Shown: piece by piece, positions 1 through 64,000 of the stretch
How positions within the stretch are numbered: the first letter of the stretch is position 1
Layout: each line of letters opens with the position of its first letter
Assembly (NCBI GenBank): GCA_964464735.1
Contig: CAYXKF010000001.1
Span: 35,690-99,689 of the forward strand
Length of the DNA: 64,000 nucleotides
Reading direction: 5' to 3'
Origin: an uncultured Candidatus Saccharibacteria bacterium
Lineage (GTDB): Bacteria; Patescibacteriota; Minisyncoccia; Phycocordibacterales; UBA1006
Notes under the pieces: generated by a model
The model's database searches: none
What the model saw: the letters and a program-made list of their open reading frames with translations, nothing else
What the model was told of the DNA's origin: nothing
Program-made: the position numbers and the translations under genes

Positions 1-347
1 CGATTGTCGCGCAGTCGGTCGTTGATTGGTTTGCTGATGCTCATCATCAAAAAATAGTTACCGATTTGCTTGAACAAATAACCATCACCAATCCTACGGC
101 GGTAACCAAAAAAACAAACTCTACACTTGTTGGAAAAATATTTGTACTAACTGGAACGCTTCCAACTTTATCGCGCGATGAAGCAAAAGAATTAATCCGA
201 AAGGCGGGTGCGAAAGTGGCAAGCAGTGTCTCGAAAAATACTGATTATGTGGTCGCAGGCGAAAGCGCGGGATCAAAACTTGATGAGGCGCAGAAGCTGG
301 GTGTAAAAATAATTGACGAAAACCAGTTTCTTGCCTTGATAAAATAA
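1..347 (+). CDS. ligA: NAD-dependent DNA ligase LigA, C-terminal fragment (BRCT domain); gene continues upstream of window
   Basis: Reading frame is open from position 3. The translation ...[63 protein letters not shown] is a typical LigA C-terminal BRCT domain. The ORF-track start at 66 is an internal TTG. Confidence 0.8.
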
Positions 348-362
348 AAAGGCCCTGCTTTT

Positions 363-980
363 TTAAATTGCAGAGCGCTTTTCTTTCCGCTGGAGTATTT
401 TTATAACCAAGGGAAGAATAAAAAATATGTTATATATCGCAAACGTGCCTGCAAAAAAAATGTAAGGCACTGTCCATGTGGGGGCGATATATACCGTGAT
501 GATGTTCGTTATCCAAAATCCAATGTAGGATGGTAACGAGCTTAAGTTGGGTTTTTCCCAAGTTTTCCGTAGTAAAGGAATACCTGCAATCATTTGTGCG
601 ATTGTTGAAAAGATGGTTGCCCAGTATAAATCACCAGACATGAGAAAAATTGAGTATACCCACGCGATGAAACTTAGGGCAACTAAGACTGAAATAAAAG
701 TATCAAAGCCTTCCCAGATAATTTTCTGTTTTCTAGTGAGCATAAGAATGCTCATGGCGAGTGCGCCAATAACGAATGCGATCGTCATTGCGTAGCTTTT
801 TTGTTGCTGGATGGCAATGATACATGATACACAGTCTAATAGAAACCATAGGAACCAGGTAGTGAAACTTTGTCCCTCACCATCTTGTTTGATAATGGAA
901 AAAGCAATAGGAAGGTAAGAGCATGATGCTATACTTATGATAACCCAATCGGTTGGACGTAATTCAAGGAACTGATCCAT
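363..980 (-). CDS. hypothetical polytopic membrane protein
   Basis: 205-aa ORF with several hydrophobic helices and no recognizable catalytic motif. Confidence 0.45.
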   Translation of the reverse strand: MDQFLELRPTDWVIISIASCSYLPIAFSIIKQDGEGQSFTTWFLWFLLDCVSCIIAIQQQKSYAMTIAFVIGALAMSILMLTRKQKIIWEGFDTFISVLVALSFIAWVYSIFLMSGDLYWATIFSTIAQMIAGIPLLRKTWEKPNLSSLPSYIGFWITNIITVYIAPTWTVPYIFFAGTFAIYNIFFILPLVIKILQRKEKRSAI

Positions 981-1043
981 TAGCGGTAATTTTGTTGAAC
1001 TCTACAGTACATTATAGTATTAAAATGTCAAATAATATTTAAT

Positions 1044-2720
1044 ATGAGTTCTGATATACTTTCTTCTATGAATCAATGCCAAAAGTGCCAAGCGCAATTC
1101 GAGATTACTGCCGACGATAATGCTTTTTATGAAAAAATGGGCGTGCTTGCTCCAACGCTATGCCCCAAATGCCGCGCGCAGCTGCGTTTAAGTTTTCGCA
1201 ATGAACGGGTGTTTTACAAGCGCGTTTGCGACCGTTGTCAAAAGCCGACCATTAGCATGTTTAGCCAAAACAAGCCGTATCCGGTGTGGTGCTATGACTG
1301 CTGGTGGGCGGACGATTGGGATCCTTCGGTATATGGGCAAGACTACGATCCGTCGCGTCCGTTTTTTGAACAATTTAAAAACCTGTATGCACGCGTTCCA
1401 AAGCCGGCGCTTGTTTCGATGCGCGGGGTGAACTGTGAATATTTAAATTATGCAGCCGACAATAAAAACTGCTATATGATTGTTGAAAGTTCGAATAATG
1501 AAGATTGCATTCATTGTTATTGGATCCAGCTTTCAAATAATTTGGTTGATTGTTCGTTTACCAATAAGGTTGAACTTTCGTATGAAAGCGATGATTGCTA
1601 CGATTCGTTTCGCTTACAGTATTGCCGAGGCTGCCACAGCTGCACCGACAGTTACTTTTTATTGAATTGCCGCGGATGTGCCAATTGTGTCGGATGTACC
1701 AACCTTCGTCAAAAGCAATACTGTATTTTTAATGAACAATATTCGAAAGCAGAATACGAAGAAAAACTAAAGTCATTTGGGTTTGATACGACAAGCGGTG
1801 TTGAACAATTTCGTAAACAATTTAATGAATTTGTAAAAAAGCAGCCGCGAAAATATGCCGAAATAACCAATGCGGTTAATTCGACTGGAAACTACATGGT
1901 GAATATAAAAAATAATAAAAACTGTTTTCATTCGTACGATGCCGAAGATAATGTGTATTGCGTGCATGCATGGCGCGGAGCGAAAGATTGCATGGATTGC
2001 AATACGGTAGGGCGCAATGCCGAAAAAATGTACAACACTTTAAATACCGGAATCGACGTGTCCAACTGCATTGGCTGTAGCGTTTGCTGGGGTTCGACTT
2101 TTATGACGTATTGTGTTAATTGCCCAAGCTCGGCAAACTGTTTTGGGTGCGTCGGCATGCGTACCAAAAAGTATGCCATTTTAAATAAACAGTATTCGCC
2201 CGAAGAATATGAAAAATTAAAAGCCCAGATTGTCAGTGACATGAAAGCCCAGGGTGTTTACGGTGATTTTATTCCAAAAGATGTTTCGGCATTTGGGTAT
2301 AACGAATCTTCGGCGGCAATTGAATTTCCGCTTTCTAAAGACGAAGCACTTGCCCAAGGGTTTAAATGGGAGGATACGCCGCGGGGGACATACGACAAAG
2401 AAACCAAACAGTGGAACGATGTTCCTGATTCGATCAACGACATTACTTTTAATGTTGTTCCTGAAATTTTTACCTGCACAAACTGCACCAAAAATTACAA
2501 AATTATTGCAAACGAACTTGCATTTTATAAACGCCTTAATATCCCACTTCCGCAATGTTGCCCAGATTGTCGTCATGAACGGCGACTAAAGGCGCGCGGG
2601 CCAAACGAACTACATACGCGCAGCTGTTCAAACTGCAATGCTTTGGTGCAAACGTCGTATTCAGAAACCGATGTCCCGATTGTGTATTGTGAAGCATGCT
2701 ATAACCAAGCGTTTGCATAA
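1044..2720 (+). CDS. large cysteine-rich protein with terminal zinc-ribbon domains and an internal duplication (function unknown)
   Basis: 558-aa ORF with more than 60 Cys, mostly in CxxC pairs. The N-terminal ~80 aa and C-terminal ~80 aa are homologous, sharing the pattern AFY[EK][KR].....CP.CR...RL..RN. Two ~120-aa internal repeats both end in NLRQKQYCIFNEQYSKAEYEEKLK and MRTKKYAILNKQYSPEEYEKLK. Confidence 0.7.
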   Translation: MSSDILSSMNQCQKCQAQFEITADDNAFYEKMGVLAPTLCPKCRAQLRLSFRNERVFYKRVCDRCQKPTISMFSQNKPYPVWCYDCWWADDWDPSVYGQDYDPSRPFFEQFKNLYARVPKPALVSMRGVNCEYLNYAADNKNCYMIVESSNNEDCIHCYWIQLSNNLVDCSFTNKVELSYESDDCYDSFRLQYCRGCHSCTDSYFLLNCRGCANCVGCTNLRQKQYCIFNEQYSKAEYEEKLKSFGFDTTSGVEQFRKQFNEFVKKQPRKYAEITNAVNSTGNYMVNIKNNKNCFHSYDAEDNVYCVHAWRGAKDCMDCNTVGRNAEKMYNTLNTGIDVSNCIGCSVCWGSTFMTYCVNCPSSANCFGCVGMRTKKYAILNKQYSPEEYEKLKAQIVSDMKAQGVYGDFIPKDVSAFGYNESSAAIEFPLSKDEALAQGFKWEDTPRGTYDKETKQWNDVPDSINDITFNVVPEIFTCTNCTKNYKIIANELAFYKRLNIPLPQCCPDCRHERRLKARGPNELHTRSCSNCNALVQTSYSETDVPIVYCEACYNQAFA

Positions 2721-2757
2721 ATAAAAGAGGCCGCGTTTGAGCGGTCCCTGTTTGTAA

Positions 2758-3192
2758 CTAATTATGATGAGGTGTGAATTTTTGGGTTTTTGCAAAAAAG
2801 ATTACTGCTAAGAATATCCATATTGCAGTCGTAGTCTCTGTCCATAGTTCGAACATGCAGCAGTTTTGGTGTGGCAAAATAAAGTAGAATATCCATTTTG
2901 TGGACGGTAAAGCAAAAACAGCACAAAGAAACAAAGTTTCCTTATTGGATGTTTTTAGGTCGTTATCTTTTACTACTCTTTTTTGAAATAAGTACAAGAA
3001 TACGATTGACATGAACATATAAGTGAATGGTTGAAGCAAAAGGGGAAAGTTGCTTAGTTGCCGTGGATCTATACTGAATAGATATCCGAACGTAAGTACA
3101 TTTATTACAGCAATAATAACTCCCGCTTTCCAATGAAATATGAGCTTGCCAGCTCGCAATAAGAAGTCTGACGGTATTTTCTTGGGCACCAT
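2758..3192 (-). CDS. hypothetical membrane protein
   Basis: 144-aa ORF with 3-4 predicted TM helices, convergent with the upstream gene. Confidence 0.4.
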   Translation of the reverse strand: MVPKKIPSDFLLRAGKLIFHWKAGVIIAVINVLTFGYLFSIDPRQLSNFPLLLQPFTYMFMSIVFLYLFQKRVVKDNDLKTSNKETLFLCAVFALPSTKWIFYFILPHQNCCMFELWTETTTAIWIFLAVIFFAKTQKFTPHHN

Positions 3193-3291
3193 AAGTAGTT
3201 TTTGTTTTTTACATTAGCTTGCTATGAGCAGTGTGTCAACCCTACACGTATATACTCGCGTCTTTTATGAAAATGTGTATAATCTTTTTTC

Positions 3292-3576
3292 ATGGACGCA
3301 CAGCAGATAAAACATTTTGCACGCCTTGCGCGCATTGGTGTAACCGATACCGAAGCCGACAGTTTGGCGCGTGACGTTAGTCGCATTCTTGAATTTGTTG
3401 ATACGCTGCAAAAGATCGTGCCCGACCAGTCGTATTTAAGCGCAGTCAATCATACGCATGTCGACACTAATCATGTGCGCGATGATGTTCCGCTTGATTC
3501 GGATGCCGCGGTCGATATCGTAAACGGTTTTCCTAAATCAGTAAAAGGGATGCTTAAGGTTCCTAAAGTTTTGTAA
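3292..3576 (+). CDS. gatC: Asp/Glu-tRNA amidotransferase subunit C
   Basis: 94 aa, MDAQQIKHFARLARIGVTDTEADSLARDVSRILEFVDTLQ matches the GatC family. It sits immediately upstream of gatA. A TATAAT box lies at ~3278-3283 just upstream. Confidence 0.8.
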   Translation: MDAQQIKHFARLARIGVTDTEADSLARDVSRILEFVDTLQKIVPDQSYLSAVNHTHVDTNHVRDDVPLDSDAAVDIVNGFPKSVKGMLKVPKVL

Positions 3577-3577
3577 T

Positions 3578-4981
3578 ATGGATATCGACTTATCACAACT
3601 AACCATTGCAAAGGCACACGAGATGCTGGTTGCAAAGCAGATCACGCCCAAGCAATTAATCGAAGCGTACAAGGCCGAGATTGCAAAACGTAATCCAGGG
3701 GTTAATGCATTTTTGGAAGTGTTTGACGATCCGATTCCAACCGAGGTTGATCCCGACAAGCTGCTTTCGTGTATTCCCATCGCATTGAAAGATAATATTT
3801 TAATGCAAGGCCACATTGCAAGCGCTTCATCGAAGATGCTTGAGCATTATGTTGCGCCGTATGATGCAACAGTGGTTAAAAAATTAAAAGAAGCGGGCGC
3901 ATACATTATTGGCCGTACGAACATGGATGAATTTGCGATGGGAAGTTCGACCGAAACGTCGGCATACGGCGTTACCAAAAACCCGATCGACGAATCGCGC
4001 GTTCCCGGCGGATCAAGCGGTGGCGCCGCTGCGGCTTTGGCGATGAATGGAGCATTAGGTGCTTTGGGTACCGACACAGCCGGTTCGGTTCGCCAACCAG
4101 CGGGCTTTTGCGGTGCGGTAGGGTTGTATCCGACCTATGGATCCGTTTCGCGCTATGGCGCAATTGCCATGGGTTCGTCGCTTGACCAGGTTGGTCCTAT
4201 TACCAAGACCGTCGAGGACTGTGAAATACTTTTTAATGCAATTAGTGGTTACGATGCGCACGACGCAAATTCACTTTCGACCGAAACACGCCTTCGTATG
4301 GCAAGCCGCCCGATGGGCAAGCGCATTGGTGTTCCGACCGAGGTGCTTGAAAAAGACGGTATCGACCCCGATGTGCGTGCAAACTTTAACGAATCAATCG
4401 AAAAGATGAAGGCGCTGGGTTACGAAATCGTGCCGATCTCGCTCCCGCATATTTTTTATTCGCTTCCGGCGTACTACATTATTATTCCGGCCGAAGTGTC
4501 ATCAAATCTGGCACGTCTTGACGGGCTTCGCTATGGCACTGCAGCGCCCGAAGGAATGGACCTGTTTAATTCGTATCTTGAAAGCCGTGAACAGGGGTTT
4601 GGTGCCGAAGTAAAACGCCGCATCATTTTAGGGACATATATTTTATCGTCAGGCCACTACGAATCATATTACGCACTTGCGCAGCATATCCGGTCGCTTA
4701 TTACCGACGACTTTGTAAAGGCGTTTGAAAAAGTTGATATCATTGCGACACCGACTTCGCCAACAACCGCATTTAAGATCGGCGAAAAACAAGATCCAGT
4801 ATCAATGTATCTTGCCGATATCTTTACGGTACCTGCCGACTTGGCCGGAATCCCAGCAATTGCGATTCCATCAGGAAAGGATGCAAATGGCCTGCCGTAT
4901 AGCATGCACTTTAATGCACCGCATGGATGCGAACAATATTTGTTTGACGTTGGAAAAGATTTTGAAAGCGTTGTACAATAA
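3578..4981 (+). CDS. gatA: Asp/Glu-tRNA amidotransferase subunit A (amidase signature family)
   Basis: 467 aa with the amidase signature GGSSGGAAAALA and the N-terminal MDIDLSQLTIAKAHEMLVAKQITPKQL typical of GatA. It overlaps the gatC stop by 1 nt. Confidence 0.9.
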   Translation: MDIDLSQLTIAKAHEMLVAKQITPKQLIEAYKAEIAKRNPGVNAFLEVFDDPIPTEVDPDKLLSCIPIALKDNILMQGHIASASSKMLEHYVAPYDATVVKKLKEAGAYIIGRTNMDEFAMGSSTETSAYGVTKNPIDESRVPGGSSGGAAAALAMNGALGALGTDTAGSVRQPAGFCGAVGLYPTYGSVSRYGAIAMGSSLDQVGPITKTVEDCEILFNAISGYDAHDANSLSTETRLRMASRPMGKRIGVPTEVLEKDGIDPDVRANFNESIEKMKALGYEIVPISLPHIFYSLPAYYIIIPAEVSSNLARLDGLRYGTAAPEGMDLFNSYLESREQGFGAEVKRRIILGTYILSSGHYESYYALAQHIRSLITDDFVKAFEKVDIIATPTSPTTAFKIGEKQDPVSMYLADIFTVPADLAGIPAIAIPSGKDANGLPYSMHFNAPHGCEQYLFDVGKDFESVVQ

Positions 4982-5023
4982 ACGCATTGCATTTGTGCCA
5001 CAGGCACATTAACGCAAAACCAC

Positions 5024-5659
5024 ATGTTCGAAGGCGTCCGATTTTTGAATGTCGAATATTTTTTTAACAAGATCGCTGATTTTTTTGCGACTGTTTTTGG
5101 TTATTTGTTTGGCCGTACTTCGGGGGGTACCGTTGATGTGTATCACCGCGGATCAGATGGCCTGCTGGAAGTTTCGCGCAGCAGTGGGCAAGGGTATCAT
5201 ATTTTCTTATTTATCGTCGGCTTTATTGCGCTGATGATGATCATTTATTATTTGTACCTTTCGTACGAAATCCGCCAGATGGAAGTCGAGCATGTAAACC
5301 ATTGGCATGCGCCCGAAACGCACCGCACACAGTCGGCCAATCCGCGCCTTCAGCGATGGGAGAAAGTCGTAGGATTATTCAATTCGTCCGACCATACGCA
5401 GTGGCGTCTTGCTATTATTGAAGCTGACACTATGTTAGAGGAATTAATGGAATATCTAGGTTTTGATGGTACTAATTTAGGTGAACGGCTTAAATCGGCA
5501 TCGGTGCGTGTTTTTCCACCGCTTCAAGACGCATGGGAAGTACATAATTTACGTAATCGCTTGGCGCACGAAGGACTTACCTACGACCTGCAGCAAGACG
5601 AAGCAATGCGCGCGCGCAAGATCTACGAAAACCTGTTTCGGGGGTATAATTTTATTTAG
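5024..5659 (+). CDS. membrane-anchored protein with a C-terminal HEPN-like (Rx4H, DUF4145-like) domain
   Basis: 211 aa with one strong TM helix (YHIFLFIVGFIALMMIIYYLYL). The C-terminal helical region WRLAIIEADTMLEEL...AWEVHNLRNRLAHEG contains an R-x4-H motif in the arrangement seen in HEPN/DUF4145 domains. The exact start is uncertain. Confidence 0.5.
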   Translation: MFEGVRFLNVEYFFNKIADFFATVFGYLFGRTSGGTVDVYHRGSDGLLEVSRSSGQGYHIFLFIVGFIALMMIIYYLYLSYEIRQMEVEHVNHWHAPETHRTQSANPRLQRWEKVVGLFNSSDHTQWRLAIIEADTMLEELMEYLGFDGTNLGERLKSASVRVFPPLQDAWEVHNLRNRLAHEGLTYDLQQDEAMRARKIYENLFRGYNFI

Positions 5660-5721
5660 CACTAAGTCGCTGCTGCTTGCGCATTTGGTTATTTTCGGTA
5701 TAGTAGTTCGGTTCACTTTAT

Positions 5722-5792
5722 AGCGGGGTGGAGTAATGGTAGCTCACCGGGCTCATAACCCGGGGGTGCCCGTTCGAATCGGGCCCCCGCAA
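5722..5792 (+). tRNA. tRNA-fMet (initiator, anticodon CAU)
   Basis: Cloverleaf folded by hand. The anticodon loop is CUCAUAA. Three consecutive G:C pairs at the base of the anticodon stem (GGG/CCC), A11:U24, and a mismatched 1:72 pair (A.A) are initiator hallmarks. The T-loop is TTCGAAT. CCA is not encoded. Confidence 0.8.
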
Positions 5793-5845
5793 CACGATCA
5801 TATTTTCTCGTTGATTTTTTGCCCCGCTTAGGGTATCTTTCTCGT

Positions 5846-5922
5846 GTCGGGGTAGCTCAGTTGGTTAGAGCGTAGCACTCATAAAGCTAAGGTCGGCGGT
5901 TCGATCCCGCCCCTCGACACCA
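5846..5922 (+). tRNA. tRNA with CAU anticodon (elongator Met or lysidine-modified Ile2); 3' CCA encoded
   Basis: Hand-folded with acceptor GTCGGGG/CCTCGAC containing one G.U pair, D-arm GCTCAGTTGGTTAGAGC, anticodon loop CTCATAA, T-arm GGCGGTTCGATCCCGCC, and ACCA at the 3' end. Confidence 0.8.
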
Positions 5923-5976
5923 GCGGTGGATTTTTTGCATACGTATGCTAAGATGCGCCGGTACAATTACATAGAT

Positions 5977-6050
5977 GCAGTCGTAGCTCAACTGGTTAGA
6001 GCACCCGCCTGTCACGCGGGAGGTTGCGGGTTCGAGTCCCGTCGACTGCG
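5977..6050 (+). tRNA. tRNA-Asp (anticodon GUC)
   Basis: Acceptor GCAGTCG/CGACTGC, anticodon loop CTGTCAC, T-arm GCGGGTTCGAGTCCCGT, discriminator G. Confidence 0.85.
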
Positions 6051-6057
6051 CAGAAAG

Positions 6058-6090
6058 CAAAAACAGCCACCTGAAAAGGGCTGTTTTTGC
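6058..6090 (+). terminator. Rho-independent terminator after the tRNA-Asp cluster
   Basis: Hairpin aaCAGCC-acctgaaaag-GGCTGtt followed by TTTTTG. Confidence 0.6.
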
Positions 6091-6132
6091 GTATGGTCGT
6101 TATCCTGAATTTTAAAAATATGGTATTCTGGC

Positions 6133-6720
6133 ATGATGGAAGGAGTGATTCTATTTGCACAGCAAGTAAAACCGATCGTCATAATTATTCATGCGATAGC
6201 AGGCGCAATTGCGTTGGGTGCAACAACCGTTACCGACTATCTTTTTTTTCAATTCCTTAAGGATCTTAAAATCACGGTGCGCGAATCACAGACCCTTGCG
6301 CTGCTATCGAACATTTTGTGGACGGCGCTTGCAATACTGATCGTCTCGGGCTGTTTATTATTTTTAAGCGACATTGCGCGGTATTCGCACAGCAGCAAGT
6401 TTTTGGTTAAATGTGTCGTCGTGGGGGTCATTGCGATCAATGGATATATTTTGCACCGCGTCGTTACACCGCGCATGATCCAGCTTGATTTCATTACGCG
6501 CGCGCATCGTGATAACCACGTCGCACTCAAACGCTTAGCCTTTGCATGCGGAGGCGTCTCGGTCTTTTCGTGGTACTTGGCATTTGTGCTGGGCATGCTT
6601 GCGCGGATTGCGATGCCATTTTGGATATTGGTTGTCATCTACGCAATCGCGCTCGTCGGTATTATGTTAACGGGGCAGGTGGTCTATTGGTACTATCATC
6701 GACGCGCTCCAAAAGCATAA
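6133..6720 (+). CDS. hypothetical polytopic membrane protein
   Basis: 195 aa with 5-6 predicted TM helices. Confidence 0.45.
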   Translation: MMEGVILFAQQVKPIVIIIHAIAGAIALGATTVTDYLFFQFLKDLKITVRESQTLALLSNILWTALAILIVSGCLLFLSDIARYSHSSKFLVKCVVVGVIAINGYILHRVVTPRMIQLDFITRAHRDNHVALKRLAFACGGVSVFSWYLAFVLGMLARIAMPFWILVVIYAIALVGIMLTGQVVYWYYHRRAPKA

Positions 6721-6723
6721 TCT

Positions 6724-7557
6724 ATGAATCACGGGCCGCGTGTTCTTATTTTCTTAGTAACGTTGTGCATTATTGTTTTTTTAGCACAGCTGCGCGTTCC
6801 GATATCGCAGCCATCAGTGGCCGTGCCAATTGCACCAATTGACGAAGTGATTAAAAATACGACGCTGCCGTTGTATAAACGGTTCATGGTTTTGTCGCCG
6901 GTTTCGTTATACATGCAAACACATTTTAGCGACGGCGCAAAAAATCCTTGCCCAAAGCCCAAGCAGTTGTACTCGGACATGTTTTTTGCATTCGTCGATT
7001 TTACCCATGCGCTTCCAGATGGATATGTGCCTAATGACTTAGTTCCATTGCCATCACGTTTTGTAAAAAAGACTAGCGGTACGGTATGCATGCGCGCCGA
7101 GGCCGCAGACGCCATGATCGCGATGCTTACTGATGCGGCAAATTCACAACAGTCAATCGTTGTTTCGTCGGCATTTCGTTCGTCTGAAACGCAAGAGACA
7201 ATTTTAAATGAACGCTTAAACACCATCGGCGAAGCGGCGTATACCCATGTGGCGCTTCCGGGGCATTCGGAACACCAGCTGGGAACGACCGCCGACTTGG
7301 CGGCATTGTCGCTTAATTATTCCTCAGCCGCGCACGCATTTGGTGATTCGATCGAAGGAAAGTGGATTGCGGCGCATGCAGTCGAATATGGTTTTGTGCA
7401 AAGTTACCCATACGGAAAAGAGCCGATTACTGGCTACATTTACGAACCGTGGCATTACCGCTACGTTGGTTTACAAACTGCAAATGCGGTTGTTAATGCA
7501 AGCTTGACTTTGACTGAATATTTAAACCCTGAATTGCTATTAGGCCAACAAAATTGA
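6724..7557 (+). CDS. D-alanyl-D-alanine carboxypeptidase, VanY/peptidase M15B family
   Basis: Motifs SAFRSSETQETIL, GHSEHQLGTTADL and EPWHYRYVG match the VanY-type Zn D,D-carboxypeptidase signature. An N-terminal TM anchor is present. Confidence 0.8.
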   Translation: MNHGPRVLIFLVTLCIIVFLAQLRVPISQPSVAVPIAPIDEVIKNTTLPLYKRFMVLSPVSLYMQTHFSDGAKNPCPKPKQLYSDMFFAFVDFTHALPDGYVPNDLVPLPSRFVKKTSGTVCMRAEAADAMIAMLTDAANSQQSIVVSSAFRSSETQETILNERLNTIGEAAYTHVALPGHSEHQLGTTADLAALSLNYSSAAHAFGDSIEGKWIAAHAVEYGFVQSYPYGKEPITGYIYEPWHYRYVGLQTANAVVNASLTLTEYLNPELLLGQQN

Positions 7558-7619
7558 CAAAGTTTTTTAGCTGTTTCGTTTCCCCTTAGTCCATTACAAG
7601 AGGAGTATAATGAAAATAT

Positions 7620-8885
7620 ATGAAGACGACGTGGCAAAACCAACACGTGCCTACTGAGTCAGAATTGATGGGTAATCTTTTGACCGATGTCGTTATTGTG
7701 GGTGCAGGTGTTGCTGGAACCACGACAGCATATTTGCTTGCCCTGGCTGGCGTGCGCGCCATTGTGCTTGAAAAAGGCGAAATAGTGCAAAACTCGACGA
7801 CCGCCTACACGACCGGATTTTTAGTTTCTGATATTGATACCGACTTGGTTGACCTTATAAAAATATTTGGTGCCGAAAATGCAAAAACAATTTGGTCGTC
7901 GCATGCGCATGCAATTGATGCAATCGAACGTATTGTAAAAAAAGAAAAAATAGAATGCGAATTTATGCGCGCCGATGAATACTGGCTTGCAACATCAAAA
8001 AATTCAAGCAAGCAACTGCGCACCGAAGCGGCATTAGCGCGATCGTATGGTTTTAGTATTGCCGAAGTTCCGATTATGAACCCGTTTGGTTCTTTTGACA
8101 GCATACATGTGTTTAAAAATCAGGCAAAGTTTCATGCCATCAAATATTTGGCTGCGTTGCGCGAAGCGGCGATACAAAATGGGGCAGTGTTTTTTGATAA
8201 TACCGAAGTCGTGCAGATAAGCGGTGATGCACTGGTAACTGTTACTACTAGTGATGGTAAAAAAGTAACCGCACGGCATTTGGTTATTGCAACGTACGAA
8301 CCGTTTTATAACCCCTGGCGGCTGTTTGCCAAAAAGGGAATGTACGTTTCGTATGTTTACGAGTTGGCAGTGCCAAAGGCGGTAATTCCCGAAGGGTTGT
8401 ATCAAGATAGTCATAATCCGTATCACTACATGCGCGTCGACCAAATTGGCGGTGACGAGGATCGCATGATCATTGGCGGTGAAGACCGGCGCGAGGAACT
8501 GCCTGCGGCATTAAAAAAGAATTTTGCCGCACTCTTAAGTTATTTTGAAAAGCAATTTCCTGGTATCGCGTATCGCATCGTAACGCAGTGGGATGGACCG
8601 ATACTTGAATCGATCGATGGCATTGCGTTTATTGGATCATATTGCAATAAGCATCCTAATCGACACATTGCGACCGCGTTTTCGGGAAACGGTATGACCT
8701 ATGGCTATTTGGCAGGTGAAATTATTTCTGACGCTATTTTAGGAAACAAAAATCCATATGCAAAAATATATACTCCTATGCGCCGGCATATCACATTTTG
8801 GGGAATCGTTATAAAAACCCGCGATTACGTCGGTGAATTTTTTGGCGCGTATCTTAAAAACATTTTTAAGAAAAAGCATTCGTGA
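7620..8885 (+). CDS. FAD-dependent oxidoreductase (DAO/glycine oxidase-like)
   Basis: The Rossmann dinucleotide motif VVIVGAGVAGTTTAYLLA lies near the N-terminus, and the 421-aa length fits a DAO-type fold. The start could alternatively be the ATG at 7667. Confidence 0.7.
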   Translation: MKTTWQNQHVPTESELMGNLLTDVVIVGAGVAGTTTAYLLALAGVRAIVLEKGEIVQNSTTAYTTGFLVSDIDTDLVDLIKIFGAENAKTIWSSHAHAIDAIERIVKKEKIECEFMRADEYWLATSKNSSKQLRTEAALARSYGFSIAEVPIMNPFGSFDSIHVFKNQAKFHAIKYLAALREAAIQNGAVFFDNTEVVQISGDALVTVTTSDGKKVTARHLVIATYEPFYNPWRLFAKKGMYVSYVYELAVPKAVIPEGLYQDSHNPYHYMRVDQIGGDEDRMIIGGEDRREELPAALKKNFAALLSYFEKQFPGIAYRIVTQWDGPILESIDGIAFIGSYCNKHPNRHIATAFSGNGMTYGYLAGEIISDAILGNKNPYAKIYTPMRRHITFWGIVIKTRDYVGEFFGAYLKNIFKKKHS

Positions 8886-8957
8886 GCCGTTGGCCGGGAT
8901 TGAACCGGCGACCTCGTCCTTACCATGGACGCGCTCTACCAACTGAGCTACAACGGC
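8885..8957 (-). tRNA. tRNA-Thr (anticodon GGU)
   Basis: The reverse complement folds as GCCGTTG-TA-GCTCAGTTGGTAGAGC-G-CGTCC-ATGGTAA-GGACG-AGGTC-GCCGGTTCAATCCCGGC-CAACGGC with discriminator U. The 3' end overlaps the stop codon of the upstream CDS. Confidence 0.85.
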
Positions 8958-9024
8958 AATAACTTCGCCATACTACATTGTTTTATATATTTTTTCAATA
9001 ACCGCTATCTGGTATACTGACACT

Positions 9025-9348
9025 ATGGCAAAGCTGATGAAACTGGTGATTTATAGCCCAATTGATAGCACGCAAAAGATACTTGATGCCCTTGGCGCTG
9101 CTGGTGCGGGGCACATTGGCAACTATTCGCACTGCACATTCACCATGCGCGGAACCGGCCGCTTTAAGCCGCTTGATGGGGCGCAACCGGCAGTTGGCGA
9201 AGTAGGAAAACTTGAAGAAGTAATCGAGGATCGCATCGAGACCGTCTGTGAATTTGATAAGGTAAAAACTGCGATCGAAGCAGTCAGGGCAGTGCATCCC
9301 TACGAAGAGCCGGCAATTGACGTGTATCCTATCGAAGTCGTCGAATAG
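9025..9348 (+). CDS. small PII-like fold protein related to the Nif3/YqfO insert domain (CutA-like), function unknown
   Basis: 107 aa. The N-terminal DALGAAGAGHIGNYSHCTF...GRFKP and C-terminal AVHPYEEPAIDVYPIEVV match the HPYEEP(A)(Y/I)DVY motif of the Nif3-family PII-like domain. Confidence 0.5.
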   Translation: MAKLMKLVIYSPIDSTQKILDALGAAGAGHIGNYSHCTFTMRGTGRFKPLDGAQPAVGEVGKLEEVIEDRIETVCEFDKVKTAIEAVRAVHPYEEPAIDVYPIEVVE

Positions 9349-9386
9349 TTTGAACTTTTTTGGTTTTCTGGTATCGTGAAGCTCGT

Positions 9387-9459
9387 GCCAGTGTAGCTCA
9401 GTTGGTAGAGCACAGCTTTCGTAAAGCTGGGGTCGTCGGTTCAATCCCGACCACTGGCT
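9387..9459 (+). tRNA. tRNA-Thr (anticodon CGU)
   Basis: GCCAGTG-TA-GCTCAGTTGGTAGAGC-A-CAGCT-TTCGTAA-AGCTG-GGGTC-GTCGGTTCAATCCCGAC-CACTGGC with discriminator U. It is near-identical in backbone to the tRNA-Thr(GGU) 430 nt upstream on the other strand. Confidence 0.85.
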
Positions 9460-9492
9460 CAGCCAGCTTACTGCACAACATCAGTCTTATTT

Positions 9493-10206
9493 ATGAAAAA
9501 GCCCATCAAAAAAAATGCCCGTGCAGTATGGAACGCCGAATACGACGAACCGCAATATTTTACGATGTCGATGCAGCAAAGCGCCGAGCTGGGCCGTTTT
9601 GTGCGTTGGCTTAAGAAAGATTCGGGAAATGACATTTTTGAATACATCCGCGCGCTTGATGTTGGCTGCGGAAACGGTCGTAATTTATTGTACCTAGCCG
9701 AAAACTACGGCACAACCGGCATGGGATGCGATTTGTCCGATGTGGCTGTTGCTCAGGCGACCAGAGCGGCAAAAGAACACAACATCAAGGATGTATCATT
9801 TTTTGTACACGACCTTGCCGAAAAGTTTGCACTTGAAGACGCGTCGTTTGATTTAGTGATGGATATGATGGTGTCGCATTGTTTGGATAAAGCTGGGCGT
9901 GAACAATTTATTAAAGAGGTTGTTCGAATGCTAAAGCCTGGCGGATGGTATTTAGTAAAGACCTTCATGAAAGAAGGCGACCAACACGCAAAACGGTTGA
10001 TCGAAAAAAGCCCCGGCACCGAACCTGATTCGTACATTCATCCCCGCCTTGGCGTTATGGAGCATGTGTGGACAGAACAATCACTTCATGAATTTCTGGA
10101 GCCATATTTCAATATAAAATTTACTGTGCGTTCAAGCGGATACCAGCGCTGGAACAACCAGCCATACAAGCGCCGCTACATGGTGGTGTATGCCGAGAAA
10201 AAATAA
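9493..10206 (+). CDS. class I SAM-dependent methyltransferase
   Basis: Motif I LDVGCGNGRN and motif post-I LAEN...GCDLS fit a 237-aa Rossmann-fold MTase. Confidence 0.75.
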   Translation: MKKPIKKNARAVWNAEYDEPQYFTMSMQQSAELGRFVRWLKKDSGNDIFEYIRALDVGCGNGRNLLYLAENYGTTGMGCDLSDVAVAQATRAAKEHNIKDVSFFVHDLAEKFALEDASFDLVMDMMVSHCLDKAGREQFIKEVVRMLKPGGWYLVKTFMKEGDQHAKRLIEKSPGTEPDSYIHPRLGVMEHVWTEQSLHEFLEPYFNIKFTVRSSGYQRWNNQPYKRRYMVVYAEKK

Positions 10207-10209
10207 AAC

Positions 10210-10698
10210 GTGTATAATACAGCTATGAAAATTGAGGAATCATTTAAGAAAATATTAACAAAAACCAGAAAAACTGCCGCCGTCATTACTGCAGTTGGTC
10301 TTAGTGTATTGCCTAAAATAAATGAAGCACAAACTCCCGCGTCAGTGGAAGGATCTCATTATCGAGAGTCGACGACGGTACCTCGTTTTCTTATTGATGC
10401 AGGTGTTTTTGATCCCAGTTTTAAACCTGGTTTTTATGACGAGTTGACCGAAAGAGGTATTCCTTTAGTTGAAAAGCGTATTCAGTATAATCCTGATGGC
10501 TCTATTGCACATTATTATGAAGATGTGCCCGAGCGAGGTATTACCAATATATTTGCCACAGAATATCCTAAAATAGTTTATTTTACTCGGATAAGGCAGC
10601 CTCAAGAAGAAGGCGCAGGAGTATTAGTTGATTATTTTGATAAGACGACAGGAAAACTGCTTGGTACATTGCCTGCAAGATTAACAAAGGATGAATAA
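10210..10698 (+). CDS. hypothetical secreted/membrane-anchored protein
   Basis: 162 aa with an N-terminal signal/anchor ([14 protein letters not shown]). The 3' end overlaps the prfB start by 8 nt. Confidence 0.4.
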
Positions 10699-11566
10699 AG
10701 AAGAAATCCAACAACAAATCGAAGTGCTTGAGGCGAAAATGTATGATCCTGATTTTTGGAATGACAAAGTGCAGGCGCAGCAAGTGCTTAAAGATATCGA
10801 GGATTTAAAGGCAAAACTTGAAGGCGGCGGCATGTACGATAAGGGTCCAGCAGTGCTTTCGATTTTCACCGGCGCGGGTGGCGACGATGCCGAAGATTTT
10901 TCGCGGATGCTTTTTGAAATGTATCAACGCTACATTGAACGCAAAGGGTGGCGATGGGTGGTAGTTGAAGAAAATAAAAACTCAATGGGCGGGTACCGAA
11001 GTTTGACGATCGAGATCGATGGAAAGAACGTTTATGGAACACTTAAAAATGAATCAGGCGTGCATCGGCTGGTGCGTATGTCGCCATTTAATTCGAAGGG
11101 TAAGCGCAACACATCGTTTAGTATGGTTGAAGTTTTACCCAAGTTCGAGAAGCTTGATTTTGTGATTCCTGAAACCGATCTTGAGATTAGCTTTGCCCGA
11201 AGCGGCGGCAAGGGTGGTCAAAACGTCAACAAGCGCGAAACGGCGGTACGCATTGTGCACAAGCCAACAAATTTGTCTGTGCATGCAACGACGCAACGCA
11301 GCCAAGAAGCAAATCGAGAACACGCGATGCAGTTGTTAAGCGCAAAAGTATGGCGGCATGAAGAAGAAAAAGCAAAAGCAGCCGAGCGGGGCATGGCGAT
11401 CAGTGCGACGACCGATAACGAATGGGGAAGCCAGATTCGCAGCTATGTGTTGCATCCGTACCAAATGGTAAAAGACCATCGCACCGGCGTTGAAACTTCA
11501 CAGGTAAGTAAGGTGTTAGATGACGGCGAGTTGGACGAATTTATAGATGCAGAGAAAGATATTTAA
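10691..11566 (+). CDS. prfB: peptide chain release factor 2 (short form, no programmed frameshift)
   Basis: GGQ motif [24 protein letters not shown] and the RF2-specific SPF tripeptide ([10 protein letters not shown]). At 291 aa it lacks ~40 N-terminal residues relative to E. coli RF2. Confidence 0.9.
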
Positions 11567-11600
11567 TATATAATCTCTTATTATATATTACCCTAGCTCT

Positions 11601-12104
11601 ATGAAGGAATTTCTTGTCCCTAAAATAGAAAAAAAGAATCAGGATGGAGTAATTGGTAATCCTGAGGTTTCAAGTCAAAAGATTCTGGAGTTAAATGAGC
11701 TTGAAAAGAAAGTTAAGGATGCGATTTCTCATTACGAACAAAATGCCGAGGATGCAGCGGTGCAGATGGATCGGTTTACGGATATGCAAAGCCAATTGCG
11801 GACAGTCGAGGAGGAACGAAATCCAGGATGGGCACTCGTGGCACGGGAATTGCGAAAACAGATTGATCACGCACAAACATGGGGAGGTCCAGGAGCTAAA
11901 AAGGGTTTTGAAAGCTGGAAACAGTCATATTTTATTCCCCAAATTAAACAGTATTACAGCCAATTAAAAAACGAACATAGTAGGGATGGTAGCACTAGTG
12001 CCGAGCAGCAAGAGGTGGACAAAATCATTAAAAGAACAATGAGACAACTTGAAGATTATAGTATGTATCTTGGTGACCAGGATGAGCATCAGATGGCAGC
12101 TTAA
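11601..12104 (+). CDS. hypothetical protein
   Basis: 167-aa ORF with charged, coiled-coil-like composition. No recognizable motif. Confidence 0.4.
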   Translation: MKEFLVPKIEKKNQDGVIGNPEVSSQKILELNELEKKVKDAISHYEQNAEDAAVQMDRFTDMQSQLRTVEEERNPGWALVARELRKQIDHAQTWGGPGAKKGFESWKQSYFIPQIKQYYSQLKNEHSRDGSTSAEQQEVDKIIKRTMRQLEDYSMYLGDQDEHQMAA

Positions 12105-12145
12105 CGGATTTTTCTTTTCAAAAAACCCGTGTATAATAATCAGGT

Positions 12146-12820
12146 ATGATTCATTTTAATCGTGTAACAAAAGCGTATCGCGACACTCCTGCAGTGCGCG
12201 ACATTTCTTTTACCGTCGGCAAGGGAGAATTTGTCATTTTATCTGGCCCGTCGGGTTCAGGAAAAACAACCCTGTTAAAACTTTTGATCGGACACGAACA
12301 TCCGACCGAAGGCGAGGTGTCTTTTCATTCACGCCCAATTGATTCTTTGTCGGATAGTGAACTGCAAGAATTTCGCCAATCACTTGGTATTGCCTTTCAA
12401 GATTTTCGCTTAATTTCTGACAAGACCGCTTACGAAAACGTCGCCTATATGATCGAGCATGCCGTGGCGCACGATATGGTAAAGCCCGACGTCATGTATG
12501 TGTTAAAGCTGGTCGGGTTAGATCACAAGCACACGAGCTTCCCGCACGAACTATCTGGTGGCGAAAAGCAGCGCTTGGCATTGGCTCGCGCGATTGTGCA
12601 CCAGCCGTCAATTATTTTGGCTGACGAACCGACGGCAAACCTAGATCACGAAAATGCAAGCCTGATTGTTGATATTTTAAAGCGCCTTAACGAGCTGGGA
12701 GCTACCGTTATCTTGGCAACTCATAATACGCATGTAATTGAAAATCTTGGCAAGCGGACGCTTAGGTTGAATCGTGGTAAGCTTGAACACGATTCGCATA
12801 CGGCGAAAAAATCTCACTAA
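12146..12820 (+). CDS. ftsE: cell division ATP-binding protein FtsE (ABC ATPase)
   Basis: Walker A GPSGSGKTTLLKLL, ABC signature LSGGEKQRLALARA, Walker B ILADEPT. It sits immediately upstream of the FtsX-like permease. Confidence 0.85.
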   Translation: MIHFNRVTKAYRDTPAVRDISFTVGKGEFVILSGPSGSGKTTLLKLLIGHEHPTEGEVSFHSRPIDSLSDSELQEFRQSLGIAFQDFRLISDKTAYENVAYMIEHAVAHDMVKPDVMYVLKLVGLDHKHTSFPHELSGGEKQRLALARAIVHQPSIILADEPTANLDHENASLIVDILKRLNELGATVILATHNTHVIENLGKRTLRLNRGKLEHDSHTAKKSH

Positions 12821-12825
12821 TAGTA

Positions 12826-13754
12826 TGAAGAATCCAACAACACATCGACTGTTTCGTGATGGCTTTACCTCGATCGCACGATCAAGCGCTTTTTCGTTTG
12901 CAACCGGCGTCGTCGCGTTTTTGGCGGCATTGATGATCATCGTTGCAATTTTGGCATACGGTTTAAGTGCAAACGTGCGCAGTACCATCGCGTCAAAAGT
13001 CGACATGAACGTGTATTTTTTTCCAGCAACTGATCAGGCGATTGTCGAAGCATTTGCGGGCTTTGCCCAAAGCCGCAGCGAAGTGGCAAGCGCAACTATT
13101 GTTACCCGCGCAGAAGCGCTTGAAGCATTTCGTGCGCGCCATGCAAACGACGCGCTTACATTGCAGGCGCTTGATGAATTAAACGAAAATCCCTTGGGTG
13201 CTTCGGTAATAATCCAAACCCATGAACCTTCGCAGCTTAAAGCGGTTGCAACATTGTTAAATGGAGACACCGACGCCGTTAAACAGTTTTATCCGTACAT
13301 CGAACGTGTAAATTATTTTGACCACGAACAAATTATCGACCGCTTTAATATCTTTTCGGGTACGTTAAAGGCAATTATTATTGCAGTTGTCATTGGTACG
13401 CTTCTATTAGTTACGATGCTTATGTATACGATGGCAAAGGTACACATGATCGCCGATTTTGAAATGCATGAAACCAAGCGACTGCTTGGCGCCGAAAAAG
13501 CATCAATTGTCGCACCGCGTATTATCAGCAGTTTGATCATCAGCGCCACAGCCGCAACGATTGCGCTTATTGTGGGTGTCATTGCATCATGGCAATTAAC
13601 CAATATTTCTGGACGATTTTTTGAAGGTTTTAGCTTTGATGGATTTTTACTGCAATCGCTTCCGTTAGTATGCGCCGTGGTATATACCGTGTTATTTTTG
13701 TGTGCCATTGGTACGACATTCGTTGCATATTCGACCACGTCGCGCGCTCGTTAA
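12826..13754 (+). CDS. ftsX: cell division permease-like protein FtsX
   Basis: N-terminal TM, a ~180-aa extracytoplasmic domain, then three C-terminal TM helices, which is FtsX topology, downstream of ftsE. I chose the ATG at 12826. The ORF-track start at 12774 overlaps ftsE. Confidence 0.8.
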
Positions 13755-13779
13755 TTAATTATCATAAAAAAGGTATCGC

Positions 13780-15432
13780 ATGAAAAACAAAAAGCATAAA
13801 ACAAAGTATGTGTTCGTTGTCGGTGGAGTAATGTCGGGTGTTGGTAAGGGGATCACGACTTCTTCGATCGGGACACTGCTTTCATCGTACGGACTTAAGG
13901 TTGCACTAATGAAGGCTGACCCATATTTAAATGTGGATGCCGGTACCATGAACCCAATTGAACACGGCGAAGTGTTTGTACTTAATAGTGGCCTTGAGAC
14001 CGATCAGGATATGGGCAATTACGAACGCTTCTTAAACAAAAGTTTACCGGCCGAAAATTACATGACCAACGGTATGGTGTTTCAATATGTCATCAATAAG
14101 GAACGCGCGTTAGGGTACGGTGGTAAATGCGTCGAGCCAACTTTCCATATTACCGAAGAGATCATGCGCCGTATTAACGCTGCATCAGAAGCATCAAAGG
14201 CCGATGTGATGGTTATTGAAATTGGGGGAACGGTAGGCGAATACCAAAACGCGATCTTTCTTGAAGTGATCCGTCATCTTAAGAACAAGTGTCCGCAGTG
14301 TATTCAAACTGTTATGGTTAGCTATCTGCCAATTCCATCAAAAATCGGCGAGATGAAGACCAAGCCTACCCAAAATGCTGTACGCCAGCTTAACAGCTAT
14401 GGTATCCAGCCTGACTTTATTGTCGCTCGTGCTGAACATGCGGTTGATGACAAGCGCAAAGAAAAAATTGCCGACATGTGTGGCGTTGCTGCTGACCATA
14501 TTATCTCGGCGCCTGACGTCGAAAGCATTTATGATGTGCCACTGAACTTTAAAAAAGATGGCTTTGGCGAAACACTTATTGAATCGCTTGGTATTCGTAC
14601 AAAGCAATCTGACTTGTCAGAGTGGGCAGGGTTTGTGTCGAAAATGAAAAAAGCGAAGCAAGAAATCAAAATTGCCATCGTTGGTAAATATTTTTCAAGC
14701 GGAGGATACGTACTTTCGGATGTATATATTTCGATCATTGAAGCGCTGAAGGTTTCGGCCGCAGCTCAAGGGGTAAGGCTTTCGATTGATTGGTATGACT
14801 CACGCTCGTTCGAGGCGAATCCTAAAAAATCGCTTCAGGTCTTACAACAATATGGCGGCATTTTGGTTCCGGGCGGGTTTGGTTCGGGTGGTATCGAAGG
14901 CAAAATTAACGTCATCGAATTTGCACGAACGAAAAAGATCCCATACTTTGGCATTTGCTACGGCATGCAGCTTGCAGTAATTGAATTTGCGCGAAATGCG
15001 GTCAAGCTTAAAGGCGCCCATACTCAAGAAGTGGACAAGGGGGCGCCCCATCCGATTGTTATGGTGCTTCCTGACCAGGAACTATTAATAAGCGGTGGCA
15101 AGATGGGCGGCACAATGCGCCTGGGCGCGTATTCATGCAGCGTCAAAAAGGGAACACATGCTTATGATGCCTATAAAAAAACAACCATTACCGAACGCCA
15201 TCGTCATCGCTACGAAGTAAATCCTGCGTACCACGACATTCTTCAAAAATCAGGTATGGTGTTTTCAGGTATGTCACCCGATGGTCGCCTGGTTGAAATC
15301 GCCGAATTGCCTAAAAACAAACATCCGTTTTTCGTTGGTGTGCAGTTTCATCCCGAATTTTTGGCGCGTCCGCTTGACCCGCACCCATTGTTTAGTGCGT
15401 TTATCAAGGCTGCAAAAAAGGGCAAAAAATAA
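13780..15432 (+). CDS. pyrG: CTP synthase
   Basis: N-terminal KYVFVVGGVMSGVGKGITTSSIGTLL, the glutamine amidotransferase domain motifs GICYGMQ and QFHPEF, 550 aa. Confidence 0.95.
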   Translation: MKNKKHKTKYVFVVGGVMSGVGKGITTSSIGTLLSSYGLKVALMKADPYLNVDAGTMNPIEHGEVFVLNSGLETDQDMGNYERFLNKSLPAENYMTNGMVFQYVINKERALGYGGKCVEPTFHITEEIMRRINAASEASKADVMVIEIGGTVGEYQNAIFLEVIRHLKNKCPQCIQTVMVSYLPIPSKIGEMKTKPTQNAVRQLNSYGIQPDFIVARAEHAVDDKRKEKIADMCGVAADHIISAPDVESIYDVPLNFKKDGFGETLIESLGIRTKQSDLSEWAGFVSKMKKAKQEIKIAIVGKYFSSGGYVLSDVYISIIEALKVSAAAQGVRLSIDWYDSRSFEANPKKSLQVLQQYGGILVPGGFGSGGIEGKINVIEFARTKKIPYFGICYGMQLAVIEFARNAVKLKGAHTQEVDKGAPHPIVMVLPDQELLISGGKMGGTMRLGAYSCSVKKGTHAYDAYKKTTITERHRHRYEVNPAYHDILQKSGMVFSGMSPDGRLVEIAELPKNKHPFFVGVQFHPEFLARPLDPHPLFSAFIKAAKKGKK

Positions 15433-15592
15433 GAAGGCGATTTTTTATCAGACCTTCCAAAAACCCGAATATTTGCCTGCTGACAAATTTCGTCCACCTC
15501 GGGGCCTAGCCCCTGCGGTGAGCTTTTTGGAAAGGTCTGATCGGTAGTTTTTAAGAAATGACAACTTTATTTTATTTTGTTACTCTTTTATT

Positions 15593-16075
15593 ATGAAATA
15601 CACTCTTTGTATTCCAGTTAAAGACAATCAAATCCTTCTTGGAAAAAAGACCAGCGGATTTTTGACCGGAAAATATAATGGCTTTGGAGGCAAGATCGAA
15701 CCAGGCGAAAGCGTGTACAATTCTGCCGTGCGAGAACTCCAAGAAGAATGCGATATTACGCCGACAAGCATGGACCTTGTTGGTGTCATTTATTTTGATT
15801 CGCCCAATTATCTTGAAACCGGCATCATGCATGTCTTTAAGGTAACCGCATGGGAAGGTATCCCTAAGCAAATCGAAAAAATGATCCCACAGTGGTTTGA
15901 TAATGATAAGATCCCGTACGACCAAATGTGCACCGATGACCCATTTTGGTTTCCGTTATTTTTAGAAGGCAAAACATTTGAAGCAAAATTTAAGTTTGGT
16001 GAAGATATGGTAGTGCTTGAACATGAAGTTGTCGAGAAAGATTTAAGTAATTTAAATATTCACACGATGAAATAA
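15593..16075 (+). CDS. NUDIX hydrolase (MutT-like)
   Basis: NUDIX box GGKIEPGESVYNSAVRELQEECDI (GX5EX7REUXEEXGU). Confidence 0.8.
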   Translation: MKYTLCIPVKDNQILLGKKTSGFLTGKYNGFGGKIEPGESVYNSAVRELQEECDITPTSMDLVGVIYFDSPNYLETGIMHVFKVTAWEGIPKQIEKMIPQWFDNDKIPYDQMCTDDPFWFPLFLEGKTFEAKFKFGEDMVVLEHEVVEKDLSNLNIHTMK

Positions 16076-16081
16076 AAAGAA

Positions 16082-16100
16082 CCCTCTGCTTTGCAGAGGG
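16082..16100. terminator. bidirectional Rho-independent terminator between convergent genes
   Basis: Perfect hairpin CCCTCTGC-tt-GCAGAGGG flanked by A-run upstream and T-rich downstream. Confidence 0.6.
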
Positions 16101-16128
16101 CCTTTATTGTTGTTGATGCGTTTAAATT

Positions 16129-17274
16129 TTAATGTGCCCAAGGTTGGCTTAATAGTATAAGTGCAATTAAGTACCATCCAATGAGTTTTTGAAGTATTAG
16201 GCAGAAACCCACTACGTTGTTATTTTTTAGCTGTATAATTGCTTCACTCCTTAATGGACTACCAGGAAAGAAATTGTCGAGCGCGAAATAAAATGAATAA
16301 ACTATTTTGGTAAACCATGAATTCTTCGTGTGTGAACGCAAATTTAGTAGGTACACTTGCGAAAACAGTAAGATCAATATCAAGGCTGTCCAAAGTATTC
16401 GCATCGGCCGCATGCCATATCCATAGGTGAGCTCCAGAAACAAGTATTCGCATGTTTTTAAGAAGAAAGGTTTCAACTTTCTTTGTTCAGTGCGATGGGT
16501 GAAATAAACATCATTTGCTTCGGCGTACTTTCCTTGGTCACGGTAATTTTTCTCAAGAGCTAAGAAAAATACAGGATCATATACAACACATTTTTTTAAA
16601 CTAAATCCGTTTGAATCTGGAAACCATGGAAATTCAAATCTTGAAAATCCATAGGTGTTAGTAAAATCTATTGTATCGTTGCTTGTTAGCAAGCAACCTC
16701 TAAATATGGTTGTTTCCTCAAACTGATTGTCTTTAAGATTTATTCCTTGTTTGAAATTATTACCAATAAATCTTACATTATTAAAGACGGTTTGATTAAA
16801 CGTAATTTCTTTTTCGAAGGTACATTTAGTGAACTGCAGATGTTTTTCAAATTTACTGTAGTAACATCTGAATGCTCCTTTAAAAGTGCAAGCGTAAAAG
16901 TAGGCATCGGGGCAATTAAGTTCATTGATGTAAACGTTTTGAGTAAAAACGCACATTGTAAAAGTCAGGTGGCTGTAAAAAGTAGCGTCGTCAGCGTATA
17001 GGCCGTCAAATTCTACATTTCTAAAGTTTACATCAGGATATTGAACATCTCTATTGTGAAATGTAAGATGTCCTTCCACCTTACAATATTCAATATATAT
17101 GTTTTTGTCTTCCTTTAACGCTTTATTGATGGTGTCTGCTGAGACAATTATAATTGAATCTGGTGTTCCTTCAAATATAAGGCTTCCATAATAATTGGCC
17201 GGAATTGTGTCTTTGGTCTTTGTATATGCAATCTGTGCTATTGCACAAAGGCATAAAAGTAGTACTTTATTCAT
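16129..17274 (-). CDS. pentapeptide-repeat protein with N-terminal signal peptide and C-terminal transmembrane domain
   Basis: Signal peptide MNKVLLLCLCAIAQIAYT. The central region has ~5-residue periodicity of F/C/L positions (e.g. FTMCVFTQNVYINELNCPDAYFYACTFKGAFRCYYSKFEKHLQFTKCTFEKEITFNQTVFNNVRF), typical of pentapeptide repeats. The C-terminal ~110 aa carry 3 hydrophobic helices. The gene is visibly AT-richer than its neighbours. Confidence 0.6.
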   Translation of the reverse strand: MNKVLLLCLCAIAQIAYTKTKDTIPANYYGSLIFEGTPDSIIIVSADTINKALKEDKNIYIEYCKVEGHLTFHNRDVQYPDVNFRNVEFDGLYADDATFYSHLTFTMCVFTQNVYINELNCPDAYFYACTFKGAFRCYYSKFEKHLQFTKCTFEKEITFNQTVFNNVRFIGNNFKQGINLKDNQFEETTIFRGCLLTSNDTIDFTNTYGFSRFEFPWFPDSNGFSLKKCVVYDPVFFLALEKNYRDQGKYAEANDVYFTHRTEQRKLKPFFLKTCEYLFLELTYGYGMRPMRILWTALILILLFSQVYLLNLRSHTKNSWFTKIVYSFYFALDNFFPGSPLRSEAIIQLKNNNVVGFCLILQKLIGWYLIALILLSQPWAH

Positions 17275-17477
17275 GTTTTAGTTTGGTGGGTTTTTGGTGA
17301 AGAAACCACGCCGTTCAACTATTTAAAAGGTATAGTTTCTTCACCAATGCTGCTTTTCAAAGTATGAGAATTCGAATGTATAATAGCATATATTAATAGA
17401 TATGTCAATTTCGCTTTTGCAGGGTGAAATTCTAAAAACCTATTGATTTATCAAGGTTTAATTATTATTCTACAAAT

Positions 17478-18116
17478 ATGAACAAATCTATAAAATTAAT
17501 CTGCTTTGACATGGACAAGACGGTAATCAACCAAAGCAGCTGGTATAAGCTAAATTTGGCGTTGGGAATGACTCATGATGACGACATGGCGCTGTATAAC
17601 GCATACCTTCGAAACGAATTCAATTATGTCGAATGGACAGCGAAAATTTTGCAATTTTATAAAAAAAGTCCTAAAGCGAATCGCACCGACATGCTGACTA
17701 TTTTATCGGACTACCAGTTTGTTCCTGGTGCTGTCGAGACCGTTGCATATTTGCAGGCAAAAGGGTATAAGGTTGCGCTTATTTCGGGTGCGGTTGATGT
17801 GATGGTTAACTTAGCGGCAAGCGACCTTAATGTCGATTTTGCCGAAGCATGCAATACCTTGGTCTTTGACGAAGATGGGCGGCTGACCGATTTGATTCCG
17901 TGCGTCAGTGATATTTCGGCAAAGCTTGAATATCTTCAAAATATTTGTGACCGCCTTGGTATCGATATTACCCAATGTGCATGCGTGGGGGACGGCGATA
18001 ATGACATTGCACTTTTTCGTGCAACAAAGCACGGCATAACGTTTACCGATTCGCATATTAAAGACGAAGCATGGAAAGTTATAGACAAACTTGCTGACCT
18101 ACAGGAAATTTTTTAA
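17478..18116 (+). CDS. HAD-superfamily hydrolase, subfamily IB (phosphoserine phosphatase-like)
   Basis: Motif I FDMDKTV, motif III K..ALISGA, motif IV GDGDNDIALF. Confidence 0.7.
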   Translation: MNKSIKLICFDMDKTVINQSSWYKLNLALGMTHDDDMALYNAYLRNEFNYVEWTAKILQFYKKSPKANRTDMLTILSDYQFVPGAVETVAYLQAKGYKVALISGAVDVMVNLAASDLNVDFAEACNTLVFDEDGRLTDLIPCVSDISAKLEYLQNICDRLGIDITQCACVGDGDNDIALFRATKHGITFTDSHIKDEAWKVIDKLADLQEIF

Positions 18117-18249
18117 TACTTTGTGCCTAGATTGAATTATTTTGACAAAAACTCAATTTTCCGGTCAATTTACTATACGATAAATATATATTGTAAAACG
18201 ATAAACAATAGTGTAAGCTTATAGCATTAACTTATAAGCGTTTACTACT

Positions 18250-18735
18250 ATGAAAAAAGGATCCACTTTATTTTTACGTCTTGCAATTATTGGTATTGGC
18301 ATCATTGCCTTTGGATTTTGCATTTTTTTAGTTCCTTCGATTGGCAGCGACATCATAGACGAATGGCCGTCACTGTATTACATACATTATATCGTTATGA
18401 CCGTGTCGTATCTTTCGGTCATTCCTTTTTTTATTATCTTGGCTCAAGGTTGGCGGCTGTTAAATTTTGTCGATAAAAATACTGCTTTTTCGCAGGTATC
18501 GGTCAAAGCCTTAAATTGGATAAAATATTCTGCAGTGATTATCGGGATACTTTATGCCCTTTATGTTCCTTTTTTATTTTATCCCGTTGCCCAAGCAGAT
18601 GATGCCCCTGGTGTGATTATTATAGGACTTGTCATCGCTGGTACCCCATTTGTTTTTGCAGTTTTCACAGCAGTACTTAAGCGACTTCTTCAGAATGCCA
18701 TCGAATTTAAAAGCGAGAACGAGCTAACTGTATAG
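18250..18735 (+). CDS. DUF2975-like membrane protein (partner of YozG-type HTH regulator)
   Basis: 161 aa with 4 TM helices. It lies immediately upstream of, and 4 nt from, a 69-aa Cro/C1-type HTH gene, the conserved two-gene arrangement described for DUF2975/YozG pairs. Confidence 0.55.
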   Translation: MKKGSTLFLRLAIIGIGIIAFGFCIFLVPSIGSDIIDEWPSLYYIHYIVMTVSYLSVIPFFIILAQGWRLLNFVDKNTAFSQVSVKALNWIKYSAVIIGILYALYVPFLFYPVAQADDAPGVIIIGLVIAGTPFVFAVFTAVLKRLLQNAIEFKSENELTV

Positions 18736-18739
18736 TTGT

Positions 18740-18949
18740 ATGGCAATAGTCATCAACATAGACGTCATGTTGGCAAAACGCAAAATGAGCGTCACCGAAC
18801 TTTCAGAAAAAGTGGGCATCACCATGGCCAACTTATCGATCCTTAAAAACGCAAAAGCAAAAGCGGTTAGGCTTTCGACCCTTGAAGCAATTTGCAAGGC
18901 GCTTGATTGCCAGCCGGGCGATATCCTTGAATATCGAAAAGGCAAATAG
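18740..18949 (+). CDS. helix-turn-helix transcriptional regulator, XRE/Cro-C1 family (YozG-like)
   Basis: The 69-aa MAIVINIDVMLAKRKMSVTELSEKVGITMANLSILKNAKAKAVRLSTLEAICKALDCQPGDILEY is the canonical YozG-type HTH_26 sequence pattern. Confidence 0.8.
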   Translation: MAIVINIDVMLAKRKMSVTELSEKVGITMANLSILKNAKAKAVRLSTLEAICKALDCQPGDILEYRKGK

Positions 18950-18958
18950 GTGTACTTG

Positions 18959-19029
18959 TTGCCGGACTAGGACTCGAACCTAGATACCAAGGACCAAAAC
19001 CTTGTGTCCTACCATTAGACGATCCGGCA
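18959..19029 (-). tRNA. tRNA-Gln (anticodon UUG)
   Basis: The reverse complement folds as TGCCGGA-TC-GTCT-AATGGTA-GGAC-A-CAAGG-TTTTGGT-CCTTG-GTAT-CTAGG-TTCGAGT-CCTAG-TCCGGCA with discriminator A. U8 and the D-stem fit. Confidence 0.8.
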
Positions 19030-19120
19030 ATACGGTACAAGGATAGCTTTTTTAGGCCATAAATCAAGCCTTTATTTAAGCACTAGCCGTGCTATACTCT
19101 GCGCGCTGAATATTGGCTAT

Positions 19121-20632
19121 ATGCAAAAAACCATCGCAGTAAAGAATGTTTCATATTCGATCAATGGGCGCCACATCCTAGATGGCGTTTCTTTTCGCTG
19201 CTCAATCAATGAACGCATTTGTATTTTTGGCGAAAACGGTGCTGGTAAGTCAACGTTGCTTAAATTGTTATGCGGAGTCTTAGAAGCTGATGATGGCGTG
19301 GTGCAGCATGAAGGGCGTATCCGTTTTAAATACGTGGCGCAAGAATTTAATCCTGAACATAAAGACCAAACGATTCAAGAATACATTAAGACCGAGGCGG
19401 GCGAGGGGTTATATAAAAAGATATTTGCATTGGGTCGCGATTTTGGTTTTGACTTAGAAGCTAACAAAACCAAGGTATGCAAAAGCCTATCGGGCGGCCA
19501 ACAAAAAATATTGGCGCTTAGCGTTGCGTTTGCAACGAATCCTGATTTTTTATTGCTTGATGAACCCGAGAATCACCTAGATATTGTCAGCCGCTTAGCG
19601 CTTGTGGGTATTGCCGAAGATTTTAAGGGTGGCATCATATTTATTTCGCACGACCGATTGATGATCGACCGCATATCGACCAAGGTGGGCGAATTGGCAA
19701 ACGGCAAGTTGCATATATCCGAAGGAGGATACGACGATTACATTAAGATGAAAATGGAGCGTATTGGCGGGCTTCAGCGAAAGTATGATGCCGAAACAAA
19801 GCGTATGAAGCAAATCGCCGCATCGCTGGATATTTTAAAACAAAAGGCAATACGCGGAAAAGAAGTTTCGGCGTACCACAAGGCGCGCGAAGAATTTGAC
19901 GCGCTTAAAAAAGCGCACAAAGAATCGGCCCGGCCGGACGACATGAAGACTAAAATTTCACTTGCGGGTGCAAATCGTCAACTGCATGACGGCAAACTAT
20001 TGTTTCGTATCCATCGCGGTATGTTTCAGTATCCAACTGCGCAATCGCGAACATTTACCGACGTTGATCTCGAGATCCGAACAGGTGACAAAATTGTGTT
20101 GCTTGGAAGAAACGGCTCGGGCAAATCGACCTTGCTTAAATGCCTAACCGGCGAATTACCACTTACGGGCGGCCAGATAAAATGGGGAAACGACATTTTG
20201 TGGGCGTACTTTGACCAGCATGCCGAATTTGACCCAGACGAAACGCCGATTACTATTGTGGCAGTAAAACTAAACTGTTCTGATATGACCGCTCAAGCGG
20301 CTTTAGGTGCGATGCGGTTTGATACTGACCGCATGAAGACCGCAGTAAAGTTTTTGTCGGGCGGGGAGCGCATGCGGCTTCGTTTTGCGATCGCATTTGG
20401 TAAAAAACCTGACTTCTTAATTTTGGATGAACCGACCAACCATATCGACGAAGTGACATGGGAAGTGCTGCTTGAAGCGTGTATTAATTCTAAAAGCTCG
20501 ATCTTACTGGTGACGCATGATCACGAATTCATCGAGGAATTTAATCCAAGCGTGTTTTGGTTAATTCACAACCAAAAGATTCTTGAACGCCATAAGGACC
20601 TGGATGTGCTTTTGGATGAAATCCGCGGCTAG
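19121..20632 (+). CDS. ABC-F family ATPase (two tandem ABC domains, no TMD; translation-associated EttA/Uup-like)
   Basis: Two Walker A sites (GENGAGKSTLLKLL and GRNGSGKSTLLKCL) and two signature motifs (LSGGQQKILAL and LSGGERMRLRF). A charged linker separates the domains. No membrane domain. Confidence 0.85.
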   Translation: MQKTIAVKNVSYSINGRHILDGVSFRCSINERICIFGENGAGKSTLLKLLCGVLEADDGVVQHEGRIRFKYVAQEFNPEHKDQTIQEYIKTEAGEGLYKKIFALGRDFGFDLEANKTKVCKSLSGGQQKILALSVAFATNPDFLLLDEPENHLDIVSRLALVGIAEDFKGGIIFISHDRLMIDRISTKVGELANGKLHISEGGYDDYIKMKMERIGGLQRKYDAETKRMKQIAASLDILKQKAIRGKEVSAYHKAREEFDALKKAHKESARPDDMKTKISLAGANRQLHDGKLLFRIHRGMFQYPTAQSRTFTDVDLEIRTGDKIVLLGRNGSGKSTLLKCLTGELPLTGGQIKWGNDILWAYFDQHAEFDPDETPITIVAVKLNCSDMTAQAALGAMRFDTDRMKTAVKFLSGGERMRLRFAIAFGKKPDFLILDEPTNHIDEVTWEVLLEACINSKSSILLVTHDHEFIEEFNPSVFWLIHNQKILERHKDLDVLLDEIRG

Positions 20633-20644
20633 TGGTATACTTAG

Positions 20645-21040
20645 GTGCATATGATCTACATCTACACCCTGGTCCCACTTGTTATTATTGACGCCATTTG
20701 GCTTTTTTTAATGGGCAGCCATTATCGCACCTGGCTATCAACTATATTTGCTGCGAAAGTGTCTATTATTCCGATACTTATTTTTTACCCCCTTTACGCT
20801 TTAGGGATCGTATTTTTTGTGTTGCGCCCCGCGATACAATCAGGGGCAACATGGTGGCACGTGCTTCTTACGGGAATGTTTTTAGGTTTAATCGCTTACG
20901 GTGCGTACGACCTGACCAACCAGGCAACACTTAAAGACTGGCATTGGTATGTAACGCTTATTGATATAGCGTGGGGTGTAGTTGTTACGGGTGCAGCAAG
21001 TACAATTGGTTTTTCGCTATTTAATTATTTTATAAGATAA
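20645..21040 (+). CDS. hypothetical small membrane protein (possibly DUF2177-like)
   Basis: 131 aa with four TM helices. The family assignment is tentative. Confidence 0.45.
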   Translation: MHMIYIYTLVPLVIIDAIWLFLMGSHYRTWLSTIFAAKVSIIPILIFYPLYALGIVFFVLRPAIQSGATWWHVLLTGMFLGLIAYGAYDLTNQATLKDWHWYVTLIDIAWGVVVTGAASTIGFSLFNYFIR

Positions 21041-21051
21041 TAACAAATAGT

Positions 21052-21759
21052 ATGGGAGAAAATTGGTTTAAAAATCCGCTTTCAGTATTTAATAAGAAAA
21101 AACCCGAGAACACTTCGGAAAACAACGATGCAACACCTGATCGTGCCAAGATGGGTCCAAACGACCTGGTATTGCTTATGCTTAATAACTTTGGTTTTCA
21201 TGTTTCACGAATCGAAGACATCACCTATGAACAAATTAAGGGCACTGACTTGGCGGGAGTCGCAAGCGCAAGTAATGGCGGGAGTCGTGTTACGCTAGAA
21301 AATTTCTTAAATCAAAAGGGTGTATACCCCGAACACTTTCTTATGATTGGCGAGCTTATGGTTGCTCCAAATTACGAAGAGGTTGTTAAGAAAACATATC
21401 AGAATGTCGACGAAGTTGTATTACATGACCCTTTTGCGTCACTGGGTACCTTATTTGACCGTATCAAGGAAAACTCTAGGCAGGTTGGGGCTGATACATT
21501 TATTGTAAAAAACAATAAAACAGGTATTGCATATTCCTTTCCAAAAAAATTTGCCGAAGGCTTTTATCATCTCATGAAGCATCTTGAAAAATTGAATTAC
21601 GAAGGGCAGGTGTTAGATAAATATAAAGAGAATAATATGCCTCAAAAATATATCGACGAGCAAGAGAAGAAGCTTGCGCAAATCGATACTGCGCATGGGC
21701 CAAGTAAATATCTGCAAACATGGTTTGAGCAGCAGCAGAGGAAACAGGGTTTGAAATAA
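21052..21759 (+). CDS. hypothetical protein
   Basis: 235-aa soluble ORF with good coding periodicity and no recognizable motif. Confidence 0.4.
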   Translation: MGENWFKNPLSVFNKKKPENTSENNDATPDRAKMGPNDLVLLMLNNFGFHVSRIEDITYEQIKGTDLAGVASASNGGSRVTLENFLNQKGVYPEHFLMIGELMVAPNYEEVVKKTYQNVDEVVLHDPFASLGTLFDRIKENSRQVGADTFIVKNNKTGIAYSFPKKFAEGFYHLMKHLEKLNYEGQVLDKYKENNMPQKYIDEQEKKLAQIDTAHGPSKYLQTWFEQQQRKQGLK

Positions 21760-21762
21760 ACT

Positions 21763-22224
21763 ATGTCTGATCGCTTTACATACATTGGTTCGTCATACTT
21801 GCTTTTGATTAACGACAGAAAGATCCTTCTGTTGCGTCGGGCAAATACTGGTTTTCAGGATGGCAATTATGGCTTGCCGTCTGGGCACTTGGATGGTAAG
21901 GAAACTGCACGCGAAGGCTGCGCTCGTGAAGTGCGCGAGGAAATTGGCATTACTATTCAGCCCGAAGATCTAAATGTTGTACACGTAATGCATCGCAAGG
22001 CCGAACGCGACGAACGCATCGACTTTTTTATGACCGCAAACCAATATGAAGGCGAAGTAAAAAATTGTGAACCCAATAAATGTGACGACCTTTCGTGGTT
22101 TTCGCTTGATGCGTTGCCAGAAAATATGGTTGATTATGTAAAAGTTGCAATTGAGCATTATCAAAATGGAAAATCTTATTCGGAATTTGGTTGGAATTCT
22201 GCGCTTGCGGGCGCAGGGAAATAA
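21763..22224 (+). CDS. NUDIX hydrolase
   Basis: NUDIX box GHLDGKETAREGCAREVREEIGI. Confidence 0.75.
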   Translation: MSDRFTYIGSSYLLLINDRKILLLRRANTGFQDGNYGLPSGHLDGKETAREGCAREVREEIGITIQPEDLNVVHVMHRKAERDERIDFFMTANQYEGEVKNCEPNKCDDLSWFSLDALPENMVDYVKVAIEHYQNGKSYSEFGWNSALAGAGK

Positions 22225-22239
22225 AGTAGAATCTTCGGT

Positions 22240-22719
22240 ATGTTTACAAAAACCATCCAAAAAATTTTAGACTTCATGGACCGCTGGCGCGATGAGCACA
22301 TCGTCATTTCAAGTGTCTTGTTTACATTGCAAGTAGTACACCTTATTTGGTTGTTGGTGTTTGTGGTACTGCCAAAGCTTGGTGTGCAAACGGGTGAACT
22401 GCCACGGCTTCTTGAATACATCATTATTGTTGTCGACTACACCGAAATCCCGGCGCTTATTTTAACGACACTGCTGTACATCGGCGAATGGAATCGTGAT
22501 CGCAAGTTCAAAAACATTTTGTATATTTTATTCTTAAACACTCAATGGATCCATTTGTTTTGGATCACCGACGAATTTGTTGTGTCATCATTTGCAAGCC
22601 CTATTACGATGGCGCCATGGCTGGCATGGGTTGCGATTGCAATTGATTACCTAGAAGTTCCAGTAATGTACGAAACTATCAAAAAAGCGCTTTCGCTGAA
22701 AAAAGGAAAAGCGCAGTAA
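22240..22719 (+). CDS. hypothetical membrane protein
   Basis: 159 aa with 4 TM helices. Confidence 0.45.
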   Translation: MFTKTIQKILDFMDRWRDEHIVISSVLFTLQVVHLIWLLVFVVLPKLGVQTGELPRLLEYIIIVVDYTEIPALILTTLLYIGEWNRDRKFKNILYILFLNTQWIHLFWITDEFVVSSFASPITMAPWLAWVAIAIDYLEVPVMYETIKKALSLKKGKAQ

Positions 22720-22722
22720 GCT

Positions 22723-23304
22723 ATGGTGAAGGCGTTCTTTTTTGATGCTGATGGAGTCGTAATAAAATCTCGAAGCGAACTATTTAGTACGCGTTTTGCG
22801 CGCATGCAAGGCGTTGACCCCGCGCTTGTCGTTCCGTTTTTTAAAAACGACATGAAGGAATCTTTTTTAGGAAAAGGGGATATCCGCGCCGCGTTGGAAA
22901 AATATTTAAAGGTATGGAAATGGGAGGGAACTGCAGACGAGTTTTTGCTGTATTGGTTTAAAGAAGAAAGCCCTGCCGATGAAACAACGCTTTCAAAAAT
23001 TGATGCACTTCGGCAAAAAGGCTATAAGTGCTATTTGGCGACTGGTCGCGAGCCGCATTGGGCGGCCTATTTACTTGATAGGGCTGGTTTGCGAAACCGT
23101 TTTGATGGATTTCTGTTTTCGTACGAACTGGGTTATGACAAAGAAGATCCACGGTTTTTTACCAAAGCGCTTGAAACTCTTAATGTGCAGCCTTCGGATG
23201 TTGTTCATTTTGACGATAGCGCCGAGGATCTTTCTGCTGCTTGTGCTGCTGGTATAGATGCTCAGTTATTTACGGGATACAATATACTTGATACATATTC
23301 ATGA
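22723..23304 (+). CDS. HAD-superfamily hydrolase, subfamily IA
   Basis: Motif I FFFDADGVV, and HFDDSAEDL near the C-terminus. Confidence 0.75.
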   Translation: MVKAFFFDADGVVIKSRSELFSTRFARMQGVDPALVVPFFKNDMKESFLGKGDIRAALEKYLKVWKWEGTADEFLLYWFKEESPADETTLSKIDALRQKGYKCYLATGREPHWAAYLLDRAGLRNRFDGFLFSYELGYDKEDPRFFTKALETLNVQPSDVVHFDDSAEDLSAACAAGIDAQLFTGYNILDTYS

Positions 23305-23360
23305 AATATTCTCTCAAATAAATATGTGAATATGAAGCGGTTTGATTAGTACTGCAGTAA

Positions 23361-23396
23361 AACAAAAAGAGGCGCGATACGCGCCTCTTTTTGTTT
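23361..23396. terminator. bidirectional Rho-independent terminator
   Basis: Perfect 9-bp stem AGAGGCGCG-ata-CGCGCCTCT flanked by aaacaaaaa and ttttgttt. Confidence 0.7.
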
Positions 23397-23406
23397 AAAT
23401 CTATTC

Positions 23407-23529
23407 CTACGACGATTGCTCGTCTGTAGCGTTGTCGTTCGTATCCATTTCTTCTGCCTTCATGCCGCACTGCGGGCATGTTCCGTCTACCATCTCTACA
23501 TTACACATAGGGCACATGTTATTTTCCAT
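23407..23529 (-). CDS. small (40 aa) zinc-ribbon protein, not in ORF track
   Basis: The minus-strand ORF MENNMCPMCNVEMVDGTCPQCGMKAEEMDTNDNATDEQSS has two CxxC pairs 11 residues apart (rubredoxin-like knuckles) followed by an acidic tail. A terminator lies immediately downstream, and the sequence upstream of the ATG is purine-rich. Confidence 0.5.
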   Translation of the reverse strand: MENNMCPMCNVEMVDGTCPQCGMKAEEMDTNDNATDEQSS

Positions 23530-23636
23530 ACATTTTCTTTCTTAGCTATGGTAATCGTCGACCTTAGTATTGTACTCCTTTAATTTTGGATATGCTACAA
23601 TCAAAAAAGCATTATTAATCAAGTAATTACGTACCC

Positions 23637-24335
23637 ATGAAACAAATTATTACTATTATTGCTGCTGTCGTTGTTATTGCGATTGCCGGATATTTTGTCA
23701 GCATTACCCGCGCGCCGTCGGCTCCATCAACTGATATTCAAACTGCTGCCGAAAGTAACGAATCTGGCGCGGTTGCCACGTCGCAAGGCGAGGTGTATCG
23801 CATTTCACAAACCGAATCAAAGGCAGGCTTCGAAATCGGTGAAATTTTGCGCGACAAGCCGTTTACGGCCGTTGGAACAACCAGCGAAGTTGCCGGCGAC
23901 ATTAGCTTAAAAGTTGACGAGGAATCGGGTCATGAATATTTTGATTTTGGCACCATTACCATCAATGCGCGAACCTTTAAAACTGATAGCGAAAACCGCG
24001 ATGGTGCCATTGCGCGCATGATCTTGCGCTCCGAGGATCCGGCAAACGAATTTATTACCTATAAGGTAACTTCGGTTGGCTTGCCTGACGCGCCTGTGCC
24101 AGATGTTGCAACTGCATTTTCGGTTACCGGCGACCTGACCATTTCGGGTGTGACCAAGCAAGTCACCATGTTGGGAACCATGACTGCCAACAGTGCAAAA
24201 TTGTCGGGCAATTTGTCGGCCAAAATTAAGCGTTCAGATTTTGGCTTAACCATTCCAAACATCCCATTTGTTGCAAGCGTGGATGATGAATTTACCATCA
24301 AGGCTGACATTGTTGCCTACCGCATTGCCGAATAA
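23637..24335 (+). CDS. YceI-like family protein (membrane-anchored/secreted)
   Basis: N-terminal anchor, then a ~170-aa domain with the YceI pattern (GFEIGEILRDKPFTAVGTTSEVAGDISL...AFSVTGDLTISGVTKQVTMLG). Confidence 0.7.
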   Translation: MKQIITIIAAVVVIAIAGYFVSITRAPSAPSTDIQTAAESNESGAVATSQGEVYRISQTESKAGFEIGEILRDKPFTAVGTTSEVAGDISLKVDEESGHEYFDFGTITINARTFKTDSENRDGAIARMILRSEDPANEFITYKVTSVGLPDAPVPDVATAFSVTGDLTISGVTKQVTMLGTMTANSAKLSGNLSAKIKRSDFGLTIPNIPFVASVDDEFTIKADIVAYRIAE

Positions 24336-24351
24336 GTATTTTGTGCCACTT

Positions 24352-24380
24352 AAAAAGAGCGGGGGAAGCCCGCTCTTTTG
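24352..24380 (+). terminator. Rho-independent terminator after the yceI-like gene
   Basis: Hairpin GAGCGGG-ggaag-CCCGCTC followed by TTTTG. A TGGTATAAT -10 element follows at ~24398-24406. Confidence 0.65.
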
Positions 24381-24414
24381 CGTATGCATTTTGTGCTGTG
24401 GTATAATACCTCGC

Positions 24415-25323
24415 ATGAAAAAATATCTTTTGCCTTTAAGCCTTGGCGTTACTTTGGCATTTGTAGCTGCGGTGCCGCTTTTCGCACAGCAGGCATTGTC
24501 AAACGAATACAATACGATGCCGTCGTCGGTTACTCGTCAAAAAGTAACCGGTATTGCGCCTGGATTAACTGCCGAAGTAACTGCAGGTTCGATCTTTTGG
24601 CTCAATGGTTCTGCAAAGGTAAGCTGGCTTACCTCAAGTAAAAATCCAACTATATTTTCCGGAGCGCTTGATTTTCTAAAAGCGCGCGATATTGCAAAGC
24701 AACAAAGTGGCGGCGAACTAGTCTTGGCGTTTGCGGCAGCCTATAAGGCGCCCAGTGGAAGCATCGAAGGTGTGGCGTACCAAAAAGGGCAAGCGGTCGG
24801 GCAAAGTACATACAGCAAAACAGGGTTCGTTTATATCACTCCTGCGGGTAAAATTGAACTGTATCGATACGCAACGACAAACAGTAATGGCGCGACGGTT
24901 GTCGATACTACCCAGGCCGACGCATTGGTTGCCCGTGCACAGCAGGAAAAAGGATCGTTGTTTCAGCAAATTCCAGCAATTTGGGATGGTGTAAAGCGGG
25001 TAAACTCGACCAGTACTAGCCCATATCTTTGGCGCGCCCTGGTTCGCACAACATCGGGCCAAATTGGAGTTTTGAATGTTGATTTAAACTATACGCAAAA
25101 CCAATTTTTAGATATGGCGTTGGCGCTTAAGGATGCTTCGGGTAATAAGCTTATTGATGATCTGATTCTTTTGGATACGGGCGTATTTTCGTACGGGATA
25201 TTTCGTGATAATGAACAAATAACTGCCGACGCGGCAAACAACCAATTTAGCGCCAATGTCATGGAGGATGCGGCATTCCCAAACTATAAAGATTACACTA
25301 ATATATTAGTTATTGGTCAGTAA
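24415..25323 (+). CDS. hypothetical secreted protein (possibly phosphodiester glycosidase/DUF2233-like)
   Basis: Signal peptide MKKYLLPLSLGVTLAFVAAVPLFAQQ. The start was chosen downstream of the terminator and -10 box, because the ORF-track start at 24268 runs through the terminator. The family assignment is weak. Confidence 0.5.
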   Translation: MKKYLLPLSLGVTLAFVAAVPLFAQQALSNEYNTMPSSVTRQKVTGIAPGLTAEVTAGSIFWLNGSAKVSWLTSSKNPTIFSGALDFLKARDIAKQQSGGELVLAFAAAYKAPSGSIEGVAYQKGQAVGQSTYSKTGFVYITPAGKIELYRYATTNSNGATVVDTTQADALVARAQQEKGSLFQQIPAIWDGVKRVNSTSTSPYLWRALVRTTSGQIGVLNVDLNYTQNQFLDMALALKDASGNKLIDDLILLDTGVFSYGIFRDNEQITADAANNQFSANVMEDAAFPNYKDYTNILVIGQ

Positions 25324-25331
25324 TCGATTTT

Positions 25332-26336
25332 ATGAGTGCTTCTGATAATGCCATTATTGTATCCGGGTTAACCAAAGAATTCAATTTTCCGGTTAAAGAT
25401 CCGAAAAAAAATTGGTTTAGTAATTTGCTGTCTCCTGAAATTCGTACCATACAGGCAGTCTGTAATGTTTCGTTTTCGGTTTCTAAGGGTGAACGGGTGG
25501 CATTTATTGGACCCAATGGGGCAGGTAAATCGACAACAATAAAAATGCTTACTGGCATCTTGTTTCCCTCACGCGGTAACGTTAATGTGCTTGGCCTAGA
25601 TCCAACGGTTGATAGAAAAAAATTGGCCTACAAAATTGGGACTGTATTTGGTCAACGCTCGCAGCTACTGCCAAATTTACCGCTTACTGATTCGCTAGAG
25701 TTTTTCGGTGTTATGTATGATATGTCTGATAAGCAAATCAAAAGCCGGATTAGCGAGTTGAGCCAACAATTTGATTTAGCTGTATTTATAGATCAGCCGG
25801 TGCGTAAGCTTTCATTAGGGCAGCGGATGCGTGCCGAAGTTGCTGCTTCACTAATGCATAAGCCGGAAATAATCTTTTTAGATGAGCCAACAATTGGTCT
25901 TGATGTGGTCGCAAAAAAAGCACTTCGTGATCTTTTGTTAAAGGTTAATAAAGAGGAAGGCGTTACTATTTTTCTTACCTCGCATGATGTTGGAGACATT
26001 GAAACTTTGTGTACGCGTACGATAGTAGTAAACCATGGAGAAATTATGAAAGACTTACCTACATCCGAGCTTGGTACCGCTTTTGCCTTCGAAAAATACA
26101 TAGAACTTACTGCGGCACAATCATTTGCTGAATTTCCGAAACTCTCAAAAGGGCTTACTTATGTATCGCAGGCACCTGAAAAAGTTGTGGTATCAGTAAA
26201 TACGCAAATAGTTAAAGTCCAAGATGCGCTTAAATTGTTAATGCGTTCATTTGAAGTGTCTGATGTGGATGTGTATAGCACAGATCTTGAAACAGTTATT
26301 AGGCATATGTATGAAGCAGCTTCGCCTCGGACTTAA
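25332..26336 (+). CDS. ABC transporter ATP-binding protein (ABC-2 exporter type)
   Basis: Walker A GPNGAGKSTTIKML, signature LSLGQRMRAEVAASL, Walker B IIFLDEPT, H-loop TSHD. Confidence 0.9.
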   Translation: MSASDNAIIVSGLTKEFNFPVKDPKKNWFSNLLSPEIRTIQAVCNVSFSVSKGERVAFIGPNGAGKSTTIKMLTGILFPSRGNVNVLGLDPTVDRKKLAYKIGTVFGQRSQLLPNLPLTDSLEFFGVMYDMSDKQIKSRISELSQQFDLAVFIDQPVRKLSLGQRMRAEVAASLMHKPEIIFLDEPTIGLDVVAKKALRDLLLKVNKEEGVTIFLTSHDVGDIETLCTRTIVVNHGEIMKDLPTSELGTAFAFEKYIELTAAQSFAEFPKLSKGLTYVSQAPEKVVVSVNTQIVKVQDALKLLMRSFEVSDVDVYSTDLETVIRHMYEAASPRT

Positions 26337-27111
26337 CATTATTCAAATGCTTACTAAGGATCGGATGTACTATCCGGGGAGACTTTTTGCTGATGTTACT
26401 GCGATGCTCATGCGTTTTGGGGTACTGGTGCTTTTATATTGGTATGTATATCGCGTAAAAGGAGGTAGTATTGCGGGTACTGATTTTTCGATGGTGGCGT
26501 GGAGCATGTTTTTTTATTTCTCTTTTTCTGTGTTGCGCTTGCGTGATATTTATTTGTCTATTATGCAGGACATAAAGTCGGGAAATGTTGAGACGTTATT
26601 TACAAAACCCATTTCGTACTTAGGGTTTCGCATGTACTGGCAGCTAGGATACGGGTTGTATTCATGTGCGATAATTTTTCCTGTAGGATTCTTGATTATG
26701 GCGCTCACGGTCGGGATCCCCGCCACAATGCACAGTTGGTTTTTTGTTCTAACTGCAATCGCTGTTGTTATAGGAGCACATATATTGCAGTTAATACTGT
26801 ATGCTATTGTCGGGCTGCTTGCTTTTTGGATCGAAGACGTAAAGCCAGTGTTTTGGATTGTCGATAAGGCGGTTATGATCCTTGGAGGTTCGTACTTACC
26901 AGTGGCATTGTTTCCGCCCATTATGTATAAATTGGCAATCTTAAGCCCCTTTGGAGCGACGCAATTTATTACTCATACGGTGTACCCAAGCTGGGGCACC
27001 ATGTGGTTGCAGTTACTTGCAATTCAGCTGTTTTGGATAGTTCTGCTAGCAATGGTCCTTTTTGGGTTATTTGCTTCGGCGAAAAAGCATGTATCAGTCA
27101 ATGGCGGATAA
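26311..27111 (+). CDS. ABC-2 family transporter permease (first of two)
   Basis: About 266 aa with 6 TM helices, directly downstream of and overlapping the ATPase gene. I chose the ATG at 26311. Confidence 0.65.
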   Translation: MKQLRLGLNIIQMLTKDRMYYPGRLFADVTAMLMRFGVLVLLYWYVYRVKGGSIAGTDFSMVAWSMFFYFSFSVLRLRDIYLSIMQDIKSGNVETLFTKPISYLGFRMYWQLGYGLYSCAIIFPVGFLIMALTVGIPATMHSWFFVLTAIAVVIGAHILQLILYAIVGLLAFWIEDVKPVFWIVDKAVMILGGSYLPVALFPPIMYKLAILSPFGATQFITHTVYPSWGTMWLQLLAIQLFWIVLLAMVLFGLFASAKKHVSVNGG

Positions 27112-27910
27112 TACTATGATCAACGAATTGCGCTTTGCGCTTTATACCATAAAAAAGAATATCCAAAGCAATGCCGAACTGCGCACCAGCTTCATGATGA
27201 ATATTGCGGGAATGGCTTTAAATAATATCTCTTTTATTATTCTTTGGACTTCGTTCGTGCACTCGGTTGGAATTATTAATAATTGGCGGGCAATAGATAT
27301 TATTGCTCTTGAGGGGTTTTCTGCTGTGGTGTTTGGGGTAGCTCTTTCGTTTGGAGATGGAATACGACGTATACCTGCGTTGGTTACCAGTGGAGCTTTT
27401 GACCGTTTTATGCTTGCACCTAAAAATCTTCTTATTCGGGCGGCGACTTCTTCGTTTGGCGCGGCTGCGCTAGGAGACGCCCTCTTTGGAATAGTGTGCC
27501 TTATTGTATACGCTGTAGTTGTTAATTTATCACTTTACCAGATCGGAATACTTATCCTCGCCGTCATTGCGTCGGTAATTTTGTTTGCATCTGTTGCTGT
27601 AACTATATTTTCGCTGGGTTTTATCTTTACTGACGGCGAATCGACTGTCGCAGGATTCTTCGAGATATTCTTTACTCCTACCTTATTTCACGCAGGCGCA
27701 TTTACGGGAGTGCTGCGTTTCGTGTTTACGTTCGTAGTCCCATCGTTAGTCGTGGCAGGATTACCTGTTGAGGCGGTGCGCGATATGTCTATTGTAAAAT
27801 TGACTGTCATTGTTGGAATGTCATTAGTTTGGGCGGTTTTGGCTGTTTGGTTTTTTGGGAAGATGATACAAAAATACGAAAGTTCAAATTTTATGACGTT
27901 TGGAAATTAA
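27101..27910 (+). CDS. ABC-2 family transporter permease (second of two)
   Basis: About 269 aa with 6 TM helices. The ATG at 27101 overlaps the stop of the preceding permease (ATGGCGGATAA), which indicates translational coupling. Confidence 0.65.
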   Translation: MADNTMINELRFALYTIKKNIQSNAELRTSFMMNIAGMALNNISFIILWTSFVHSVGIINNWRAIDIIALEGFSAVVFGVALSFGDGIRRIPALVTSGAFDRFMLAPKNLLIRAATSSFGAAALGDALFGIVCLIVYAVVVNLSLYQIGILILAVIASVILFASVAVTIFSLGFIFTDGESTVAGFFEIFFTPTLFHAGAFTGVLRFVFTFVVPSLVVAGLPVEAVRDMSIVKLTVIVGMSLVWAVLAVWFFGKMIQKYESSNFMTFGN

Positions 27911-27911
27911 C

Positions 27912-27941
27912 AAAAAAAGCGGCCGCAAGGCCGCTTTTTTG
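27912..27941. terminator. bidirectional Rho-independent terminator (ABC operon / rpsA convergent)
   Basis: aaaaaaa-GCGGCC-gcaa-GGCCGC-tttttt. Confidence 0.7.
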
Positions 27942-27954
27942 AATATTACAGTGT

Positions 27955-29040
27955 TTAGCTTACAAAAGTCAAAGTCATCTTTTGTTCCTTTGGATTGAAC
28001 ACGTTGATCTTGAACTTGTATGATTTGCCCAGTTCCAACTTGTCCTTCATTTCTTTCATGTCGGCAAAGTTTGAAACGTGGATCAAGCCTGCAACGCCTT
28101 CTTCGATCGAAACCAAAGCGCCGTGCTTGTTGAACTTGATCACTACACCGTCAACAACATCGTCCTTGGTGTACTTGTTTTCGGCAAGCGTCCATGGGTT
28201 TGCTTTAAGTGCCTTGATCGAAAGCGACAATTTGCCGTCTTTGATCTCGATAACCTTAGCGCGTACCTTTTCGCCGACCTTGTAGGCCTTGCGAGGATCC
28301 TCGACCAAGCCCCAGTCGATTTCTGAAATGTGTACCAAACCTTCAAGGCCTTCTTCGACTTTCAAGAATACACCAAAGTCTACAGCGCCAGTCACTTCGC
28401 ACAATAGTTCGTCGCCGACATTGTACTTGGTAACCAGTTCTTTTCGTTCAGAATTATCCGAACCTTTTTCAGTAAAGATAAGTTTGCCTTCTTTAGGGTT
28501 GACTGAAAGGATCATGACCGAGATGGCGGTACCAGTAAGCTTCTTAAGCTCTTTCAAAATCTGGTCCTTGTCGCCATCGTCAACGCGCGGGTAGTGTTCG
28601 CTTTTTAACTGTGATGCCGGCAAGAATCCTTCGATACCATGCCATTCAACCATAAGGCCGCCTTTGTTGGCATCCTTGATGGTAAGTTCAAATACCGTTT
28701 TTTCGCGTAATGCTTTTTCGGCGTCAGACCATAATACTGCCTGCTTCGCTTCTTGAAGCGAAAGTTCGACGTATCCGTCTTCGTTTTCAGTATCAACAAC
28801 CTTTGCCTTAATCATGTCGTTCGGGTGAACGTTTTTTAGGATTTCGCGGGCAATGATAAATTCGCGTCCGTAAATGACACCAGTTCCGAATGGATTGATG
28901 TTTACATACACGCGGCCCTTGCTGATCGAAAGAACGACGCCTTCAAGGATGGCACCTTCTTCGATAGGGTTTTTCTGCTCGTTTTCAAGCAGGGTTTTCA
29001 TCATTTCTGATGTAACACTTGTTTCTGTTGCTTCTGGCAT
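27955..29040 (-). CDS. rpsA: 30S ribosomal protein S1 (short 4-domain form)
   Basis: Four tandem S1 domains (e.g. GEKVRAKVIEIKDGKLSLSIKAL and GDELLCEVTGAVDFGVFLKVEEGLEGLVHISEI). 361 aa. Confidence 0.9.
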   Translation of the reverse strand: MPEATETSVTSEMMKTLLENEQKNPIEEGAILEGVVLSISKGRVYVNINPFGTGVIYGREFIIAREILKNVHPNDMIKAKVVDTENEDGYVELSLQEAKQAVLWSDAEKALREKTVFELTIKDANKGGLMVEWHGIEGFLPASQLKSEHYPRVDDGDKDQILKELKKLTGTAISVMILSVNPKEGKLIFTEKGSDNSERKELVTKYNVGDELLCEVTGAVDFGVFLKVEEGLEGLVHISEIDWGLVEDPRKAYKVGEKVRAKVIEIKDGKLSLSIKALKANPWTLAENKYTKDDVVDGVVIKFNKHGALVSIEEGVAGLIHVSNFADMKEMKDKLELGKSYKFKINVFNPKEQKMTLTFVS

Positions 29041-29271
29041 AATTTGATGTAATACAAAACCGCTTTCGACAGCGGCTTCAATGTCAGAAAGGGTATTTTG
29101 GGGTTTCTTCCCAAAAGGGTTATACCTTTCGTCGATTGGCTACTAATGAATGCAAGTATACTTATAAAAACTGTTTTGGCAAGAGGTTGACTTACTGGGA
29201 TGCGGGTATACCATTGATATAAATTCAACCTTATTTTAATTTTTAACGAACCCTAAAAAAAGGAGGTTACG

Positions 29272-29796
29272 ATGCCGATAAAAGGATTAGTGCGCGGAAT
29301 TGCGAATCCGTTGCGAATAGAAAAGATGGAGGTGGGAGAAACAGCTTACATGTATTTTGATGAGGTATTTCTTAGTCAGGATATTCTCTATGTTCATGCG
29401 TTTACCCAAGTTATCAATCAAAGCAATTTTGATACCTTAGAGAAATTCCTAAAGGAAAAGTATATCACCATTAAAAGGCTGGGTATGGGATTTACTGATA
29501 AGGATTTTGAACTTGACTTCTCAAGCCTTGCGCCTGATTTCTTCTTATCGATTGAAAGCCCGATCCCGCTTAAAAATATGCCGGTGGACGAAAGGAGCCA
29601 GTACTTATTTTTTCATGATTTTGATCTTGGGATAGCAGAAATTGAAGTCGTAAGCCCGTTAGGTGCCAGTGATGAACTAAACGAACATACGCCCTTGAAT
29701 GTTCTCGAGGAAAAGCTTGTAGAAGCAGAGGATAGTCAGGATTATGAAACGGCCTCAAAGATACGCGATTTCATAGCAAAACAGAAAGAGAAGTAG
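29272..29796 (+). CDS. hypothetical protein with C-terminal UVR (UvrB/UvrC-type) motif
   Basis: Strong SD AAGGAGG sits 7 nt upstream. The C-terminal EEKLVEAEDSQDYETASKIRDFI resembles the UVR helical hairpin motif. Confidence 0.5.
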   Translation: MPIKGLVRGIANPLRIEKMEVGETAYMYFDEVFLSQDILYVHAFTQVINQSNFDTLEKFLKEKYITIKRLGMGFTDKDFELDFSSLAPDFFLSIESPIPLKNMPVDERSQYLFFHDFDLGIAEIEVVSPLGASDELNEHTPLNVLEEKLVEAEDSQDYETASKIRDFIAKQKEK

Positions 29797-29914
29797 AATC
29801 GTAAGTAATTGTTTGTGTTAAAATCCCTGCCCAAAAAGCAGGGATTTTTAAACTATATTTTTAGACTAAATCAAGTACTCCCTGTGCTCAGAAAATGCTA
29901 TAATTCCAAGCATC

Positions 29915-30553
29915 ATGATCGTAACGTATTTTGGGAATTCCTATCTGAAATTCCAGGTAGGAAGCTATGTTATTGCCGTTAATCCGCCTAAAAAAGGATC
30001 GGGCGTGCCGGTGTTTGGCGCAGACGTCGTTTTGTGTTCGGCGCTTGATGAAATGCATCACGGCGTCGAGACCGTAACGTTTGGCGCAAAGACCCCGTTT
30101 TTAATTGACGGTCCGGGCGAATACGAAGTGGGCGACATTTTTATCCGTGGCGTCGGCGCGCAAACCAAAGCGCACGGCTACGTAACGTCATATTCGTTTA
30201 AGTTCGATGACATTTCGGTTTGCATAATCGCTCCAGTGTCAAATATCGAAGAATTAGGAAACGAATTTTACGAGATCGTCGAAGATGTGGGCATTTTGTG
30301 CGTGCCAATCGCGGGCGGTGACTTCTTGGATTCGCATGCGGCGCATAAGCTTGCTGTTTCGCTTGAAGCAAAGCTGGTGATCCCGTTGGGTGCCGAAGAA
30401 AGTAAGGCTGATAAGGACGCGCTTTCAAGCTTTCTTAAAGAGTCAGGTGCCAAGGATGCTACAACAATGGACAAGCTTACCATTAAAAAATCCGAACTGG
30501 GCGGCAAGGAATGCGTGCCGGTGGTATTGTCGGCAATGAAGAAGGGCGATTAA
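29915..30553 (+). CDS. MBL-fold metal-dependent hydrolase-like protein (UPF0173/YtkL-like, degenerate metal motif)
   Basis: MIVTYFGNSYLKFQVGSYVIAVNP and the overall 212-aa architecture resemble the UPF0173 family. The HxHxDH motif is degenerate (ALDEMHHG). Confidence 0.5.
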   Translation: MIVTYFGNSYLKFQVGSYVIAVNPPKKGSGVPVFGADVVLCSALDEMHHGVETVTFGAKTPFLIDGPGEYEVGDIFIRGVGAQTKAHGYVTSYSFKFDDISVCIIAPVSNIEELGNEFYEIVEDVGILCVPIAGGDFLDSHAAHKLAVSLEAKLVIPLGAEESKADKDALSSFLKESGAKDATTMDKLTIKKSELGGKECVPVVLSAMKKGD

Positions 30554-30557
30554 CTAT

Positions 30558-30797
30558 ATGGCAAAAATACTGCATCACATCCGAAAACAGCCCGAGCATG
30601 TGCGCGTGCGCTACATGTATTTGACCGTAGGCGTCATTGCCGTGGTTATTATTATTCTGTGGCTTATCGGACTGACGTATAAATTGTCGCGCGTGCAAGT
30701 GCAAGACGACCTAAACCGTCAGCAAACGACGCTTGAAACTTTAACCACCGATTCAGTGTATCCAAGCGCTACGCCCGACGCAATTATTGTCCAATAA
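30558..30797 (+). CDS. hypothetical small single-pass membrane protein
   Basis: 79 aa with one TM helix (YMYLTVGVIAVVIIILWLIGL). Confidence 0.35.
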   Translation: MAKILHHIRKQPEHVRVRYMYLTVGVIAVVIIILWLIGLTYKLSRVQVQDDLNRQQTTLETLTTDSVYPSATPDAIIVQ

Positions 30798-30813
30798 TTA
30801 GTAATTCTTTATT

Positions 30814-33291
30814 ATGCCGCGAGCTAAAACAAACTCAAAAGACGAATCACCTGAAGCGACACCGCGCGAAGGTATTGTTCCAATCAATATCACCGCTGAA
30901 ATCAAGGAATCGTTTTTGGCGTATTCGATGTCAGTCATCACATCACGCGCATTGCCTGACGTGCGCGACGGGCTTAAGCCGGTACATCGTCGTATTTTAT
31001 ATTCGCTTCACGAAAACGGCTTGACGGCTGCGGCAAAATTTCGAAAGTCCGCATTTATCGTGGGTGACGTGTTAGGTAAATATCACCCGCATGGCGATAC
31101 GTCAGTATATGACTCGATGGTCAACATGGCGCAAGATTTCTCATATCGTTATCCTTTGGTGTGGGGGCAGGGAAACTTGGGATCAATCGACGGGGATGCT
31201 CCGGCCGCGATGCGTTATACCGAAGCAAAGATGTCTCGTTTGGCAGGCGAACTGTTGCGCGATATCGACAAAAATACGGTTGATTTTCGCCCCAACTATG
31301 ACGAAACCCGAAACGAACCAGTGGTGCTTCCAACTGTTGTGCCAAGTCTTTTGCTTAACGGAACGCTTGGTATCGCCGTTGGTATGGCAACCAATATTCC
31401 TCCGCATAACTTAGGCGAACTAATCGACGCGTGCGTAACACTGATCAACGATCCAAAAGCGACCAACGAAGATTTGCTTGAATTTGTCAAAGGCCCTGAT
31501 TTTCCAACGGGCGGCGTCATTTACGGAAAGACCGATATTAAGCATGCGTACACAACTGGACGCGGCGGTGTCGTAACACGCGGTGAGGCAACTATTTCTG
31601 ACGGCGCACGCGGCACATCGCAGATTGTCATAACGTCGATTCCGTATCGCGTAAACAAGTCGGCCTTGATCATGAAGATCGCCGAACTGAAGATGGAGAA
31701 AAAACTTGAGGGTATTAAGGAACTTCGCGACGAATCAACAACCGACATCCGCATCGTGATCGAACTAAAAACCGGCGCGCATCCACAAAAGGTATTGAAC
31801 TATTTATATAAGCACACCGACCTCGAGCAAAACTTCAACTTTAACATGGTTGCATTGGTCGACGGCATCCCGCAAACACTGTCGCTGCGCGATTTTTTGA
31901 CCGCATTTCTTGATCACCGCATGGTGGTGATCCGTCGCCGAAGTGAGTTTGACCTGGCAAAAGCAAAAGCGCGCGAACATATTTTAGAAGGGCTAACCAA
32001 GGCACTTGATCATATTGACGAGATCATCAAGTTAATCAAAGCATCGGCCGACGTAAATGTCGCGCGCGAAAACTTGATGAAAAAATTTAAGTTTTCAGAA
32101 ATCCAAGCAAACGCGATTCTGGAAATGAAACTGCAAAAACTTGCCGGTCTTGAACGAAAGAAAATCGAAGAGGAGCTTAAGGAAGTTCGCAAGGTCATTG
32201 CATATCTTGAAGATTTGCTTAAATCGCCTAAAAAGATGCTTGCCGTCATTGAGGACGAACTGGTCGAGATCCGCGAAAAATATGCCGACGAACGGCGAAC
32301 CAAAGTGGTCAAAGCAGCAGTCGGAAGTTTGTCCGACGAAGACCTGATTCCTGATACCCAAGCCGTATTGGTGTACACCGCCGACCAATATATTAAGCGC
32401 GTTGATCCGTCAGAATTTCGCACCCAAAAGCGCGGTGGTGTGGGCGTGTCTGACAACAGCATGAAAGAAGAAGACGTCATTACGCACATTTTGACATCTT
32501 CGACGCATAGCGATTTGTTATTCTTTACTGACCGCGGAAAGGTGTATCAAATCAAGATGTTCGAACTTCCTGAAGGCAAGCGCACAACGCGCGGAAAATC
32601 AATCCGCAACTTCTTGGGACTATCTGATACCGAACGGGTTACATCTATTTTGGCAATGCCAAAAGATGTTAAGAACTCGTCGGTAAACCTGATGCTTGGT
32701 ACCAAGGGCGGTACCATGAAAAAAGTCGCAATCGACAGCTTTAAGCAGGTGCGCGCAAGCGGCATCATTGCGATTTCGCTTGATGACAAAGACGAATTGT
32801 TGGGTGCACACTTTGTTGATAAGGACGATACTGTTTTGTTGGTATCGGCCGACGGGCAATCGATTCGATTTGAAGAATCTGATATTCGTGTTATGGGCCG
32901 AACAGCCGGAGGCGTGCGTGCCATGAAGCTTGATAAGGATGATTACATTGTTGGCATGAACGTTGCGGGTAAAAATACTGATGCAAAAACGACCGTACTA
33001 GTGCTTGCACAAAACGGATACGGAAAGCAGACCGAAATTTCAGAATACAAGGTGCAAAACCGCGGCGGATCAGGTATTAAAGTAATGCAAGTAACCGACA
33101 AGACCGGCTTGGTGGTTGGCGTACAAATTGTAAACAACGAGACCGAATTGATTGCTATTTCGCAAAAAGGGCAGGTGATTCGAACTGAACTAAAATCTAT
33201 TCCGGTACTTTCACGCGCAACGCAAGGTGTACGCGTTATGAAGCTTCGAGAAGAAGGCGACAAGGTAGCTTCGTATACGCTTGTCGAATAG
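30814..33291 (+). CDS. gyrA: DNA gyrase subunit A
   Basis: [28 protein letters not shown] with the active-site Tyr region, a C-terminal beta-pinwheel with a GyrA-box-like QKRGGVG. 825 aa. No gyrB is adjacent. Confidence 0.95.
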
Positions 33292-33315
33292 TAATCCCCT
33301 AAAAATATTTTTACC

Positions 33316-33864
33316 ATGTCGTATCCGTGCTATACTTTTGCCATGCACGCATTTGAAGCTGCGGTAAACGAACTTGCCTTACAACAAACCGACCATGTCA
33401 TGATTGCGGGAATACTTCCGACGTGGCACGAACTATTGCTTGTCATACAACGCCTTGATGTTACCAAGGGCAGTGTTTTGATACCTCAAGCTGATTTGGG
33501 GCGTGCAAAACACATGATGCAATCAATCAATCAGCAAGGGCTTGCACATGCCGTTATTGCATATCAAGGAATGATTGACGCACCGTATGGTGCGATCGTA
33601 AAAGAGGAAAGCGTTGACGCGTTATTATACGTGCCTCAAAAAAGTGATGATATTGATGTGGCGGCGCAAGAAATAAAACGCATCGTAAAACATGGACGCA
33701 AGGTTGCCATTATTGAACAAACGCCGGCTCATCCACTTGCAAAAGGAATTGTTTTGCATTCGGTTGCTGCGGCGCTCCAAAAAGCTGGCTTCTCGTTGGT
33801 GCACACTGCAACTGCTGCACGCACGCATACCGTTTCGGTATTGGTTTCGCCAAAATCTGTATAG
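33316..33864 (+). CDS. hypothetical protein
   Basis: 182-aa soluble ORF with no recognizable motif. Confidence 0.4.
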   Translation: MSYPCYTFAMHAFEAAVNELALQQTDHVMIAGILPTWHELLLVIQRLDVTKGSVLIPQADLGRAKHMMQSINQQGLAHAVIAYQGMIDAPYGAIVKEESVDALLYVPQKSDDIDVAAQEIKRIVKHGRKVAIIEQTPAHPLAKGIVLHSVAAALQKAGFSLVHTATAARTHTVSVLVSPKSV

Positions 33865-33901
33865 CGTATCAGTCGGCGATGCGATATAATTACACTATAG
33901 T

Positions 33902-35281
33902 ATGGGCAAGCTCTCGACATTTCAATTAATACTGGGCGGCGTCTTTGTTGCTTTTATTATCATTGGATTTTTATATTTCACATCGGCGGGCAAAAAAAAT
34001 GCCAACGCGCCAAAAGGGCAATACAGCGGTACGGTCACTATTTGGAGCATCATTCCGCGCGAACTTATCCAGGCACCGATTGCAAAATTCCAAGCTGACA
34101 ACGAAGCGGTGCGCATCACGTACCGGCAAATTAACGAAAGCGAAATCACGGCCGAAGTCATTAACGCCTTAGCGCAAGGCACCGGGCCCGACATTTTGAT
34201 GTTTCCAGCCGAACGGTTAATCCAGCTGCGCGGTATCTTATACCCGATTTCATATGCCAACATTTCGCAGGACGTATTCATGCAAAAATTTATCGATGGC
34301 GCGTCGGTCTTAATGCAACCCGAAGGCATTTATGGGCTGCCCGTTTTGGTTGACCCGATGGTCATGTATGTGAACCGTGATATTTTAAATAGTACATTTA
34401 TTGCAAACGCTCCGCAGTATTGGGACGAATTTCCTAATTTGGTACCAAATGTTACGCAAAAAAATAATGCCGGACTTATTACCCGTTCGACTGTGGCACT
34501 TGGCTTTCCGTTAAATATCAGTCATGTTGCCGACATTATGACCGCGCTTTTCATGCAGTTGGGCAGCACCATGGTTGCAACGGATGATTTTGGCGAAACG
34601 GGCGGGGGGATCCAATACCGCCTTGCACTTCGTGGGCCGGGCAAATTTAGTGCGCGCCCTATTGCCGACGCGTTTGAATACGCAGTTGCATTTTCGGATC
34701 CGGCAAAAACAACGTATACCTGGTCGGCAGGGCTTCCATTGTCACGCGACTATTTTGTGGGCGACCGGTTGCTTGCATACTTTGGATACGCCAGCGAATA
34801 TGGCATACTGCGTTCGCTTAATCCAAACCTAAACTTTTCGATCGAAATGCTGCCGCAGATGCGCGTCAGTTCAACCAAGGCGACTTTTGGAAAAATCTAT
34901 GCCTTGGGCATGACCAAAAAATCGCAAAATGTCGCTGCGTCATTCGCGCTGATGAACGCGATCGTGCAGCCTGATGTCATGCAGCCGGTTTATACTTCCA
35001 TGGGCTTGCCGCCGGTATTCAAGTCATCGCTTGCCGCCATGCCTAATGATCATCGTTCGACTGTCACGCGGCAGTCCGCCCTTATTACCAAGTCGTGGCT
35101 TAACCCGCTTGTTGAAGCATACGATACTACCGTTATTCAAAGTTTGCAGCGTGTCCTTTCGGGAGAATTGTCGCCTGCGCAAGTTGCCAACGAAATGGAC
35201 ACCGCACTTGCTCCGCTGTTCGATAGTGTTAACGAACAAAATGCTAAAAATGCTTCGGCTGCCGCCGCGGCAAAACAATAA
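33902..35281 (+). CDS. ABC transporter substrate-binding protein (family 1, sugar-type), orphan
   Basis: N-terminal anchor, then the periplasmic-binding-protein pattern (TIWSIIPRELIQAPIAKFQADN...GTGPDILMFPAERL). No permease or ATPase genes are adjacent. Confidence 0.75.
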   Translation: MGKLSTFQLILGGVFVAFIIIGFLYFTSAGKKNANAPKGQYSGTVTIWSIIPRELIQAPIAKFQADNEAVRITYRQINESEITAEVINALAQGTGPDILMFPAERLIQLRGILYPISYANISQDVFMQKFIDGASVLMQPEGIYGLPVLVDPMVMYVNRDILNSTFIANAPQYWDEFPNLVPNVTQKNNAGLITRSTVALGFPLNISHVADIMTALFMQLGSTMVATDDFGETGGGIQYRLALRGPGKFSARPIADAFEYAVAFSDPAKTTYTWSAGLPLSRDYFVGDRLLAYFGYASEYGILRSLNPNLNFSIEMLPQMRVSSTKATFGKIYALGMTKKSQNVAASFALMNAIVQPDVMQPVYTSMGLPPVFKSSLAAMPNDHRSTVTRQSALITKSWLNPLVEAYDTTVIQSLQRVLSGELSPAQVANEMDTALAPLFDSVNEQNAKNASAAAAAKQ

Positions 35282-35299
35282 GCTTTTGTCGTAAGGATC

Positions 35300-36592
35300 A
35301 TGTGGTATAATGCTTCTTACATGAATTTTGCCCAGGCCAAGACTATTACTGGCTATAACCAATTTTTTAAATGCATCATTATTGCGATCGCTTTTTTTAC
35401 TTGTTTCTTTTCGATCGCCTTGGTGTCGCATGCCGAAGGGGGAATTGTTTTTACTGGTGTCACCTTAAAACCCGATACCGCCGCGGCAAACGGAACGTAT
35501 ATTTTGTCAGGCAATCTTAAGCTGCTTAGTGGCAGTACAAATGGCACAAGCGCGCCCGTAGGCTTAACGCTTGTCGACTTGTCGACTGGCGGTACACAGA
35601 CGTCAGCGCTTGGTACATATACGGTTGGTGCCGCGGCTCCTTTTTCGGTCAAAGGGCTTACGGGTACTTCGTATCGCTTTAATCATTCAATAAATAACCA
35701 GACTGTTGCAGCGTTTACTATTATTTCGTACACCGGTCCTGCGGCAATGGCGCTTACCCCAACATATTCTGACGTAAAGCTCGAGGCCGATTCTGTCAAT
35801 CAGGGTAAATATATTTTGTCAGGAAAAATGAATCTAGCCGGCGGCACCGGTACTTTTCAGTTTACCTCGATCGAAACAAAGGGAACAGGTGAGACTGCTT
35901 TTGCGTCAAAAGCACAAACTGGATCACCAAGCTTTGGTGCTACAGCTGCGTTCAGTGTAAATAATTTAACTAAAACTTCGTACGAATGGTATCCAAAAGT
36001 TACCTATAATAATCAGGTGTATACTGTGGGAACTCCACAGACAATATCGGTTGGGGGAACGAACCAAGGTACCAATCCGCCAAACCAAAACCAGCAAAAT
36101 TCCCAAAATAATAATCAAAGTAATCCGACAACGCAAAATACCACACAAACGACTGTGGCCGGTGGCAACGGACTTTTTGATGAATTTAAAAATGGCCTTG
36201 TTCACTGCGGCCGAAAAGTTGCCGACCCGGCGCGGGGTATTACGACAAAGCCGTGCACATTTGACGACTTAATTATTTTGGCAAGCCGCATTATCCGCTT
36301 TGCGATGTATCTTATTGTAGTTGCAGCAGCGATCGTCGTTATATGGATCGGTTGGATTTACTTATCGGCAGGTGGCAATACCGAAAAGGTCGCCAAGGCA
36401 AAACATGCGGCAACCAGTTGGGTTATTGGCGTCGTGTTGGTCATGTGCGCTTGGCTAATTGTCAGTTTCGTATTGCGAAGTTTCTTAAGCAAAGAGTATC
36501 TTCAAAAGCATCCGAACGCATTATTGCTTGAAAAAGTGGATGACGCATCGACACAAAATAAATCATTACAAGACATTATTACCGGACAATAA
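35300..36592 (+). CDS. secreted beta-rich protein fused to a C-terminal VirB2/TrbC-like pilin hairpin
   Basis: Signal peptide, a ~300-aa Thr/Gly/Ser-rich repeat region, a Q/N-rich linker, then FDDLIILASRIIRFAMYLIVVAAAIVVIWIGWIYLSAGGNTEKVAKAKHAATSWVIGVVLVMCAWLIVSFVL. That tail is two TM helices separated by a short charged loop. The start may instead be the ATG at 35321. Confidence 0.6.
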   Translation: MWYNASYMNFAQAKTITGYNQFFKCIIIAIAFFTCFFSIALVSHAEGGIVFTGVTLKPDTAAANGTYILSGNLKLLSGSTNGTSAPVGLTLVDLSTGGTQTSALGTYTVGAAAPFSVKGLTGTSYRFNHSINNQTVAAFTIISYTGPAAMALTPTYSDVKLEADSVNQGKYILSGKMNLAGGTGTFQFTSIETKGTGETAFASKAQTGSPSFGATAAFSVNNLTKTSYEWYPKVTYNNQVYTVGTPQTISVGGTNQGTNPPNQNQQNSQNNNQSNPTTQNTTQTTVAGGNGLFDEFKNGLVHCGRKVADPARGITTKPCTFDDLIILASRIIRFAMYLIVVAAAIVVIWIGWIYLSAGGNTEKVAKAKHAATSWVIGVVLVMCAWLIVSFVLRSFLSKEYLQKHPNALLLEKVDDASTQNKSLQDIITGQ

Positions 36593-36594
36593 TT

Positions 36595-37449
36595 ATGAAA
36601 AAGTTTACCTTTGTATCAGCAGTATGTACAGTTGCCACTTTTGCCTTTTTGATTACTGGGCATTTGGTAATGGCCCAAACAACGCCGGATGCGCAGTTTA
36701 GTACCACATTCTCGAATGCGTCACTTCTTCAACAAACAGCACCTTCAGATACTTCTAAGTATGTCTTGCAGGCAACTGCAAAAGTTATTAATAATTCAAA
36801 TGGGGCTATAATAAACCCTGCCAACGCGGCATTCCCAGCATACTTTGTAAAGATAACCGGCAGCAATGGGACAAGTATCGAATCTGCCCATAACGCAGCG
36901 CATGCATTTGGCAGCCCATTTACGTTTACCGAAACAAATCTTTCGTTGCCGCCGCCCTATACTTACCAATTATCTATTACATATCAGGGGCAAAAAAAGG
37001 TAGTAAGTTCGCCGCAGACCATAGCTTTGACTGGAGGTGCTGACAGTAATGGTAATCAACCTTTTAATCCTGCAGGAAGCCCGCAGGGAACTGACTCGGA
37101 AGCTTTCAATCCTGCAGGTTCACCAGAGTCGCAGGATCAGGCGTTAGAACTTGATTCTACTTCAAAACATCTACTTGAAAATCCACTAAAGGTAAATTCG
37201 ATCCAAGAACTAATTGCCGAAATTCTTAAGGTCATTTTGATCATTGCGATCCCCGTCATTGCGATCTTTATTGTCATTGCCGGATTCCGTTACGTCATGG
37301 CGCGCGGCCAACCGAGCGAGCTTGAAGTTGCGCATCGTAATATTTTGTTCGTGATCGTAGGTGCTGGGCTTATCATCGGATGCGTGCTCATTGTCGACGT
37401 GATCACCACGACCATTAATGATATTAAGGCTGATGTTCAGCAACAATAA
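36595..37449 (+). CDS. secreted protein with C-terminal VirB2/TrbC-like pilin hairpin
   Basis: Signal peptide. An internal tandem repeat FNPAGSPQGTDSEA/FNPAGSPESQDQA. The C-terminal IQELIAEILKVILIIAIPVIAIFIVIAGFRYVMARGQPSELEVAHRNILFVIVGAGLIIGCVLIV is a TM-loop-TM hairpin. Confidence 0.6.
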   Translation: MKKFTFVSAVCTVATFAFLITGHLVMAQTTPDAQFSTTFSNASLLQQTAPSDTSKYVLQATAKVINNSNGAIINPANAAFPAYFVKITGSNGTSIESAHNAAHAFGSPFTFTETNLSLPPPYTYQLSITYQGQKKVVSSPQTIALTGGADSNGNQPFNPAGSPQGTDSEAFNPAGSPESQDQALELDSTSKHLLENPLKVNSIQELIAEILKVILIIAIPVIAIFIVIAGFRYVMARGQPSELEVAHRNILFVIVGAGLIIGCVLIVDVITTTINDIKADVQQQ

Positions 37450-37453
37450 TCGT

Positions 37454-38071
37454 ATGCGCATATTTGCAATCTTCGTCATATTTTTTACCACGTTCATTCC
37501 TTCGGCATTTGCACAGCAAGGGCAGGGAAACCCGTATTACCAGTCTCCGTCGCAATCAGGTAATCCGGCCTACAATCCGGCAAATGATCCTTTGCTTAAC
37601 ATGCAAGGGCAAGTTAATTTAAACAATACCGAAATGGCCGGATGGTTTGCACAAACCAATGCCGATGTAAGCTCGATCCAAAACGACCCGGCATGGAGTC
37701 CGATTATTACCGTGCAGGGAAACGGCCAAACGACTGGGGCACCCGTTGATACCGCAAGTGCCTGTAAAACAATTAAGATCAAAAGTATTGCCACACTGGC
37801 AGACTTTGTCACTTGTACCATTTCGCGATCATTAATACCGCTTATCTTTGCCTTAGGCGTTATGTTTTTAGCATGGGGTACTACTATGCTGGTTTTGAAT
37901 GCCGGCAACGAAGAAGCGCGCGAAAAGGGTAAAAGCATCATGATCTGGGGGTTGCTTGGGTTCTTTGTCTTGGCATCGGTTTGGGCATTGGTAGGGATAC
38001 TGCTTCGAACCTTCCAGCTTGATACCTCGACCAAGGCGCCCGTACCGTGCTTCCAAGACGGGACGTGCTAA
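37454..38071 (+). CDS. secreted protein with C-terminal VirB2/TrbC-like pilin hairpin
   Basis: Signal peptide MRIFAIFVIFFTTFIPSAFAQQ and a Q/N/P-rich region. The C-terminal LADFVTCTISRSLIPLIFALGVMFLAWGTTMLVLNAGNEEAREKGKSIMIWGLLGFFVLASVWALVGILL is a TM hairpin. I chose the ATG at 37454. Confidence 0.6.
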   Translation: MRIFAIFVIFFTTFIPSAFAQQGQGNPYYQSPSQSGNPAYNPANDPLLNMQGQVNLNNTEMAGWFAQTNADVSSIQNDPAWSPIITVQGNGQTTGAPVDTASACKTIKIKSIATLADFVTCTISRSLIPLIFALGVMFLAWGTTMLVLNAGNEEAREKGKSIMIWGLLGFFVLASVWALVGILLRTFQLDTSTKAPVPCFQDGTC

Positions 38072-38151
38072 TAGAAATATGGTATACTAGCCCAAGAGTT
38101 CGAAAACGGGCTACGATTATTAATTAGTATTTAGTCATTTTAGTTTCACGT

Positions 38152-38514
38152 ATGAAAAAGAAACTTATCGCGCTGGGCTTGGTGTTGGTGCCGTCAATGG
38201 CATTTGCACAGGCAACTGCGTTTACTATCCTAGGAACTGTCGCGCTATTTATCAAGCGTGCGATCCCTATCTTGGTTGCAGCCGCAATCCTGTTCCTTAT
38301 CTTCAATGTAATCCGCTATGTCATTGCGGGTGATGCCGAGAAGCGCGAGGATGCGAAGGGCTACCTTATTTGGAGTTTCGTTGCATTGGCATTCTTTGCC
38401 TTGGTATTCGGTTTGATCAATGTATTGGCGTCAACTTTTGGTATCAACCAGGGTCAAGACATCAACTCGACCGGTGGTGGCGCAAACGATTTCATCCCGA
38501 CTGTTTACTACTAA
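38152..38514 (+). CDS. VirB2/TrbC-like pilin (short form)
   Basis: 120 aa. A signal peptide with AFAQA cleavage site, then TM1 ILVAAAILFLIFNVIRYVIAG, charged loop DAEKREDAKG, and TM2 YLIWSFVALAFFALVFGLINVLAS. Confidence 0.65.
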   Translation: MKKKLIALGLVLVPSMAFAQATAFTILGTVALFIKRAIPILVAAAILFLIFNVIRYVIAGDAEKREDAKGYLIWSFVALAFFALVFGLINVLASTFGINQGQDINSTGGGANDFIPTVYY

Positions 38515-38521
38515 GTAATTC

Positions 38522-38827
38522 ATGCTTGCGTGGTTTATTCCCATTACAGTGCGCGCCCAAGAGGTATTAGTACCTCAGGTGGTCAAGTTGATGCAAAGCC
38601 TCAATAAGCACGTCATAAACCCATTGGTTAAGGTATTGTTTGTTGTCGCATTGTTGGTATTTGCCTGGGGAGTCATCGAGTTCTTTTTGGCAAAACAAAC
38701 TAACGAAAGTCTTGAACAAGGACGGCAACACATGTTGTGGGGGATTGTTGGAATGGCGATCATGGGGGGAGTGTTTGGTATCATGTACTTCATCATTTCG
38801 ACCCTTGGCGTAACCTATATCCACTAA
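38522..38827 (+). CDS. VirB2/TrbC-like pilin (short form)
   Basis: 101 aa. Signal peptide (VRAQE), TM1 LVKVLFVVALLVFAWGVIEFFLA, loop KQTNESLEQGRQH, TM2 MLWGIVGMAIMGGVFGIMYFIIS. Confidence 0.6.
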   Translation: MLAWFIPITVRAQEVLVPQVVKLMQSLNKHVINPLVKVLFVVALLVFAWGVIEFFLAKQTNESLEQGRQHMLWGIVGMAIMGGVFGIMYFIISTLGVTYIH

Positions 38828-38845
38828 TAAAACGAGCCACGAAAA

Positions 38846-38877
38846 AAGCCCCTGTATTTTGCAGGGGCTTTTAGTTT
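38846..38877. terminator. bidirectional Rho-independent terminator between convergent genes
   Basis: aaaaaa-GCCCCTG-tattttg-CAGGGGC-ttttagtttt. The reverse strand also gives a hairpin plus a T-run. Confidence 0.65.
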
Positions 38878-38888
38878 TAGGCAAATTT

Positions 38889-39893
38889 TTAACTTGCCGT
38901 TTGTGGTTGAACTTTCCAGTAGTAAACAATAAATGTATCACTTACCATGGATTGCATGTAGTAGCTGTAACCAGTATGGTAGTCTAACCTTCCCAGGTTA
39001 TTACTGCCATCTAAAGCTACAGCGATAACATCATTTTTTGTTACGATACCGCCGTTTCTAAAATAAAAATAAGGTTGGTAACCTTTCTCTACTTTAATTA
39101 AGCGGCGATCGTTTTGTTGTAAGTAGAACGTGTCGGCATACATCACGGAGCTGTCTTGATGCGCCATCTTTTTTTCAAGCGTATTGCTTGTTGGTGTTAC
39201 TGTTGCGTACAGCTCATCGTCAGGGCCTTTTAATTTCTTTCTGGCCGAAGAATATGCATTTTCCCGTTCTTCACGAATGCTCGTGGTGAAAGGGCGTAGG
39301 ATGTCAAAATCACTGTCTGATTTTTGTGTTTTACTCGCAGTGCTTTTTTCAGTCGGAGCTGAAAGGAATCCAATAACAACAAATATCGCTACTAATATGC
39401 CAACCGGTTTTGCCCACTTGTAGTGTTTGTCATAATACAAGAAGGTGAAAAATATGGCTACCAGTAGCATGGTCGTAAACATTGCACTCCAGGTCAGCCC
39501 TTGGTGGACGTAGGTAAAAAATCTCCAGTCGCCGTAAATGGAAAAGAATATAAGGAATGCAATTATTCCCAATATCCACCACTTAAAATTCGACCAGAAA
39601 GCTTTAATACCGTTTGTTGTAGTGTTACCACTACTCGTTCCTCCTCCGCTTGAACTGCTGCCTAAGCCGAACAGGGCAGGAATAAGAAAAAGTAGTGAGG
39701 CAACAAGAATAAGTATATAAAAAGCGGCGGGTGCCGCCAAAATGAAGAATGTCCATTTTGCAACGCTCCAATCGCTTAGTAGCCACACTAAAAGTGCAAT
39801 GACTACTGCTGCTACATATATACCTACCCATTTCCAATTACTGGTTGCAGCAGAATTGATTCTGTTGCGCGTGTTGTTGATTTGTGCTTGCAC
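38889..39893 (-). CDS. hypothetical polytopic membrane protein with C-terminal extracytoplasmic domain
   Basis: 334 aa. The N-terminal ~170 aa carry 5 TM helices and a Gly/Ser/Thr-rich loop. The C-terminal ~150 aa are soluble and Tyr-rich. It lies 13 nt downstream of the SPFH-like gene on the same strand. Confidence 0.5.
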   Translation of the reverse strand: MQAQINNTRNRINSAATSNWKWVGIYVAAVVIALLVWLLSDWSVAKWTFFILAAPAAFYILILVASLLFLIPALFGLGSSSSGGGTSSGNTTTNGIKAFWSNFKWWILGIIAFLIFFSIYGDWRFFTYVHQGLTWSAMFTTMLLVAIFFTFLYYDKHYKWAKPVGILVAIFVVIGFLSAPTEKSTASKTQKSDSDFDILRPFTTSIREERENAYSSARKKLKGPDDELYATVTPTSNTLEKKMAHQDSSVMYADTFYLQQNDRRLIKVEKGYQPYFYFRNGGIVTKNDVIAVALDGSNNLGRLDYHTGYSYYMQSMVSDTFIVYYWKVQPQTAS

Positions 39894-39906
39894 TTTGTTT
39901 AATTTT

Positions 39907-41016
39907 TTAAGTGTTAACTAATGATTGAACCCCAATTGCTCTTAATTGGCTTTGGGGAAGCATGTAGTTGAAAAGTGCCTTGTCGTCAACCTTACCGTTT
40001 TTGTCGGTAAATTCTGCGATAAGTAGTTTTGCAACTTCAGCTTCGCCTTCACCATGCTTGATGGCAATTTCTTTTTCTGTTTCTGCCTGCAGAAGCTTCT
40101 TCTTTAATATGGTTATTAAAAGAATTTCACGCAATAAATCACGAGTTGCTTCGTCGGAAGGGTTCATATACACAATAGCGGTATTATGAGTTTTGAATCC
40201 GAATTCAGCATCAAAACCTTGAGCTAGTTTCTTGTAGCTCTGATCTTCGATCATCTTTTTTCGCTCGTCGTCACTGTACGATTGGAAGGTGTAATTAAGT
40301 ATGTCGAATATCGGTGCGATTTTTACGCTGTCAGTACTAAGAAGCATTTCTGCCGTCTGGTCGTTTCCAAAATCACGCAAGGCAGGTTCGTACGAGGTAT
40401 GGAGTACCTGATAAAAACCACCTGGAGTGCCTGATTGAATACGATAGTCAGTAGATTCGATATCAGTGAGAATCATTACGTTGAACTTTGCGCCTTTCTC
40501 AAATAATTCCAATTCGTTGTAAAGTATCCCTACGTTAGTTATTTCTTCGCGAAGAATTCCAGGATCCAGTTTTTTTTCTATAAGTCTGGGTTTTTCGCCT
40601 TCCTGGGTTGAAGGAGGTATTTCCTGGTAACTTACAACTTCTTTTGAGCGGACGCCGGGCATCCAACTGCTGTAGCGATAAAGCTTAAGAAATTTGTTAA
40701 CGAATGATTCCTTTGGTAATTGCGCCAATTCATCAGGAGTAAGGTTGTCGAAAACTTTTCCTGAAGTGTGGATAAGCCGGCCTCTATGCCTACTTTCTCC
40801 AAGCACTCCAACGAATCTTCCGAATAGGGTATATACTACAACTTCTCCGGTTCTTTGTGGGCCCCGTCCCCAAAATATTTCTTTCGTCATCCCAAAAAGG
40901 TAGGCGAAAGGTAGTTCTAATGTAAGGAGGCTTTTTATAGCTTCAATGATGATTTTCCCTAAAGACCAGTCATTAGCTTGGGCCTCTTCGATGCGGTTTG
41001 GATTAATTTGATTCAT
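39907..41016 (-). CDS. hypothetical protein, possibly SPFH/band-7 (flotillin)-like
   Basis: 369 aa. N-terminal GEVVVYTLFGRFVGVLGESRHRGRLIH resembles the start of an SPFH domain. The C-terminal LQAETEKEIAIKHGEGEAEVAKLLIAEF resembles the flotillin/HflK EA-repeat helix. The assignment is tentative. Confidence 0.4.
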   Translation of the reverse strand: MNQINPNRIEEAQANDWSLGKIIIEAIKSLLTLELPFAYLFGMTKEIFWGRGPQRTGEVVVYTLFGRFVGVLGESRHRGRLIHTSGKVFDNLTPDELAQLPKESFVNKFLKLYRYSSWMPGVRSKEVVSYQEIPPSTQEGEKPRLIEKKLDPGILREEITNVGILYNELELFEKGAKFNVMILTDIESTDYRIQSGTPGGFYQVLHTSYEPALRDFGNDQTAEMLLSTDSVKIAPIFDILNYTFQSYSDDERKKMIEDQSYKKLAQGFDAEFGFKTHNTAIVYMNPSDEATRDLLREILLITILKKKLLQAETEKEIAIKHGEGEAEVAKLLIAEFTDKNGKVDDKALFNYMLPQSQLRAIGVQSLVNT

Positions 41017-41170
41017 CCTTTTCTGTTTTATTTTTGTTTACAAATATTGTTTTTTCAAAGGGCTATCAATACGATAGCTTGGTAGTATTATATCATATTT
41101 AAACTATAAAGTCAAGGTAGGGGAACGTCAAAAAAGCCTTATTTTTCAATAAGAATTACCCAAAACCGGT

Positions 41171-41623
41171 CTATTCGACCTTGACGATGATTTTTTTATC
41201 AATACCTAAAAAGCTGCCGGCGTGGATTGCCGAAAGCAGTAAAAGACAAATAAAGTAAATAACGTAGTGGTTTACCAGGTATCCGCCGTCGGTTGTGTAC
41301 GGAAAAGTAAGGGTCGGTAAATATAAAAGCATCATGATGATCATACCAATGGTCGTAAAAAAGCGCAGATAAAAACCTAAGATTACGGCAATGCCGACAA
41401 CAACTAAAATCCAAGGAATTGCTGCGTCAAAAATACCAACGATCTTTGCTGATGCAAGCCAGTCGTACACTTGGGGCAGTGTTGCTGATTTTGCAAACGT
41501 TGATTGTAGGCTCCAGGCGGCGTCCTTAAGCGCGCTGATGCCTTGGTAGGTCAAAAGCCATCCGATTGCGATGCGCAAAAATAACACAGCGCCTTTAGTG
41601 AAGTTGGAAATTTCCATACGCAT
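41171..41623 (-). CDS. DoxX-family membrane protein
   Basis: 150 aa with 4 TM helices. The N-terminal LFLRIAIGWLLTYQGISALKD fits the DoxX RIxxGxxFxxxGxxK pattern. Confidence 0.55.
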   Translation of the reverse strand: MRMEISNFTKGAVLFLRIAIGWLLTYQGISALKDAAWSLQSTFAKSATLPQVYDWLASAKIVGIFDAAIPWILVVVGIAVILGFYLRFFTTIGMIIMMLLYLPTLTFPYTTDGGYLVNHYVIYFICLLLLSAIHAGSFLGIDKKIIVKVE

Positions 41624-41704
41624 AAGTATACATCACTCGAAACGATAATAAAACAGGGGACATTGATATAGGGCGTCCTCTCTGCTATAGTACAACTCGT
41701 TTTA

Positions 41705-41776
41705 GGCGTGGTGGCGAAGTGGTAACGCTTCGGTCTGCAAAACCGACATGCGCGGGTTCAATTCCCGCCCACGCCT
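41705..41776 (+). tRNA. tRNA-Cys (anticodon GCA)
   Basis: GGCGTGG-TG-GCGAAGTGGTAACGC-T-TCGGT-CTGCAAA-ACCGA-CATG-CGCGGGTTCAATTCCCGC-CCACGCC with discriminator U. Confidence 0.85.
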
Positions 41777-41824
41777 CAAGGTTGATTTTACGCAGAAATG
41801 CAGTAAGATAGCTTTCGTGTTTAA

Positions 41825-41905
41825 TGCCGGGGTGGTGAAATGGCAGACACACCTGCCTTAGGAGCAGGCGCCGCAAGGCATGGAGGTTCAAGTCCTCTCC
41901 CCGGC
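41825..41905 (+). tRNA. tRNA-Leu (anticodon UAG), class II with long variable arm
   Basis: GCCGGGG-TG-GTGAAATGGCAGACAC-A-CCTGC-CTTAGGA-GCAGG, a long variable arm CGCCGCAAGGCAT, then GGAGGTTCAAGTCCTCT-CCCCGGC with discriminator A. Confidence 0.85.
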
Positions 41906-41931
41906 ACATGTGGAATACACGTATTCCAACA

Positions 41932-42004
41932 TCCGCCCGTAGCTCAGTTGGTAGAGCAGTCGCCTCTTAAGCGAACGGTCCTTGGTTCGAATCCAAGCGG
42001 GCGG
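41932..42004 (+). tRNA. tRNA-Lys (anticodon CUU)
   Basis: CCGCCCG-TA-GCTCAGTTGGTAGAGC-A-GTCGC-CTCTTAA-GCGAA-CGGTC-CTTGGTTCGAATCCAAG-CGGGCGG with discriminator A. There is one mismatch at the top of the anticodon stem. Confidence 0.8.
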
Positions 42005-42015
42005 ACAGACAGTCA

Positions 42016-42098
42016 TGCCCGAGTGGCGGAATGGTTTACGCAGAGGACTTAAAATCCTTCCCCTTCAACGGGTTGTGGGTTCGACTCCCACCTCGGGC
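42016..42098 (+). tRNA. tRNA-Leu (anticodon UAA), class II with long variable arm
   Basis: GCCCGAG-TG-GCGGAATGGTTTACGC-A-GAGGA-CTTAAAA-TCCTT, long variable arm CCCCTTCAACGGGTT, then GTGGGTTCGACTCCCAC-CTCGGGC with discriminator A. It is followed by a T-run. Confidence 0.85.
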
Positions 42099-42099
42099 A

Positions 42100-42423
42100 C
42101 TAGTTTTTTTCTTCGGCTATAAGTCGATAAATAACATCGCGCTTCTTGGCGCCGTCATCAATATGCCATGCGTATGTCTTAGGAAGCATGCCGCGCGTAT
42201 TCTTTTTTAAGTATGTCTTGATATCGACAATATGCTTTTGCAAAAAGCGCAGCGCATCTTTTTCGTACTTTTCGGGTAATACGCTTACACCGACGGTTGC
42301 GTGCGAAATATCCGGCGAAAGTTCAAGGCGTGCGACGGTGATAAGTGAATCACGGTTGGCATTTTTAGTAACCCATTGGGCAATCTGTTTTTGCAATTCT
42401 TTTTCAAGCGCTTCTTTTTTCAT
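42100..42423 (-). CDS. rbfA: ribosome-binding factor A
   Basis: 107 aa. SLITVARLELSPDISHATVGVSVL matches the RbfA core. It sits immediately downstream of infB on the same strand. Confidence 0.8.
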   Translation of the reverse strand: MKKEALEKELQKQIAQWVTKNANRDSLITVARLELSPDISHATVGVSVLPEKYEKDALRFLQKHIVDIKTYLKKNTRGMLPKTYAWHIDDGAKKRDVIYRLIAEEKN

Positions 42424-42425
42424 AA

Positions 42426-43895
42426 TTATTCAAAGTGTGATGCGATTAATGTTTCGCCACCGTTAAATTCGATAGGCGATTCGACCAGTAAGCCACATTC
42501 GGTTTCGGCTCGCGCAACGTCGGCTTCAATTTTGCCAAGCTTGATCATGGTTATTTTACCTTTGCCAATGCGTTCGTCGCCGCGTTCAATCTGAATTAGT
42601 TCGTCTTGTTTAAAAAGCCCGTCAGTAATACGGCAACCCAACACGGTACCGCTTTTAGTTGCACTAAATACCTTAAGCACTTTTGCCTTGCCAGTGATAA
42701 TTTCAACCGGTTCGCGCACGGTGCGCTTTTCACGTTCGGCCTCAAGCCATTCAGTCAATTTGTAAATGATGCTAAATTGCTCGACGGTCGCATATTGGCG
42801 TTCGTCCATAGTAAGCACGCGGCTGTCTTCTTTGACGTTAAAACCAAAAACGATCGAGCCGGTGCTGCTAGCTGCTAGTTGTATGTCAGATTCGTTAATG
42901 TCGCCGATGCCAGTCTTGATGATCTTAAACAAAATGTATTCGTTGCTGCGCTTTTTAATTTCGCTTTCAATTGCTTCGATGCTGCCAAACGTATCGCCTT
43001 TGATGATAATTGGTACGACTAAGCGCTTGTCGTTTTCATCGACTTGTTGCTGTACTTTTTGGCTGACCAATTCGCGATACACACGCAGTGCATCCTCGGC
43101 CTCTTTTTTAGTAGCGTAGGTTTCAAAGTGCGCACCAACGCGGGGAAGTGCGTCAAAACCAATTACTGTTACTGGGCTTGACGCGCTTGGCTCGATAATT
43201 GCCTTGCCTAAAAAGTTTTCCAAAATGCGTGTGGTCGACATATTGCCCTCGATCACGATAAAGCCGCCTTTGGGGATGATTCCTTGCTTAATAATAAGTG
43301 TTGCTGAAATGCCACGCTTTTTATCAAGGTGTGATTCGATCACGAAGCCTGATGCGGGAACGGCAGGGTCATGGGTAAAGTTTTCCATTTCGGCTGAAAG
43401 CAAGATCATGTCAAGTAATTCACTAATGCCTTCGCCGGTTTTTGCCGAGACATTAATGGCGGCCACAGTTCCGCCGTAGCCTTCGACAAACACGCCATGC
43501 TCCATAAGATCAGCTTTTACTTTTTCAGGGTTTGCGTTTGGTTTATCGATTTTGTTGACGGCAACAATAAAAGGAACTTTTTTATCCAAAATAGTATTGA
43601 TCGCTTCAACTGTTTGCGCCTTAACCGAATCTTCGGCCGATACAACCAATATTGCAATATCGGCAACGTTCGCACCGCGGTAGCGCATGTTGGTAAATGC
43701 TGCGTGACCTGGCGTATCAATAAAAGTAATTTTTTCGCCTGCATGTTCAACTTCGTATGCCGAGATGTGCTGCGTAATGCCGCCCGCTTCGGTCGCGACC
43801 ACATTTGATTTGCGAATATAATCAAGAAGCGTCGACTTTCCGTGGTCGACGTGTCCCATGATTACTACAACTGGTGATCGCTTAATGGTGCTCAT
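42426..43895 (-). CDS. infB: translation initiation factor IF-2 (short form lacking N-terminal domains)
   Basis: The G domain has VVVIMGHVDHGKSTLLD, DTPGHAAF and NKID. 489 aa. Confidence 0.95.
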   Translation of the reverse strand: MSTIKRSPVVVIMGHVDHGKSTLLDYIRKSNVVATEAGGITQHISAYEVEHAGEKITFIDTPGHAAFTNMRYRGANVADIAILVVSAEDSVKAQTVEAINTILDKKVPFIVAVNKIDKPNANPEKVKADLMEHGVFVEGYGGTVAAINVSAKTGEGISELLDMILLSAEMENFTHDPAVPASGFVIESHLDKKRGISATLIIKQGIIPKGGFIVIEGNMSTTRILENFLGKAIIEPSASSPVTVIGFDALPRVGAHFETYATKKEAEDALRVYRELVSQKVQQQVDENDKRLVVPIIIKGDTFGSIEAIESEIKKRSNEYILFKIIKTGIGDINESDIQLAASSTGSIVFGFNVKEDSRVLTMDERQYATVEQFSIIYKLTEWLEAEREKRTVREPVEIITGKAKVLKVFSATKSGTVLGCRITDGLFKQDELIQIERGDERIGKGKITMIKLGKIEADVARAETECGLLVESPIEFNGGETLIASHFE

Positions 43896-43900
43896 AGTGT

Positions 43901-44374
43901 TTATGCACTGTTAAGTGCAATATGGATTGCTGTCTCTTCTTCTTCGCTTAAATCGAAATCAACCGTGCCATTTTTAATTTGCTTGGTAAACAATTGCAAT
44001 CGTTCGCGTACTGATAAAAAAGTAATGAGGTAGCCTGATTTTTGTTCATTCAATAATGCTAATGCAAAGCTTTGGTTGCCGCCTAGATCGGGAAGGGCGT
44101 TAAATTTCACAAACCCAGTGTAGCGAATAGCGCCTTGCACTTTTGTTTGAAGTTCGGCGATAAGTGCCTCGGCATTTGCTTGTTTGCGCTGAAGTGCCTT
44201 GATGTCGGCACCAAGCAAGCGAATGACATCTTCAAGCGAATCAGCCTTTTTTCCGCGAAGCAGCTTGCTGATGCGCATGCCGTTAAGTGTCGTGATAATG
44301 CACGCGATAAATGATAGAACCAAACTGATTGCAAGAATGATAAGTTGGGTTGACATATAGGGGCGATTATACAT
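43901..44374 (-). CDS. DUF4446-like membrane-anchored protein
   Basis: 157 aa with an N-terminal TM helix. IRYTGFVKFNALPDLGGNQSFALALLNEQKSGYLITFLSVRE resembles the DUF4446 conserved core (RYn.F...GGnQSF.lALLD). It is 5 nt upstream of infB. Confidence 0.5.
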   Translation of the reverse strand: MYNRPYMSTQLIILAISLVLSFIACIITTLNGMRISKLLRGKKADSLEDVIRLLGADIKALQRKQANAEALIAELQTKVQGAIRYTGFVKFNALPDLGGNQSFALALLNEQKSGYLITFLSVRERLQLFTKQIKNGTVDFDLSEEEETAIHIALNSA

Positions 44375-44409
44375 ATATTTAGCAGAGTTTCAATGTATTT
44401 ATTACCACT

Positions 44410-45624
44410 ATGCGCTTATTTACCCGCAAACCACTATATTTTGACAGTGCGTCTGGGCAGCCAGTATCCGCAAAGGTGCTGCGTTACATGCGTTCGATTC
44501 AAGAAACTTCCGATATTAACCCAAGCGGCCTTTGTGGCGTGCATCAAAAGTCACGCGCACTTCTTGAAGATGCACGCAAAAGTATCGCCAAAGAAATAGC
44601 CGCATTGCCGCGCCAGGTTGTTTTTACGCACAGCGGGACCGAATCAAATGCTTTGGCCGTAGGTGGTATGTTGTCAAAACTGTTTAGCGAAGGGAAGCGT
44701 GACATGCATGTTATTACAACTGCAATCGAACATAGCTCAGTGCATCATTTGCTTGATCAGTACGCATCCGTGTATTCATTTACTGTTCACTTTGCATCTT
44801 TAGAAAACGGCCAAGTCGATATTAAAGCTCTGCGTGAAATGATCATTGCACTTAAGCCGGTGTTGATTTCGATACAGTATGTAAACAGCGAAACTGGCAT
44901 TATTCAAGATATTCGCGAAATTGCGCGTGCTATTCGTCATGCAAAAAAACAAGATCAAACGATCGAAACGCTGTTGCATACGGACGCAGCACAGGCACAA
45001 TACTGTGATTTGCATATTGACCGATTGGGCGTTGACTTTATGTCATTTTCAAGCGGAAAAATTGGCGGCCCACGGGGTGCTGCTGCGTTGTTTGTTCGCG
45101 ACCAAAAAAATATCATGGGCTATTTAGGTAAAGGTTCGCAAGAATACGGGCTATTTTCGGGAACCGAAAATGTGTTGGCAATTGCCGGCTTTGCGTATGC
45201 GTTTTCGTTGGCTCGTGATAACTACGAACAAAAAGCAAAACAACTTGCAGAGCTTCGAAGCTATCTTATAACCCAACTTCAAAAAGATATTCCTGAATGT
45301 GAAATCAACCAGGCAGCTTTAGTTGATATGCAATCACCGCATGTTGTGTCGGTTTCGATCCCCAATGCGCTTTCGGAACAATTGGTGATCGAACTTGATG
45401 CAAGGGGAATTGTCAGTTCGGCAAAGTCAGCATGCGAGTCGTTTGACGGTGGTCCGTCGCATGTCATCCGTGCGCTGTATGGTAACGTGCGTGACAGCTG
45501 GGGAACCGTGCGATTTTCGTTTGATAATTCTATTTCAAAAAGTGATGCTCGGTATGCGTCAAATGTTTTAGGTAAAACAATCAAAAAGATACGTAATATC
45601 CAAAGCCGTTTTAAGATAATTTAA
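44410..45624 (+). CDS. cysteine desulfurase family protein (class V aminotransferase, IscS/NifS-like)
   Basis: HTDAAQA and the PLP-lysine region SFSSGKIGGPRGAAALFV. 404 aa. Confidence 0.85.
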   Translation: MRLFTRKPLYFDSASGQPVSAKVLRYMRSIQETSDINPSGLCGVHQKSRALLEDARKSIAKEIAALPRQVVFTHSGTESNALAVGGMLSKLFSEGKRDMHVITTAIEHSSVHHLLDQYASVYSFTVHFASLENGQVDIKALREMIIALKPVLISIQYVNSETGIIQDIREIARAIRHAKKQDQTIETLLHTDAAQAQYCDLHIDRLGVDFMSFSSGKIGGPRGAAALFVRDQKNIMGYLGKGSQEYGLFSGTENVLAIAGFAYAFSLARDNYEQKAKQLAELRSYLITQLQKDIPECEINQAALVDMQSPHVVSVSIPNALSEQLVIELDARGIVSSAKSACESFDGGPSHVIRALYGNVRDSWGTVRFSFDNSISKSDARYASNVLGKTIKKIRNIQSRFKII

Positions 45625-45667
45625 TATCAATGCAGCTGTTTGACATTCTCTTTTTGAAGGGTAGTAT

Positions 45668-46915
45668 TTGTTGCAAATCCTTCTCAAGATGAAAGCAAAA
45701 ATCTCACCAAACAACCCGCTTGATCCTTTTACTATGGATTATCATATCAATGTAATGTTGGCCATATCACTTTTGAATCGTTACAAAACACCATTGTACT
45801 TATGCAATGGGATACAACTCACCAATACGCTGTTTCATGTTGAAAACGGCGACGGCACGTTTAAACACGCCTTGCTGGAATTCCAGAACGCTGATATTGC
45901 CCACACCTGTGGCTCGTATTTAAAAAATGCATTTCCTGCTCATTTAAGCAAGTTGGTAGAAATGCCGGCTAATTCTGTTTCAAAAAAGGTTGGTATTATA
46001 ACCAACGGTACAGATTTAAGTGAGTATGAGTTTGTATTAGATACTGCTACCACAGAAACTACTACTCCGGCTATACTGCCGGAGGATGAGGATGAGCTTA
46101 CAATTTACGTACCATTAGAGGTACCCGAACAGACACCTATTAAAGAAGTTGCTGAAACAAAAATTGAAAAACAAATCGAAGAAAAATTAAATAACAAAAA
46201 TCAACAAACTGATATGAATAAGAATGCAAACATAAAGAAAGAAATTAGCGCGGTAATGCGTGAGCGTGAACTGAATGAGGGCGCCGACTATTCAATGACT
46301 GTCAAAGATAGTGATGGAGGCGCATATGCGGAAATTGCCCTTAAAGGAGGTGCTCAAAAGTTGGCTAACCTTGTTGTCCTATCACTTAAAAACAAAGGTT
46401 TGAAAGCTGTAAAGTTAAAAGGCACTAATACTATCAGCGTAGAGATTGTAAAAGGCGTAGAGGCAAAACCATCATCTTCTGTCAAAGGGGGTGATAAAAA
46501 AGCCGCTAAACAAAATAAGCCAATTCAGAAGCGCAAGTACGTTCGCAGGGTTGAAAAGCCTGTTGCTAAAAAAGTACCTGTTAAGGCTAAGGCAAAGACG
46601 GTAGTTGCAAAACCCTTAAAACCCCGTAAGGCTAAGACCGGTCTTAACTCTGATGCCCTAATCGAACAGATTTTCTGTTCGCTTGGCGAGGAAAAAGTTA
46701 AGGAGATTGCATTGGGTTTGGGATTTGAACTTTTAGATGAAACATCAGGTCAGCTTGATGCTGATACATTATTTGCCGTATTGAAGAAGAATAATTTAGC
46801 GATTGTTCCTGTAAATGAAGCAGTAACCGATGTAAAATTTACTGTAGCCAAAGGCTTTACCTACAAAGTAAATGCTGTTGGTACAAGAAAAATGAGAGAA
46901 CTGCTGAATGCATAA
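45668..46915 (+). CDS. hypothetical protein with lysine-rich histone-H1-like low-complexity segment
   Basis: About 410 aa. The central segment KPSSSVKGGDKKAAKQNKPIQKRKYVRRVEKPVAKKVPVKAKAKTVVAKPLKPRKAKTG is strongly basic. The start could be TTG 45668 or ATG 45689. Confidence 0.5.
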   Translation: MLQILLKMKAKISPNNPLDPFTMDYHINVMLAISLLNRYKTPLYLCNGIQLTNTLFHVENGDGTFKHALLEFQNADIAHTCGSYLKNAFPAHLSKLVEMPANSVSKKVGIITNGTDLSEYEFVLDTATTETTTPAILPEDEDELTIYVPLEVPEQTPIKEVAETKIEKQIEEKLNNKNQQTDMNKNANIKKEISAVMRERELNEGADYSMTVKDSDGGAYAEIALKGGAQKLANLVVLSLKNKGLKAVKLKGTNTISVEIVKGVEAKPSSSVKGGDKKAAKQNKPIQKRKYVRRVEKPVAKKVPVKAKAKTVVAKPLKPRKAKTGLNSDALIEQIFCSLGEEKVKEIALGLGFELLDETSGQLDADTLFAVLKKNNLAIVPVNEAVTDVKFTVAKGFTYKVNAVGTRKMRELLNA

Positions 46916-46963
46916 TTTAGCAAAACAGGTTAAGCAAAATGCTGTCCGTAATAGGGCAGCATT

Positions 46964-47545
46964 TTAGTTTTCTTTTTCAATTTTTTTAAGGATCGATGGG
47001 ATTTTGGCAAAATCTTCAATTAATATTTCGCGCATGCCGCCGTTGTATAACGCCGAGGCTGGATGGTACAGCGGTAAAAAATATTCGGTATTTATATGCT
47101 TAAATTTTTTGTGTATTAATTTTCCGTGCACTGCAGAAATTTTTAAATCAGGAAAAAAGTCGTTCATCGAATGGCGGCCTAAAAAGATAATTACTTTTGG
47201 TGCGATAAAATTCAATTCGGCATAGAGCCATGGCGCGCATGCAGCTTTTTCAGAAGGCTCGGGATCGCGATTATTTGGTGGGCGGTATTTGACAATGTTG
47301 GTTATATAAATGTCTTCGCGCTTCATGCCAATGGTGCCAAGCATTTCGTTTAAAAATTTACCCGCGGCGCCGACAAAGGGAATGCCTTGTTGGTCTTCGC
47401 TTTTGCCCGGCGCCTCGCCAATAAAGACAATCTGGCTTTTAGGGTTTCCGTTGCCAAACACGGGTTGGGTCGCCGTCTTTTTTAGGGCAATGTCGGTCAA
47501 TTGGTGAAAATGGGTATGAAGGTCGGTTAGTTTGTTAAATTCCAT
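46964..47545 (-). CDS. uracil-DNA glycosylase, family 4
   Basis: GEAPGKSEDQQGIPFVGAAGKFLNEML and the C-terminal HPASALYNG match family-4 UDG motifs. Confidence 0.85.
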   Translation of the reverse strand: MEFNKLTDLHTHFHQLTDIALKKTATQPVFGNGNPKSQIVFIGEAPGKSEDQQGIPFVGAAGKFLNEMLGTIGMKREDIYITNIVKYRPPNNRDPEPSEKAACAPWLYAELNFIAPKVIIFLGRHSMNDFFPDLKISAVHGKLIHKKFKHINTEYFLPLYHPASALYNGGMREILIEDFAKIPSILKKIEKEN

Positions 47546-47619
47546 GCCTTTATATTAGCGTTAAAGGCTTACTATGCCAACCTTGATTTTGGCCTGTAAT
47601 TAAAGTACCATCGCCATAT

Positions 47620-47889
47620 ATGTTAGGAGGAATATTTTCTAAACTTAAAAACGCGGCGATCGGCAAGCTTTTGGAAAAGCAGCTTTCGCAATTACCACCC
47701 GAATACCGCGATATGGTTTTAAAGGCTGTCGAAGCGAATCCAAAATTCTTTAAGCAAATTGCCGACGAAGTCGAAGAAGCCAAGAAAAAGGGGATGAACG
47801 AACAGTATGCAACCATGCAGGTAATGGCAAAACACAAAGATCAAATGCAAAAGCTGTTCATGGATGCTGTTTCGGGCGAACAAAAGTAA
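47620..47889 (+). CDS. hypothetical small protein
   Basis: 89-aa helical, charged ORF immediately upstream of ychF. Confidence 0.35.
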   Translation: MLGGIFSKLKNAAIGKLLEKQLSQLPPEYRDMVLKAVEANPKFFKQIADEVEEAKKKGMNEQYATMQVMAKHKDQMQKLFMDAVSGEQK

Positions 47890-47898
47890 TTTAACCTT

Positions 47899-49008
47899 AT
47901 GAAACTTTCGATCGGAATTGTAGGCCTGCCAAACGTGGGCAAATCAACTTTTTTTAACGCGCTTACCAAAAACGCGGTTCCTGCCGCGAACTACCCGTTT
48001 TGCACTATTGACCCGTCGGTCGGCATTGTTGCGGTACCTGATGAACGGTTGCAAATACTCTCAAATTTCTCAAAATCAGCAAAAACTATTCCGGCAGCGA
48101 TCGAATTTGTTGATATTGCGGGACTTGTCGAAGGCGCCGCATCAGGCCAAGGTTTGGGCAATCAATTTTTGTCGCACATTCGCGAAACGGACGCAATTTT
48201 AGAAATGGTGCGCATTTTTCCTATTACCGGCGCGGGTGATGACATTACACATGTGTATGGAACGGTAGACCCTTTGAGGGATATTGGCGTCATTAATATG
48301 GAACTGATGCTTGCTGATTTGCAAACCGTTGAAAAGCGCCTTGCAAACATTGGCCGTGATATAAAGCGTGGTGACAAAGATGCGGTTGCCGAGGGGGCGA
48401 TTTTGGAAAAATTAAAAGTCGCGCTTGAATCAGGTCACATGGCAAACACGGTTTCGATTCTTGAACCCGAAGAAAAAGCGGTAAAGCAATTAAACTTACT
48501 TACGACTAAAAAATTTATTTACGGATTAAATAAGCGCTCGGGCGTTGATAATTTAGATAAGACTGATGCAACAAAGTTTAGCGAACTAACCAAAGCAATC
48601 GAAGCAATGGGATCCCAGTGGGTGGTTATTGATGCGAAGCTTGAAGACGAATTAAAAGAATTTGAAGGCGCTGAAAAAGATACCCTTCGCGAAACATACG
48701 GCGAACATGAAGATGGGGTGCGTGACCTCATTAAGGCGTGCTATAAACTGCTTGGCCTTGAAACATACCTAACAACTGGTCCCGACGAAACCCGTGCATG
48801 GACGATTGCGAAAAATTCGACCGCTCCGGTTGCTGCAGCCGCGATTCATACTGATTTTCAAAATAAGTTTATCCGCGCCGAAGTGGTATTTTGGCAAGAT
48901 TTGATTGATGCCGGCAGTTACGGCGAAGCGCGTGCAAAAGGAAAGGTGCGTGTCGAAGGAAAGGAATACATTGTAAAAGACGGGGATGTTATTGAATTTC
49001 GCATTTAA
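47899..49008 (+). CDS. ychF: ribosome-binding ATPase YchF (Obg family)
   Basis: G1 GIVGLPNVGKSTFFNALT, and a C-terminal TGS domain ending YIVKDGDVIEFRI. 369 aa. Confidence 0.95.
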   Translation: MKLSIGIVGLPNVGKSTFFNALTKNAVPAANYPFCTIDPSVGIVAVPDERLQILSNFSKSAKTIPAAIEFVDIAGLVEGAASGQGLGNQFLSHIRETDAILEMVRIFPITGAGDDITHVYGTVDPLRDIGVINMELMLADLQTVEKRLANIGRDIKRGDKDAVAEGAILEKLKVALESGHMANTVSILEPEEKAVKQLNLLTTKKFIYGLNKRSGVDNLDKTDATKFSELTKAIEAMGSQWVVIDAKLEDELKEFEGAEKDTLRETYGEHEDGVRDLIKACYKLLGLETYLTTGPDETRAWTIAKNSTAPVAAAAIHTDFQNKFIRAEVVFWQDLIDAGSYGEARAKGKVRVEGKEYIVKDGDVIEFRI

Positions 49009-49108
49009 CTTTTAAGAAAGGGCTCTTGGGCACTTTTGACATATTACAAAAAGCATGTAATATAAATTTGAAACCAATTTAGTTAACATATTTTAAAAGT
49101 GAGTAATT

Positions 49109-49660
49109 ATGGACCAAAGTGTAGTTAATTACCTAAATGAATGTCAGCAAGGTGCCCGATGTAAAACAGAATTGAAGGCCATTGGCCCTTTTTATTTTCT
49201 TGAGATGCATTTCCCCGAGCAGTGGGATATTCCACGCGAACATTACGATAATCTTATTAAGCGTGATGGTTCAGAGAAATCCGGATATATATTGTTTACG
49301 GATGAGATGAAAGGCGATCGTGATCCAAAGCCAAAAACATTGCGACTTTGTGGAGTAGATCAAGACGCGCCATTTAAAACATTGCGTGAGGCTGAATCTA
49401 TTTTGCAGACATATGGCATGTATCCACCTACAATAAAGGAGATGTCATATGCGTATCATAATTTACTCGAAGGAACTCGACATCCTTATATTGCGACCTT
49501 TAATAAGGTTATCGAGAAATTACCGATAGGAAGTCCACGCAATGGCACTATCATATTGCCCTCATCGTATCGACCAGCTCAAAAAAACTTTGTGGTTGAC
49601 GTGGGGGTACAACCATTCGATAAAAACATTACTCTTATTGCAGCAGTAACCGTTCATTAA
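49109..49660 (+). CDS. hypothetical protein
   Basis: 183-aa ORF with no recognizable motif, followed by a terminator. Confidence 0.4.
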   Translation: MDQSVVNYLNECQQGARCKTELKAIGPFYFLEMHFPEQWDIPREHYDNLIKRDGSEKSGYILFTDEMKGDRDPKPKTLRLCGVDQDAPFKTLREAESILQTYGMYPPTIKEMSYAYHNLLEGTRHPYIATFNKVIEKLPIGSPRNGTIILPSSYRPAQKNFVVDVGVQPFDKNITLIAAVTVH

Positions 49661-49675
49661 CGCACAGTTTAAAAA

Positions 49676-49710
49676 ATAAAGCCCCGAGCAAAATGCCGGG
49701 GCTTTATCTA
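49676..49710. terminator. bidirectional Rho-independent terminator (serves + strand CDS and minus-strand tmRNA)
   Basis: aaaaaataaa-GCCCCG-agcaaaatgc-CGGGGC-tttatct. The reverse complement also gives a hairpin plus a T-run. Confidence 0.6.
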
Positions 49711-49713
49711 TTG

Positions 49714-50104
49714 TGGAGATGGAGGGTATCGAGCCCTCGTACATGCATGATAACCATGCAAATCTACGTGCGTGTTTTGTTTAGGTGCCTTTCGGCATTC
49801 CGCTGTATCTTGTCATTAAACAAACAAACAAGGCACAGTATGCTGCACTGATACGATGTTGCTTCGTGCAGAATAAGCAAAAAAGTACTTAGAAATTATC
49901 AAACACGGCCTGATATGTCTAAGTGCATATCAGCGTGCTCCAAGCGCTTAGGCTCGGGCGAAAGAAGCGAATCCAAAAAATGGAGACGCTACCGCAGTTT
50001 TAGATTTTGCACTAAAATGCTGTACGCGTATTTTGACGCGCGCGACGTACGCGAGCGGCACGCATTGCATGATTATGATCATCCATGGCATTCAATACAT
50101 CCCC
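49714..50104 (-). ncRNA. ssrA: candidate tmRNA (ssrA), divergent
   Basis: It lies 88 nt downstream of smpB on the same strand. The 5' GGGGATG pairs with the 3' CATCTCC to form a 7-bp acceptor stem with G3.U70 (the Ala identity element), discriminator A, and a T-arm GAGGG-CTCGATA-CCCTC. 5' and 3' proximal segments can pair to form P2 (CATGCA/TGCATG). The internal reading frame is UAGU-GCA AAA UCU AAA ACU GCG GUA GCG UCU CCA UUU UUU GGA UUC GCU UCU UUC GCC CGA GCC UAA, giving the tag AKSKTAVASPFFGFASFARA. The total length is 391 nt. The ORF-track ORF at 49915..50208 on the opposite strand is probably spurious. Confidence 0.6.
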
Positions 50105-50191
50105 AAAATCTTTGTAGCGGAAATTTTTTAAGAACCCAGCGGTTCTCAATTACCATCCGGCAAGCCGGGGTGTTTTCCGTTAACTGTGTTA

Positions 50192-50641
50192 TCAAAGAAT
50201 TTCTTTGATTGAACGCTTGTCGGCCTTTTTCTTAAGGCTTTGGCGCTTATCAAAAAGCTTTTTCTTTTTTCCTAATCCGATGCGCAGTCGCATCCGATTA
50301 CGGTTTAAATATACCATTAAAGGTATAAGTGTCAACGATCCGCTTTTACGCTCGACTAACAATTTTTCAATTTCGCCTTTGTTTAGCAAGATTTTTCGCT
50401 TACGGTACGGCTGGTGCTTACTGGCCTTATTGTTTGGCTGATAAGGCGGAATAAACGATTCGGCGAGCCATGCTTCGCCCTGTTTAGAAATATGAATATG
50501 TGAACCCTCAAGCGACCCATGGCTGGCGCGCAGTGATTTTACCTCTGACCCGGTCAGCAAAAGCCCCGCTTCAACAGTGTCCTTGACATCATAAAACCGT
50601 TCGGCATTTTTGTTTTTTACCAATGGCTGCATGGCAAGCAT
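50192..50641 (-). CDS. smpB: SsrA-binding protein
   Basis: 149 aa. ERFYDVKDTVEAGLLLTGSEVKSLR and the C-terminal basic tail are typical of SmpB. Confidence 0.9.
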   Translation of the reverse strand: MLAMQPLVKNKNAERFYDVKDTVEAGLLLTGSEVKSLRASHGSLEGSHIHISKQGEAWLAESFIPPYQPNNKASKHQPYRKRKILLNKGEIEKLLVERKSGSLTLIPLMVYLNRNRMRLRIGLGKKKKLFDKRQSLKKKADKRSIKEIL

Positions 50642-50718
50642 TGTAGCACGACATCTGCATCGCTCAAAAAACGGTTTTTTATTGCTTTTGCATTAAATAT
50701 CCCTATAATGCAGGTGAT

Positions 50719-52599
50719 ATGAAGCAAAAGGCTCCAAACCCTAAAAAAATATTGCGCCAATTTATGGCACATATTATATCGCTGGTGATTTTGATCATCT
50801 GCGTCGGGTTTTTATATGCGGGCCTAAGCTATAGCAAAAAAAAGCAGGCGACCGAAGCAATCAGCGTTTCGCAAGTGGCGCAACTCGTAAAAGAAGGGCA
50901 AGTAAAAGCCATGACCCTTCGTGGCGAAAAAATTGAACTAGCATTGCAAGACGGCACCAAAAAGACTGCTAAAAAAGAAAACGACGCATCGCTGTCAGAA
51001 ACATTGGTTGCGTACGGTGTAACGCCAACGCAATTACAGGTGGTTGATTTTGAAATTCAAAACGATCGTGGGTTTGGATATATCTTTTTAAATATCTTGC
51101 CCATCCTGGCGCCTATTTTATTTTTTGTGATTTTGATTTGGTTTTTGTCGGGCCAAATGAAAGGTGGTGGCATGAAGGCCTTTAGTTTTGGGCAGTCTCG
51201 CGCACGCGTAACTGACCCCGATAAGCAAAACGTTACCTTTGATGACGTTGCCGGAAACGAAGTTGCAAAAATCGAACTTGCCGAAGTCGTCGACTTTTTA
51301 AAGAATCCAAAAAAATTCTTAGACATTGGTGCCACAATTCCTAAGGGCGTATTGTTAATGGGTGCACCCGGAACGGGCAAGACATTACTTGCGCGTGCGG
51401 TTGCAGGCGAAGCAAAGGTGCCTTTTTTTCACTTGTCGGGATCCGAATTTGTCGAAATGTTTGTTGGCGTGGGTGCGTCGCGTGTACGTGATTTGTTTGA
51501 CCAAGCAAAAGCAAATGCCCCGGCAATTATCTTTATCGACGAAATTGATGCCGTAGGGCGTCATCGTGGTGTTGGTATTGGCGGCGGAAACGATGAGCGC
51601 GAGCAAACCTTAAATCAAATTTTAGTCGAGATGGATGGCTTTGAACCGACCGAAAAAATTATCGTGATTGCTGCAACAAACCGAAGCGACGTACTTGACC
51701 CGGCATTGCTTCGCCCAGGGCGATTTGACCGTCGCGTCATTTTAGATTTGCCTGACCGCAAAGAACGCTTGGCGATTTTGCAGGTGCATGCACGCAAAAA
51801 GCAGTTAGGCGAAGATATTAACCTTGAAGTTATTGCCGAACGCACGCCAGGATTTTCGGGTGCCGACTTGCAATCGCTAATGAATGAGGCTGCAATATTT
51901 GCCGCACGCGAAAACCGTAAAAAAATAGCACAATATGATATTATTCGTTCAATCGAAAAAGTGATGATCGGCCCTGAACGCAAATCGCATTTGCATAGCG
52001 AAAAAGAACGACGTATTGTTGCATACCACGAAGCAGGCCATGCCATTTTGGCGTCATTGCTTGAACATGCCGATCCGGTGCACAAAGTATCAATTGTTGC
52101 GCGTGGATACACGGGAGGGTTTACGATGAAGCTTCCAATCGAGGAACGCAAATTGCAATCGAAAAATGAATTTTTGGATGATATTGTCGTTTCGATGGGT
52201 GGCTATGTTGCCGAAAAAGCAGTGTTTGGCGATATTACAACCGGACCTTCAAACGACTTACAGGTTGCATCGCGCATGGCATACAGTATGGTGACCCGTT
52301 GGGGTATGTCTGACAAAATTGGGCCAATTGCGCTTGAGGCCGCCGACGGCAGTTCACTGTCCGAACATGGTTCGGCATTTAGTAACCACACAGGTACGCT
52401 TATCGCCGAAGAAGTTTCAAAAATCATTCATGAATCTTTGGCACGCGCACAGCAGCTAGTGCAAGATAATCGTGCAGTTTTGGATGCTGTTGCTGATACT
52501 TTGCTTGAGAAAGAAACTATCGAACAAGACGAATACAACGCCCTTATTGAACGCTTTGGCATTATTGCTAAAAAGCGCAGTGAAGAAACAAAAACTTAG
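50719..52599 (+). CDS. ftsH: ATP-dependent zinc metalloprotease FtsH
   Basis: Two N-terminal TM helices, AAA+ Walker [12 protein letters not shown], and the Zn-binding HEAGHAI. 626 aa. Confidence 0.95.
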
Positions 52600-52604
52600 C
52601 ACGT

Positions 52605-53213
52605 ATGATTGCACGCATGCTTTCTCCAATTACGTCGTTATGCAAAACGATCTGGGGAGTGTGCCGTTTTAACCGCGCGCCAAAGCGCTGTATTCCAGAC
52701 GGAGACTGCATTGTTTCGCCCGCGATGGGAAAGGTGGTTGCTATTCATTTACTTACCAGTACTGACCTAACTTTTTTTAAGCATGACATCCGAAATTGCA
52801 TTTCGGTTGATGGCGTTACGTTGCCGGCGCATGTCATTATCATCGAGCTAACGCTTCGCGATGTGCATGTGCAGCGCGCCCCGATTGACGCAACGATAAT
52901 GCATATAGAACATTTTACAGGAAAGCATCACAGTGCCGTTAATAAACATACGATGGATGGCTTGGTAAATACGAACGAAAAAGTTTTTACGCTATTTAAA
53001 AATGATACCGAAACCATAGGTGTCATTCAGGTGGCGGGTTTGGCTGCGCGGCGTATCCGTTCAAATGTTGATGTTGGGCAAAAAATACAAAAAGGCGAAG
53101 TCTTTGGAAATATTATTTTGGGTTCGCAGGTTATTTTGATTATCCCACAAATACATACCCTTAAGGTTGCGGTAGGAGATTTGCTTATTGATGGTGAGAC
53201 GGTTATTGCGTAG
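52605..53213 (+). CDS. phosphatidylserine decarboxylase family protein (short archaeal-type form), tentative
   Basis: 202 aa. The C-terminal LGSQV resembles the G-S-T self-cleavage site of PSD proenzymes. The overall size fits the short PSD subclass. Confidence 0.5.
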   Translation: MIARMLSPITSLCKTIWGVCRFNRAPKRCIPDGDCIVSPAMGKVVAIHLLTSTDLTFFKHDIRNCISVDGVTLPAHVIIIELTLRDVHVQRAPIDATIMHIEHFTGKHHSAVNKHTMDGLVNTNEKVFTLFKNDTETIGVIQVAGLAARRIRSNVDVGQKIQKGEVFGNIILGSQVILIIPQIHTLKVAVGDLLIDGETVIA

Positions 53214-53263
53214 CGTTTGCTTTTTTGTTCTCCTGGGCGTAAAATCCCCAAAAACGAATAGCT

Positions 53264-53584
53264 ATGCATAATACAGAAAACCTTACCGTTTCGAATATCA
53301 GTATGATGCTCGAAATACCTGGCAGTGTCACCTTCAGGAATGTGATTAATTTATTTGCCTTGCTTAAAAAACCATTTCAGGTTGCAACTAAGAGTTTTGT
53401 TGAGGCTCAACAAAATGAGGAAAAAAGATTAATCATTGACGAAAAGCTTGATAATCATTCTTTCCGCAGCACTATTAAAAAACTTGTTGATGAATACACA
53501 AAACAGCAAATTCAATTCCAGCAACTTATACATACCATTTACGTGCATGTGCAAGATTTACAAAAATGCATTATGCAAGCATAA
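53264..53584 (+). CDS. hypothetical protein
   Basis: 106-aa helical ORF. Confidence 0.35.
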   Translation: MHNTENLTVSNISMMLEIPGSVTFRNVINLFALLKKPFQVATKSFVEAQQNEEKRLIIDEKLDNHSFRSTIKKLVDEYTKQQIQFQQLIHTIYVHVQDLQKCIMQA

Positions 53585-53591
53585 AATACAA

Positions 53592-53750
53592 ATGCTTCGA
53601 CTATTGTTGGTAATTTGCAAAGAGTTTAATGACGAAGACGGATGGGTTTCAGGTATTTTTCAGATAATATCAATAATCTGTTGGATATCGTTTTACTTGT
53701 TTTGGTTCGCTCAAATACTATCTGCCGGGGGTGATATTCCTCGCAGGTAA
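53592..53750 (+). CDS. possible small single-pass membrane protein (52 aa)
   Basis: ATG at 53592 gives MLRLLLVICKEFNDEDGWVSGIFQIISIICWISFYLFWFAQILSAGGDIPRR. It is followed directly by a strong terminator. Below the ORF-track length cutoff in this start position. Confidence 0.25.
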   Translation: MLRLLLVICKEFNDEDGWVSGIFQIISIICWISFYLFWFAQILSAGGDIPRR

Positions 53751-53759
53751 AAACTTTTT

Positions 53760-53788
53760 CTGGCGCCTATTACAGGGCGCCTTTTTTA
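53760..53788 (+). terminator. Rho-independent terminator upstream of glyA
   Basis: GGCGCC-tattacag-GGCGCC-TTTTTT. Confidence 0.65.
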
Positions 53789-53849
53789 ATGCATTTTTTA
53801 TCTTCTGGCAAGGGTTTTCAATATTAATACTTTCAAGTACAATCCAATC

Positions 53850-55109
53850 ATGTCATTCTTAGCCGATACTGATCCCCAAATTGCACAAGCGCTTGAAGGC
53901 GAGACTAAGCGCCAAAGCGAAGGGCTTGAGCTTATTCCATCTGAAAACTATGTATCGAAAGCCGTGCTACAAGCAATGGGCTCGGTTTTTACCAACAAAT
54001 ATTCCGAAGGATACCCCGGCCGACGCTACTATGGTGGGCAAGAATTTACCGACGAAGTCGAGCGCCTAGCGATCGAACGTATTTGCAAACTTTTTAACTG
54101 TAAGTTCGCCAATGTGCAGGCGCATTCGGGCGCTCCGGCAAACTTGGCGGTGTATAGTGCGCTACTTGAACCAGGCGACACCGTGCTTGGCATGGATCTT
54201 TCGCACGGCGGGCACTTGACGCATGGTCACCCAATGACGCTGCCGGCAAAGATCTATAAGTTCATAACGTATAAAATGAAAGATCCCGATACGGGCGAGA
54301 TCGACTACGATCACTTACGGGCGATGGCGCTTGAACACAAGCCTAAAATTATTTTGGCAGGATTTAGTGCGTACCCGCGAACGCTTGATTATAGAAAGTT
54401 CGTCGAAATTGCACACGAAGTCGGCGCAATTACCGTGGCAGACATGGCGCACATTGCAGGACTGATTGCCGGCAAAGCGCTTGAAAATCCGTTTGATTAT
54501 GATTTTGATATTATTACTTCGACAACTCACAAAACGCTTCGCGGTCCGCGTGGGGGAATTATTTTGACGCGCGAAAGCGAAGAGATTGCAAAAAAAATAG
54601 ACAAGGCGATTTTCCCTGGCATCCAAGGCGGTCCGCACATGCATGTTATTGCCGCAAAGGCAGTTGCGTTTTTAGAAGCATCGACACCGGCGTTTCAAAA
54701 TTATGCACGCCAGGTTCTTAAAAATGCAAAAGCAATGGAAGAGGTGTTCCGCCGTGAAAACGTGCGCATGATCGGCGGGGGAACCGACAACCATTTGCTG
54801 CTTGTTGATGTGTTTGGATCGCTTGGGGTTACTGGTAAAGAAGCACAGACTGTCTTGGATGAAGTTGGTATTACGCTTAACATGAACTCGATTGCAAACG
54901 ATACCCGTAAGCCGCTTGACCCGTCGGGAATCCGATTGGGAACCCCGGCTATTACCACCCGCGGATTTATAGAAGCTGACTGCGCACGCGTCGCTGAACT
55001 GATCATCGAGACGTTGAAGAATAAAGATGACGCCGAGGTGAAAGTAAAGATCCACAGCGAAGTAAAAGAAATGGCAAAAGCGCATCCTGTTCCGGATAGT
55101 TTTGTATGA
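53850..55109 (+). CDS. glyA: serine hydroxymethyltransferase
   Basis: SHGGHLTHG and the PLP-lysine region TSTTHKTLRGPRGG. 419 aa. Confidence 0.95.
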   Translation: MSFLADTDPQIAQALEGETKRQSEGLELIPSENYVSKAVLQAMGSVFTNKYSEGYPGRRYYGGQEFTDEVERLAIERICKLFNCKFANVQAHSGAPANLAVYSALLEPGDTVLGMDLSHGGHLTHGHPMTLPAKIYKFITYKMKDPDTGEIDYDHLRAMALEHKPKIILAGFSAYPRTLDYRKFVEIAHEVGAITVADMAHIAGLIAGKALENPFDYDFDIITSTTHKTLRGPRGGIILTRESEEIAKKIDKAIFPGIQGGPHMHVIAAKAVAFLEASTPAFQNYARQVLKNAKAMEEVFRRENVRMIGGGTDNHLLLVDVFGSLGVTGKEAQTVLDEVGITLNMNSIANDTRKPLDPSGIRLGTPAITTRGFIEADCARVAELIIETLKNKDDAEVKVKIHSEVKEMAKAHPVPDSFV

Positions 55110-55690
55110 GTACTCCCTTAGAAAAGTTTAGTGCAATAGTAAAAGAAAATTTTTCTCGTGAAGATTTTGCATATCACGAGTGGATGAACGAATATCATTT
55201 AAATATTGTGCATCGTATTGCCCTGGAGCTTTGCGATAAGTATCCACAAGCCGACAGAAACGTTGTCGAGGCCTTGGTATGGTTTCATGACTTCGGAAAG
55301 CCGCTTGACGAGAAAAACGAAAAAGCTGTTACTATTGAAAAAGGTACAGCTTGTATGCGCGAATGTGGTTTTGAGGGTCTATTTATTTCACGAGTAGTTG
55401 AATATTGGAATTTGATGGAGCAAAAGAATGAAATTGATATTGCTACAACGCCAATTGAAGTACAAATTATTTCATCGGCGGATGGTGCTTCGCATTTTAC
55501 TGGAGTATTTTATCCAAGCTATTTTGGCGATGGCCTTTCTTTTAAGCAAACCCAAGAAGAATTGCGGGTAAAAATCGACAAAGACTGGAATCGCAAGATC
55601 GTACTCCCTGAAGCAAAGGCAGCATTTAAAAAATATTATGAGCGGGCACTGGAAATGCTTGGCCAATTTCCGGATAAATTTATACAATAA
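55106..55690 (+). CDS. HD-domain phosphohydrolase
   Basis: H...HD motif (VHRIALEL ... WFHDFGK). It overlaps the glyA stop by 4 nt. Confidence 0.7.
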   Translation: MSTPLEKFSAIVKENFSREDFAYHEWMNEYHLNIVHRIALELCDKYPQADRNVVEALVWFHDFGKPLDEKNEKAVTIEKGTACMRECGFEGLFISRVVEYWNLMEQKNEIDIATTPIEVQIISSADGASHFTGVFYPSYFGDGLSFKQTQEELRVKIDKDWNRKIVLPEAKAAFKKYYERALEMLGQFPDKFIQ

Positions 55691-55695
55691 AGCAT

Positions 55696-56376
55696 ATGGC
55701 ACGAGGCAAACTAATTGTATTTGATGGCAATGATGGATCTGGCAAGCAGACCCAGATGCTTAAGATTGTTGAGCGGCTAGAAAAAGAAGGGCACAAAGTC
55801 CGCACTTTGGACTTTCCTCAGTATGATAATAACTTCTTTGGACACTTGATTGGCGAAGGACAAACGGGTGCGTTTGGCAAATGGACCGAACTTCCGTCAA
55901 AGTTAATTTCGATTACCTATGCTGCCGACAGGTTTGAAAGCAAAGACCAAATTGAATCATGGTTAAGCCAGGGTTATACTGTGTTTCTTGATCGCTACGT
56001 TTCGGCAAACCAAATTCATCAGGGCGGAAAAATTCATGATGTGTTAGAGCGCCGTGACTTTTTAGGCTGGCTTTCAAAAATGGAATACGAGGTGTTTAAG
56101 ATTCCTAAGCCAAGCCACACGTTTTATTTTGACGTATCAATCAATACTTCTTTTGAAAACCTCAAAAAGAAAAAGCCCGAACGGTATAAAGCGGGACAAG
56201 AAGACCAGACCGAAAACGACCGCACCTACTTAGAAAACTCACGCGAATGTGCGCTATGGATGGCATCGCAAAATAATACCTGGACGCTTATTAATTGTAT
56301 GGACGAGGAATCAATGCGCAGTATCGAAGATATCCACGAAGAGGTGTATGAAAACTTAACAAAAAACCTGCTGTAA
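55696..56376 (+). CDS. tmk: thymidylate kinase family protein
   Basis: P-loop IVFDGNDGSGKQTQ, DRYVSANQIHQGG (matching the Tmk DRH..S..AYQGG), and the LID region. Confidence 0.65.
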   Translation: MARGKLIVFDGNDGSGKQTQMLKIVERLEKEGHKVRTLDFPQYDNNFFGHLIGEGQTGAFGKWTELPSKLISITYAADRFESKDQIESWLSQGYTVFLDRYVSANQIHQGGKIHDVLERRDFLGWLSKMEYEVFKIPKPSHTFYFDVSINTSFENLKKKKPERYKAGQEDQTENDRTYLENSRECALWMASQNNTWTLINCMDEESMRSIEDIHEEVYENLTKNLL

Positions 56377-56391
56377 AAAGCAGGTTTTTTG
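56362..56391. terminator. bidirectional Rho-independent terminator overlapping the tmk stop (also serves minus-strand tRNA)
   Basis: aaaaaa-CCTGCT-gtaaaa-AGCAGG-tttttt. Confidence 0.65.
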
Positions 56392-56398
56392 TTTGCTG

Positions 56399-56471
56399 TG
56401 GGTGTGCATGGACTCGAACCATGGACCACCGAGGTATAAGCTCGGCGCTCTACCAACTGAGCTACACACCC
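56399..56471 (-). tRNA. tRNA-Ile with UAU anticodon (AUA decoder), unusual
   Basis: The reverse complement folds as GGGTGTG-TA-GCTCAGTTGGTAGAGC-G-CCGAG-CTTATAC-CTCGG-TGGTC-CATGGTTCGAGTCCATG-CACACCC with discriminator A. The anticodon loop CUUAUAC gives anticodon UAU. Confidence 0.75.
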
Positions 56472-56501
56472 AACGGCTTAAAATCTAGCATAAAATGATT
56501 A

Positions 56502-58670
56502 TTACTCAAAATGCACTTTGTGCTTTTGTTTTTCGATATGTTTTTTAAGCTCGGGATACTGTTTTAACTCGATATCGTTTTCAGCAATTGCTTTTGCGGC
56601 GTCGCGGGCTGCTTGCACCAGCTTTAAATTTTTTAAGGCTTCCATGCCGGTGTCGGTAAGACCGGATTGTTCGGCGCCAACCAAGTCGCCGGCGCCGCGT
56701 AGGCTTAAATCAAGTTCGGCAAGTTCGAAACCGTTTTTTGCAGTTACGAACGCACGTAACCGATCTTTTGATTTATCCGAATTTGCTTCGGTAAACAAAT
56801 AGCAATACGGCTGATGACTACTTCTCATTACACGTCCACGCAATTGGTGCAGCTGCGATAATCCAAAGCGTTCACTTCCTTCGATAATAATTGCCGTAGC
56901 GTTGGGTACGTTAACACCTACTTCGACAACCGATGTCGAAACTAATATTTGTGTTTTGCCACTGTAAAAATCGTTTAAGACCGACTCTTTTTTCTTTGCA
57001 AGCATTTTGCTGTGCATGACATCTATGCTGAATTCGGGAAAGATATTTTTTTTCAGATGTGCGGCTTCTGCAGTGACCGATTTTGCGATCAGCGCCTTCG
57101 CGCTATCTGGATCTGGTGCATCGATGCGCGGACAAATTACATATGCTTGACGACCTTCATTAATAAGGCTGCGAATATGTTCATATACCTCACTGCGTTT
57201 GTCTGGAGTTACCACGGTCGTTTGAACAGCTTTTCGTCCCGGTGGAAGTTCGTCTAAAATCGTTAGGTCAAGATCACCATACATGGTTAGTGCAAGCGTA
57301 CGAGGAATCGGCGTCGCGGTCATTGATAAAAAATGGGGCACTAGCTTGCTTCGCTTTGCTAAGGCCATACGTTGTGCCGTTCCAAAGCGATGCTGCTCGT
57401 CAACGATTGCCAGTGCCAAATGTTTAAACTCAAGCGTTTTTGCGATAAGCGCATGAGTACCCACGACAATGGGAATCTCGCCATTTGCAATCCATTTTTT
57501 TAATTGCGCACGCGAAATGTCTGTCCATGTTTTTCCATACACTTTGCTGGGAAACTTACGACATGACTTACCGGTAATTAAGCCAACCTGCATGCCGTAG
57601 TCTTTAAAAAACTTAATAAAGTTTTCAAACAATTGCGTTGCCAAGACTTCGGTCGGTGCCATAATGGCAACTTGCAATGTCCCAAAGTTTTGCCCTTTAG
57701 GACGCGTTTCGACAGCTGCTTTTGATGCCAGTGCGGCGATAAGTGTTTTACCCGATCCGACGTCGCCTTCAAGCAAGCGCATCATCGGGGCGCCCGATGC
57801 CATATCTTTGGTAATTTCGCCAATGGCTTTTTCTTGGCCCTTAGTTAAGTTAAAGCCCAAGTCAGCCGCGTGTTCTTTCAGGTCACTCATTTTCGAAGCG
57901 ATGATAAAGCTTTCTTCTTGCCGATATTTTTCACGTTCAATTGCACGGCCCAATTGCACGCTAAACATATTTTCAAATGCAAAGCGCTTTTTGGCCGCTT
58001 CGGCGTGTTTTTGGTTTTTGGGCGCATGCATCCAAACAATCGCACTTTGGCGGTTGGGAAGGCTGTATGTTTTTAGTAATTCGTCAGGCAAAATTTCGGG
58101 CACCTGTTCGTGCAATTTGTTTCGCAGTAACCGGGTAATCGAATGTTGCAGCCATGCCGACGTAACACCCTTGGTTTCGCTGTAGCGCGGATAGGCAAAC
58201 AGTTCGTCGCCGGTTTCGCTGTCGTGAAAAAGGGATTCTTTGTGCGCGTCGATCGGAAGCGCGGGAATCTTTTCGATACTTGGGTTAGTGATCGACCGCT
58301 TGCCGTTATATACGCTTACGATGCCATGCAAGTGCACGGGCGTGCCTTCAGTATATGTTTTTCCAATATACGGCTGATGAAACCAAATTAAGTCGATCGT
58401 ATCGCCCGCAATATCGACAAGCTTTGCGCTGGTAATCGGTGTTTTTGATTTGTATGTTTTTTTAACCTCGACGTCGGTAATGGTGCCAAATAAGGTTGCA
58501 TCTTCGCCTTCGGTTAAATTGATGATGCTTGTTGCTTGTGTAAACGAAGTGTAGCGAACCGGCGGATATAGCAAAAGATCTTCAAGCGTCTCGAGCCGAA
58601 GTTTTTTTAAGCCCACCTTTTGAGCAGGTGTCAATCGAAAGGTAGACTCAATTTTATCACTGATATGCAT
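56502..58670 (-). CDS. recG: ATP-dependent DNA helicase RecG
   Basis: Wedge domain, helicase motifs LLEGDVGSGKTLIA and VDEQHRFG. 722 aa. Confidence 0.9.
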   Translation of the reverse strand: MHISDKIESTFRLTPAQKVGLKKLRLETLEDLLLYPPVRYTSFTQATSIINLTEGEDATLFGTITDVEVKKTYKSKTPITSAKLVDIAGDTIDLIWFHQPYIGKTYTEGTPVHLHGIVSVYNGKRSITNPSIEKIPALPIDAHKESLFHDSETGDELFAYPRYSETKGVTSAWLQHSITRLLRNKLHEQVPEILPDELLKTYSLPNRQSAIVWMHAPKNQKHAEAAKKRFAFENMFSVQLGRAIEREKYRQEESFIIASKMSDLKEHAADLGFNLTKGQEKAIGEITKDMASGAPMMRLLEGDVGSGKTLIAALASKAAVETRPKGQNFGTLQVAIMAPTEVLATQLFENFIKFFKDYGMQVGLITGKSCRKFPSKVYGKTWTDISRAQLKKWIANGEIPIVVGTHALIAKTLEFKHLALAIVDEQHRFGTAQRMALAKRSKLVPHFLSMTATPIPRTLALTMYGDLDLTILDELPPGRKAVQTTVVTPDKRSEVYEHIRSLINEGRQAYVICPRIDAPDPDSAKALIAKSVTAEAAHLKKNIFPEFSIDVMHSKMLAKKKESVLNDFYSGKTQILVSTSVVEVGVNVPNATAIIIEGSERFGLSQLHQLRGRVMRSSHQPYCYLFTEANSDKSKDRLRAFVTAKNGFELAELDLSLRGAGDLVGAEQSGLTDTGMEALKNLKLVQAARDAAKAIAENDIELKQYPELKKHIEKQKHKVHFE

Positions 58671-58781
58671 GGTGGGTATTGTAACACACTTGTTTTGCCC
58701 TCCGGTTTGGCAGGTAGTTTTAAGGCTGTGGTATACTGTGAAGTAGAGTCGAAATTAAAGAGGCTTAAGATTTTTAATTAT

Positions 58782-59150
58782 ATGACTATGCATGTAGATA
58801 TTTATGCAAAAGGTGTCGAATTAAACGATACGCTTCGCGATTATGTAACCAACAGGATGACGCATGTCCAAAAATATACCAATCAGGACAGTGAAATGCA
58901 TGCGTATGTTGAAATCAAAAAAAGTTCGACCCATCATAAGTCGGCAGTCGATTTGTATCATGCCTCGTGCCGTTTGGTTATTGACGGGCACGAATACTAC
59001 GCCGAGACTTCAGATGGTGATATGTACGCCGCAATCGATGCGCTTCAAGAGCATGTATATCGAGAAGTCCGCGATCAAAAAGGAAAGCGCGAATCAATGT
59101 TTCGAAAAGGGCACCGTATGATTAGGAAATTATTTAAAAAAGGATCATAA
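58782..59150 (+). CDS. hpf: ribosome hibernation promoting factor (RaiA/HPF family, short form)
   Basis: MTMHVDIYAKGVELNDTLRDYVTNRM is the canonical HPF N-terminus. The RBS AAAGAGG lies ~17 nt upstream. The ORF-track start at 58620 is an implausible upstream extension. Confidence 0.8.
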   Translation: MTMHVDIYAKGVELNDTLRDYVTNRMTHVQKYTNQDSEMHAYVEIKKSSTHHKSAVDLYHASCRLVIDGHEYYAETSDGDMYAAIDALQEHVYREVRDQKGKRESMFRKGHRMIRKLFKKGS

Positions 59151-59158
59151 TATCATTT

Positions 59159-59839
59159 ATGAAATACATCATTGCAATTATTATTTTGGCGATTATCATT
59201 GTCGCAGCGTTATTTATTATTAAAAAAACACCTTCGCCGGGCTTGGGGCAACAAGTTGGTGCCTCGGATACTTATTCGAACCAGCAAGCTCAAGATATCA
59301 GCGCGTCGGCGTCAACACTAGCACAATCATCTATGCAAGAACCAGCAGCAAAAACTTATATTGCCACAATGGATACCTCGATGGGTACTATTGTGCTACA
59401 GCTTGATCCATCACATGCGCCAAATACGGTTGCCAACTTTGTAAAACTCGCTAAAAGCGGATTTTACGACGGTACGCGCTTTCACCGTGTGATTGAAGGC
59501 TTTATGATCCAGGGTGGCGACCCACAGTCAAAAGACATTGCAACTCGCCAATATTGGGGAACCGGCGGCCCTGATTATCGATTTGATGACGAACTAACCG
59601 GCAAAGAAACCTATCCACAAGGGACGCTTGCGATGGCAAATGCCGGCCCTAACACTAATGGTTCACAATTTTTTATTGTAACTGCAAACCCAGCGCCGCT
59701 TCCGCCAAGTTATACGGTGTTTGGTAAAGTAACTTCGGGTATGGATGTTGCATTGGCAATTGAAAAAGTGCAAACCAATCAGCGCGACATGCCGCTTGAG
59801 GATGTGATTGTGAATTCGGTGACTATTTCTGAAAAGTAG
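59159..59839 (+). CDS. peptidyl-prolyl cis-trans isomerase, cyclophilin type (membrane-anchored)
   Basis: GFYDGTRFHRVIEGFMIQGGDP and NTNGSQFFIV. Confidence 0.9.
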   Translation: MKYIIAIIILAIIIVAALFIIKKTPSPGLGQQVGASDTYSNQQAQDISASASTLAQSSMQEPAAKTYIATMDTSMGTIVLQLDPSHAPNTVANFVKLAKSGFYDGTRFHRVIEGFMIQGGDPQSKDIATRQYWGTGGPDYRFDDELTGKETYPQGTLAMANAGPNTNGSQFFIVTANPAPLPPSYTVFGKVTSGMDVALAIEKVQTNQRDMPLEDVIVNSVTISEK

Positions 59840-59842
59840 CCT

Positions 59843-60334
59843 ATGCCGCGCATTCCTGTTGTAGATGAAAATGATGTCGTTATCGGACATATAGACAGGA
59901 ATGATCGAGATCCTAATGACATTATCCGTATCAGTGCTGTTTGGATAACTGACGAAGATGGCAATATTTTACTTCAACAACGGAAATTAACCAAAAAAAA
60001 TAATCCCGGGAAATGGGGTCCGGCAGTTGCTGGTACAGTTGAAGAGGGTGAAACCTACATAGTGAATGCCTATAAGGAAATGAAGGAGGAAATTGGCGTC
60101 GAGGGTGTTTCTTTGTTCGAGTACAAGAAATATTACGGTGAAACTAATACTGGTAAGCGTTTTTGCCAAGTATACACTGCCACTATTCCGCGAAATACTC
60201 GTTTAACTATCGAAAAAAATGAAGTCGAACAGGTAAAGTGGTTTACTAAGGCCGAAGTACAGAAAATGATTAGTGAGCATCCGGATGATTTTGTTGGCGC
60301 GATGAAACAAGAACTCAAAAATGCTTTTTTGTAA
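59843..60334 (+). CDS. NUDIX hydrolase
   Basis: NUDIX box GTVEEGETYIVNAYKEMKEEIGV. Confidence 0.8.
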   Translation: MPRIPVVDENDVVIGHIDRNDRDPNDIIRISAVWITDEDGNILLQQRKLTKKNNPGKWGPAVAGTVEEGETYIVNAYKEMKEEIGVEGVSLFEYKKYYGETNTGKRFCQVYTATIPRNTRLTIEKNEVEQVKWFTKAEVQKMISEHPDDFVGAMKQELKNAFL

Positions 60335-60337
60335 AAA

Positions 60338-61144
60338 TTAAAATACTTGTTCTTTTTCTCCTTCGGGAATAACACGTTCAATCACGAACGTGTTATTTTC
60401 GTATCGGGCTTTGGTGATCTTTATGCGCTTACCGTTCGAATCGAAATAAAAAACTCCCGGCCAGCCAAAGTATGCGCGGTATTTTCGCCATTTGGTTTCG
60501 TCTGAATCAGTCGCTAAAAGTTCGCCGTCTTTTTTTTCGATCTTAGCGCAGTAGGTTGCGTCGGCGTCGTTTTGCGGTGTAAGCGTAAAATCTCCGGTTG
60601 CAAGTTTCGGAAACATTTCGATCAATGATTTACTTGCCTCGGTGCTCATCCACGCTTTTAAGTCTTCGGCAGTTTCGTTTCCATTCAAGGGATACTCTTT
60701 CTGAACGGCGATCGGACCTTTATCAAGTTCAAACTCCATTTTTTGAATCGTGAATCCGGTTTTTTCATCGCCCGCCAAAATGACCGCTTCGTTGCAACTA
60801 GCGCCTCGCCAACGAGGTAGCAGCGAGTAATGCACGTTAAAGCATCCATGTTTTGGAATATCCAACAACCACTGCGGAAATATTTTTCCGTAGGCAACAA
60901 CAATAAAAAAATCCCATTGTGTGCTTCGCAAAAACTCCTCGGCGTCTTTTAATTTTTCGGGTTGATGTACAGAAATATTCAAAGACTCGGCTAATACTTT
61001 AACAGGCGAGGGGGTCAGTATTTGTTTTCGTCCAACCGGCCGGTCAGGATTAGTAAAAACCGCATTTGGCGTATGGCCTGCGTCGATGAGCATTTTTAAA
61101 ACCGTTTCGGCGCTTTCGGGCGTGCCAAAAAATAGCCAGTTCAT
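60338..61144 (-). CDS. fmt: methionyl-tRNA formyltransferase (short form)
   Basis: MNWLFFGTPESAETVL, HYSLLPRWRGAS. 268 aa. It is convergent with the hpf-PPIase-NUDIX genes and adjacent to def. Confidence 0.9.
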   Translation of the reverse strand: MNWLFFGTPESAETVLKMLIDAGHTPNAVFTNPDRPVGRKQILTPSPVKVLAESLNISVHQPEKLKDAEEFLRSTQWDFFIVVAYGKIFPQWLLDIPKHGCFNVHYSLLPRWRGASCNEAVILAGDEKTGFTIQKMEFELDKGPIAVQKEYPLNGNETAEDLKAWMSTEASKSLIEMFPKLATGDFTLTPQNDADATYCAKIEKKDGELLATDSDETKWRKYRAYFGWPGVFYFDSNGKRIKITKARYENNTFVIERVIPEGEKEQVF

Positions 61145-61145
61145 A

Positions 61146-61661
61146 TTATTCTAAAGGAATCTTAGTGGTGCGCTTTTCGGCTTTCCAAATGTCGTCGGCC
61201 TTGTCGGTAAATAACACGCCGTCCAAGTGATCAAGTTCGTGCTGGATCACACGTGCAAGCAATGCGCCTGTACCGCGTTCGAACTTTTCGCCGTGTTCGT
61301 CATAGGCGACAACGGTAACTTGGGCAGGGCGGCGTACATGGCCGTAGACGCCGCGGATCGAAAGGCAGCCTTCCTCGAATGAAACCTTTTTAGAGCTTTT
61401 TTTGGTAATGATCGGATTAATAAACACGGTCGGACGAATGCTGTCTTCTTTTTTATAGACCGAATCGGCAATGACAAAAATGCGGGTCGTTTCGCCAATT
61501 TGCGGGGAAGCAAGGCCAATGCCGTCCTTGGTGTTTTTAAGCGTATCCTTAAGGTTTGCGATAATAGCCTGAATTTCTGCTGATTTAATATCTTTTACCA
61601 GAACCTCTTTTGCCTTGGTGCGCAATACCGGATCGCCGATTTGTACGATTTCTTTTTGCAT
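61146..61661 (-). CDS. def: peptide deformylase
   Basis: GIGLASPQIG, EGCLSI, HELDHLDG. Sits 2 nt upstream of fmt. Confidence 0.9.
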   Translation of the reverse strand: MQKEIVQIGDPVLRTKAKEVLVKDIKSAEIQAIIANLKDTLKNTKDGIGLASPQIGETTRIFVIADSVYKKEDSIRPTVFINPIITKKSSKKVSFEEGCLSIRGVYGHVRRPAQVTVVAYDEHGEKFERGTGALLARVIQHELDHLDGVLFTDKADDIWKAEKRTTKIPLE

Positions 61662-61757
61662 GCCTTTCTTATACCATATTTTTCGATTCTTTCAATAATC
61701 AGTAAATATTGTTTGACAAGTGTGATTTTTAAACTATTCTGATGAAAAATAAAAGAG

Positions 61758-62432
61758 ATGGATGCAATAAGATATTTTTCTGAAATTGATTCGTTACAGC
61801 GATATTTTAACAGCAGAAAAGATGATACTCCAACAAAGGGGTTTGTGGATCTTCTTGGTAGTATTATTATAAGACACACAGGTTATTTTAAACGACCGGA
61901 TCAATGTTTGGTTGATTTAGGATGCGGAGACGGACAAGTGCTGGCTGCTTTAATTAACTATTTAGGCTTCAAGAAAGCAATTGGCGTTGATGTGTCAGAG
62001 CATATGCTTAGCAGGCTTGATGCCTCTATGAAGTCAAAGTTTAGAAGAATAACTACTACCTTCCGTGTTAATTTAAATACTGAACTATTGCCAATACCCG
62101 ATAGAACCGCTGCATTAGTGACTTCTCTTGGCACCATGATGTATATTGATTCGTTGCCGCACGTGTTTTCTGAAGTTGCAAGAATTATGCGCATAAATGC
62201 ATATTTTTGTTTTACTGTAATTACCTCAGATAAGGAAACCTATGCTTATCAATCTCACGAAAGTACTCCGCTCTATTATGTTCACCGTATGTCAGACTTA
62301 AAAAAGATGATTGAATCATTTGGGTTTGTCATCGAAGCTGATATTCATATACAGGAACCATACCTCGTTAACGTAAATGAAAAAGGTAAGGATCACCCCA
62401 GAACCCTGATTGTAAGAAAAATAAAGAAGTAA
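61758..62432 (+). CDS. class I SAM-dependent methyltransferase
   Basis: Motif I LVDLGCGDGQV. The sequence is AT-rich. Confidence 0.65.
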   Translation: MDAIRYFSEIDSLQRYFNSRKDDTPTKGFVDLLGSIIIRHTGYFKRPDQCLVDLGCGDGQVLAALINYLGFKKAIGVDVSEHMLSRLDASMKSKFRRITTTFRVNLNTELLPIPDRTAALVTSLGTMMYIDSLPHVFSEVARIMRINAYFCFTVITSDKETYAYQSHESTPLYYVHRMSDLKKMIESFGFVIEADIHIQEPYLVNVNEKGKDHPRTLIVRKIKK

Positions 62433-62512
62433 ACTAAAACGCCCAGCTTATAGCCGGGCGTTTTAAATAGTAGATAAGGTGAATTAAATCTTCATCTTCT
62501 TCAAATACTCGA

Positions 62513-63787
62513 CTAAATACACAATAGGCACGGATTTTTGCTGGCGGTTTTCCATGTTTCGCACCAATACCGTTCCATCAAACGCTTCTTGCCGATGGAG
62601 AGCTTCACCGCGACGCCCATTTTTTCGGCCTGTGCAAGCTGCGAACCAATATTGTCTTTACCAAGCGCATGGAATAGGGGAATCTTTGCCTTACGCAGTG
62701 CTTCGATAATTGAAAGCGATTTGGTTTTTGCTTCCATGCCTAATTGCACAAAACAAACCTTTGGTTTTTTGGCGATCTTTGGCGAAAGTTCGGCCTGTGA
62801 AATTTCAAGAATGCGATCAACGCCTAGCGCCATACCAACGGCCGGAATATCTTTTTTAGAACCCAAGCGTTTTGCCAAGTAGTCGTAGCGTCCGCCGCCG
62901 CCCAAAGCTAACGATTCGGTGCTGTCGCCAAATTCGCTTGGTACGTTGGTAAAGTATTCGAATACCGTGTGGGTGTAGTAATCAAGGCCGCGCACCAGCG
63001 TGTGATCGATGGTGTATGGAACACCTAATTCGTCTAAATGTTCGATCACTTCTTTAAAATGTTTTTTACTAACGGGATTTAAATAGTTTAAAGCCTGGGG
63101 AGCCTCGACATTTATTTCTCGAGTTTTTTCTTCTTTTGAATCTAAAATACGAAGCGGATTTTTCTTAAGTCGCTCGCGGTCGATCGCTGGTAGCTGGTTG
63201 ATGTGCTTGCGGTAATATGCAGTTAATGCGCGCAAATATTCGACGCGCGATTCTTTGTCGCCAATGCTATTAAGCTTGATGGTAACGTCTTTAATACCGG
63301 CCTCCTCGATGATTTTGTATCCTGTGTAAATAACCAGCGCATCAAGCGTACTTTTGGTTTTGCCCAAGATCTCGACTGAAAACTGATAGAATTGCCGATA
63401 GCGGCCTTTTTGCGGCTTGTCGTGGCGAAAGTAGGGACCGTAGGTATATAAGTATACCGGCTGCGGGCGGTTCATCATGCCTTGTTCGATATATGCGCGC
63501 ATGATCGCGGCGGTACCTTCGGGGCGCAACACCAACGTGTCGCCACCCTTGGTCTTTAATTCGTACATTTCTTTTTCGACAATGTCGGTGCCTTCGCCAA
63601 CGCCGGTGGTAAAGACTTCAGTTTTTTCAAGTGCTGGAGTTTCGATTGGTTCAAAACCGTAGAATACCGAAATCTCTTGCGCCTTTTCGAAGAATCCTTG
63701 AAAACGGTAATAGTCGTTCCCATGAATGTCGCGCATGCCCTTAGGTGAAAATAGGTCTTCGGTCCGTACTTTTTTTGCTTCTGCCAT
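62513..63787 (-). CDS. hisS: histidine--tRNA ligase
   Basis: Class II aaRS motifs, LRPEGTAAIMRAY, GGGRYD. 424 aa. Confidence 0.9.
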   Translation of the reverse strand: MAEAKKVRTEDLFSPKGMRDIHGNDYYRFQGFFEKAQEISVFYGFEPIETPALEKTEVFTTGVGEGTDIVEKEMYELKTKGGDTLVLRPEGTAAIMRAYIEQGMMNRPQPVYLYTYGPYFRHDKPQKGRYRQFYQFSVEILGKTKSTLDALVIYTGYKIIEEAGIKDVTIKLNSIGDKESRVEYLRALTAYYRKHINQLPAIDRERLKKNPLRILDSKEEKTREINVEAPQALNYLNPVSKKHFKEVIEHLDELGVPYTIDHTLVRGLDYYTHTVFEYFTNVPSEFGDSTESLALGGGGRYDYLAKRLGSKKDIPAVGMALGVDRILEISQAELSPKIAKKPKVCFVQLGMEAKTKSLSIIEALRKAKIPLFHALGKDNIGSQLAQAEKMGVAVKLSIGKKRLMERYWCETWKTASKNPCLLCI

Positions 63788-63824
63788 AATACTTCTAAAA
63801 GTTAGTAATGATAATTATTCAAAA

Positions 63825-64000
63825 TCTGCAAGCTCTCCCGGATTGATTGCAAACGTCTTAAAAGGGAATAGTCGCACTAATGGTGTGCCGATGATATTTT
63901 TTCGTGGCAACACGCCCCATACGCGCGAGTCTGAACTTTGGTTGCGGTTATCGCCCATGACAAAGTATTCGTTTTCGTTAAGCGCAACAGTGATCGAGCT
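63825..64000 (-). CDS. lepB: signal peptidase I, C-terminal fragment (gene continues beyond window end)
   Basis: The minus-strand translation ...[47 protein letters not shown] contains the SPase I box E (GDNRNxSxDSR). The stop codon is at 63825-63827. Confidence 0.75.

Follow-up and report, generated by a model that had tools for sequence, protein, structure and literature searches.

A Patescibacteria family of cysteine-rich proteins with paired terminal treble-clef fingers and a duplicated core, and its genomic linkage to VirD4/TraD-like ATPases

What kind of protein is crowded with CxxC pairs from end to end, and does its wealth of cysteine denote a wealth of metal? The question is raised by a gene near the start of the window, the 64,000-nucleotide stretch of DNA analysed here. 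The open reading frame (ORF) proposed for it in the initial annotation is complete, lies on the forward strand, encodes 558 residues followed by a stop codon and contains every peptide string that had been quoted (Table 1). Translation may begin at ATG 1044 or at ATG 1068 (Met9); the choice is uncertain, and no clear Shine-Dalgarno sequence was found before either codon. Because the genes on either side are encoded on the opposite strand, the gene is probably monocistronic in the window, where its neighbours are ligA/gatCAB. A search of the contig index returned no identical copy of the protein. Cysteine accounts for 42 residues (7.5%), not the more than 60 counted at first, with 8 in the N-terminal module, 25 in the core and 9 in the C-terminal module. 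There are 19 CxxC pairs, compared with 3.06 ± 1.63 in 20,000 shuffled sequences, none of which reached 19, and 34 of the 42 cysteines belong to at least one such pair. The enrichment in CxxC spacing noted at first is therefore real; the total is not.

Table 1 Features of the 558-residue protein and its gene, with nucleotide positions in the window.
Feature	Position	Strand	Description
Complete ORF	1044..2720	+	Single-copy 'A/F' subfamily member of the Patescibacteria Cys-rich family
N-terminal finger 1, residues 11-52; Cys12, 15, 40, 43	1074..1199	+	zf_Tbcl-type treble clef, then Arg-rich helix
N-terminal finger 2, residues 58-90; Cys62, 65, 83, 86	1215..1313	+	CxxC-x17-CxxC, zf_Tbcl_2-like
Connector with helix, residues 94-125	1323..1418	+	Conserved; F107, Q110 and P119 near-invariant
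Core repeat 1, residues 126-245	1419..1778	+	Period-3 Cys/Ser/Val ladder; ends in NLRQKQYCIFNEQYSKAEYEEKLK (strand plus helix cap)
Helical linker between core repeats, residues 246-278	1779..1877	+	Poorly conserved; from the model
Core repeat 2, residues 279-403	1878..2252	+	Putative second solenoid half; ends in MRTKKYAILNKQYSPEEYEKLK and a long helix
Acidic linker, residues 404-470	2253..2453	+	Highly conserved; Y419, N420, W442, G407, P411 and P461 near-invariant
C-terminal finger 1, residues 474-520; Cys478, 481, 506, 509	2463..2603	+	zf_Tbcl-type treble clef and Arg-rich helix
C-terminal finger 2, residues 524-556; Cys528, 531, 549, 552	2613..2711	+	CxxC-x17-CxxC; homologous to a finger of TraD/VirD4-like ATPases in other genomes
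Terminator-like GC-rich hairpin	2729..2746	+	9 nt past the stop codon; consensus match only

Terminal finger modules

The N-terminal (residues ~1–100) and C-terminal (~466–558) modules are homologous to one another, as had been proposed. BLASTP aligns them with an E value of 1e-14 and 25% sequence identity over 87 residues, and the Smith-Waterman alignment yields a z score of 18.7, the observed score being reached by 0 of 1000 shuffles. Of the cysteines in the two modules, 16 make up four CxxC...CxxC sites of the treble-clef type (Pfam zf_Tbcl / zf_Tbcl_2). The earlier term zinc ribbon thus holds insofar as these are zinc-binding-type modules, whereas the Pfam names and the modelled knuckle-plus-helix topology point to a treble clef and not to a classical ribbon. 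In the AlphaFold model, Cys12 and Cys15 of the first N-terminal finger are located between strands 8–11 and 18–21, and Cys40 and Cys43 at the start of helix 41–49. The first C-terminal finger is modelled with Cys478 and Cys481 between short strands and Cys506 and Cys509 at helix 507–518. Both second fingers exhibit exactly the same spacing, C62-x2-C65-x17-C83-x2-C86 and C528-x2-C531-x17-C549-x2-C552, respectively. Phage proteins annotated as 'zinc-ribbon domain' superpose on a finger at 0.7–1.6 Å with a probability of at least 0.99.

The profile matches are of modest score. Residues 11–46 match PF13451 (zf_Tbcl) with 23.3 bits and an E value of 6.2e-5, the gathering cut-off being 24 bits, and 35 of 80 paralogs match the same profile at E ≤ 0.1 (best 2.6e-9; 30.5 bits for homolog P0020). 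The query itself yields no Pfam or NCBIfam match to PF23477 or TIGR04272 at E ≤ 10. Matches to PF23477 occur in 29 of the 80 paralogs (best 7.2e-7; 26.5 bits for P0077 with a cut-off of 27), and in homologs they fall on the second finger at either end.

Among 203 family members, the cysteines of the first N-terminal finger and of the second C-terminal finger are 99–100% conserved. Those of the first C-terminal finger are 90–98% conserved and are co-lost (phi 0.8–0.94), and those of the second N-terminal finger are 69–83% conserved, the tetrad being lost all-or-none in ~31% of paralogs (phi = 1.0). Strongly conserved and never lost in part, the terminal tetrads behave like real zinc sites, and the protein would carry four structural Zn in Cys4 sites. 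A domain of the CxxC-x17-CxxC type binds Zn in small proteins of M. mazei, as determined by ICP-MS (PMC12704099). No histidine is conserved at 90% or above family-wide.

Both terminal modules are basic, with mean charges of +2.4 and +4.3, and in each an Arg-rich helix directly follows the second CxxC, whereas the core and the linker that follows it are acidic. This acidic linker carries the family motif SPFxYNET..FPLTKEEA..G..W.D, a mean net charge of −7 and a pLDDT above 90. Transmembrane segments were found in 0 of the 203 members, nor was a Sec signal found, and the 558-residue protein is predicted to be soluble and cytoplasmic.

The duplicated core and its cysteines

The core between the modules comprises ~375 residues. 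Its two halves, residues 132–245 and 283–394, align with an E value of 2e-16, 34% sequence identity and a z score of 17.9 relative to shuffled controls, which confirms the internal duplication described in the initial annotation. The core yielded no match in Pfam, NCBIfam or PADLOC and no PDB sequence match with the single sequence and two profiles. Core repeat 1 weakly matches phrog_15341 (E = 0.0025), a PHROG without assigned function. Over its whole length the protein shows only the weak zf_Tbcl / zf_Tbcl_2 matches at its termini, in agreement with the first impression that it belongs to no characterized family.

The fold type of the core is taken from one AlphaFold model (pLDDT 88.5, pTM 0.89; weakest at residues 170–230, with pLDDT 63–75), in which 4-residue strands recur every 6 residues in a β-solenoid and each CxxC pair is positioned in a β-hairpin knuckle or at the N-terminus of a helix. 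The top ~50 Foldseek matches to this model in the PDB are almost all left-handed β-helix proteins, all with E ≥ 0.26 and low TM-scores, and several structure matches in BFVD are of the same class. The model suggests a β-solenoid, and the weak matches a resemblance to the left-handed β-helix proteins in fold class only. The sequence periodicity is pronounced in core repeat 1, with a period-3 power of 30.6 (shuffle maximum 7.5), and weaker in core repeat 2, where 3 of 5000 shuffles attained the value of 7.7. At a period of 6 the power is negligible, the ladder positions recurring at every third residue. By inspection, the core sequence is compatible with coils of 18 residues that have an N/D corner.

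Most core cysteines are only 11–60% conserved among the 203 members and are exchanged for Ser, Val, Ala, Thr or Leu. Their pairwise co-occurrence is weak (phi mostly below 0.5), unlike that within the terminal tetrads, which are lost all-or-none, and the period-3 register also takes in columns where Ser or Val predominates. The query (Pfam/NCBIfam) and 80 paralogs gave no ferredoxin, radical-SAM or SPASM match, and the core contains no conserved CxxCxxCxxxC or other ferredoxin-type motif. Because the core cysteines lie on a strict 3-residue register, typical of ladder positions that point into a narrow solenoid, and swap with Ser, Val and Ala in a modelled β-solenoid, the multi-Zn or Fe-S scaffold envisaged earlier is unsupported, and only the four terminal tetrads are metal-like. 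The core cysteines would be mainly small inward-facing ladder residues rather than metal ligands. For the core CxxC clusters to ligate metals as well, in a redox or electron-transfer scaffold with many Zn or Fe-S, one would point to the 25 core cysteines, many of them in CxxC runs, and to a better-kept subset (Cys215 94%, Cys369 89%, Cys212 84%, Cys209 80%, Cys218 79%, Cys360 78%) that might supply each core half with one additional site. Against the replacement pattern, the register and the negative Fe-S searches, this seems improbable. The protein provides a cautionary example that dense CxxC need not mean metal clusters, as most of the pairs here would arise from the 3-residue solenoid register.

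Paralog arrays and neighbouring coupling ATPases

A word-indexed search identified at least 6,694 family matches; the family comprises 3,791 clusters at 50% identity and occurs at no fewer than 464 genome loci. All are in Patescibacteria lineages, as the suggested CPR/Patescibacteria link anticipated, and all homologs are annotated 'hypothetical protein'. Literature searches on PF13451 and treble clefs, on Patescibacteria zinc ribbons and on CPR cysteine-rich paralogs did not retrieve the family. It is unnamed, and its ~375-residue core deserves a domain family of its own. A phage origin was rejected, with no relatives in IMG/VR or INPHARED, as were a known defence system, the protein having no PADLOC match, and an acyltransferase-like enzyme, as neither the hexapeptide motif nor a conserved His is present.

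In other genomes paralogs are encoded in operon-like arrays, in which all 245 of 245 family ORFs share the strand of their array, a median of 7 nt separates neighbouring genes and some genes overlap. A locus contains up to 9 copies (9 in one 17-kb locus), and ~13 were counted in one 33-kb stretch. For 96% of paralogs the nearest copy belongs to another genome, not to their own; the median of the best identities between genomes is 59%, and conservation across orders is 55–70%. Judged by these identities, the paralog subfamilies are ancient. Recent or diversifying expansion was rejected, since no within-genome pair exceeds 58% identity, and a fixed-order operon for a defined complex is unsupported, as the subfamily order varies between genomes. 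The subfamily of the query, A/F, comprises 48 members, each from a different locus and often alone among housekeeping genes; elsewhere it is found near holB/frr or argS/ileS. Although Patescibacteria genomes are very small, tens of kilobases in some of them are given over to ancient tandem paralogs of the family, which implies an important lineage-specific function.

Genes for VirD4/TraD-like ATPases, termed T, are present in 23 of 82 family loci, always on the same strand as the family genes; 16 of the 29 T genes are directly adjacent to a member, and T is often found at both ends of an array. In the other 59 loci there is no T within ~8 kb. A rough binomial estimate of the enrichment gives P = 1e-16; it takes a 1-Mb genome to carry 2 T genes and treats loci that are phylogenetically non-independent as independent. 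The T proteins comprise TrwB_AAD_bind / TraG-D_C / TraD-like and T4SS-DNA_transf domains together with zf_Tbcl_2 / TIGR04272, and HMMs of the second fingers of the family match only T among 807 neighbour proteins. Because the product of a further gene, M, and T jointly cover one phage-family profile, M and T look like a split membrane-anchored ATPase. In four loci secD/secF lie upstream of the M-m-T module. Neither T nor M was found in the 64-kb window, and since A/F members also often stand alone, the ATPase link is strongest for the paralog arrays and not for the 558-residue gene. A survey of 2,918 Patescibacteria genomes counted 5,713 VirD4-like type IV coupling proteins (T4CPs), only 148 of them near virB4, and its authors suggested exaptation (PMC12102498); the cysteine-rich family is not mentioned there. 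The linkage offers a concrete candidate partner for these thousands of orphan coupling ATPases.

Possible functions and comparison with known systems

The reading preferred here, with a probability of about 0.4, is that of a zinc-finger-capped β-solenoid protein that serves as a scaffold or adaptor for, or is a client of, the orphan VirD4/TraD-type coupling ATPases. Each end would form a tandem pair of basic treble-clef fingers, and the middle a duplicated solenoid body with the cysteines as an inward ladder and the outer surface as the variable part of the family; the acidic, highly conserved linker would precede the C-terminal fingers. The terminal modules, one of which is common to the ATPase, may be a shared handle for docking or for binding a ligand, and each paralog may owe its own specificity to the variable faces of its solenoid. 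A broader version, speculative but not negligible in our estimation, is that the arrays and the split ATPase (M-m-T) constitute a hitherto unrecognised Patescibacteria-wide machine in which exapted ATPases move or remodel dozens of ancient paralogous clients. Its task could be delivery into host cells upon contact or the trafficking of DNA or nucleoprotein, both of which are central to the episymbiotic lifestyle.

Conserved termini around a variable body also resemble a signal-plus-payload design. Family members might accordingly be secreted or translocated effectors, cargo passed by a VirD4-like ATPase to a T4SS and into host bacteria, with the conserved basic C-terminal finger module as the recognition signal, much as in the XVIPCD-bearing T4SS effectors of Xanthomonas. 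The arrays that adjoin T4CP-like ATPases, often at both ends, and the secD/secF genes upstream of M-m-T agree with this, as does the requirement for a dedicated export route in proteins devoid of Sec signals and transmembrane segments; moreover, the T4SS is reported to be essential for epibiotic growth in Saccharimonadia (PMC12102498). However, the 55–70% conservation across orders and the ancient orthologous subfamilies, with a median best identity of 59% between genomes and no recent expansions, disfavour fast-evolving effectors, and four tightly folded Zn sites, which would have to unfold for passage through a T4SS, make awkward cargo. No toxin or enzyme domain was detected in searches that covered the query and 80 paralogs, most Patescibacteria T4CPs are encoded away from virB4, and the T4CP is non-essential in S. 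epibionticum (PMC12102498). An effector role is thus considered unlikely.

A role in nucleic-acid handling has a similarly low probability. Here the basic finger modules would serve to bind nucleic acid, either DNA or RNA, and the proteins, together with the T ATPase of the FtsK/HerA superfamily, would belong to a DNA-translocation machine for uptake, export or segregation. The charge and Arg-rich helices of the modules are compatible with such binding, T carries TrwB DNA-binding / T4SS-DNA_transf domains, and in some genomes ligA, holB, ftsK and recA are among the neighbours of the gene or its orthologs. Many DNA-binding zinc-finger proteins appear among the Foldseek matches, but all are non-significant, and no known nucleic-acid-binding domain is matched significantly; the weak LIM-like similarity points instead to protein–protein interaction, the core and linker are acidic, and the DNA-related neighbours do not recur consistently from locus to locus. 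Solenoid folds commonly oligomerise, and the paralogs could stack or trimerise through their β-solenoids into a hetero-oligomeric structural or cytoskeletal assembly, a Patescibacteria-specific intracellular structure akin to left-handed β-helix trimers and bactofilin filaments, with the ATPase adjacency being incidental. The overlap of genes within the operon-like arrays suggests that they are co-expressed at constant ratios, and the paralog subfamilies are both ancient and conserved. Genomes differ widely in the number of copies they carry and in the order of the subfamilies, unlike what a fixed-stoichiometry complex would show, and the single-copy A/F member often stands alone, which makes an assembly of this kind improbable.

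Returning to the capped-solenoid reading, its closest relatives among known fingers are zf_Tbcl (PF13451) and zf_Tbcl_2 (PF23477) / TIGR04272, which have the same Cys4 layout as the four terminal fingers, fingers 2 and 4 being exactly CxxC-x17-CxxC. Those families occur as stand-alone small proteins or as single appended fingers of unassigned function, whereas in the present family fingers of both types follow one another, and this pair is found at each end of a ~375-residue core that is not covered by any family. The LIM domain is a eukaryotic protein-interaction module. It likewise positions two consecutive treble-clef-like Zn sites in one compact module (CRP1, PDB 1CTL/1B8T). The second LIM finger aligns with the C-terminal finger 2 profile with a marginal E value of 1.2e-3 over one finger only, and 7 of 80 paralogs match LIM PF00412 weakly (best 0.0038). 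In the terminal fingers the putative ligands are exclusively Cys, without the His and Asp of the C2HC + C4/C2HD pattern of LIM, and common descent is not indicated.

The modelled core resembles, in fold class, the left-handed β-helix proteins LpxA, LpxD, GlmU, DapD, PglD and γ-carbonic anhydrase. It differs from them in that the query and 80 paralogs have no Pfam Hexapep match, the inward positions recur every 3 residues rather than as [LIV]-[GAED]-X2-[STAV]-X / [LIV]-G-x2-[STAV]-x, and the family has no conserved catalytic His such as that of hexapeptide transferases, whose catalytic His/Asp sits where the subunits of the trimer meet. The antifreeze protein of Tenebrio molitor is a Cys-laddered narrow β-helix (TCTxSxxCxxAx) that is secreted and disulfide-bonded, with 12-residue coils. 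It may offer a lead, as Cys, Ser or Ala at every third position fill its very narrow solenoid and CxxC runs follow from the register and not from metal binding, as is proposed for the core. It was not retrieved by the Foldseek or HMM searches, and the family proteins differ from it in being predicted cytoplasmic and in having replaceable cysteines.

Among Patescibacteria systems, the T genes beside the arrays are of the VirD4/TraD type and unlinked to virB4, like the orphan VirD4-like T4CPs, of which there are about 2 per genome (PMC12102498). The VirB2 pilins of Patescibacteria also form tandem arrays of divergent paralogs, but these are small secreted proteins (PMC12102498), whereas the members of the present family are ~560-residue proteins of predicted cytoplasmic location.

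Architecture of the cysteine-rich protein

The open reading frame was confirmed and encodes 558 residues with an ambiguous start; Met9 (ATG 1068) is a possible alternative to ATG 1044, and no clear ribosome-binding site was found upstream of either. All peptide strings cited in the initial annotation occur in the translation. The more than 60 cysteines claimed there are in fact 42 (7.5%), of which the core contributes 25, the N-terminal module 8 and the C-terminal module 9. The CxxC richness is real: 34 of the 42 cysteines are engaged in a CxxC, and the 19 pairs compare with 3.06 ± 1.63 by shuffling, none of 20,000 shuffles reaching 19. Both proposed internal duplications are highly significant over shuffled controls; the homology of the termini, ~90 residues each, yields a BLASTP E value of 1e-14 (z = 18.7), and that of core residues 132–245 and 283–394 an E value of 2e-16 (z = 17.9).

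Each terminal module comprises two fingers, numbered 1 and 2 at the N-terminus and 3 and 4 at the C-terminus. Residues 11–46 match Pfam zf_Tbcl (PF13451, "probable treble clef") with 23.3 bits against a cut-off of 24 bits. Among 80 diverse paralogs, Pfam matches were to zf_Tbcl (35), zf_Tbcl_2 (PF23477; 29) and, weakly, LIM (7), and none matched the ~375-residue core consistently. Searches of NCBIfam, PADLOC and PDB sequences returned only a marginal similarity between the last finger and the second finger of LIM (E = 1.2e-3). Matches to known families are thus confined to the termini, and the early view that the protein as a whole belongs to no characterized family holds. Fingers 2 and 4 have the exact CxxC-x17-CxxC spacing of a domain (TIGR04272) whose zinc binding was shown by ICP-MS in small proteins of Methanosarcina mazei (PMC12704099). 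A confident AlphaFold2 model (pLDDT 88.5, pTM 0.89) was computed from 143 orthologs and paralogs. A β-hairpin knuckle holds every first CxxC and a helix N-terminus every second CxxC, which in the predicted fingers is a treble-clef arrangement. One finger superposes on phage "putative zinc-ribbon domain" proteins with 0.7–1.6 Å over 41–44 residues (probability ≥ 0.99).

Conservation was assessed over 203 full-length family members from 82 genomic loci. The terminal cysteines are 90–100% conserved, except in the second N-terminal finger (69–83%), whose cysteines disappear only all together (phi = 1.0 for C65, C83 and C86); C481, C506 and C509 are likewise lost together (phi 0.8–0.94). Judged from the alignment, the terminal cysteines behave like metal sites. 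They make up four conserved Cys4 sites in the query, and zinc binding by sites of this type is proven elsewhere.

In the same alignment most core cysteines are only 11–60% conserved, are substituted by Ser, Val, Ala, Thr or Leu, and show weak pairwise co-occurrence. The cysteine-bearing columns at 131–218 all lie on a single 3-residue register. The Fourier power of Cys plus Ser at period 3 is 30.6 in core repeat 1 (5000 shuffles: mean 1.0, maximum 7.5); in core repeat 2 it is 7.7, a value that 3 of 5000 shuffles reached and that indels depress by shifting the register. The termini and linker show no such signal. The model of core repeat 1 has strands of 4 residues, one per 6 residues. Almost all of the best ~50 Foldseek matches in the PDB are left-handed β-helices, each alone non-significant (E 0.26–2.7), including LpxD, LpxA, GlmU, DapD, PglD, eIF2B and γ-carbonic anhydrase, and hexapeptide-repeat proteins turn up again in the viral structure library. 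Because of this register, the modeled strands and the β-helix matches, we read the core as two putative β-solenoid halves with small Cys, Ser and Val residues lining the interior, each half probably capped by the conserved strand-plus-helix motif that ended the repeats in the initial annotation. The metal-rich scaffold suggested there is not borne out for the core, whose variable, weakly co-occurring cysteines on a 3-residue register are mostly not ligands. A rival reading is that the core carries extra metal sites; C209, C212, C215 and C218, and C360 and C369, are conserved at 78–94% and could form one such site per half. We consider the structural description of the query, terminal fingers flanking a solenoid core, very probably correct.

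Family range and tandem arrays

A word-indexed search returned at least 6,694 family matches and a profile search another 6,565. Exhaustive searching of 50%-identity representatives gave 3,791 clusters with E ≤ 1e-3, of which 1,524 have E ≤ 1e-30; among the 150 listed, almost all are 520–600 residues long and align over their full length. Every source-given name is "hypothetical protein", and no publication describing the family was found. With one genome per species scanned, at least 464 loci were identified, all in Patescibacteria lineages (Paceibacteria, Nomura-, Lipton-, Jorgensen-, Staskawicz-, Harrison- and Uhrbacteria, Gracilibacteria, Peribacteria); phage collections contained no relatives. 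A 276,871-bp contig labeled "Burkholderiales bacterium" encodes a 61%-identical ortholog and a paralog and is probably a mis-binned contig from Patescibacteria; "Candidatus Saccharibacteria" may likewise be a generic label in many TPA records.

The 82 loci contain 245 family genes, all 245 on the strand of the index copy, with up to 9 copies per locus and ~13 within ~33 kb in two overlapping loci of one Staskawiczbacteria contig. The arrays look operon-like because gaps between consecutive family genes are short and overlaps frequent (123 pairs: median gap 7 nt, 36% overlapping, 84% at most 60 nt apart). The best identity has a median of 42% within genomes (maximum 58%) and 59% between genomes, and 96% of members have their nearest relative in another genome rather than their own; by these comparisons the paralogs are ancient. 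The query subfamily is the sole strictly single-copy one (48 members, 48 loci), with 50–70% identity across lineages, and the order of subfamilies in arrays is not rigidly kept. Several loci contain members split into two adjoining frames (e.g. 118+443 and 376+161 residues), likely frameshifted pseudogenes or assembly errors. A ~90-residue protein, s90, with a predicted C-terminal membrane hairpin and no match in Pfam or NCBIfam, lies directly upstream of or inside arrays at five loci.

Coordinates of features in the window and in numbered loci from other genomes
Feature	Sequence	Position	Strand
Cysteine-rich gene (query)	window	1044–2720	+
Membrane-protein gene	window	363–980	−
Membrane-protein gene	window	2758–3192	−
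211-aa ORF	window	5024–5659	+
tRNA, CAT anticodon (ARAGORN: Met)	window	5722–5793	+
tRNA, CAT anticodon (ARAGORN: Met)	window	5846–5922	+
tRNA cluster	window	5722–6051
tRNA cluster	window	41705–42100
tRNA-Ile, anticodon TAT (UAU), ARAGORN	window	56398–56471	−
Split array members	L056 / L058	57–1741 / 15220–16985
Split array member	L011	1555–3237
Split array member	L054	4819–6491
Split array member	L057	3996–5714
s90	L036	6298–6570
s90	L033, L041, L045, L073
ATPase T	L001	2212–4353; 10121–11569
ATPase T, further examples	L012, L016, L058, L062
secD/secF block	L030, L031, L046, L062	first ~3.5 kb of each
CutA-like gene	L040	9732–10169
CutA-like gene	6 other loci, e.g. L030, L031, L039, L069, L072
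Ortholog + paralog, "Burkholderiales"	L013 (JAMPXW010000001.1)

Coupling ATPases and the surroundings of the query

The commonest neighbor of the family is a P-loop ATPase, T, which matches TrwB_AAD_bind, TraG-D_C, DUF87 and T4SS-DNA_transf and is TraD/VirD4-like by NCBIfam. T is present in 23 of the 82 loci; of the 39 loci with at least three family copies, 17 have it. It often stands at both ends of an array. The 29 T genes all share the strand of their array, with 16 directly adjacent to a family gene, 10 one gene off and 3 two genes off. Against a rough 2.9% expectation, which assumes two coupling proteins (T4CPs) per 1-Mb genome, the linkage has a binomial P of ~1e-16 with loci treated as independent despite shared phylogeny. 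The short form of T (~480–490 residues) follows two membrane proteins, M (~500 residues) and m (~190 residues); the long form (590–1030 residues) combines a zf_Tbcl_2/TIGR04272 CxxC-x17-CxxC finger (E ~3e-12) with an extended low-complexity tail, either Pro-rich or charged. When HMMs were made from the second fingers of the family itself, the only matches among 807 neighbor proteins were T. M and T together resemble a split, membrane-anchored coupling protein because they match the N- and C-terminal parts, respectively, of one phage-family profile, phrog_5156. In four different genomes M-m-T and the arrays are immediately preceded by a block of secD, secF and a sigma70_r4/HARE-HTH gene.

A Patescibacteria survey counted 5,713 VirD4-like T4CPs in 2,918 genomes, only 148 of them near virB4, and its authors propose exaptation; the cysteine-rich family is unmentioned there (PMC12102498). 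The two kinds of T are consistent with the roughly two T4CPs per genome of that survey. A CutA-like (divalent-cation tolerance) gene adjoins family genes or T in seven loci (NCBIfam E = 4.6e-16). The family's zinc content makes this suggestive, but it may reflect lineage synteny.

The query stands alone: the 64-kb window contains neither another family copy nor a T or M gene. On its upstream side is the 3' end of a ligA-like gene (BRCT-like C-terminus), and on its downstream side are gatC-like and gatA-like genes, all named by inspection of translations; a terminator-like hairpin follows the query stop codon. The opposite-strand membrane-protein genes on either side show weak similarity to ThrE (E = 0.005) and ThrE_2 (E = 0.03). 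Since these families are usually an adjacent pair, the query may lie between the halves of one. The 211-residue ORF just after gatA has an N-terminal transmembrane region and is a distant homolog of m (tblastn E = 3e-6, 25% identity). One of the tandem CAT-anticodon tRNAs might be an initiator tRNA or a tRNA-Ile of the lysidine type; tRNA-Ile with a UAU anticodon is uncommon in bacteria.

Proposed role and relation to known systems

Family members may work with T4CP-like ATPases as scaffolds, adaptors or clients, in which case the terminal fingers would provide a common handle and the variable solenoid faces would confer specificity on each paralog. In the rival readings, members would be secreted effectors, handle nucleic acids or build a structural hetero-oligomer. 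The termini are basic by net charge, core repeat 1 and the 404–470 linker are acidic, this linker is among the best-conserved regions, and no transmembrane segment was found in any member examined. Our confidence in the functional link to T is modest for the query itself, and we thus assign the overall explanation, architecture together with an ATPase role, a probability of roughly 40%. A dedicated Patescibacteria machine of ATPase and clients seems unlikely.

The query core differs from left-handed β-helix proteins in having neither the canonical hexapeptide motif nor a conserved catalytic His, and the relation is therefore one of fold-class resemblance, not membership. The core has no domain family, and there appears to be no earlier description of the architecture, of this family or of its association with orphan coupling ATPases; as parts, the treble-clef fingers and the β-solenoid are of known kinds.

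Follow-up and report, generated by a model that had tools for sequence, protein, structure and literature searches.

A Chromosomal Module of Patescibacteria Combining a Substrate-Binding Protein with a Tandem Array of VirB2-Like Pilins

A catalogue published in 2025 documented tandem arrays of 2–11 divergent VirB2-like pilins across Patescibacteria (PMC12102498). This survey by Quinonero-Coronel et al. (2025) comprised 441 arrays in 383 assemblies, with a mean identity of 25% within the arrays; pilin genes were located near virB4 in 1,135 of 1,948 assemblies and away from it in about 40%, and virB4 was present in most Patescibacteria genomes even where the pilins were encoded elsewhere (PMC12102498). 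The type IV secretion system (T4SS) of Candidatus Southlakia epibionticum, reported in 2023, includes an essential pilin array (PMC10633639). A pilus composed of PF18895 proteins has been called a possibility, and none has been visualised (PMC12857230). A tandem VirB2-like array, the novelty of which was implied by the first-pass annotation of the present locus, is therefore already published in Patescibacteria (PMC12102498; PMC10633639; PMC12857230). With five tandem genes of 17–31% identity, the array studied here falls within the published description (2–11 tandem genes, about 25% identity). What appears to be new is its version linked to a substrate-binding protein (SBP) and adjoining gyrA, together with the Ig-like domains carried by two of the pilins.

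The array SEML1_0014-0019 of Ca. S. epibionticum ML1 and the surveyed arrays resemble the present one in belonging to PF18895 and to Patescibacteria, in being chromosomal rather than part of a mobile element, and in consisting of tandem same-strand genes for five or six sequence-divergent proteins of like structure, with a signal peptide and a helical hairpin. The ML1 array, with members of 103–185 aa, is located inside a T4SS cluster beside VirB6, PrgI and VirB4 and has no SBP, whereas the array in the window (the whole 64-kb stretch of DNA analysed, part of a 110,678-bp contig) follows an SBP gene next to gyrA, has no T4SS gene within about 25–35 kb and includes two members with Ig-like domains. 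Because the ML1 array lies inside a T4SS cluster and lacks an SBP, essentiality in S. epibionticum is not simply transferable to this locus.

Pilins of the TrbC/VirB2/TraA type (PF04956), such as the Agrobacterium T-pilin and the F-pilin, share with the window family a leader, two hydrophobic helices and a short charged loop, and their profile similarity to it is weak but in register, falling below the PF04956 cut-off. The window array differs from these classical pilins in its monoderm host, its multiple paralogues and the absence of adjacent virB1, virB3 and virB4 genes, unlike the MPF_T plasmids compared. Classical conjugative pilins are not known to carry N-terminal globular domains. Members of the Mbov_0395 family of pilin-like conjugal transfer proteins (NF045849) are likewise small two-helix proteins of a monoderm T4SS, but the Mycoplasma gene is single and located inside an ICE, next to its VirB4. 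The type II secretion system (GspG-H-I-J-K) and type IV pili (PilA with FimU-PilVWXE) rely on old paralogues in conserved order, with one abundant short subunit and, in the same operons, several low-copy subunits, some carrying extra tip domains. Their fold is, however, unrelated to that of the window array and their assembly machine is another one; the likeness is an analogy. Tandem divergent copies also occur in the virB2 clusters of Bartonella and Anaplasma (cited in PMC12102498), which belong to diderm T4SSs and are thought to serve antigenic variation, whereas the window paralogues are conserved in position across distant lineages.

Gene Organization and the Substrate-Binding Protein Partner

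ORF calling revealed five tightly packed genes, g1–g5, on the plus strand (35300–38827), separated by gaps of 2, 4, 80 and 7 nt, with g1 starting 18 nt after the end of the SBP gene (Table 1). The start of g3 at 37454 matches the NCBI record P0001 (100% identical). The terminator downstream of g5 (dG of –20.4 kcal/mol on the plus strand and –17.4 on the minus strand) is common to the array and the convergent gene 38889–39893. The first-pass annotation had described five consecutive same-strand genes with gaps of 2–80 nt, one shared terminator and minimal pilins at the last two positions; all three features were recovered, and the terminator proved to be real and bidirectional.

Table 1. Features of the array and its surroundings (nucleotide positions in the window; aa, residues of the encoded protein)
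Feature	Position	Strand	Description
gyrA	30814–33291	+	Conserved upstream syntenic anchor; context, not a functional part
SBP gene	33902–35281	+	459 aa, membrane-anchored, SBP_bac_8/SBP_bac_1 fold; conserved first gene of the module
g1	35300–36592	+	430 aa, first-position pilin
g1, N-terminal parts			Signal/TM helix, aa 19–42; Ig/FnIII-like beta-sandwiches, aa 49–142 and 153–250
g1, middle parts			Q/N/T-rich disordered linker, aa 252–291; Cys303...Cys319 motif
g1, hairpin	36260–36484	+	aa 321–395, helical
g2	36595–37449	+	284 aa, second-position pilin
g2, parts			Signal peptide; one sandwich, about aa 35–147; linker with repeated FNPAGSP; hairpin, about aa 200–273
g3	37454–38071	+	205 aa, middle-class pilin
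g3, parts			Signal peptide ending AFA/Q; Q/N/P-rich low-complexity region, about 96 aa; hairpin, about aa 118–189; C-terminal CFQDGTC motif
g3–g4 gap	38072–38151	+	Only long gap in the array; candidate internal promoter and leader for g4–g5
g4	38152–38514	+	120 aa, penultimate-position minimal pilin
g4, parts			Signal peptide ending AFA/Q; hairpin, aa 26–95
g5	38522–38827	+	101 aa, last-position minimal pilin-like hairpin protein
Terminator	38844–38872		Bidirectional, intrinsic; 13-bp stem between A-run and T-run

A reading of the sequence between g3 and g4 points to an extended –10 element (TGgTATACT, 38080–38088) followed by a small stem (38090–38112), and this gap may act as the promoter for g4 and g5. 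Across 45 distinct arrays, such a gap is retained in front of the penultimate pilin gene, its median length being 96 nt versus 2–18 nt at the other junctions.

The SBP matches Pfam PF13416 (E = 1e-22) and PF01547 (E = 2.7e-11), with only weak MalE/GanS-like matches in NCBIfam, and is 28–38% identical to its orthologues. Two to eight same-strand pilin genes follow it in 53 of 53 eligible metagenome loci and in 4 of 4 genome loci, the loci counted being those found via the SBP; the same order is seen in L003–L008. On its other side, in 35 of the 39 loci with enough upstream DNA, GyrA ends on the same strand within the 2.5 kb before the SBP. The GyrA protein itself is 60–64% identical to that of L005–L008, and the genomic context of the array is syntenic with Patescibacteria MAGs. 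The SBP and the VirB2-like pilin array form a chromosomal module of Patescibacteria (CPR) that recurs in distant relatives, usually beside gyrA.

No gene for an ABC permease or ATPase was found beside the SBP gene, the neighbours of which are a 182-aa ORF and gyrA upstream and the pilin genes downstream, as in relatives. An SBP-dependent ABC importer was rejected for lack of adjoining permease and ATPase genes. The protein, first listed as an orphan SBP upstream of the array, is an orphan in having no ABC partner genes, but it is a conserved partner of the pilins rather than an unrelated neighbour. Also in agreement with the first reading, VirB4, VirB11 and VirD4 are absent among the ORFs of at least 150 aa in the 64-kb window, and none of these ORFs represents virB4, virB6, prgI or trsD beside the pilin genes. 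In 84 related loci, no T4SS ATPase or VirB4-like protein is encoded within 8–10 kb of the SBP gene by ORFs of at least 400 aa.

The Hairpin Family

According to hydropathy analysis, each of the five genes ends with a pair of hydrophobic helices connected through a short loop of mixed charge. The common C-terminal helix-loop-helix module recognized in the first-pass annotation is thereby confirmed for g1–g5, and AlphaFold2 models of g1 and g4 agree with it: the helices of g1 span residues 321–356 and 361–395 (pLDDT 85–93; model mdf186a7dd0b1) and those of g4 residues 26–58 and 62–95 (pLDDT above 90). The PF18895 (T4SS_pilin) scores of g1–g5 are 37.9, 26.1, 35.6, 33.1 and 16.1 bits, respectively; relative to the curated gathering cut-off of 26.6 bits, g1, g3 and g4 pass, g2 is 0.5 bit short and g5 is weak (E = 0.012). 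A family HMM built from relatives of the g1 hairpin recovered both g2 (E = 5.7e-18) and g5 (E = 1.2e-9), and among the window's ORFs of 60 aa or more it matched g1–g5 exclusively. All five proteins also match NF045849, the pilin-like family of Mycoplasma ICEs, at 17–27 bits (E from 2e-6 to 3e-3; 0.0016 for g5), under its cut-off of 40 bits.

The relation to VirB2/TrbC proper is more distant. PF04956 matches only g2 (16.8 bits, E = 0.008), and in the Pfam search none of g1–g5 reached its gathering score of 27.9 bits. Among 38 relatives, all match PF18895 and 12 also match PF04956 at E values up to 0.01 (best 1.8e-5). Profile–profile comparison with genuine VirB2/TrbC (hhalign) extended over 64 columns, kept the two helices in register and gave a probability of 68.8% (E = 4.5e-5), a value to which the compositional bias of TM helices may contribute. 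In support of the proposed VirB2/TrbC-like nature of the hairpins, the modules are members of the VirB2-like pilin superfamily in Pfam's definition (PF18895).

The pairwise identity of the five hairpins is only 17–31%, and for this reason their paralogy, for which pairwise alignment had been proposed as a test, is supported by profiles instead. The G, P and W positions of the hairpin are nearly invariant across the family. The genes g1–g5 encode five paralogous PF18895 pilin-type hairpin proteins. The signal peptide that had been assigned to every hairpin is supported by hydropathy in g1–g4 but not in g5, where there are just 13 residues (MLAWFIPITVRAQ) before the hairpin region and no convincing cleavable signal peptide is present. 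Type IV pilins of the T4P/T2SS kind were ruled out by the AxA-type Sec leaders (HAE, MAQ, FAQ, FAQ) and the two TM helices, in contrast to the G|F/M-xxxE prepilin motif and one long N-terminal helix of that class; the Pfam search of g1–g5 likewise revealed no N_methyl or pilin matches, and no class III signal peptide or N-methylation motif was found.

Position Classes and Proposed Assembly

In 36 of 40 loci, the best match of g1 is the gene that opens the array. Of 50 arrays, g2 best matches the second gene in 35, g4 the penultimate gene in 35 and g5 the last one in 40. The highest cross-locus score is found at the penultimate position (median 71 bits). Judged by these similarities, each window gene can be assigned to a fixed class by its place in the array (first, second, middle, penultimate or last). 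The conservation of such classes suggests distinct subunits with different structural roles rather than variation cassettes.

We favour, with a probability of roughly 55%, the reading that the proteins of the array form a heteromeric pilus or surface fibre, built by a T4SS whose genes lie elsewhere. The hairpin proteins would be exported by Sec and inserted in the membrane in the VirB2 orientation, both termini facing outward and the charged loop facing inward. A T4SS of the VirB4/VirB6/PrgI type encoded elsewhere would then extract and polymerise them into a pilus-like fibre. Since no machinery gene lies in the window or near the SBP gene in the 84 loci, we can only infer the participation of this T4SS. 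The bulk of the fibre could be formed by g4, which is short, best conserved and preceded by its own promoter-like gap; it is a candidate major subunit on account of conservation and this gap only. The other proteins, g1, g2, g3 and g5, would be low-copy, position-specific subunits, much as minor pilins are ordered in type II secretion systems and type IV pili. As the N termini point outward in the hairpin geometry, the surface or tip of the fibre would present the sandwiches of g1 and g2, together with the disordered arm of g3, for contact with the host. The SBP could bind sugar-type ligands at the same host-cell interface.

The absence of an ABC permease, ATPase or VirB4 nearby, the strict linkage of the orphan SBP to the array (53/53 loci) and the fixed subunit set, resembling a stoichiometric complex, are also consistent with a hetero-oligomer of 10–14 TM helices per array that, together with the SBP and independently of any T4SS, would perform non-canonical uptake or sensing of host-derived solutes. 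In S. epibionticum the array is located within the T4SS cluster and has no SBP, and the two configurations may differ in their job. We regard such a membrane complex as unlikely, because the module encodes no energising component, the family has homologues among pilins whose extraction from the membrane is known, and large outward Ig-like domains suit adhesion more than transport.

It is rather improbable that the genes offer a choice of five major pilins, deployed singly or in shifting mixtures so that the pilus surface would vary to suit different host strains or to evade host defences, as has been proposed for the virB2 paralogues of Bartonella and Anaplasma and suggested for arrays of Patescibacteria. 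The low identity of the paralogues fits the 25% mean and the interpretation offered in PMC12102498, and close relatives have gained or lost N-terminal domains relative to one another. However, paralogue order and identity are kept across distant Patescibacteria lineages, as expected of functionally distinct subunits of old origin and not of cassettes with fast turnover, no repeats or recombination-prone identical segments occur, and the genes form one operon-like unit with one terminator.

A further, quite speculative idea is that the SBP and five to seven ordered VirB2-like hairpin proteins, which stay beside gyrA across Patescibacteria and away from the T4SS genes, constitute an apparatus of their own, a heteromeric pilin-built conduit or fibre that would cooperate with its dedicated SBP in capturing host-derived molecules and delivering them to the cell. 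If so, it would be a new uptake organelle standing in for the missing ABC permeases of reduced genomes, and host specificity would be determined by lineage-specific Ig-like domains such as those in g1 and g2.

Inserted N-Terminal Domains

The regions inserted between signal peptide and hairpin comprise about 275 aa in g1, 171 aa in g2 and 96 aa in g3. Beta-rich inserts of 150–330 aa had been claimed for all three genes; this holds for g1 and g2, while that of g3 is shorter and looks low-complexity. The proteins g1 and g2 are length outliers, since a length of 180 aa is reached by only 17 of the 293 pilins from related arrays (maximum 233), and their unusual length is due to the inserted Ig/FnIII-like sandwich domains. 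The long-insert layout, once considered non-canonical, is not a novelty: long N-terminal extensions on PF18895 hairpins are common, PF18895-matching proteins reach 820 aa, and TIG, fn3 and Big_4 domains are found at the same place in relatives.

The least probable reading, that the hairpin is a mere anchor displaying g1–g3 as cell-surface adhesins, with g4 and g5 serving some unrelated purpose as small membrane proteins, gains from the very diverse N-terminal domains borne by the same hairpin in relatives and from P0008 and P0081, whose 7–8 hairpins in series are hard to fit into a classical pilus, but most related arrays consist entirely of short members (about 80–160 aa) with nothing to display, and the hairpin is under family-specific constraint at its G, P and W positions. 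The prevalence of short members indicates that the hairpin, and not the cargo, is the conserved functional unit.

Structure prediction of the N-terminal domains, a step proposed at the outset, modelled the Ig/FnIII-like beta-sandwiches of g1 with modest overall confidence (mean pLDDT 63.9), and Foldseek returned weak matches to FnIII tandems (E about 4e-4). The two sandwiches of g1 are 38% identical to each other, in line with the internal repetition noticed earlier, and the N-terminal domain of g2 aligns with them, representing the same domain. The architecture of g3 recurs in P0002 and P0003 (45–48% identity). The sandwich domains, two in g1 and one in g2, are lineage-specific. They are modular: P0007, 72% identical to g1 in its C-terminal part, has no sandwiches, and the 363-aa orthologue of g2 in L002 carries two copies.

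Organization and family assignment of the pilin gene array

The ORF listing of the window contains five consecutive plus-strand genes (35300–38827), designated g1 to g5 in array order. According to hydropathy, each product ends in two strongly hydrophobic segments with a 10–14 residue mixed-charge loop (the hairpin), which confirms this shared module as described in the first-pass annotation. The tight packing noted there was likewise found, with intergenic gaps of 2, 4, 80, and 7 nt in order, and a single bidirectional terminator is common to the array and the convergent gene that follows. A signal peptide had been proposed before every hairpin; Sec-type leaders are present in g1–g4, ending in HAE, MAQ, FAQ, and FAQ, respectively, but none is convincing in g5, where the N terminus comprises only 13 hydrophobic residues. 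A single Logan contig, 1.2 kb in length, contains g4 and g5.

Coordinates of the array genes and flanking features in the window, with the corresponding convergent regions of related loci (L003, L005, L007, L082)
Feature	Coordinates	Strand	Length	Remarks
Solute-binding protein (SBP) gene	33902–35281	+	459 aa	18 nt between its end and g1
g1	35300–36592	+	430 aa	ORF listing
g2	36595–37449	+	284 aa	ORF listing
g3	37454–38071	+	205 aa	Start same as in NCBI protein P0001
g4	38152–38514	+	120 aa	ORF listing
g5	38522–38827	+	101 aa	ORF listing
Bidirectional terminator	38844–38872	both		dG -20.4 and -17.4 kcal/mol; strong; closes the array
Convergent pair, window	38889–39893 and 39907–41016	-		No family match
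Convergent region, L003	6282–8242
Convergent region, L005	13583–15282
Convergent region, L007	13517–15180
Convergent region, L082	6159–7865

The scores of g1–g5 against PF18895 are 37.9, 26.1, 35.6, 33.1, and 16.1 bits (cut-off 26.6), and all five match, under its cut-off, the NCBIfam model of a Mycoplasma ICE pilin-like conjugal transfer protein. An exhaustive HMMER search revealed 5,839 cluster representatives matching g1 at E ≤ 0.001, nearly all covering residues ~296–395, which comprise the hairpin and the preceding Cys...Cys motif; an HMM made from these matches recovered exactly g1–g5 in the 64 kb and nothing more. PF18895 is matched by 38/38 relatives, 12 of which also match PF04956 (TrbC/VirB2; best 1.8e-5). 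Profile–profile comparison with genuine VirB2/TrbC genes taken from MPF_T plasmids placed both helices in register with a probability of 68.8% and an E-value of 4.5e-5, a result that is supportive, not decisive. Searched against PDB sequences, the family profile gave chance matches only. Given the matches to PF18895, the family HMM and PF04956, the five hairpins have profile relatives and are conserved among themselves. The VirB2/TrbC-type assignment of the first-pass annotation was essentially correct and, on these profile comparisons, stands as membership in PF18895 with a probable remote relationship to VirB2, but PF04956 itself is touched within the array only weakly, by g2 (E 0.008). Type IV (class III) pilins were rejected, their leader being of the wrong type.

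The C terminus of g3 shares with the related proteins P0002 and P0003 a conserved P(V/I)PCFQ(D/T)GTC, which places two cysteines behind the second helix. The g1-class pilins carry instead a nearly invariant G...C...C (G299, C303, and C319) ahead of the first helix. Both motifs may form extracellular disulfide loops. The protein P0004 (123 aa; L003 5561–5932), a PF18895 pilin, bears the JGI name “NADH:ubiquinone oxidoreductase subunit 2 (subunit N),” which is probably a misannotation arising from hydrophobic composition.

Subunit order and the gap before the penultimate gene

The best match of g1 is the first gene in 36/40 arrays, that of g2 the second gene in 35/50, and that of g5 the last gene in 40/50. 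The penultimate gene is the best match of g4 in 35/50 arrays and of g3 in 28/50, the third-last gene accounting for another 14/50 in the case of g3. Judged from these sequence relationships, g1–g5 are old, position-specific paralogues. Recent tandem duplication was rejected, since positional orthology holds across distant lineages.

The 80-nt g3–g4 gap is the only long one in the array, and promoter-like elements are present in it. A gap before the penultimate gene is conserved in 45 arrays, with a median of 96 nt vs 2–18 nt at other junctions, and of all position classes the penultimate one shows the strongest conservation between loci (median 71 bits, compared to 59–65 for the other classes). 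In the window the gap (38072–38151) carries an extended -10 element, TGgTATACT, at 38080–38088, and no DnaA-box-like element. The extended -10 element and the terminator stem were seen by reading the sequence; both were missed by the promoter/terminator scan, which showed no excess of promoter-like sites.

Of 41 distinct related arrays, 28 (vs ~2 expected) contain TCC[AC]CA in the long gap ahead of the penultimate gene, including L003, L030, L033, L035, L045, L053, L058, L071, and L080. It occurs mostly as (T/C)TATCCACA, the DnaA-box consensus. This putative DnaA-box-like element lies 2–20 nt past the stop codon of the gene before it, with a TTGAC-N17-TAnAnT pair ~10 nt further downstream. Another leader motif, GGTCG(T/A)TTATT, recurs as well.

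The solute-binding protein and chromosomal context

The membrane-anchored SBP encoded just upstream of g1 had been considered an orphan. This holds insofar as no ABC permease or ATPase is located beside it, and a canonical ABC importer was rejected for this reason, but the SBP is no bystander. In the relatives found via g3 (L003 and L004) the SBP gene is followed by a pilin array, and a scan of genomes with the SBP alignment yielded four loci belonging to different lineages of Patescibacteria, in all of which 3–6 hairpin genes come directly after the SBP. A metagenome scan revealed at least 384 SBP relatives; among the best 80 of these, 53 loci have at least 1.5 kb of downstream DNA, and two or more same-strand hairpin genes lie immediately downstream of the SBP in 53/53 and three or more in 51/53, 4–7 being typical. 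Hairpin genes elsewhere in the locus were found in only one of the best 80 (L013). The SBP is a conserved partner of the array.

In 35/39 loci with enough upstream DNA, a same-strand gyrA ends no more than 2.5 kb before the SBP gene, and IF-2, DUF4446, and an aminotransferase are encoded downstream in several loci. Synteny is closest with Patescibacteria MAGs that bear the labels Saccharibacteria, Kaiserbacteria, and Paceibacterota and whose GyrA is 60–64% identical.

Deep synteny across Patescibacteria lineages extends over 30814–45624 of the window and throughout L005 and L007, in the order MBL-like 212-aa gene, gyrA, small gene or methyltransferase, SBP, pilin array, two convergent genes, IF-2, DUF4446, and class-V aminotransferase. 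The 182-aa ORF between gyrA and the SBP gene (33316–33864) has no significant family match; the corresponding gene of L003, L005, and L007 clearly encodes a SAM-dependent methyltransferase and abuts or overlaps the SBP start. The convergent pair, encoding one small membrane protein and one protein of larger size, follows the array in every locus examined (the window, L002, L003, L005, and L007). These pairs are not alignable across loci, and two of the larger proteins show weak SPFH/Band_7 similarity (L082, E 4e-6; L003, E 0.009). Apart from the latter, the pair in the window has no sequence conservation with genes in the same position and was rejected as part of the module.

Among ORFs of at least 400 aa in the 84 related loci scanned, none was VirB4-like or of the P-loop type, and no VirB4-like ATPase was found in the window either. 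The earlier remark that no ATPase of a type IV secretion system (T4SS) is visible was borne out, no VirB4, VirB11, or VirD4 gene being found among ORFs of at least 150 aa in the 64 kb. The window is ordinary chromosome, encoding GyrA, IF-2, FtsH, SHMT, RecG, HisRS, RF, CTP synthase, FtsEX, tRNAs, and tmRNA; with housekeeping genes throughout and relaxase, integrase, and VirD4 not found, a mobile element or ICE was rejected. The tRNA clusters (four and three genes) and the tmRNA gene, at 41705–42099, 5722–6050, and 49711–50104, are ordinary chromosomal features.

Comparison with published arrays and proposed function

Patescibacteria account for much of bacterial diversity, and their cells live attached to those of a host. 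A T4SS together with a pilin array is essential in the one strain tested. Essential predicted pilins form a series within the T4SS cluster of Ca. Southlakia epibionticum (Wang et al., 2023; PMC10633639). A survey with PF18895 and PF04956 reported 441 arrays of 2–11 pilin genes, with a mean identity of 25%, in 383 assemblies, and 2,474 virB4 genes in 3,035 Patescibacteria genomes, most of which carry a VirB4-type T4SS; pilin genes were near virB4 in only 1,135 of 1,948 assemblies (Quinonero-Coronel et al., 2025; PMC12102498). A pilus in these monoderms was highlighted as a possibility in a 2025 review (PMC12857230).

The pairwise identity of 17–31% within g1–g5 fits the reported description. 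The array as such is an ordinary member of this published class, and the novelty implied for it in the first-pass annotation is not supported (PMC10633639; PMC12102498). The S. epibionticum array (SEML1_0014–SEML1_0019) differs in that it adjoins VirB6, PrgI, and VirB4, in a genome without an SBP of this family. Since the window has the SBP and no T4SS genes nearby, it represents a second configuration, of which no description was found in the searchable literature; if correct, this would be a widespread arrangement, SBP-linked, adjoining gyrA and distant from T4SS genes, with the SBP as an unexpected partner. Modestly new and testable are the conserved SBP partner, gyrA synteny, fixed subunit order, putative internal promoter gap, and Ig-like insertions of g1 and g2.

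By homology with VirB2-type pilins, the g1–g5 proteins would be exported by Sec and form membrane hairpins whose termini both lie outside and whose loop lies inside. Their extraction into a fibre would then be the task of a VirB4-type T4SS encoded elsewhere. Because paralogue order is fixed, the structure is predicted to be heteromeric, built in bulk from one subunit and completed by several specialised ones at low copy number. For the bulk role g4 is the best candidate, since its class is the most conserved and the only long, promoter-like gap precedes it. The fixed order and a separately promoted penultimate gene would thus offer testable predictions of major and minor subunits. The strict SBP linkage and the lack of T4SS genes nearby could also point to a T4SS-independent membrane complex acting with the SBP, which we consider unlikely.

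With 430 and 284 aa, g1 and g2 are length outliers relative to the 293 pilins of related arrays, only 17 of which reach 180 aa (maximum 233 aa). The AlphaFold2 model of g1 (mean pLDDT 63.9, with parts of the second domain at 70–85) comprises two seven-stranded beta-sandwiches (aa 49–142 and 153–250), a disordered Q/N/T-rich linker and the hairpin; Foldseek returned weak FnIII/Ig tandem matches to titin (3lpw) and Bap (7c7u), with E ~4e-4. Both repeats of g1 align as one family with the g2 domain and with the domain pair of the L002 orthologue. Word-index homologue searches with full-length g1 and with the beta-sandwich repeat alignment gave no matches, so the N-terminal domain is lineage-restricted by sequence. 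The related protein P0007, which shares 72% identity with g1 in the C-terminal part, is devoid of the sandwich domains, indicating that their gain and loss take little evolutionary time, and TIG, fn3, or Big_4 domains occupy the same place in other PF18895 proteins.

As N termini face outward in VirB2-type filaments, the fibre would expose the sandwich domains of g1 and g2, which makes them host-contact candidates, and such variable Ig-like domains could be determinants of host specificity. The SBP weakly resembles MalE and GanS, which points to a sugar-type ligand at this interface. The proposal that the hairpins are mere membrane anchors for the surface display of such domains is disfavoured, because most related arrays carry nothing to display. 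An array of variation cassettes is also disfavoured, as positional orthology speaks against it.

Two related proteins, P0008 (606 aa) and P0081 (820 aa), carry 7–8 PF18895-like hairpins serially in one polypeptide, an architecture hard to reconcile with the classical one-hairpin pilin.

Follow-up and report, generated by a model that had tools for sequence, protein, structure and literature searches.

Does the minus-strand segment immediately downstream of smpB in the window (the whole 64-kb stretch of DNA analysed here) encode a tmRNA and, if so, which peptide tag does it carry? The earlier note on this DNA, made from the letters alone, proposed a divergent tmRNA at this position beneath an open reading frame on the opposite strand, and left open whether its atypical features marked a lineage-specific variant or a misread tag frame. 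We conclude, with a probability of roughly 95%, that the segment is ssrA and specifies a functional one-piece tmRNA, partnered with the adjacent SmpB, in a Saccharibacteria-like (CPR/Patescibacteria) bacterium. The window is cellular DNA, encoding GatA, CTP synthase, ribosomal protein S1, GyrA, IF-2, SHMT, RecG, HisRS, and FtsH.

Identification of ssrA and its relatives

The mature tmRNA, 391 nt long including the discriminator A, is placed at 49714..50104 on the minus strand by its match to RF00023 (the Rfam tmRNA model) and by an orthologue described below; read from 50104 to 49714, the sequence does begin with GGGGAUG and end with CAUCUCC-A, as had been reported. The covariance-model search recommended for this region was positive: RF00023 matches 49711..50104 (minus strand) with 79.8 bits (E = 2.5e-29; gathering score, 47), the alignment covers model positions 1–374 of 374, both ends included, and no other model within clan CL00001 scores better for the segment. 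The match is far beyond chance. Its score is the lowest among the tmRNAs measured and about half the typical bacterial value; 12 ordinary bacteria gave 156–206 bits, and three named CPR tmRNAs, each located beside smpB, gave 93–112 (L011 and L026, both labelled Saccharibacteria, and L010, Zambryskibacteria). CCA is not encoded at the 3' end, where the genomic bases are A-CAA, and an encoded CCA is likewise missing from 10 of the 11 tRNAs of the window. The T-arm/3' acceptor sequence occurs once in the window, and a search there for a second copy of the ssrA 3' end, the signature of island integration, found none.

The neighboring gene (50192..50641, minus strand) encodes an intact SmpB, the obligate protein partner of tmRNA, with matches to PF01668 (139 bits), NF003843 (145.4 bits; cut-off 130), and TIGR00086 (138.3 bits; cut-off 119.1). 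Solved SmpB structures are matched as well (E = 2e-29); the alignment with one of them, the Aquifex protein (1p6v), spans residues 6–146, and the conserved DKRQ motif is present in the tail. The position of ssrA downstream of smpB stands as described; the gap between them measures 87 nt rather than the 88 claimed, as the smpB stop codon ends at 50192.

Three close relatives of this SmpB were found in a collection of 5.8 billion proteins, at 84, 72, and 71% identity; the next match lies at 45%. The 84% relative sits on a contig of a 'Candidatus Saccharibacteria' MAG (L001; L007 is the same contig), where a tmRNA scoring 100.8 bits with RF00023 follows smpB after 14 nt. The contigs of the other two relatives are short, and cover the 5' 203 nt of the tmRNA in L005 and the 5' 71 nt in L006. 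An SmpB-alignment scan of a genome collection returned the L007 contig as the only close relative among the 80 loci listed; the window contig was not among them. For the next-nearest SmpBs (P0005, P0014, and P0020, at 45–47% identity), the DNA retrieved contained no tmRNA or the contig ended. An exact metagenome-wide scan with the 5' signature of the clade, GGGGATGTATTGANNGCCAT, yielded 18 loci, all of them chance matches: neither Rfam nor ARAGORN nor blastn recognized a tmRNA at any. The clade is thus absent from the metagenome collection.

The tRNA-like domain

The acceptor stem P1 (tmRNA positions 1–7/384–390) is formed by GGGGAUG (50098..50104, minus strand) and CAUCUCC (49715..49721). All seven pairs form, including the proposed G3.U70 alanine identity pair, whose G3 lies in the 5' strand, and the discriminator A is next to the stem; all seven are present in L001 with identical sequence. 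Immediately 5' of the 3' acceptor strand, as the earlier note had it, lies the T arm GAGGG-CUCGAUA-CCCUC (positions 367–371/379–383; 49715..49738 with the acceptor strand), which has a 5-bp stem and a 7-nt loop. Loss of acceptor and T-arm pairing in orthologues, which had been named as evidence that would count against a tmRNA, is not seen: L001, the sole orthologue with a 3' half and hence the sole test of this conservation, shows no change in P1 or in the T-arm stem. The T-loop itself reads CUCGAUA in the window, with C at the usual U54, and UUCGUUA in L001, with U at position 58, such that each sequence deviates at one partner of the usual U54-A58 pair. This pattern suggests that constraint on positions 54 and 58 may be relaxed in the T-loop of this clade.

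Between P1 and P2 lies a shortened D-loop analogue, UAUUGAAUGC (50088..50097, minus strand), of 10 nt, with neither the GG doublet nor the UCGAC box. The absence of the UUCGAC box, suspected from the window alone, is real and common to all four clade members (the window, L001, L005, and L006), which have the consensus UAUUGAWWGC at this place. Four other aligned tmRNAs carry GG[CU][CU]U[CA]GAC here, and other CPR sequences carry GGYYUMGAC; the interval from P1 to P2 is 10 nt in the clade, as compared with about 13–14 nt, with GG and UCGAC, in other CPR and ordinary tmRNAs. The typical GG...UUCGAC arrangement is missing from this ssrA. It is a trait of the consensus sequence and not a structural requirement of RF00023, with which the gene still scores well above threshold. 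The tRNAs of the same window retain canonical GG and UUCGA elbows in Rfam alignments. Of the two possibilities initially raised, a lineage-specific tmRNA variant is the one borne out, with the reduced D-loop analogue, the non-canonical T-loops, and the tag ending (below) as its clade-specific features.

Secondary structure and covariation

A fold of the standard tmRNA type was written for four sequences, two of full length (window and L001) and two 5' fragments (L005 and L006). The window row of the alignment is without gaps, so alignment columns equal tmRNA positions. Across the fold, 95.4% of 262 cells are paired, a percentage inflated by the derivation of the structure from the same four sequences. 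The meaningful figure, which is not inflated in that way, is the number of pairs with compensatory changes on both sides relative to controls: 20 such pairs were observed, as compared with at most 3 when the partners were slid by 1–3 columns, and none of 500 shuffles reached the observed values. The double changes fall in PK1 (4), P5 (3), PK2 (7), PK3 (1), and PK4 (5), with 13 pairs in PK2–PK4 together differing at both partners when the window is compared with its relatives. No change occurs in P1, P2c, P11, or the T arm, which are hence uninformative on covariation, because there is only one full-length orthologue.

The long helix P2 joins a 5' strand at 50058..50087 to a 3' strand at 49742..49771 (both minus strand) in three segments, P2a (positions 18–27/354–363), P2b (31–40/344–353), and P2c (42–47/334–339). 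Of its 26 pairs, 24 form in the window, where P2a contains a G.G mismatch, and 25 form in L001. The pairing of CAUGCA (34–39) with UGCAUG (345–350), recognized earlier, lies inside the 10-bp P2b helix. Changes in P2 are one-sided, at two pairs (G-C/G-U or U-G/U-A), and those in P2b are exclusively G-C/G-U, which makes covariation a weak argument for P2; of the elements in which covariation was sought, PK1–PK4 show double changes.

PK1 (50022..50057, minus strand) consists of two crossing helices, P3 (48–54/62–68) and P4 (55–60/78–83), with four double-change pairs across the four sequences (e.g., CGC/GCG, AAU/AUU, and UUG/CAA). Further downstream, the P5 hairpin (49940..49957; 148–153/160–165) overlaps the last three tag codons and holds the stop codon in its loop; its six pairs are 100% paired in three sequences, and three of them are doubly changed. 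In PK2 (49887..49939), a hairpin (166–179/188–203) with five double changes is crossed by a loop-to-downstream helix (181–187/212–218) with two. The single double change in PK3 (49843..49880; 225–230/241–246 crossing 234–239/257–262) converts A-U to G-C. PK4 (49774..49838) combines a helix at 267–277/292–302, which contains all five of its double changes, with an invariant GUUUGUUU/AAAC(A)AAAC helix at 280–287/323–331, and includes an additional GNRA-capped hairpin (49786..49797; positions 308–319), with a loop of GAAA (window) or GUAA (L001). P5, PK2, PK3, and PK4 are likewise on the minus strand.

The tag reading frame

The tag frame occupies 49948..50010 on the minus strand, from GCA as the probable resume codon (50010..50008) through 20 codons to a UAA stop (49950..49948), and encodes AKSKTAVASPFFGFASFARA. 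It is an internal frame with neither a start codon nor an SD sequence, and its C-terminus is hydrophobic. The frame read previously is correct and is conserved in three lineages: it gives AKSKTAVASPFSGFASYALA in L001 and AKTKTAVASPYFGFATLSVA in L005, each with 20 codons and UAA, with six synonymous third-position differences and Ala as the last residue in all three. The GCA follows PK1 after a spacer of 11 nt, the same spacing as in E. coli. The UAGU thought to reproduce the E. coli resume context does abut GCA, but E. coli has UAGUC, so the two are offset by one base.

The penultimate residue is R, L, or V, and the codon changes responsible are compensated on the opposite strand of P5. The clade tags end in [F/Y/L]-[A/S]-x-A instead of xLAA. 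Of 26 tmRNAs found beside smpB in other genomes, 21 have tags ending in xAA; the named CPR tags end in YATA (twice) and YARG, and one tag from an unclassified MAG ends in TALA. The CPR tags share with the window tag an N-terminal motif, AK.K.AV.SP[YF]FG. Judged from these sequences, the ARA ending belongs to a CPR-type ending, [F/Y/L]-[A/S]-x-[A/G], and is not a one-off; since other CPR tmRNAs also have endings of the A-x-A type, FARA is typical of the lineage rather than unique. The altered protease recognition that the earlier note associated with this ending is offered here as a hypothesis.

Detection by ARAGORN

With default settings, ARAGORN called 11 tRNAs and no tmRNA in the window, and no tmRNA in the L001–L007 loci. 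Under the -ps90 option it labels ssrA 'tmRNAp', with the same ends and the same frame, and starts the tag at a GUA five codons upstream, inside PK1. In silico repair of single elements never restored default detection, which came back after paired repairs: T-loop plus D-loop analogue, or T-loop plus UAC-to-GAC junction. These repair experiments attribute the default miss to the combined divergence of the T-loop and of the D-loop analogue or UAC junction, and we do not take the miss as evidence against the gene.

Terminator, candidate promoter, and gene order

An intrinsic terminator follows ssrA (49671..49709, minus strand), with a hairpin of −23 kcal/mol (z = −5.4) and then UUUAUUUUUU. The proposal that it acts in both directions holds well for the minus strand; on the plus strand termination is plausible but weaker (−21.3 kcal/mol), because the U tract is poorer. 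The hairpin, which is also inverted repeat I1, is common to ssrA and the convergent upstream plus-strand gene. In L001, too, a terminator follows the tmRNA.

Inside the smpB coding sequence lies a candidate ssrA promoter (50308..50335, minus strand), sigma-70-like with 11 of 12 consensus positions: TTGACA, a 16-nt spacer, and a TG-extended TATATT. Both hexamers are identical in L001, L005, and L006, and the spacer varies. The four smpB genes use the same codon at 24 of the 81 invariant degenerate amino-acid columns, and at five of five under the hexamers; when codons at least 4-fold degenerate are considered, the identical fraction is 4 of 4 inside the hexamers versus 2 of 39 outside. This conservation suggests nucleotide-level selection at the hexamers, and that the site may function as the ssrA promoter.

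In the five Saccharibacteria-type lineages examined for this arrangement (the window, L001, L005, L011, and L026), ftsH adjoins smpB-ssrA, and it is divergent from the module in all of these except L001. The smpB-ssrA module is inverted in L001 and L006, with the ftsH promoter region conserved across the inversion breakpoint; a search for inverted repeats flanking the inverted module recovered the terminator hairpin I1 only. The commonest smpB neighbors given by Hudson et al. (PMC4131195) are ssrA, ratA/rnfH, and RNase R; the abstract of that paper does not name ftsH among them.

Alternative explanations

The tmRNA could be real and its tag a different one, with translation resuming in frame upstream (VQHFSAKSK...), downstream at GCG (AVASPFF...), or in another frame, and we regard this as unlikely. 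The GUA start chosen by ARAGORN -ps90 is in frame with GCA and the frame is open between them, the resume-context UAG is one base nearer to GCA than in E. coli, and L011 and L010 also have an alternative in-frame upstream Ala codon; the bases upstream cannot discriminate among resume codons because they are invariant in the relatives. However, the GUA falls in PK1, within the 3' strand of P4 (78–83), an improbable place to begin, whereas RF00023 aligns the GCA with the consensus resume codon at high posterior probability and the 11-nt distance from PK1 fits the same codon. The +1 frame meets a stop after 6 codons in the window and after 18 in L001, and is thus not conserved, and it is the GCA frame that the synonymous changes mark.

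A decaying, non-functional pseudogene remnant in a reduced genome, with similarity just sufficient for the model, would account for the lowest RF00023 score among those measured, for the degenerate D-loop analogue and T-loop, and for the ARAGORN miss, and tmRNA loss is among the outcomes reported for reduced genomes such as Carsonella, as summarized in PMC4131195. We nevertheless consider decay very improbable: the 20 compensatory pair changes maintain helices between lineages; the tag frame keeps its length, its stop, and its pattern of synonymous substitution; smpB is intact and above equivalog cut-offs; and the unusual 5' sequence of the tRNA-like domain is conserved across SmpB identities of 71–100%, which indicates constraint rather than decay. 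We give still less credence, next to none, to a reading that would make the 97-aa ORF on the plus strand (49915..50208) a true protein-coding gene and relegate the tmRNA-like features to second place. The frame does open with ATG and runs for 97 codons, but its product has no match in Pfam or NCBIfam searches, and it overlaps the 3' end of smpB and runs antisense to a 79.8-bit RNA match. Its counterpart in L001 shares only MLYAYFDAR, a stretch imposed by the conserved tmRNA sequence, before a frame shift leads it into another frame, and substitutions between relatives track RNA pairing and not the ORF frame. The frame is thus not conserved as a protein, and the judgment of the earlier note that it is an artefact was sound.

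Comparison with known tmRNA systems

The gene specifies a functional-looking tmRNA of standard architecture; its tRNA-like elbow is reduced in a clade-specific manner, and its tag is of the CPR type. Like the standard one-piece E. coli SsrA, also described by RF00023, it has a 7-bp acceptor with G3.U70 and a discriminator A, a 5-bp/7-nt T arm, a long P2, PK1 followed by an 11-nt spacer and a GCA resume codon, three more pseudoknots, a tag ending in Ala, a stop codon in a hairpin loop, and smpB as its neighbor. It differs from E. coli SsrA in a D-loop analogue about 4 nt shorter and without GG and the UCGAC box, in the C54 of its CUCGAUA T-loop, in a tag of 20 codons ending in FARA (as opposed to 10 codons and ALAA), in the absence of an encoded CCA, and in the additional GNRA hairpin in PK4.

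A literature search on tmRNA tags of CPR or Saccharibacteria returned nothing specific. The window tmRNA resembles the three named CPR tmRNAs, L011, L026, and L010, which have long tags (20–24 residues) with a similar N-terminal half and an aromatic-rich C-terminal half that finishes on a variable residue and one Ala or Gly, together with low RF00023 scores and a small additional hairpin in PK4; in L011 and L026, as in the window, ftsH adjoins smpB. However, these three keep the GGYYUMGAC box and UUCRAUU T-loops and are detected by ARAGORN, neither of which is true of the window clade, and the SmpB of the window is only 41–44% identical to theirs.

The long, hydrophobic and aromatic tag of the window, ending in x-F/Y-A-x-A and not in LAA, also resembles tags of the Mycoplasma type, which according to Gur and Sauer in 2008 are reportedly read by Lon instead of ClpXP; the tag of one Mollicutes-like locus (L055) ends in YAFA. 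The resemblance does not extend to sequence homology. With the tmRNA-SmpB systems of Carsonella, Hodgkinia, and hemoplasmas, as summarized in PMC4131195, the window shares a reduced genome and an atypical tmRNA that is hard to detect automatically; a search next to smpB is the fallback described there for such tmRNAs, and the window ssrA was found likewise. Unlike Carsonella, for which the same source describes tags ending in Lys and an SmpB without the central loop and tail, the window has a tag with a non-charged end, and unlike these derived systems as they are outlined there, it keeps the DKRQ tail motif in SmpB and all four pseudoknots.

Proposed mechanism

Following the established trans-translation pathway, an ssrA precursor would be transcribed together with smpB or from the conserved promoter-like site inside it. 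RNase P would cut at G1, and the 3' end would be trimmed before CCA is added, the route that nearly every tRNA in this genome would also take. AlaRS is predicted to charge the RNA via G3.U70 and the discriminator A, after which SmpB would bind the tRNA-like domain and the complex, with EF-Tu, would enter the empty A site of a stalled ribosome. Translation would then resume at GCA (50010..50008), 11 nt past PK1, so that the nascent chain would gain Ala plus AKSKTAVASPFFGFASFARA before terminating at the UAA presented in the P5 hairpin loop, and the hydrophobic, aromatic-rich tag with its terminal Ala would mark the stalled product for proteolysis.

A more far-reaching proposal, which we consider doubtful, is that the subclade has remodelled the tmRNA elbow, with a 10-nt D-loop analogue and T-loop positions 54 and 58 free to drift beside tRNAs of canonical elbow, and uses a long aromatic tag with an unconstrained penultimate residue (R, L, or V) such that both the mutual fit of tmRNA, SmpB, and ribosome and the degradation route may differ mechanistically from those of E. 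coli, possibly with FtsH or Lon and not ClpXP as the protease, and with the ssrA promoter embedded in smpB. The neighboring FtsH is the only candidate protease seen in the 64-kb window.

Consequences for annotation

The main value of the locus lies in annotation: an essential ribosome-rescue RNA of this lineage is invisible to ARAGORN, which is used by many MAG pipelines, and statements on completeness or a 'missing tmRNA' for such CPR genomes would be wrong. The locus is also a well-supported, covariation-backed example of drift in the tRNA-like domain and tag ending in episymbiotic, reduced-genome bacteria. The candidate promoter inside smpB and the conserved ftsH-smpB-ssrA linkage are testable leads; the known picture of trans-translation is unchanged by either. 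Where ARAGORN misses ssrA, false open reading frames come to be called over it, as with the 97-aa frame in the window and an extension of ftsH in a relative. In the latter case, the FtsH gene call of L001 (677 aa) overruns the tmRNA, and homology to the FtsH of the window starts 51 codons into the call; the 51-residue N-terminal extension is false.

Promoter-like sites and the start of smpB

Within the smpB coding sequence, upstream of ssrA on the same strand, lies a near-consensus sigma-70-type promoter (window 50308-50335, minus strand) consisting of TTGACA, a 16-nt spacer, and a TG-extended TATATT, with counterparts in the loci of two close relatives (L001 3466-3493; L005 773-800). Both hexamers are the same in all four clade members; moreover, the codons beneath them are identical in the four genes (5/5), as compared with 24 of 81 comparable codons gene-wide. 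This site is a candidate dedicated promoter for ssrA; the leader from it to ssrA would span approximately 197 nt in the window.

A further promoter-like site, TTGAGC-16-TACAAT, occurs upstream of smpB (window 50640-50667, minus strand). Because the end of this site coincides with the initial ATG of smpB as its ORF is listed, and two of three SmpB proteins from relatives (P0002 and P0004) begin at the position of its fourth codon, a Met (MQPLV...), the real smpB start may be at 50632, with a very short or absent leader. These alternative starts lie at window 50632-50641 (minus strand).

Linkage to ftsH and inversion of the smpB-ssrA module

The ftsH gene (window 50719-52599, plus strand) directly adjoins smpB-ssrA in five Saccharibacteria-type lineages, with SmpB identity as low as 41%; ftsH lies beside the pair at L001 4078-5949 and L005 1-390, as well as in two more distant Saccharibacteria-labelled loci (L011 501-2303; L026 3-1754). 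Since FtsH is among the proteases that degrade ssrA-tagged proteins in E. coli, this linkage may be functional. The smpB-ssrA-terminator module is flipped between close relatives (window 49664-50690 versus L001 3092-4075): in the window, L005, L011, and L026 the module and ftsH are oriented divergently, and in L001 and L006, another clade member, both point the same way. A search for inverted repeats flanking the module detected none. The start of the L001 FtsH call (677 aa) falls within the tmRNA gene; because residues 1-51 of this call have no counterpart in the window FtsH, its N-terminal extension (L001 3922-4077) is, by this comparison, false and produced by the unannotated tmRNA.

tRNA genes and other proteins

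The window tRNA genes (5722-6051, 8884-9460, 18958-19029, 41705-42100, and 56398-56471) include a tRNA-Ile with anticodon UAU (56398-56471, minus strand), also found in a Saccharibacteria-labelled MAG (L011 350-425). Because AUA is read in most bacteria by a lysidine-modified CAU tRNA, this gene may be a sign that the lineage decodes AUA by an alternative strategy. The 3' CCA is unencoded in 10 of 11 window tRNA genes, and likewise in ssrA, so the organism must depend on a CCA-adding enzyme.

A 183-aa ORF convergent on ssrA (window 49109-49660, plus strand) returned zero matches in Pfam and NCBIfam; among the fetched loci its sole detected homolog is in L006 (37% identity), and the gene at the corresponding L001 position did not match it. 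Elsewhere in the window, a 430-aa protein (35300-36592, plus strand) has a type IV secretion system pilin domain (PF18895) at its C-terminal end.
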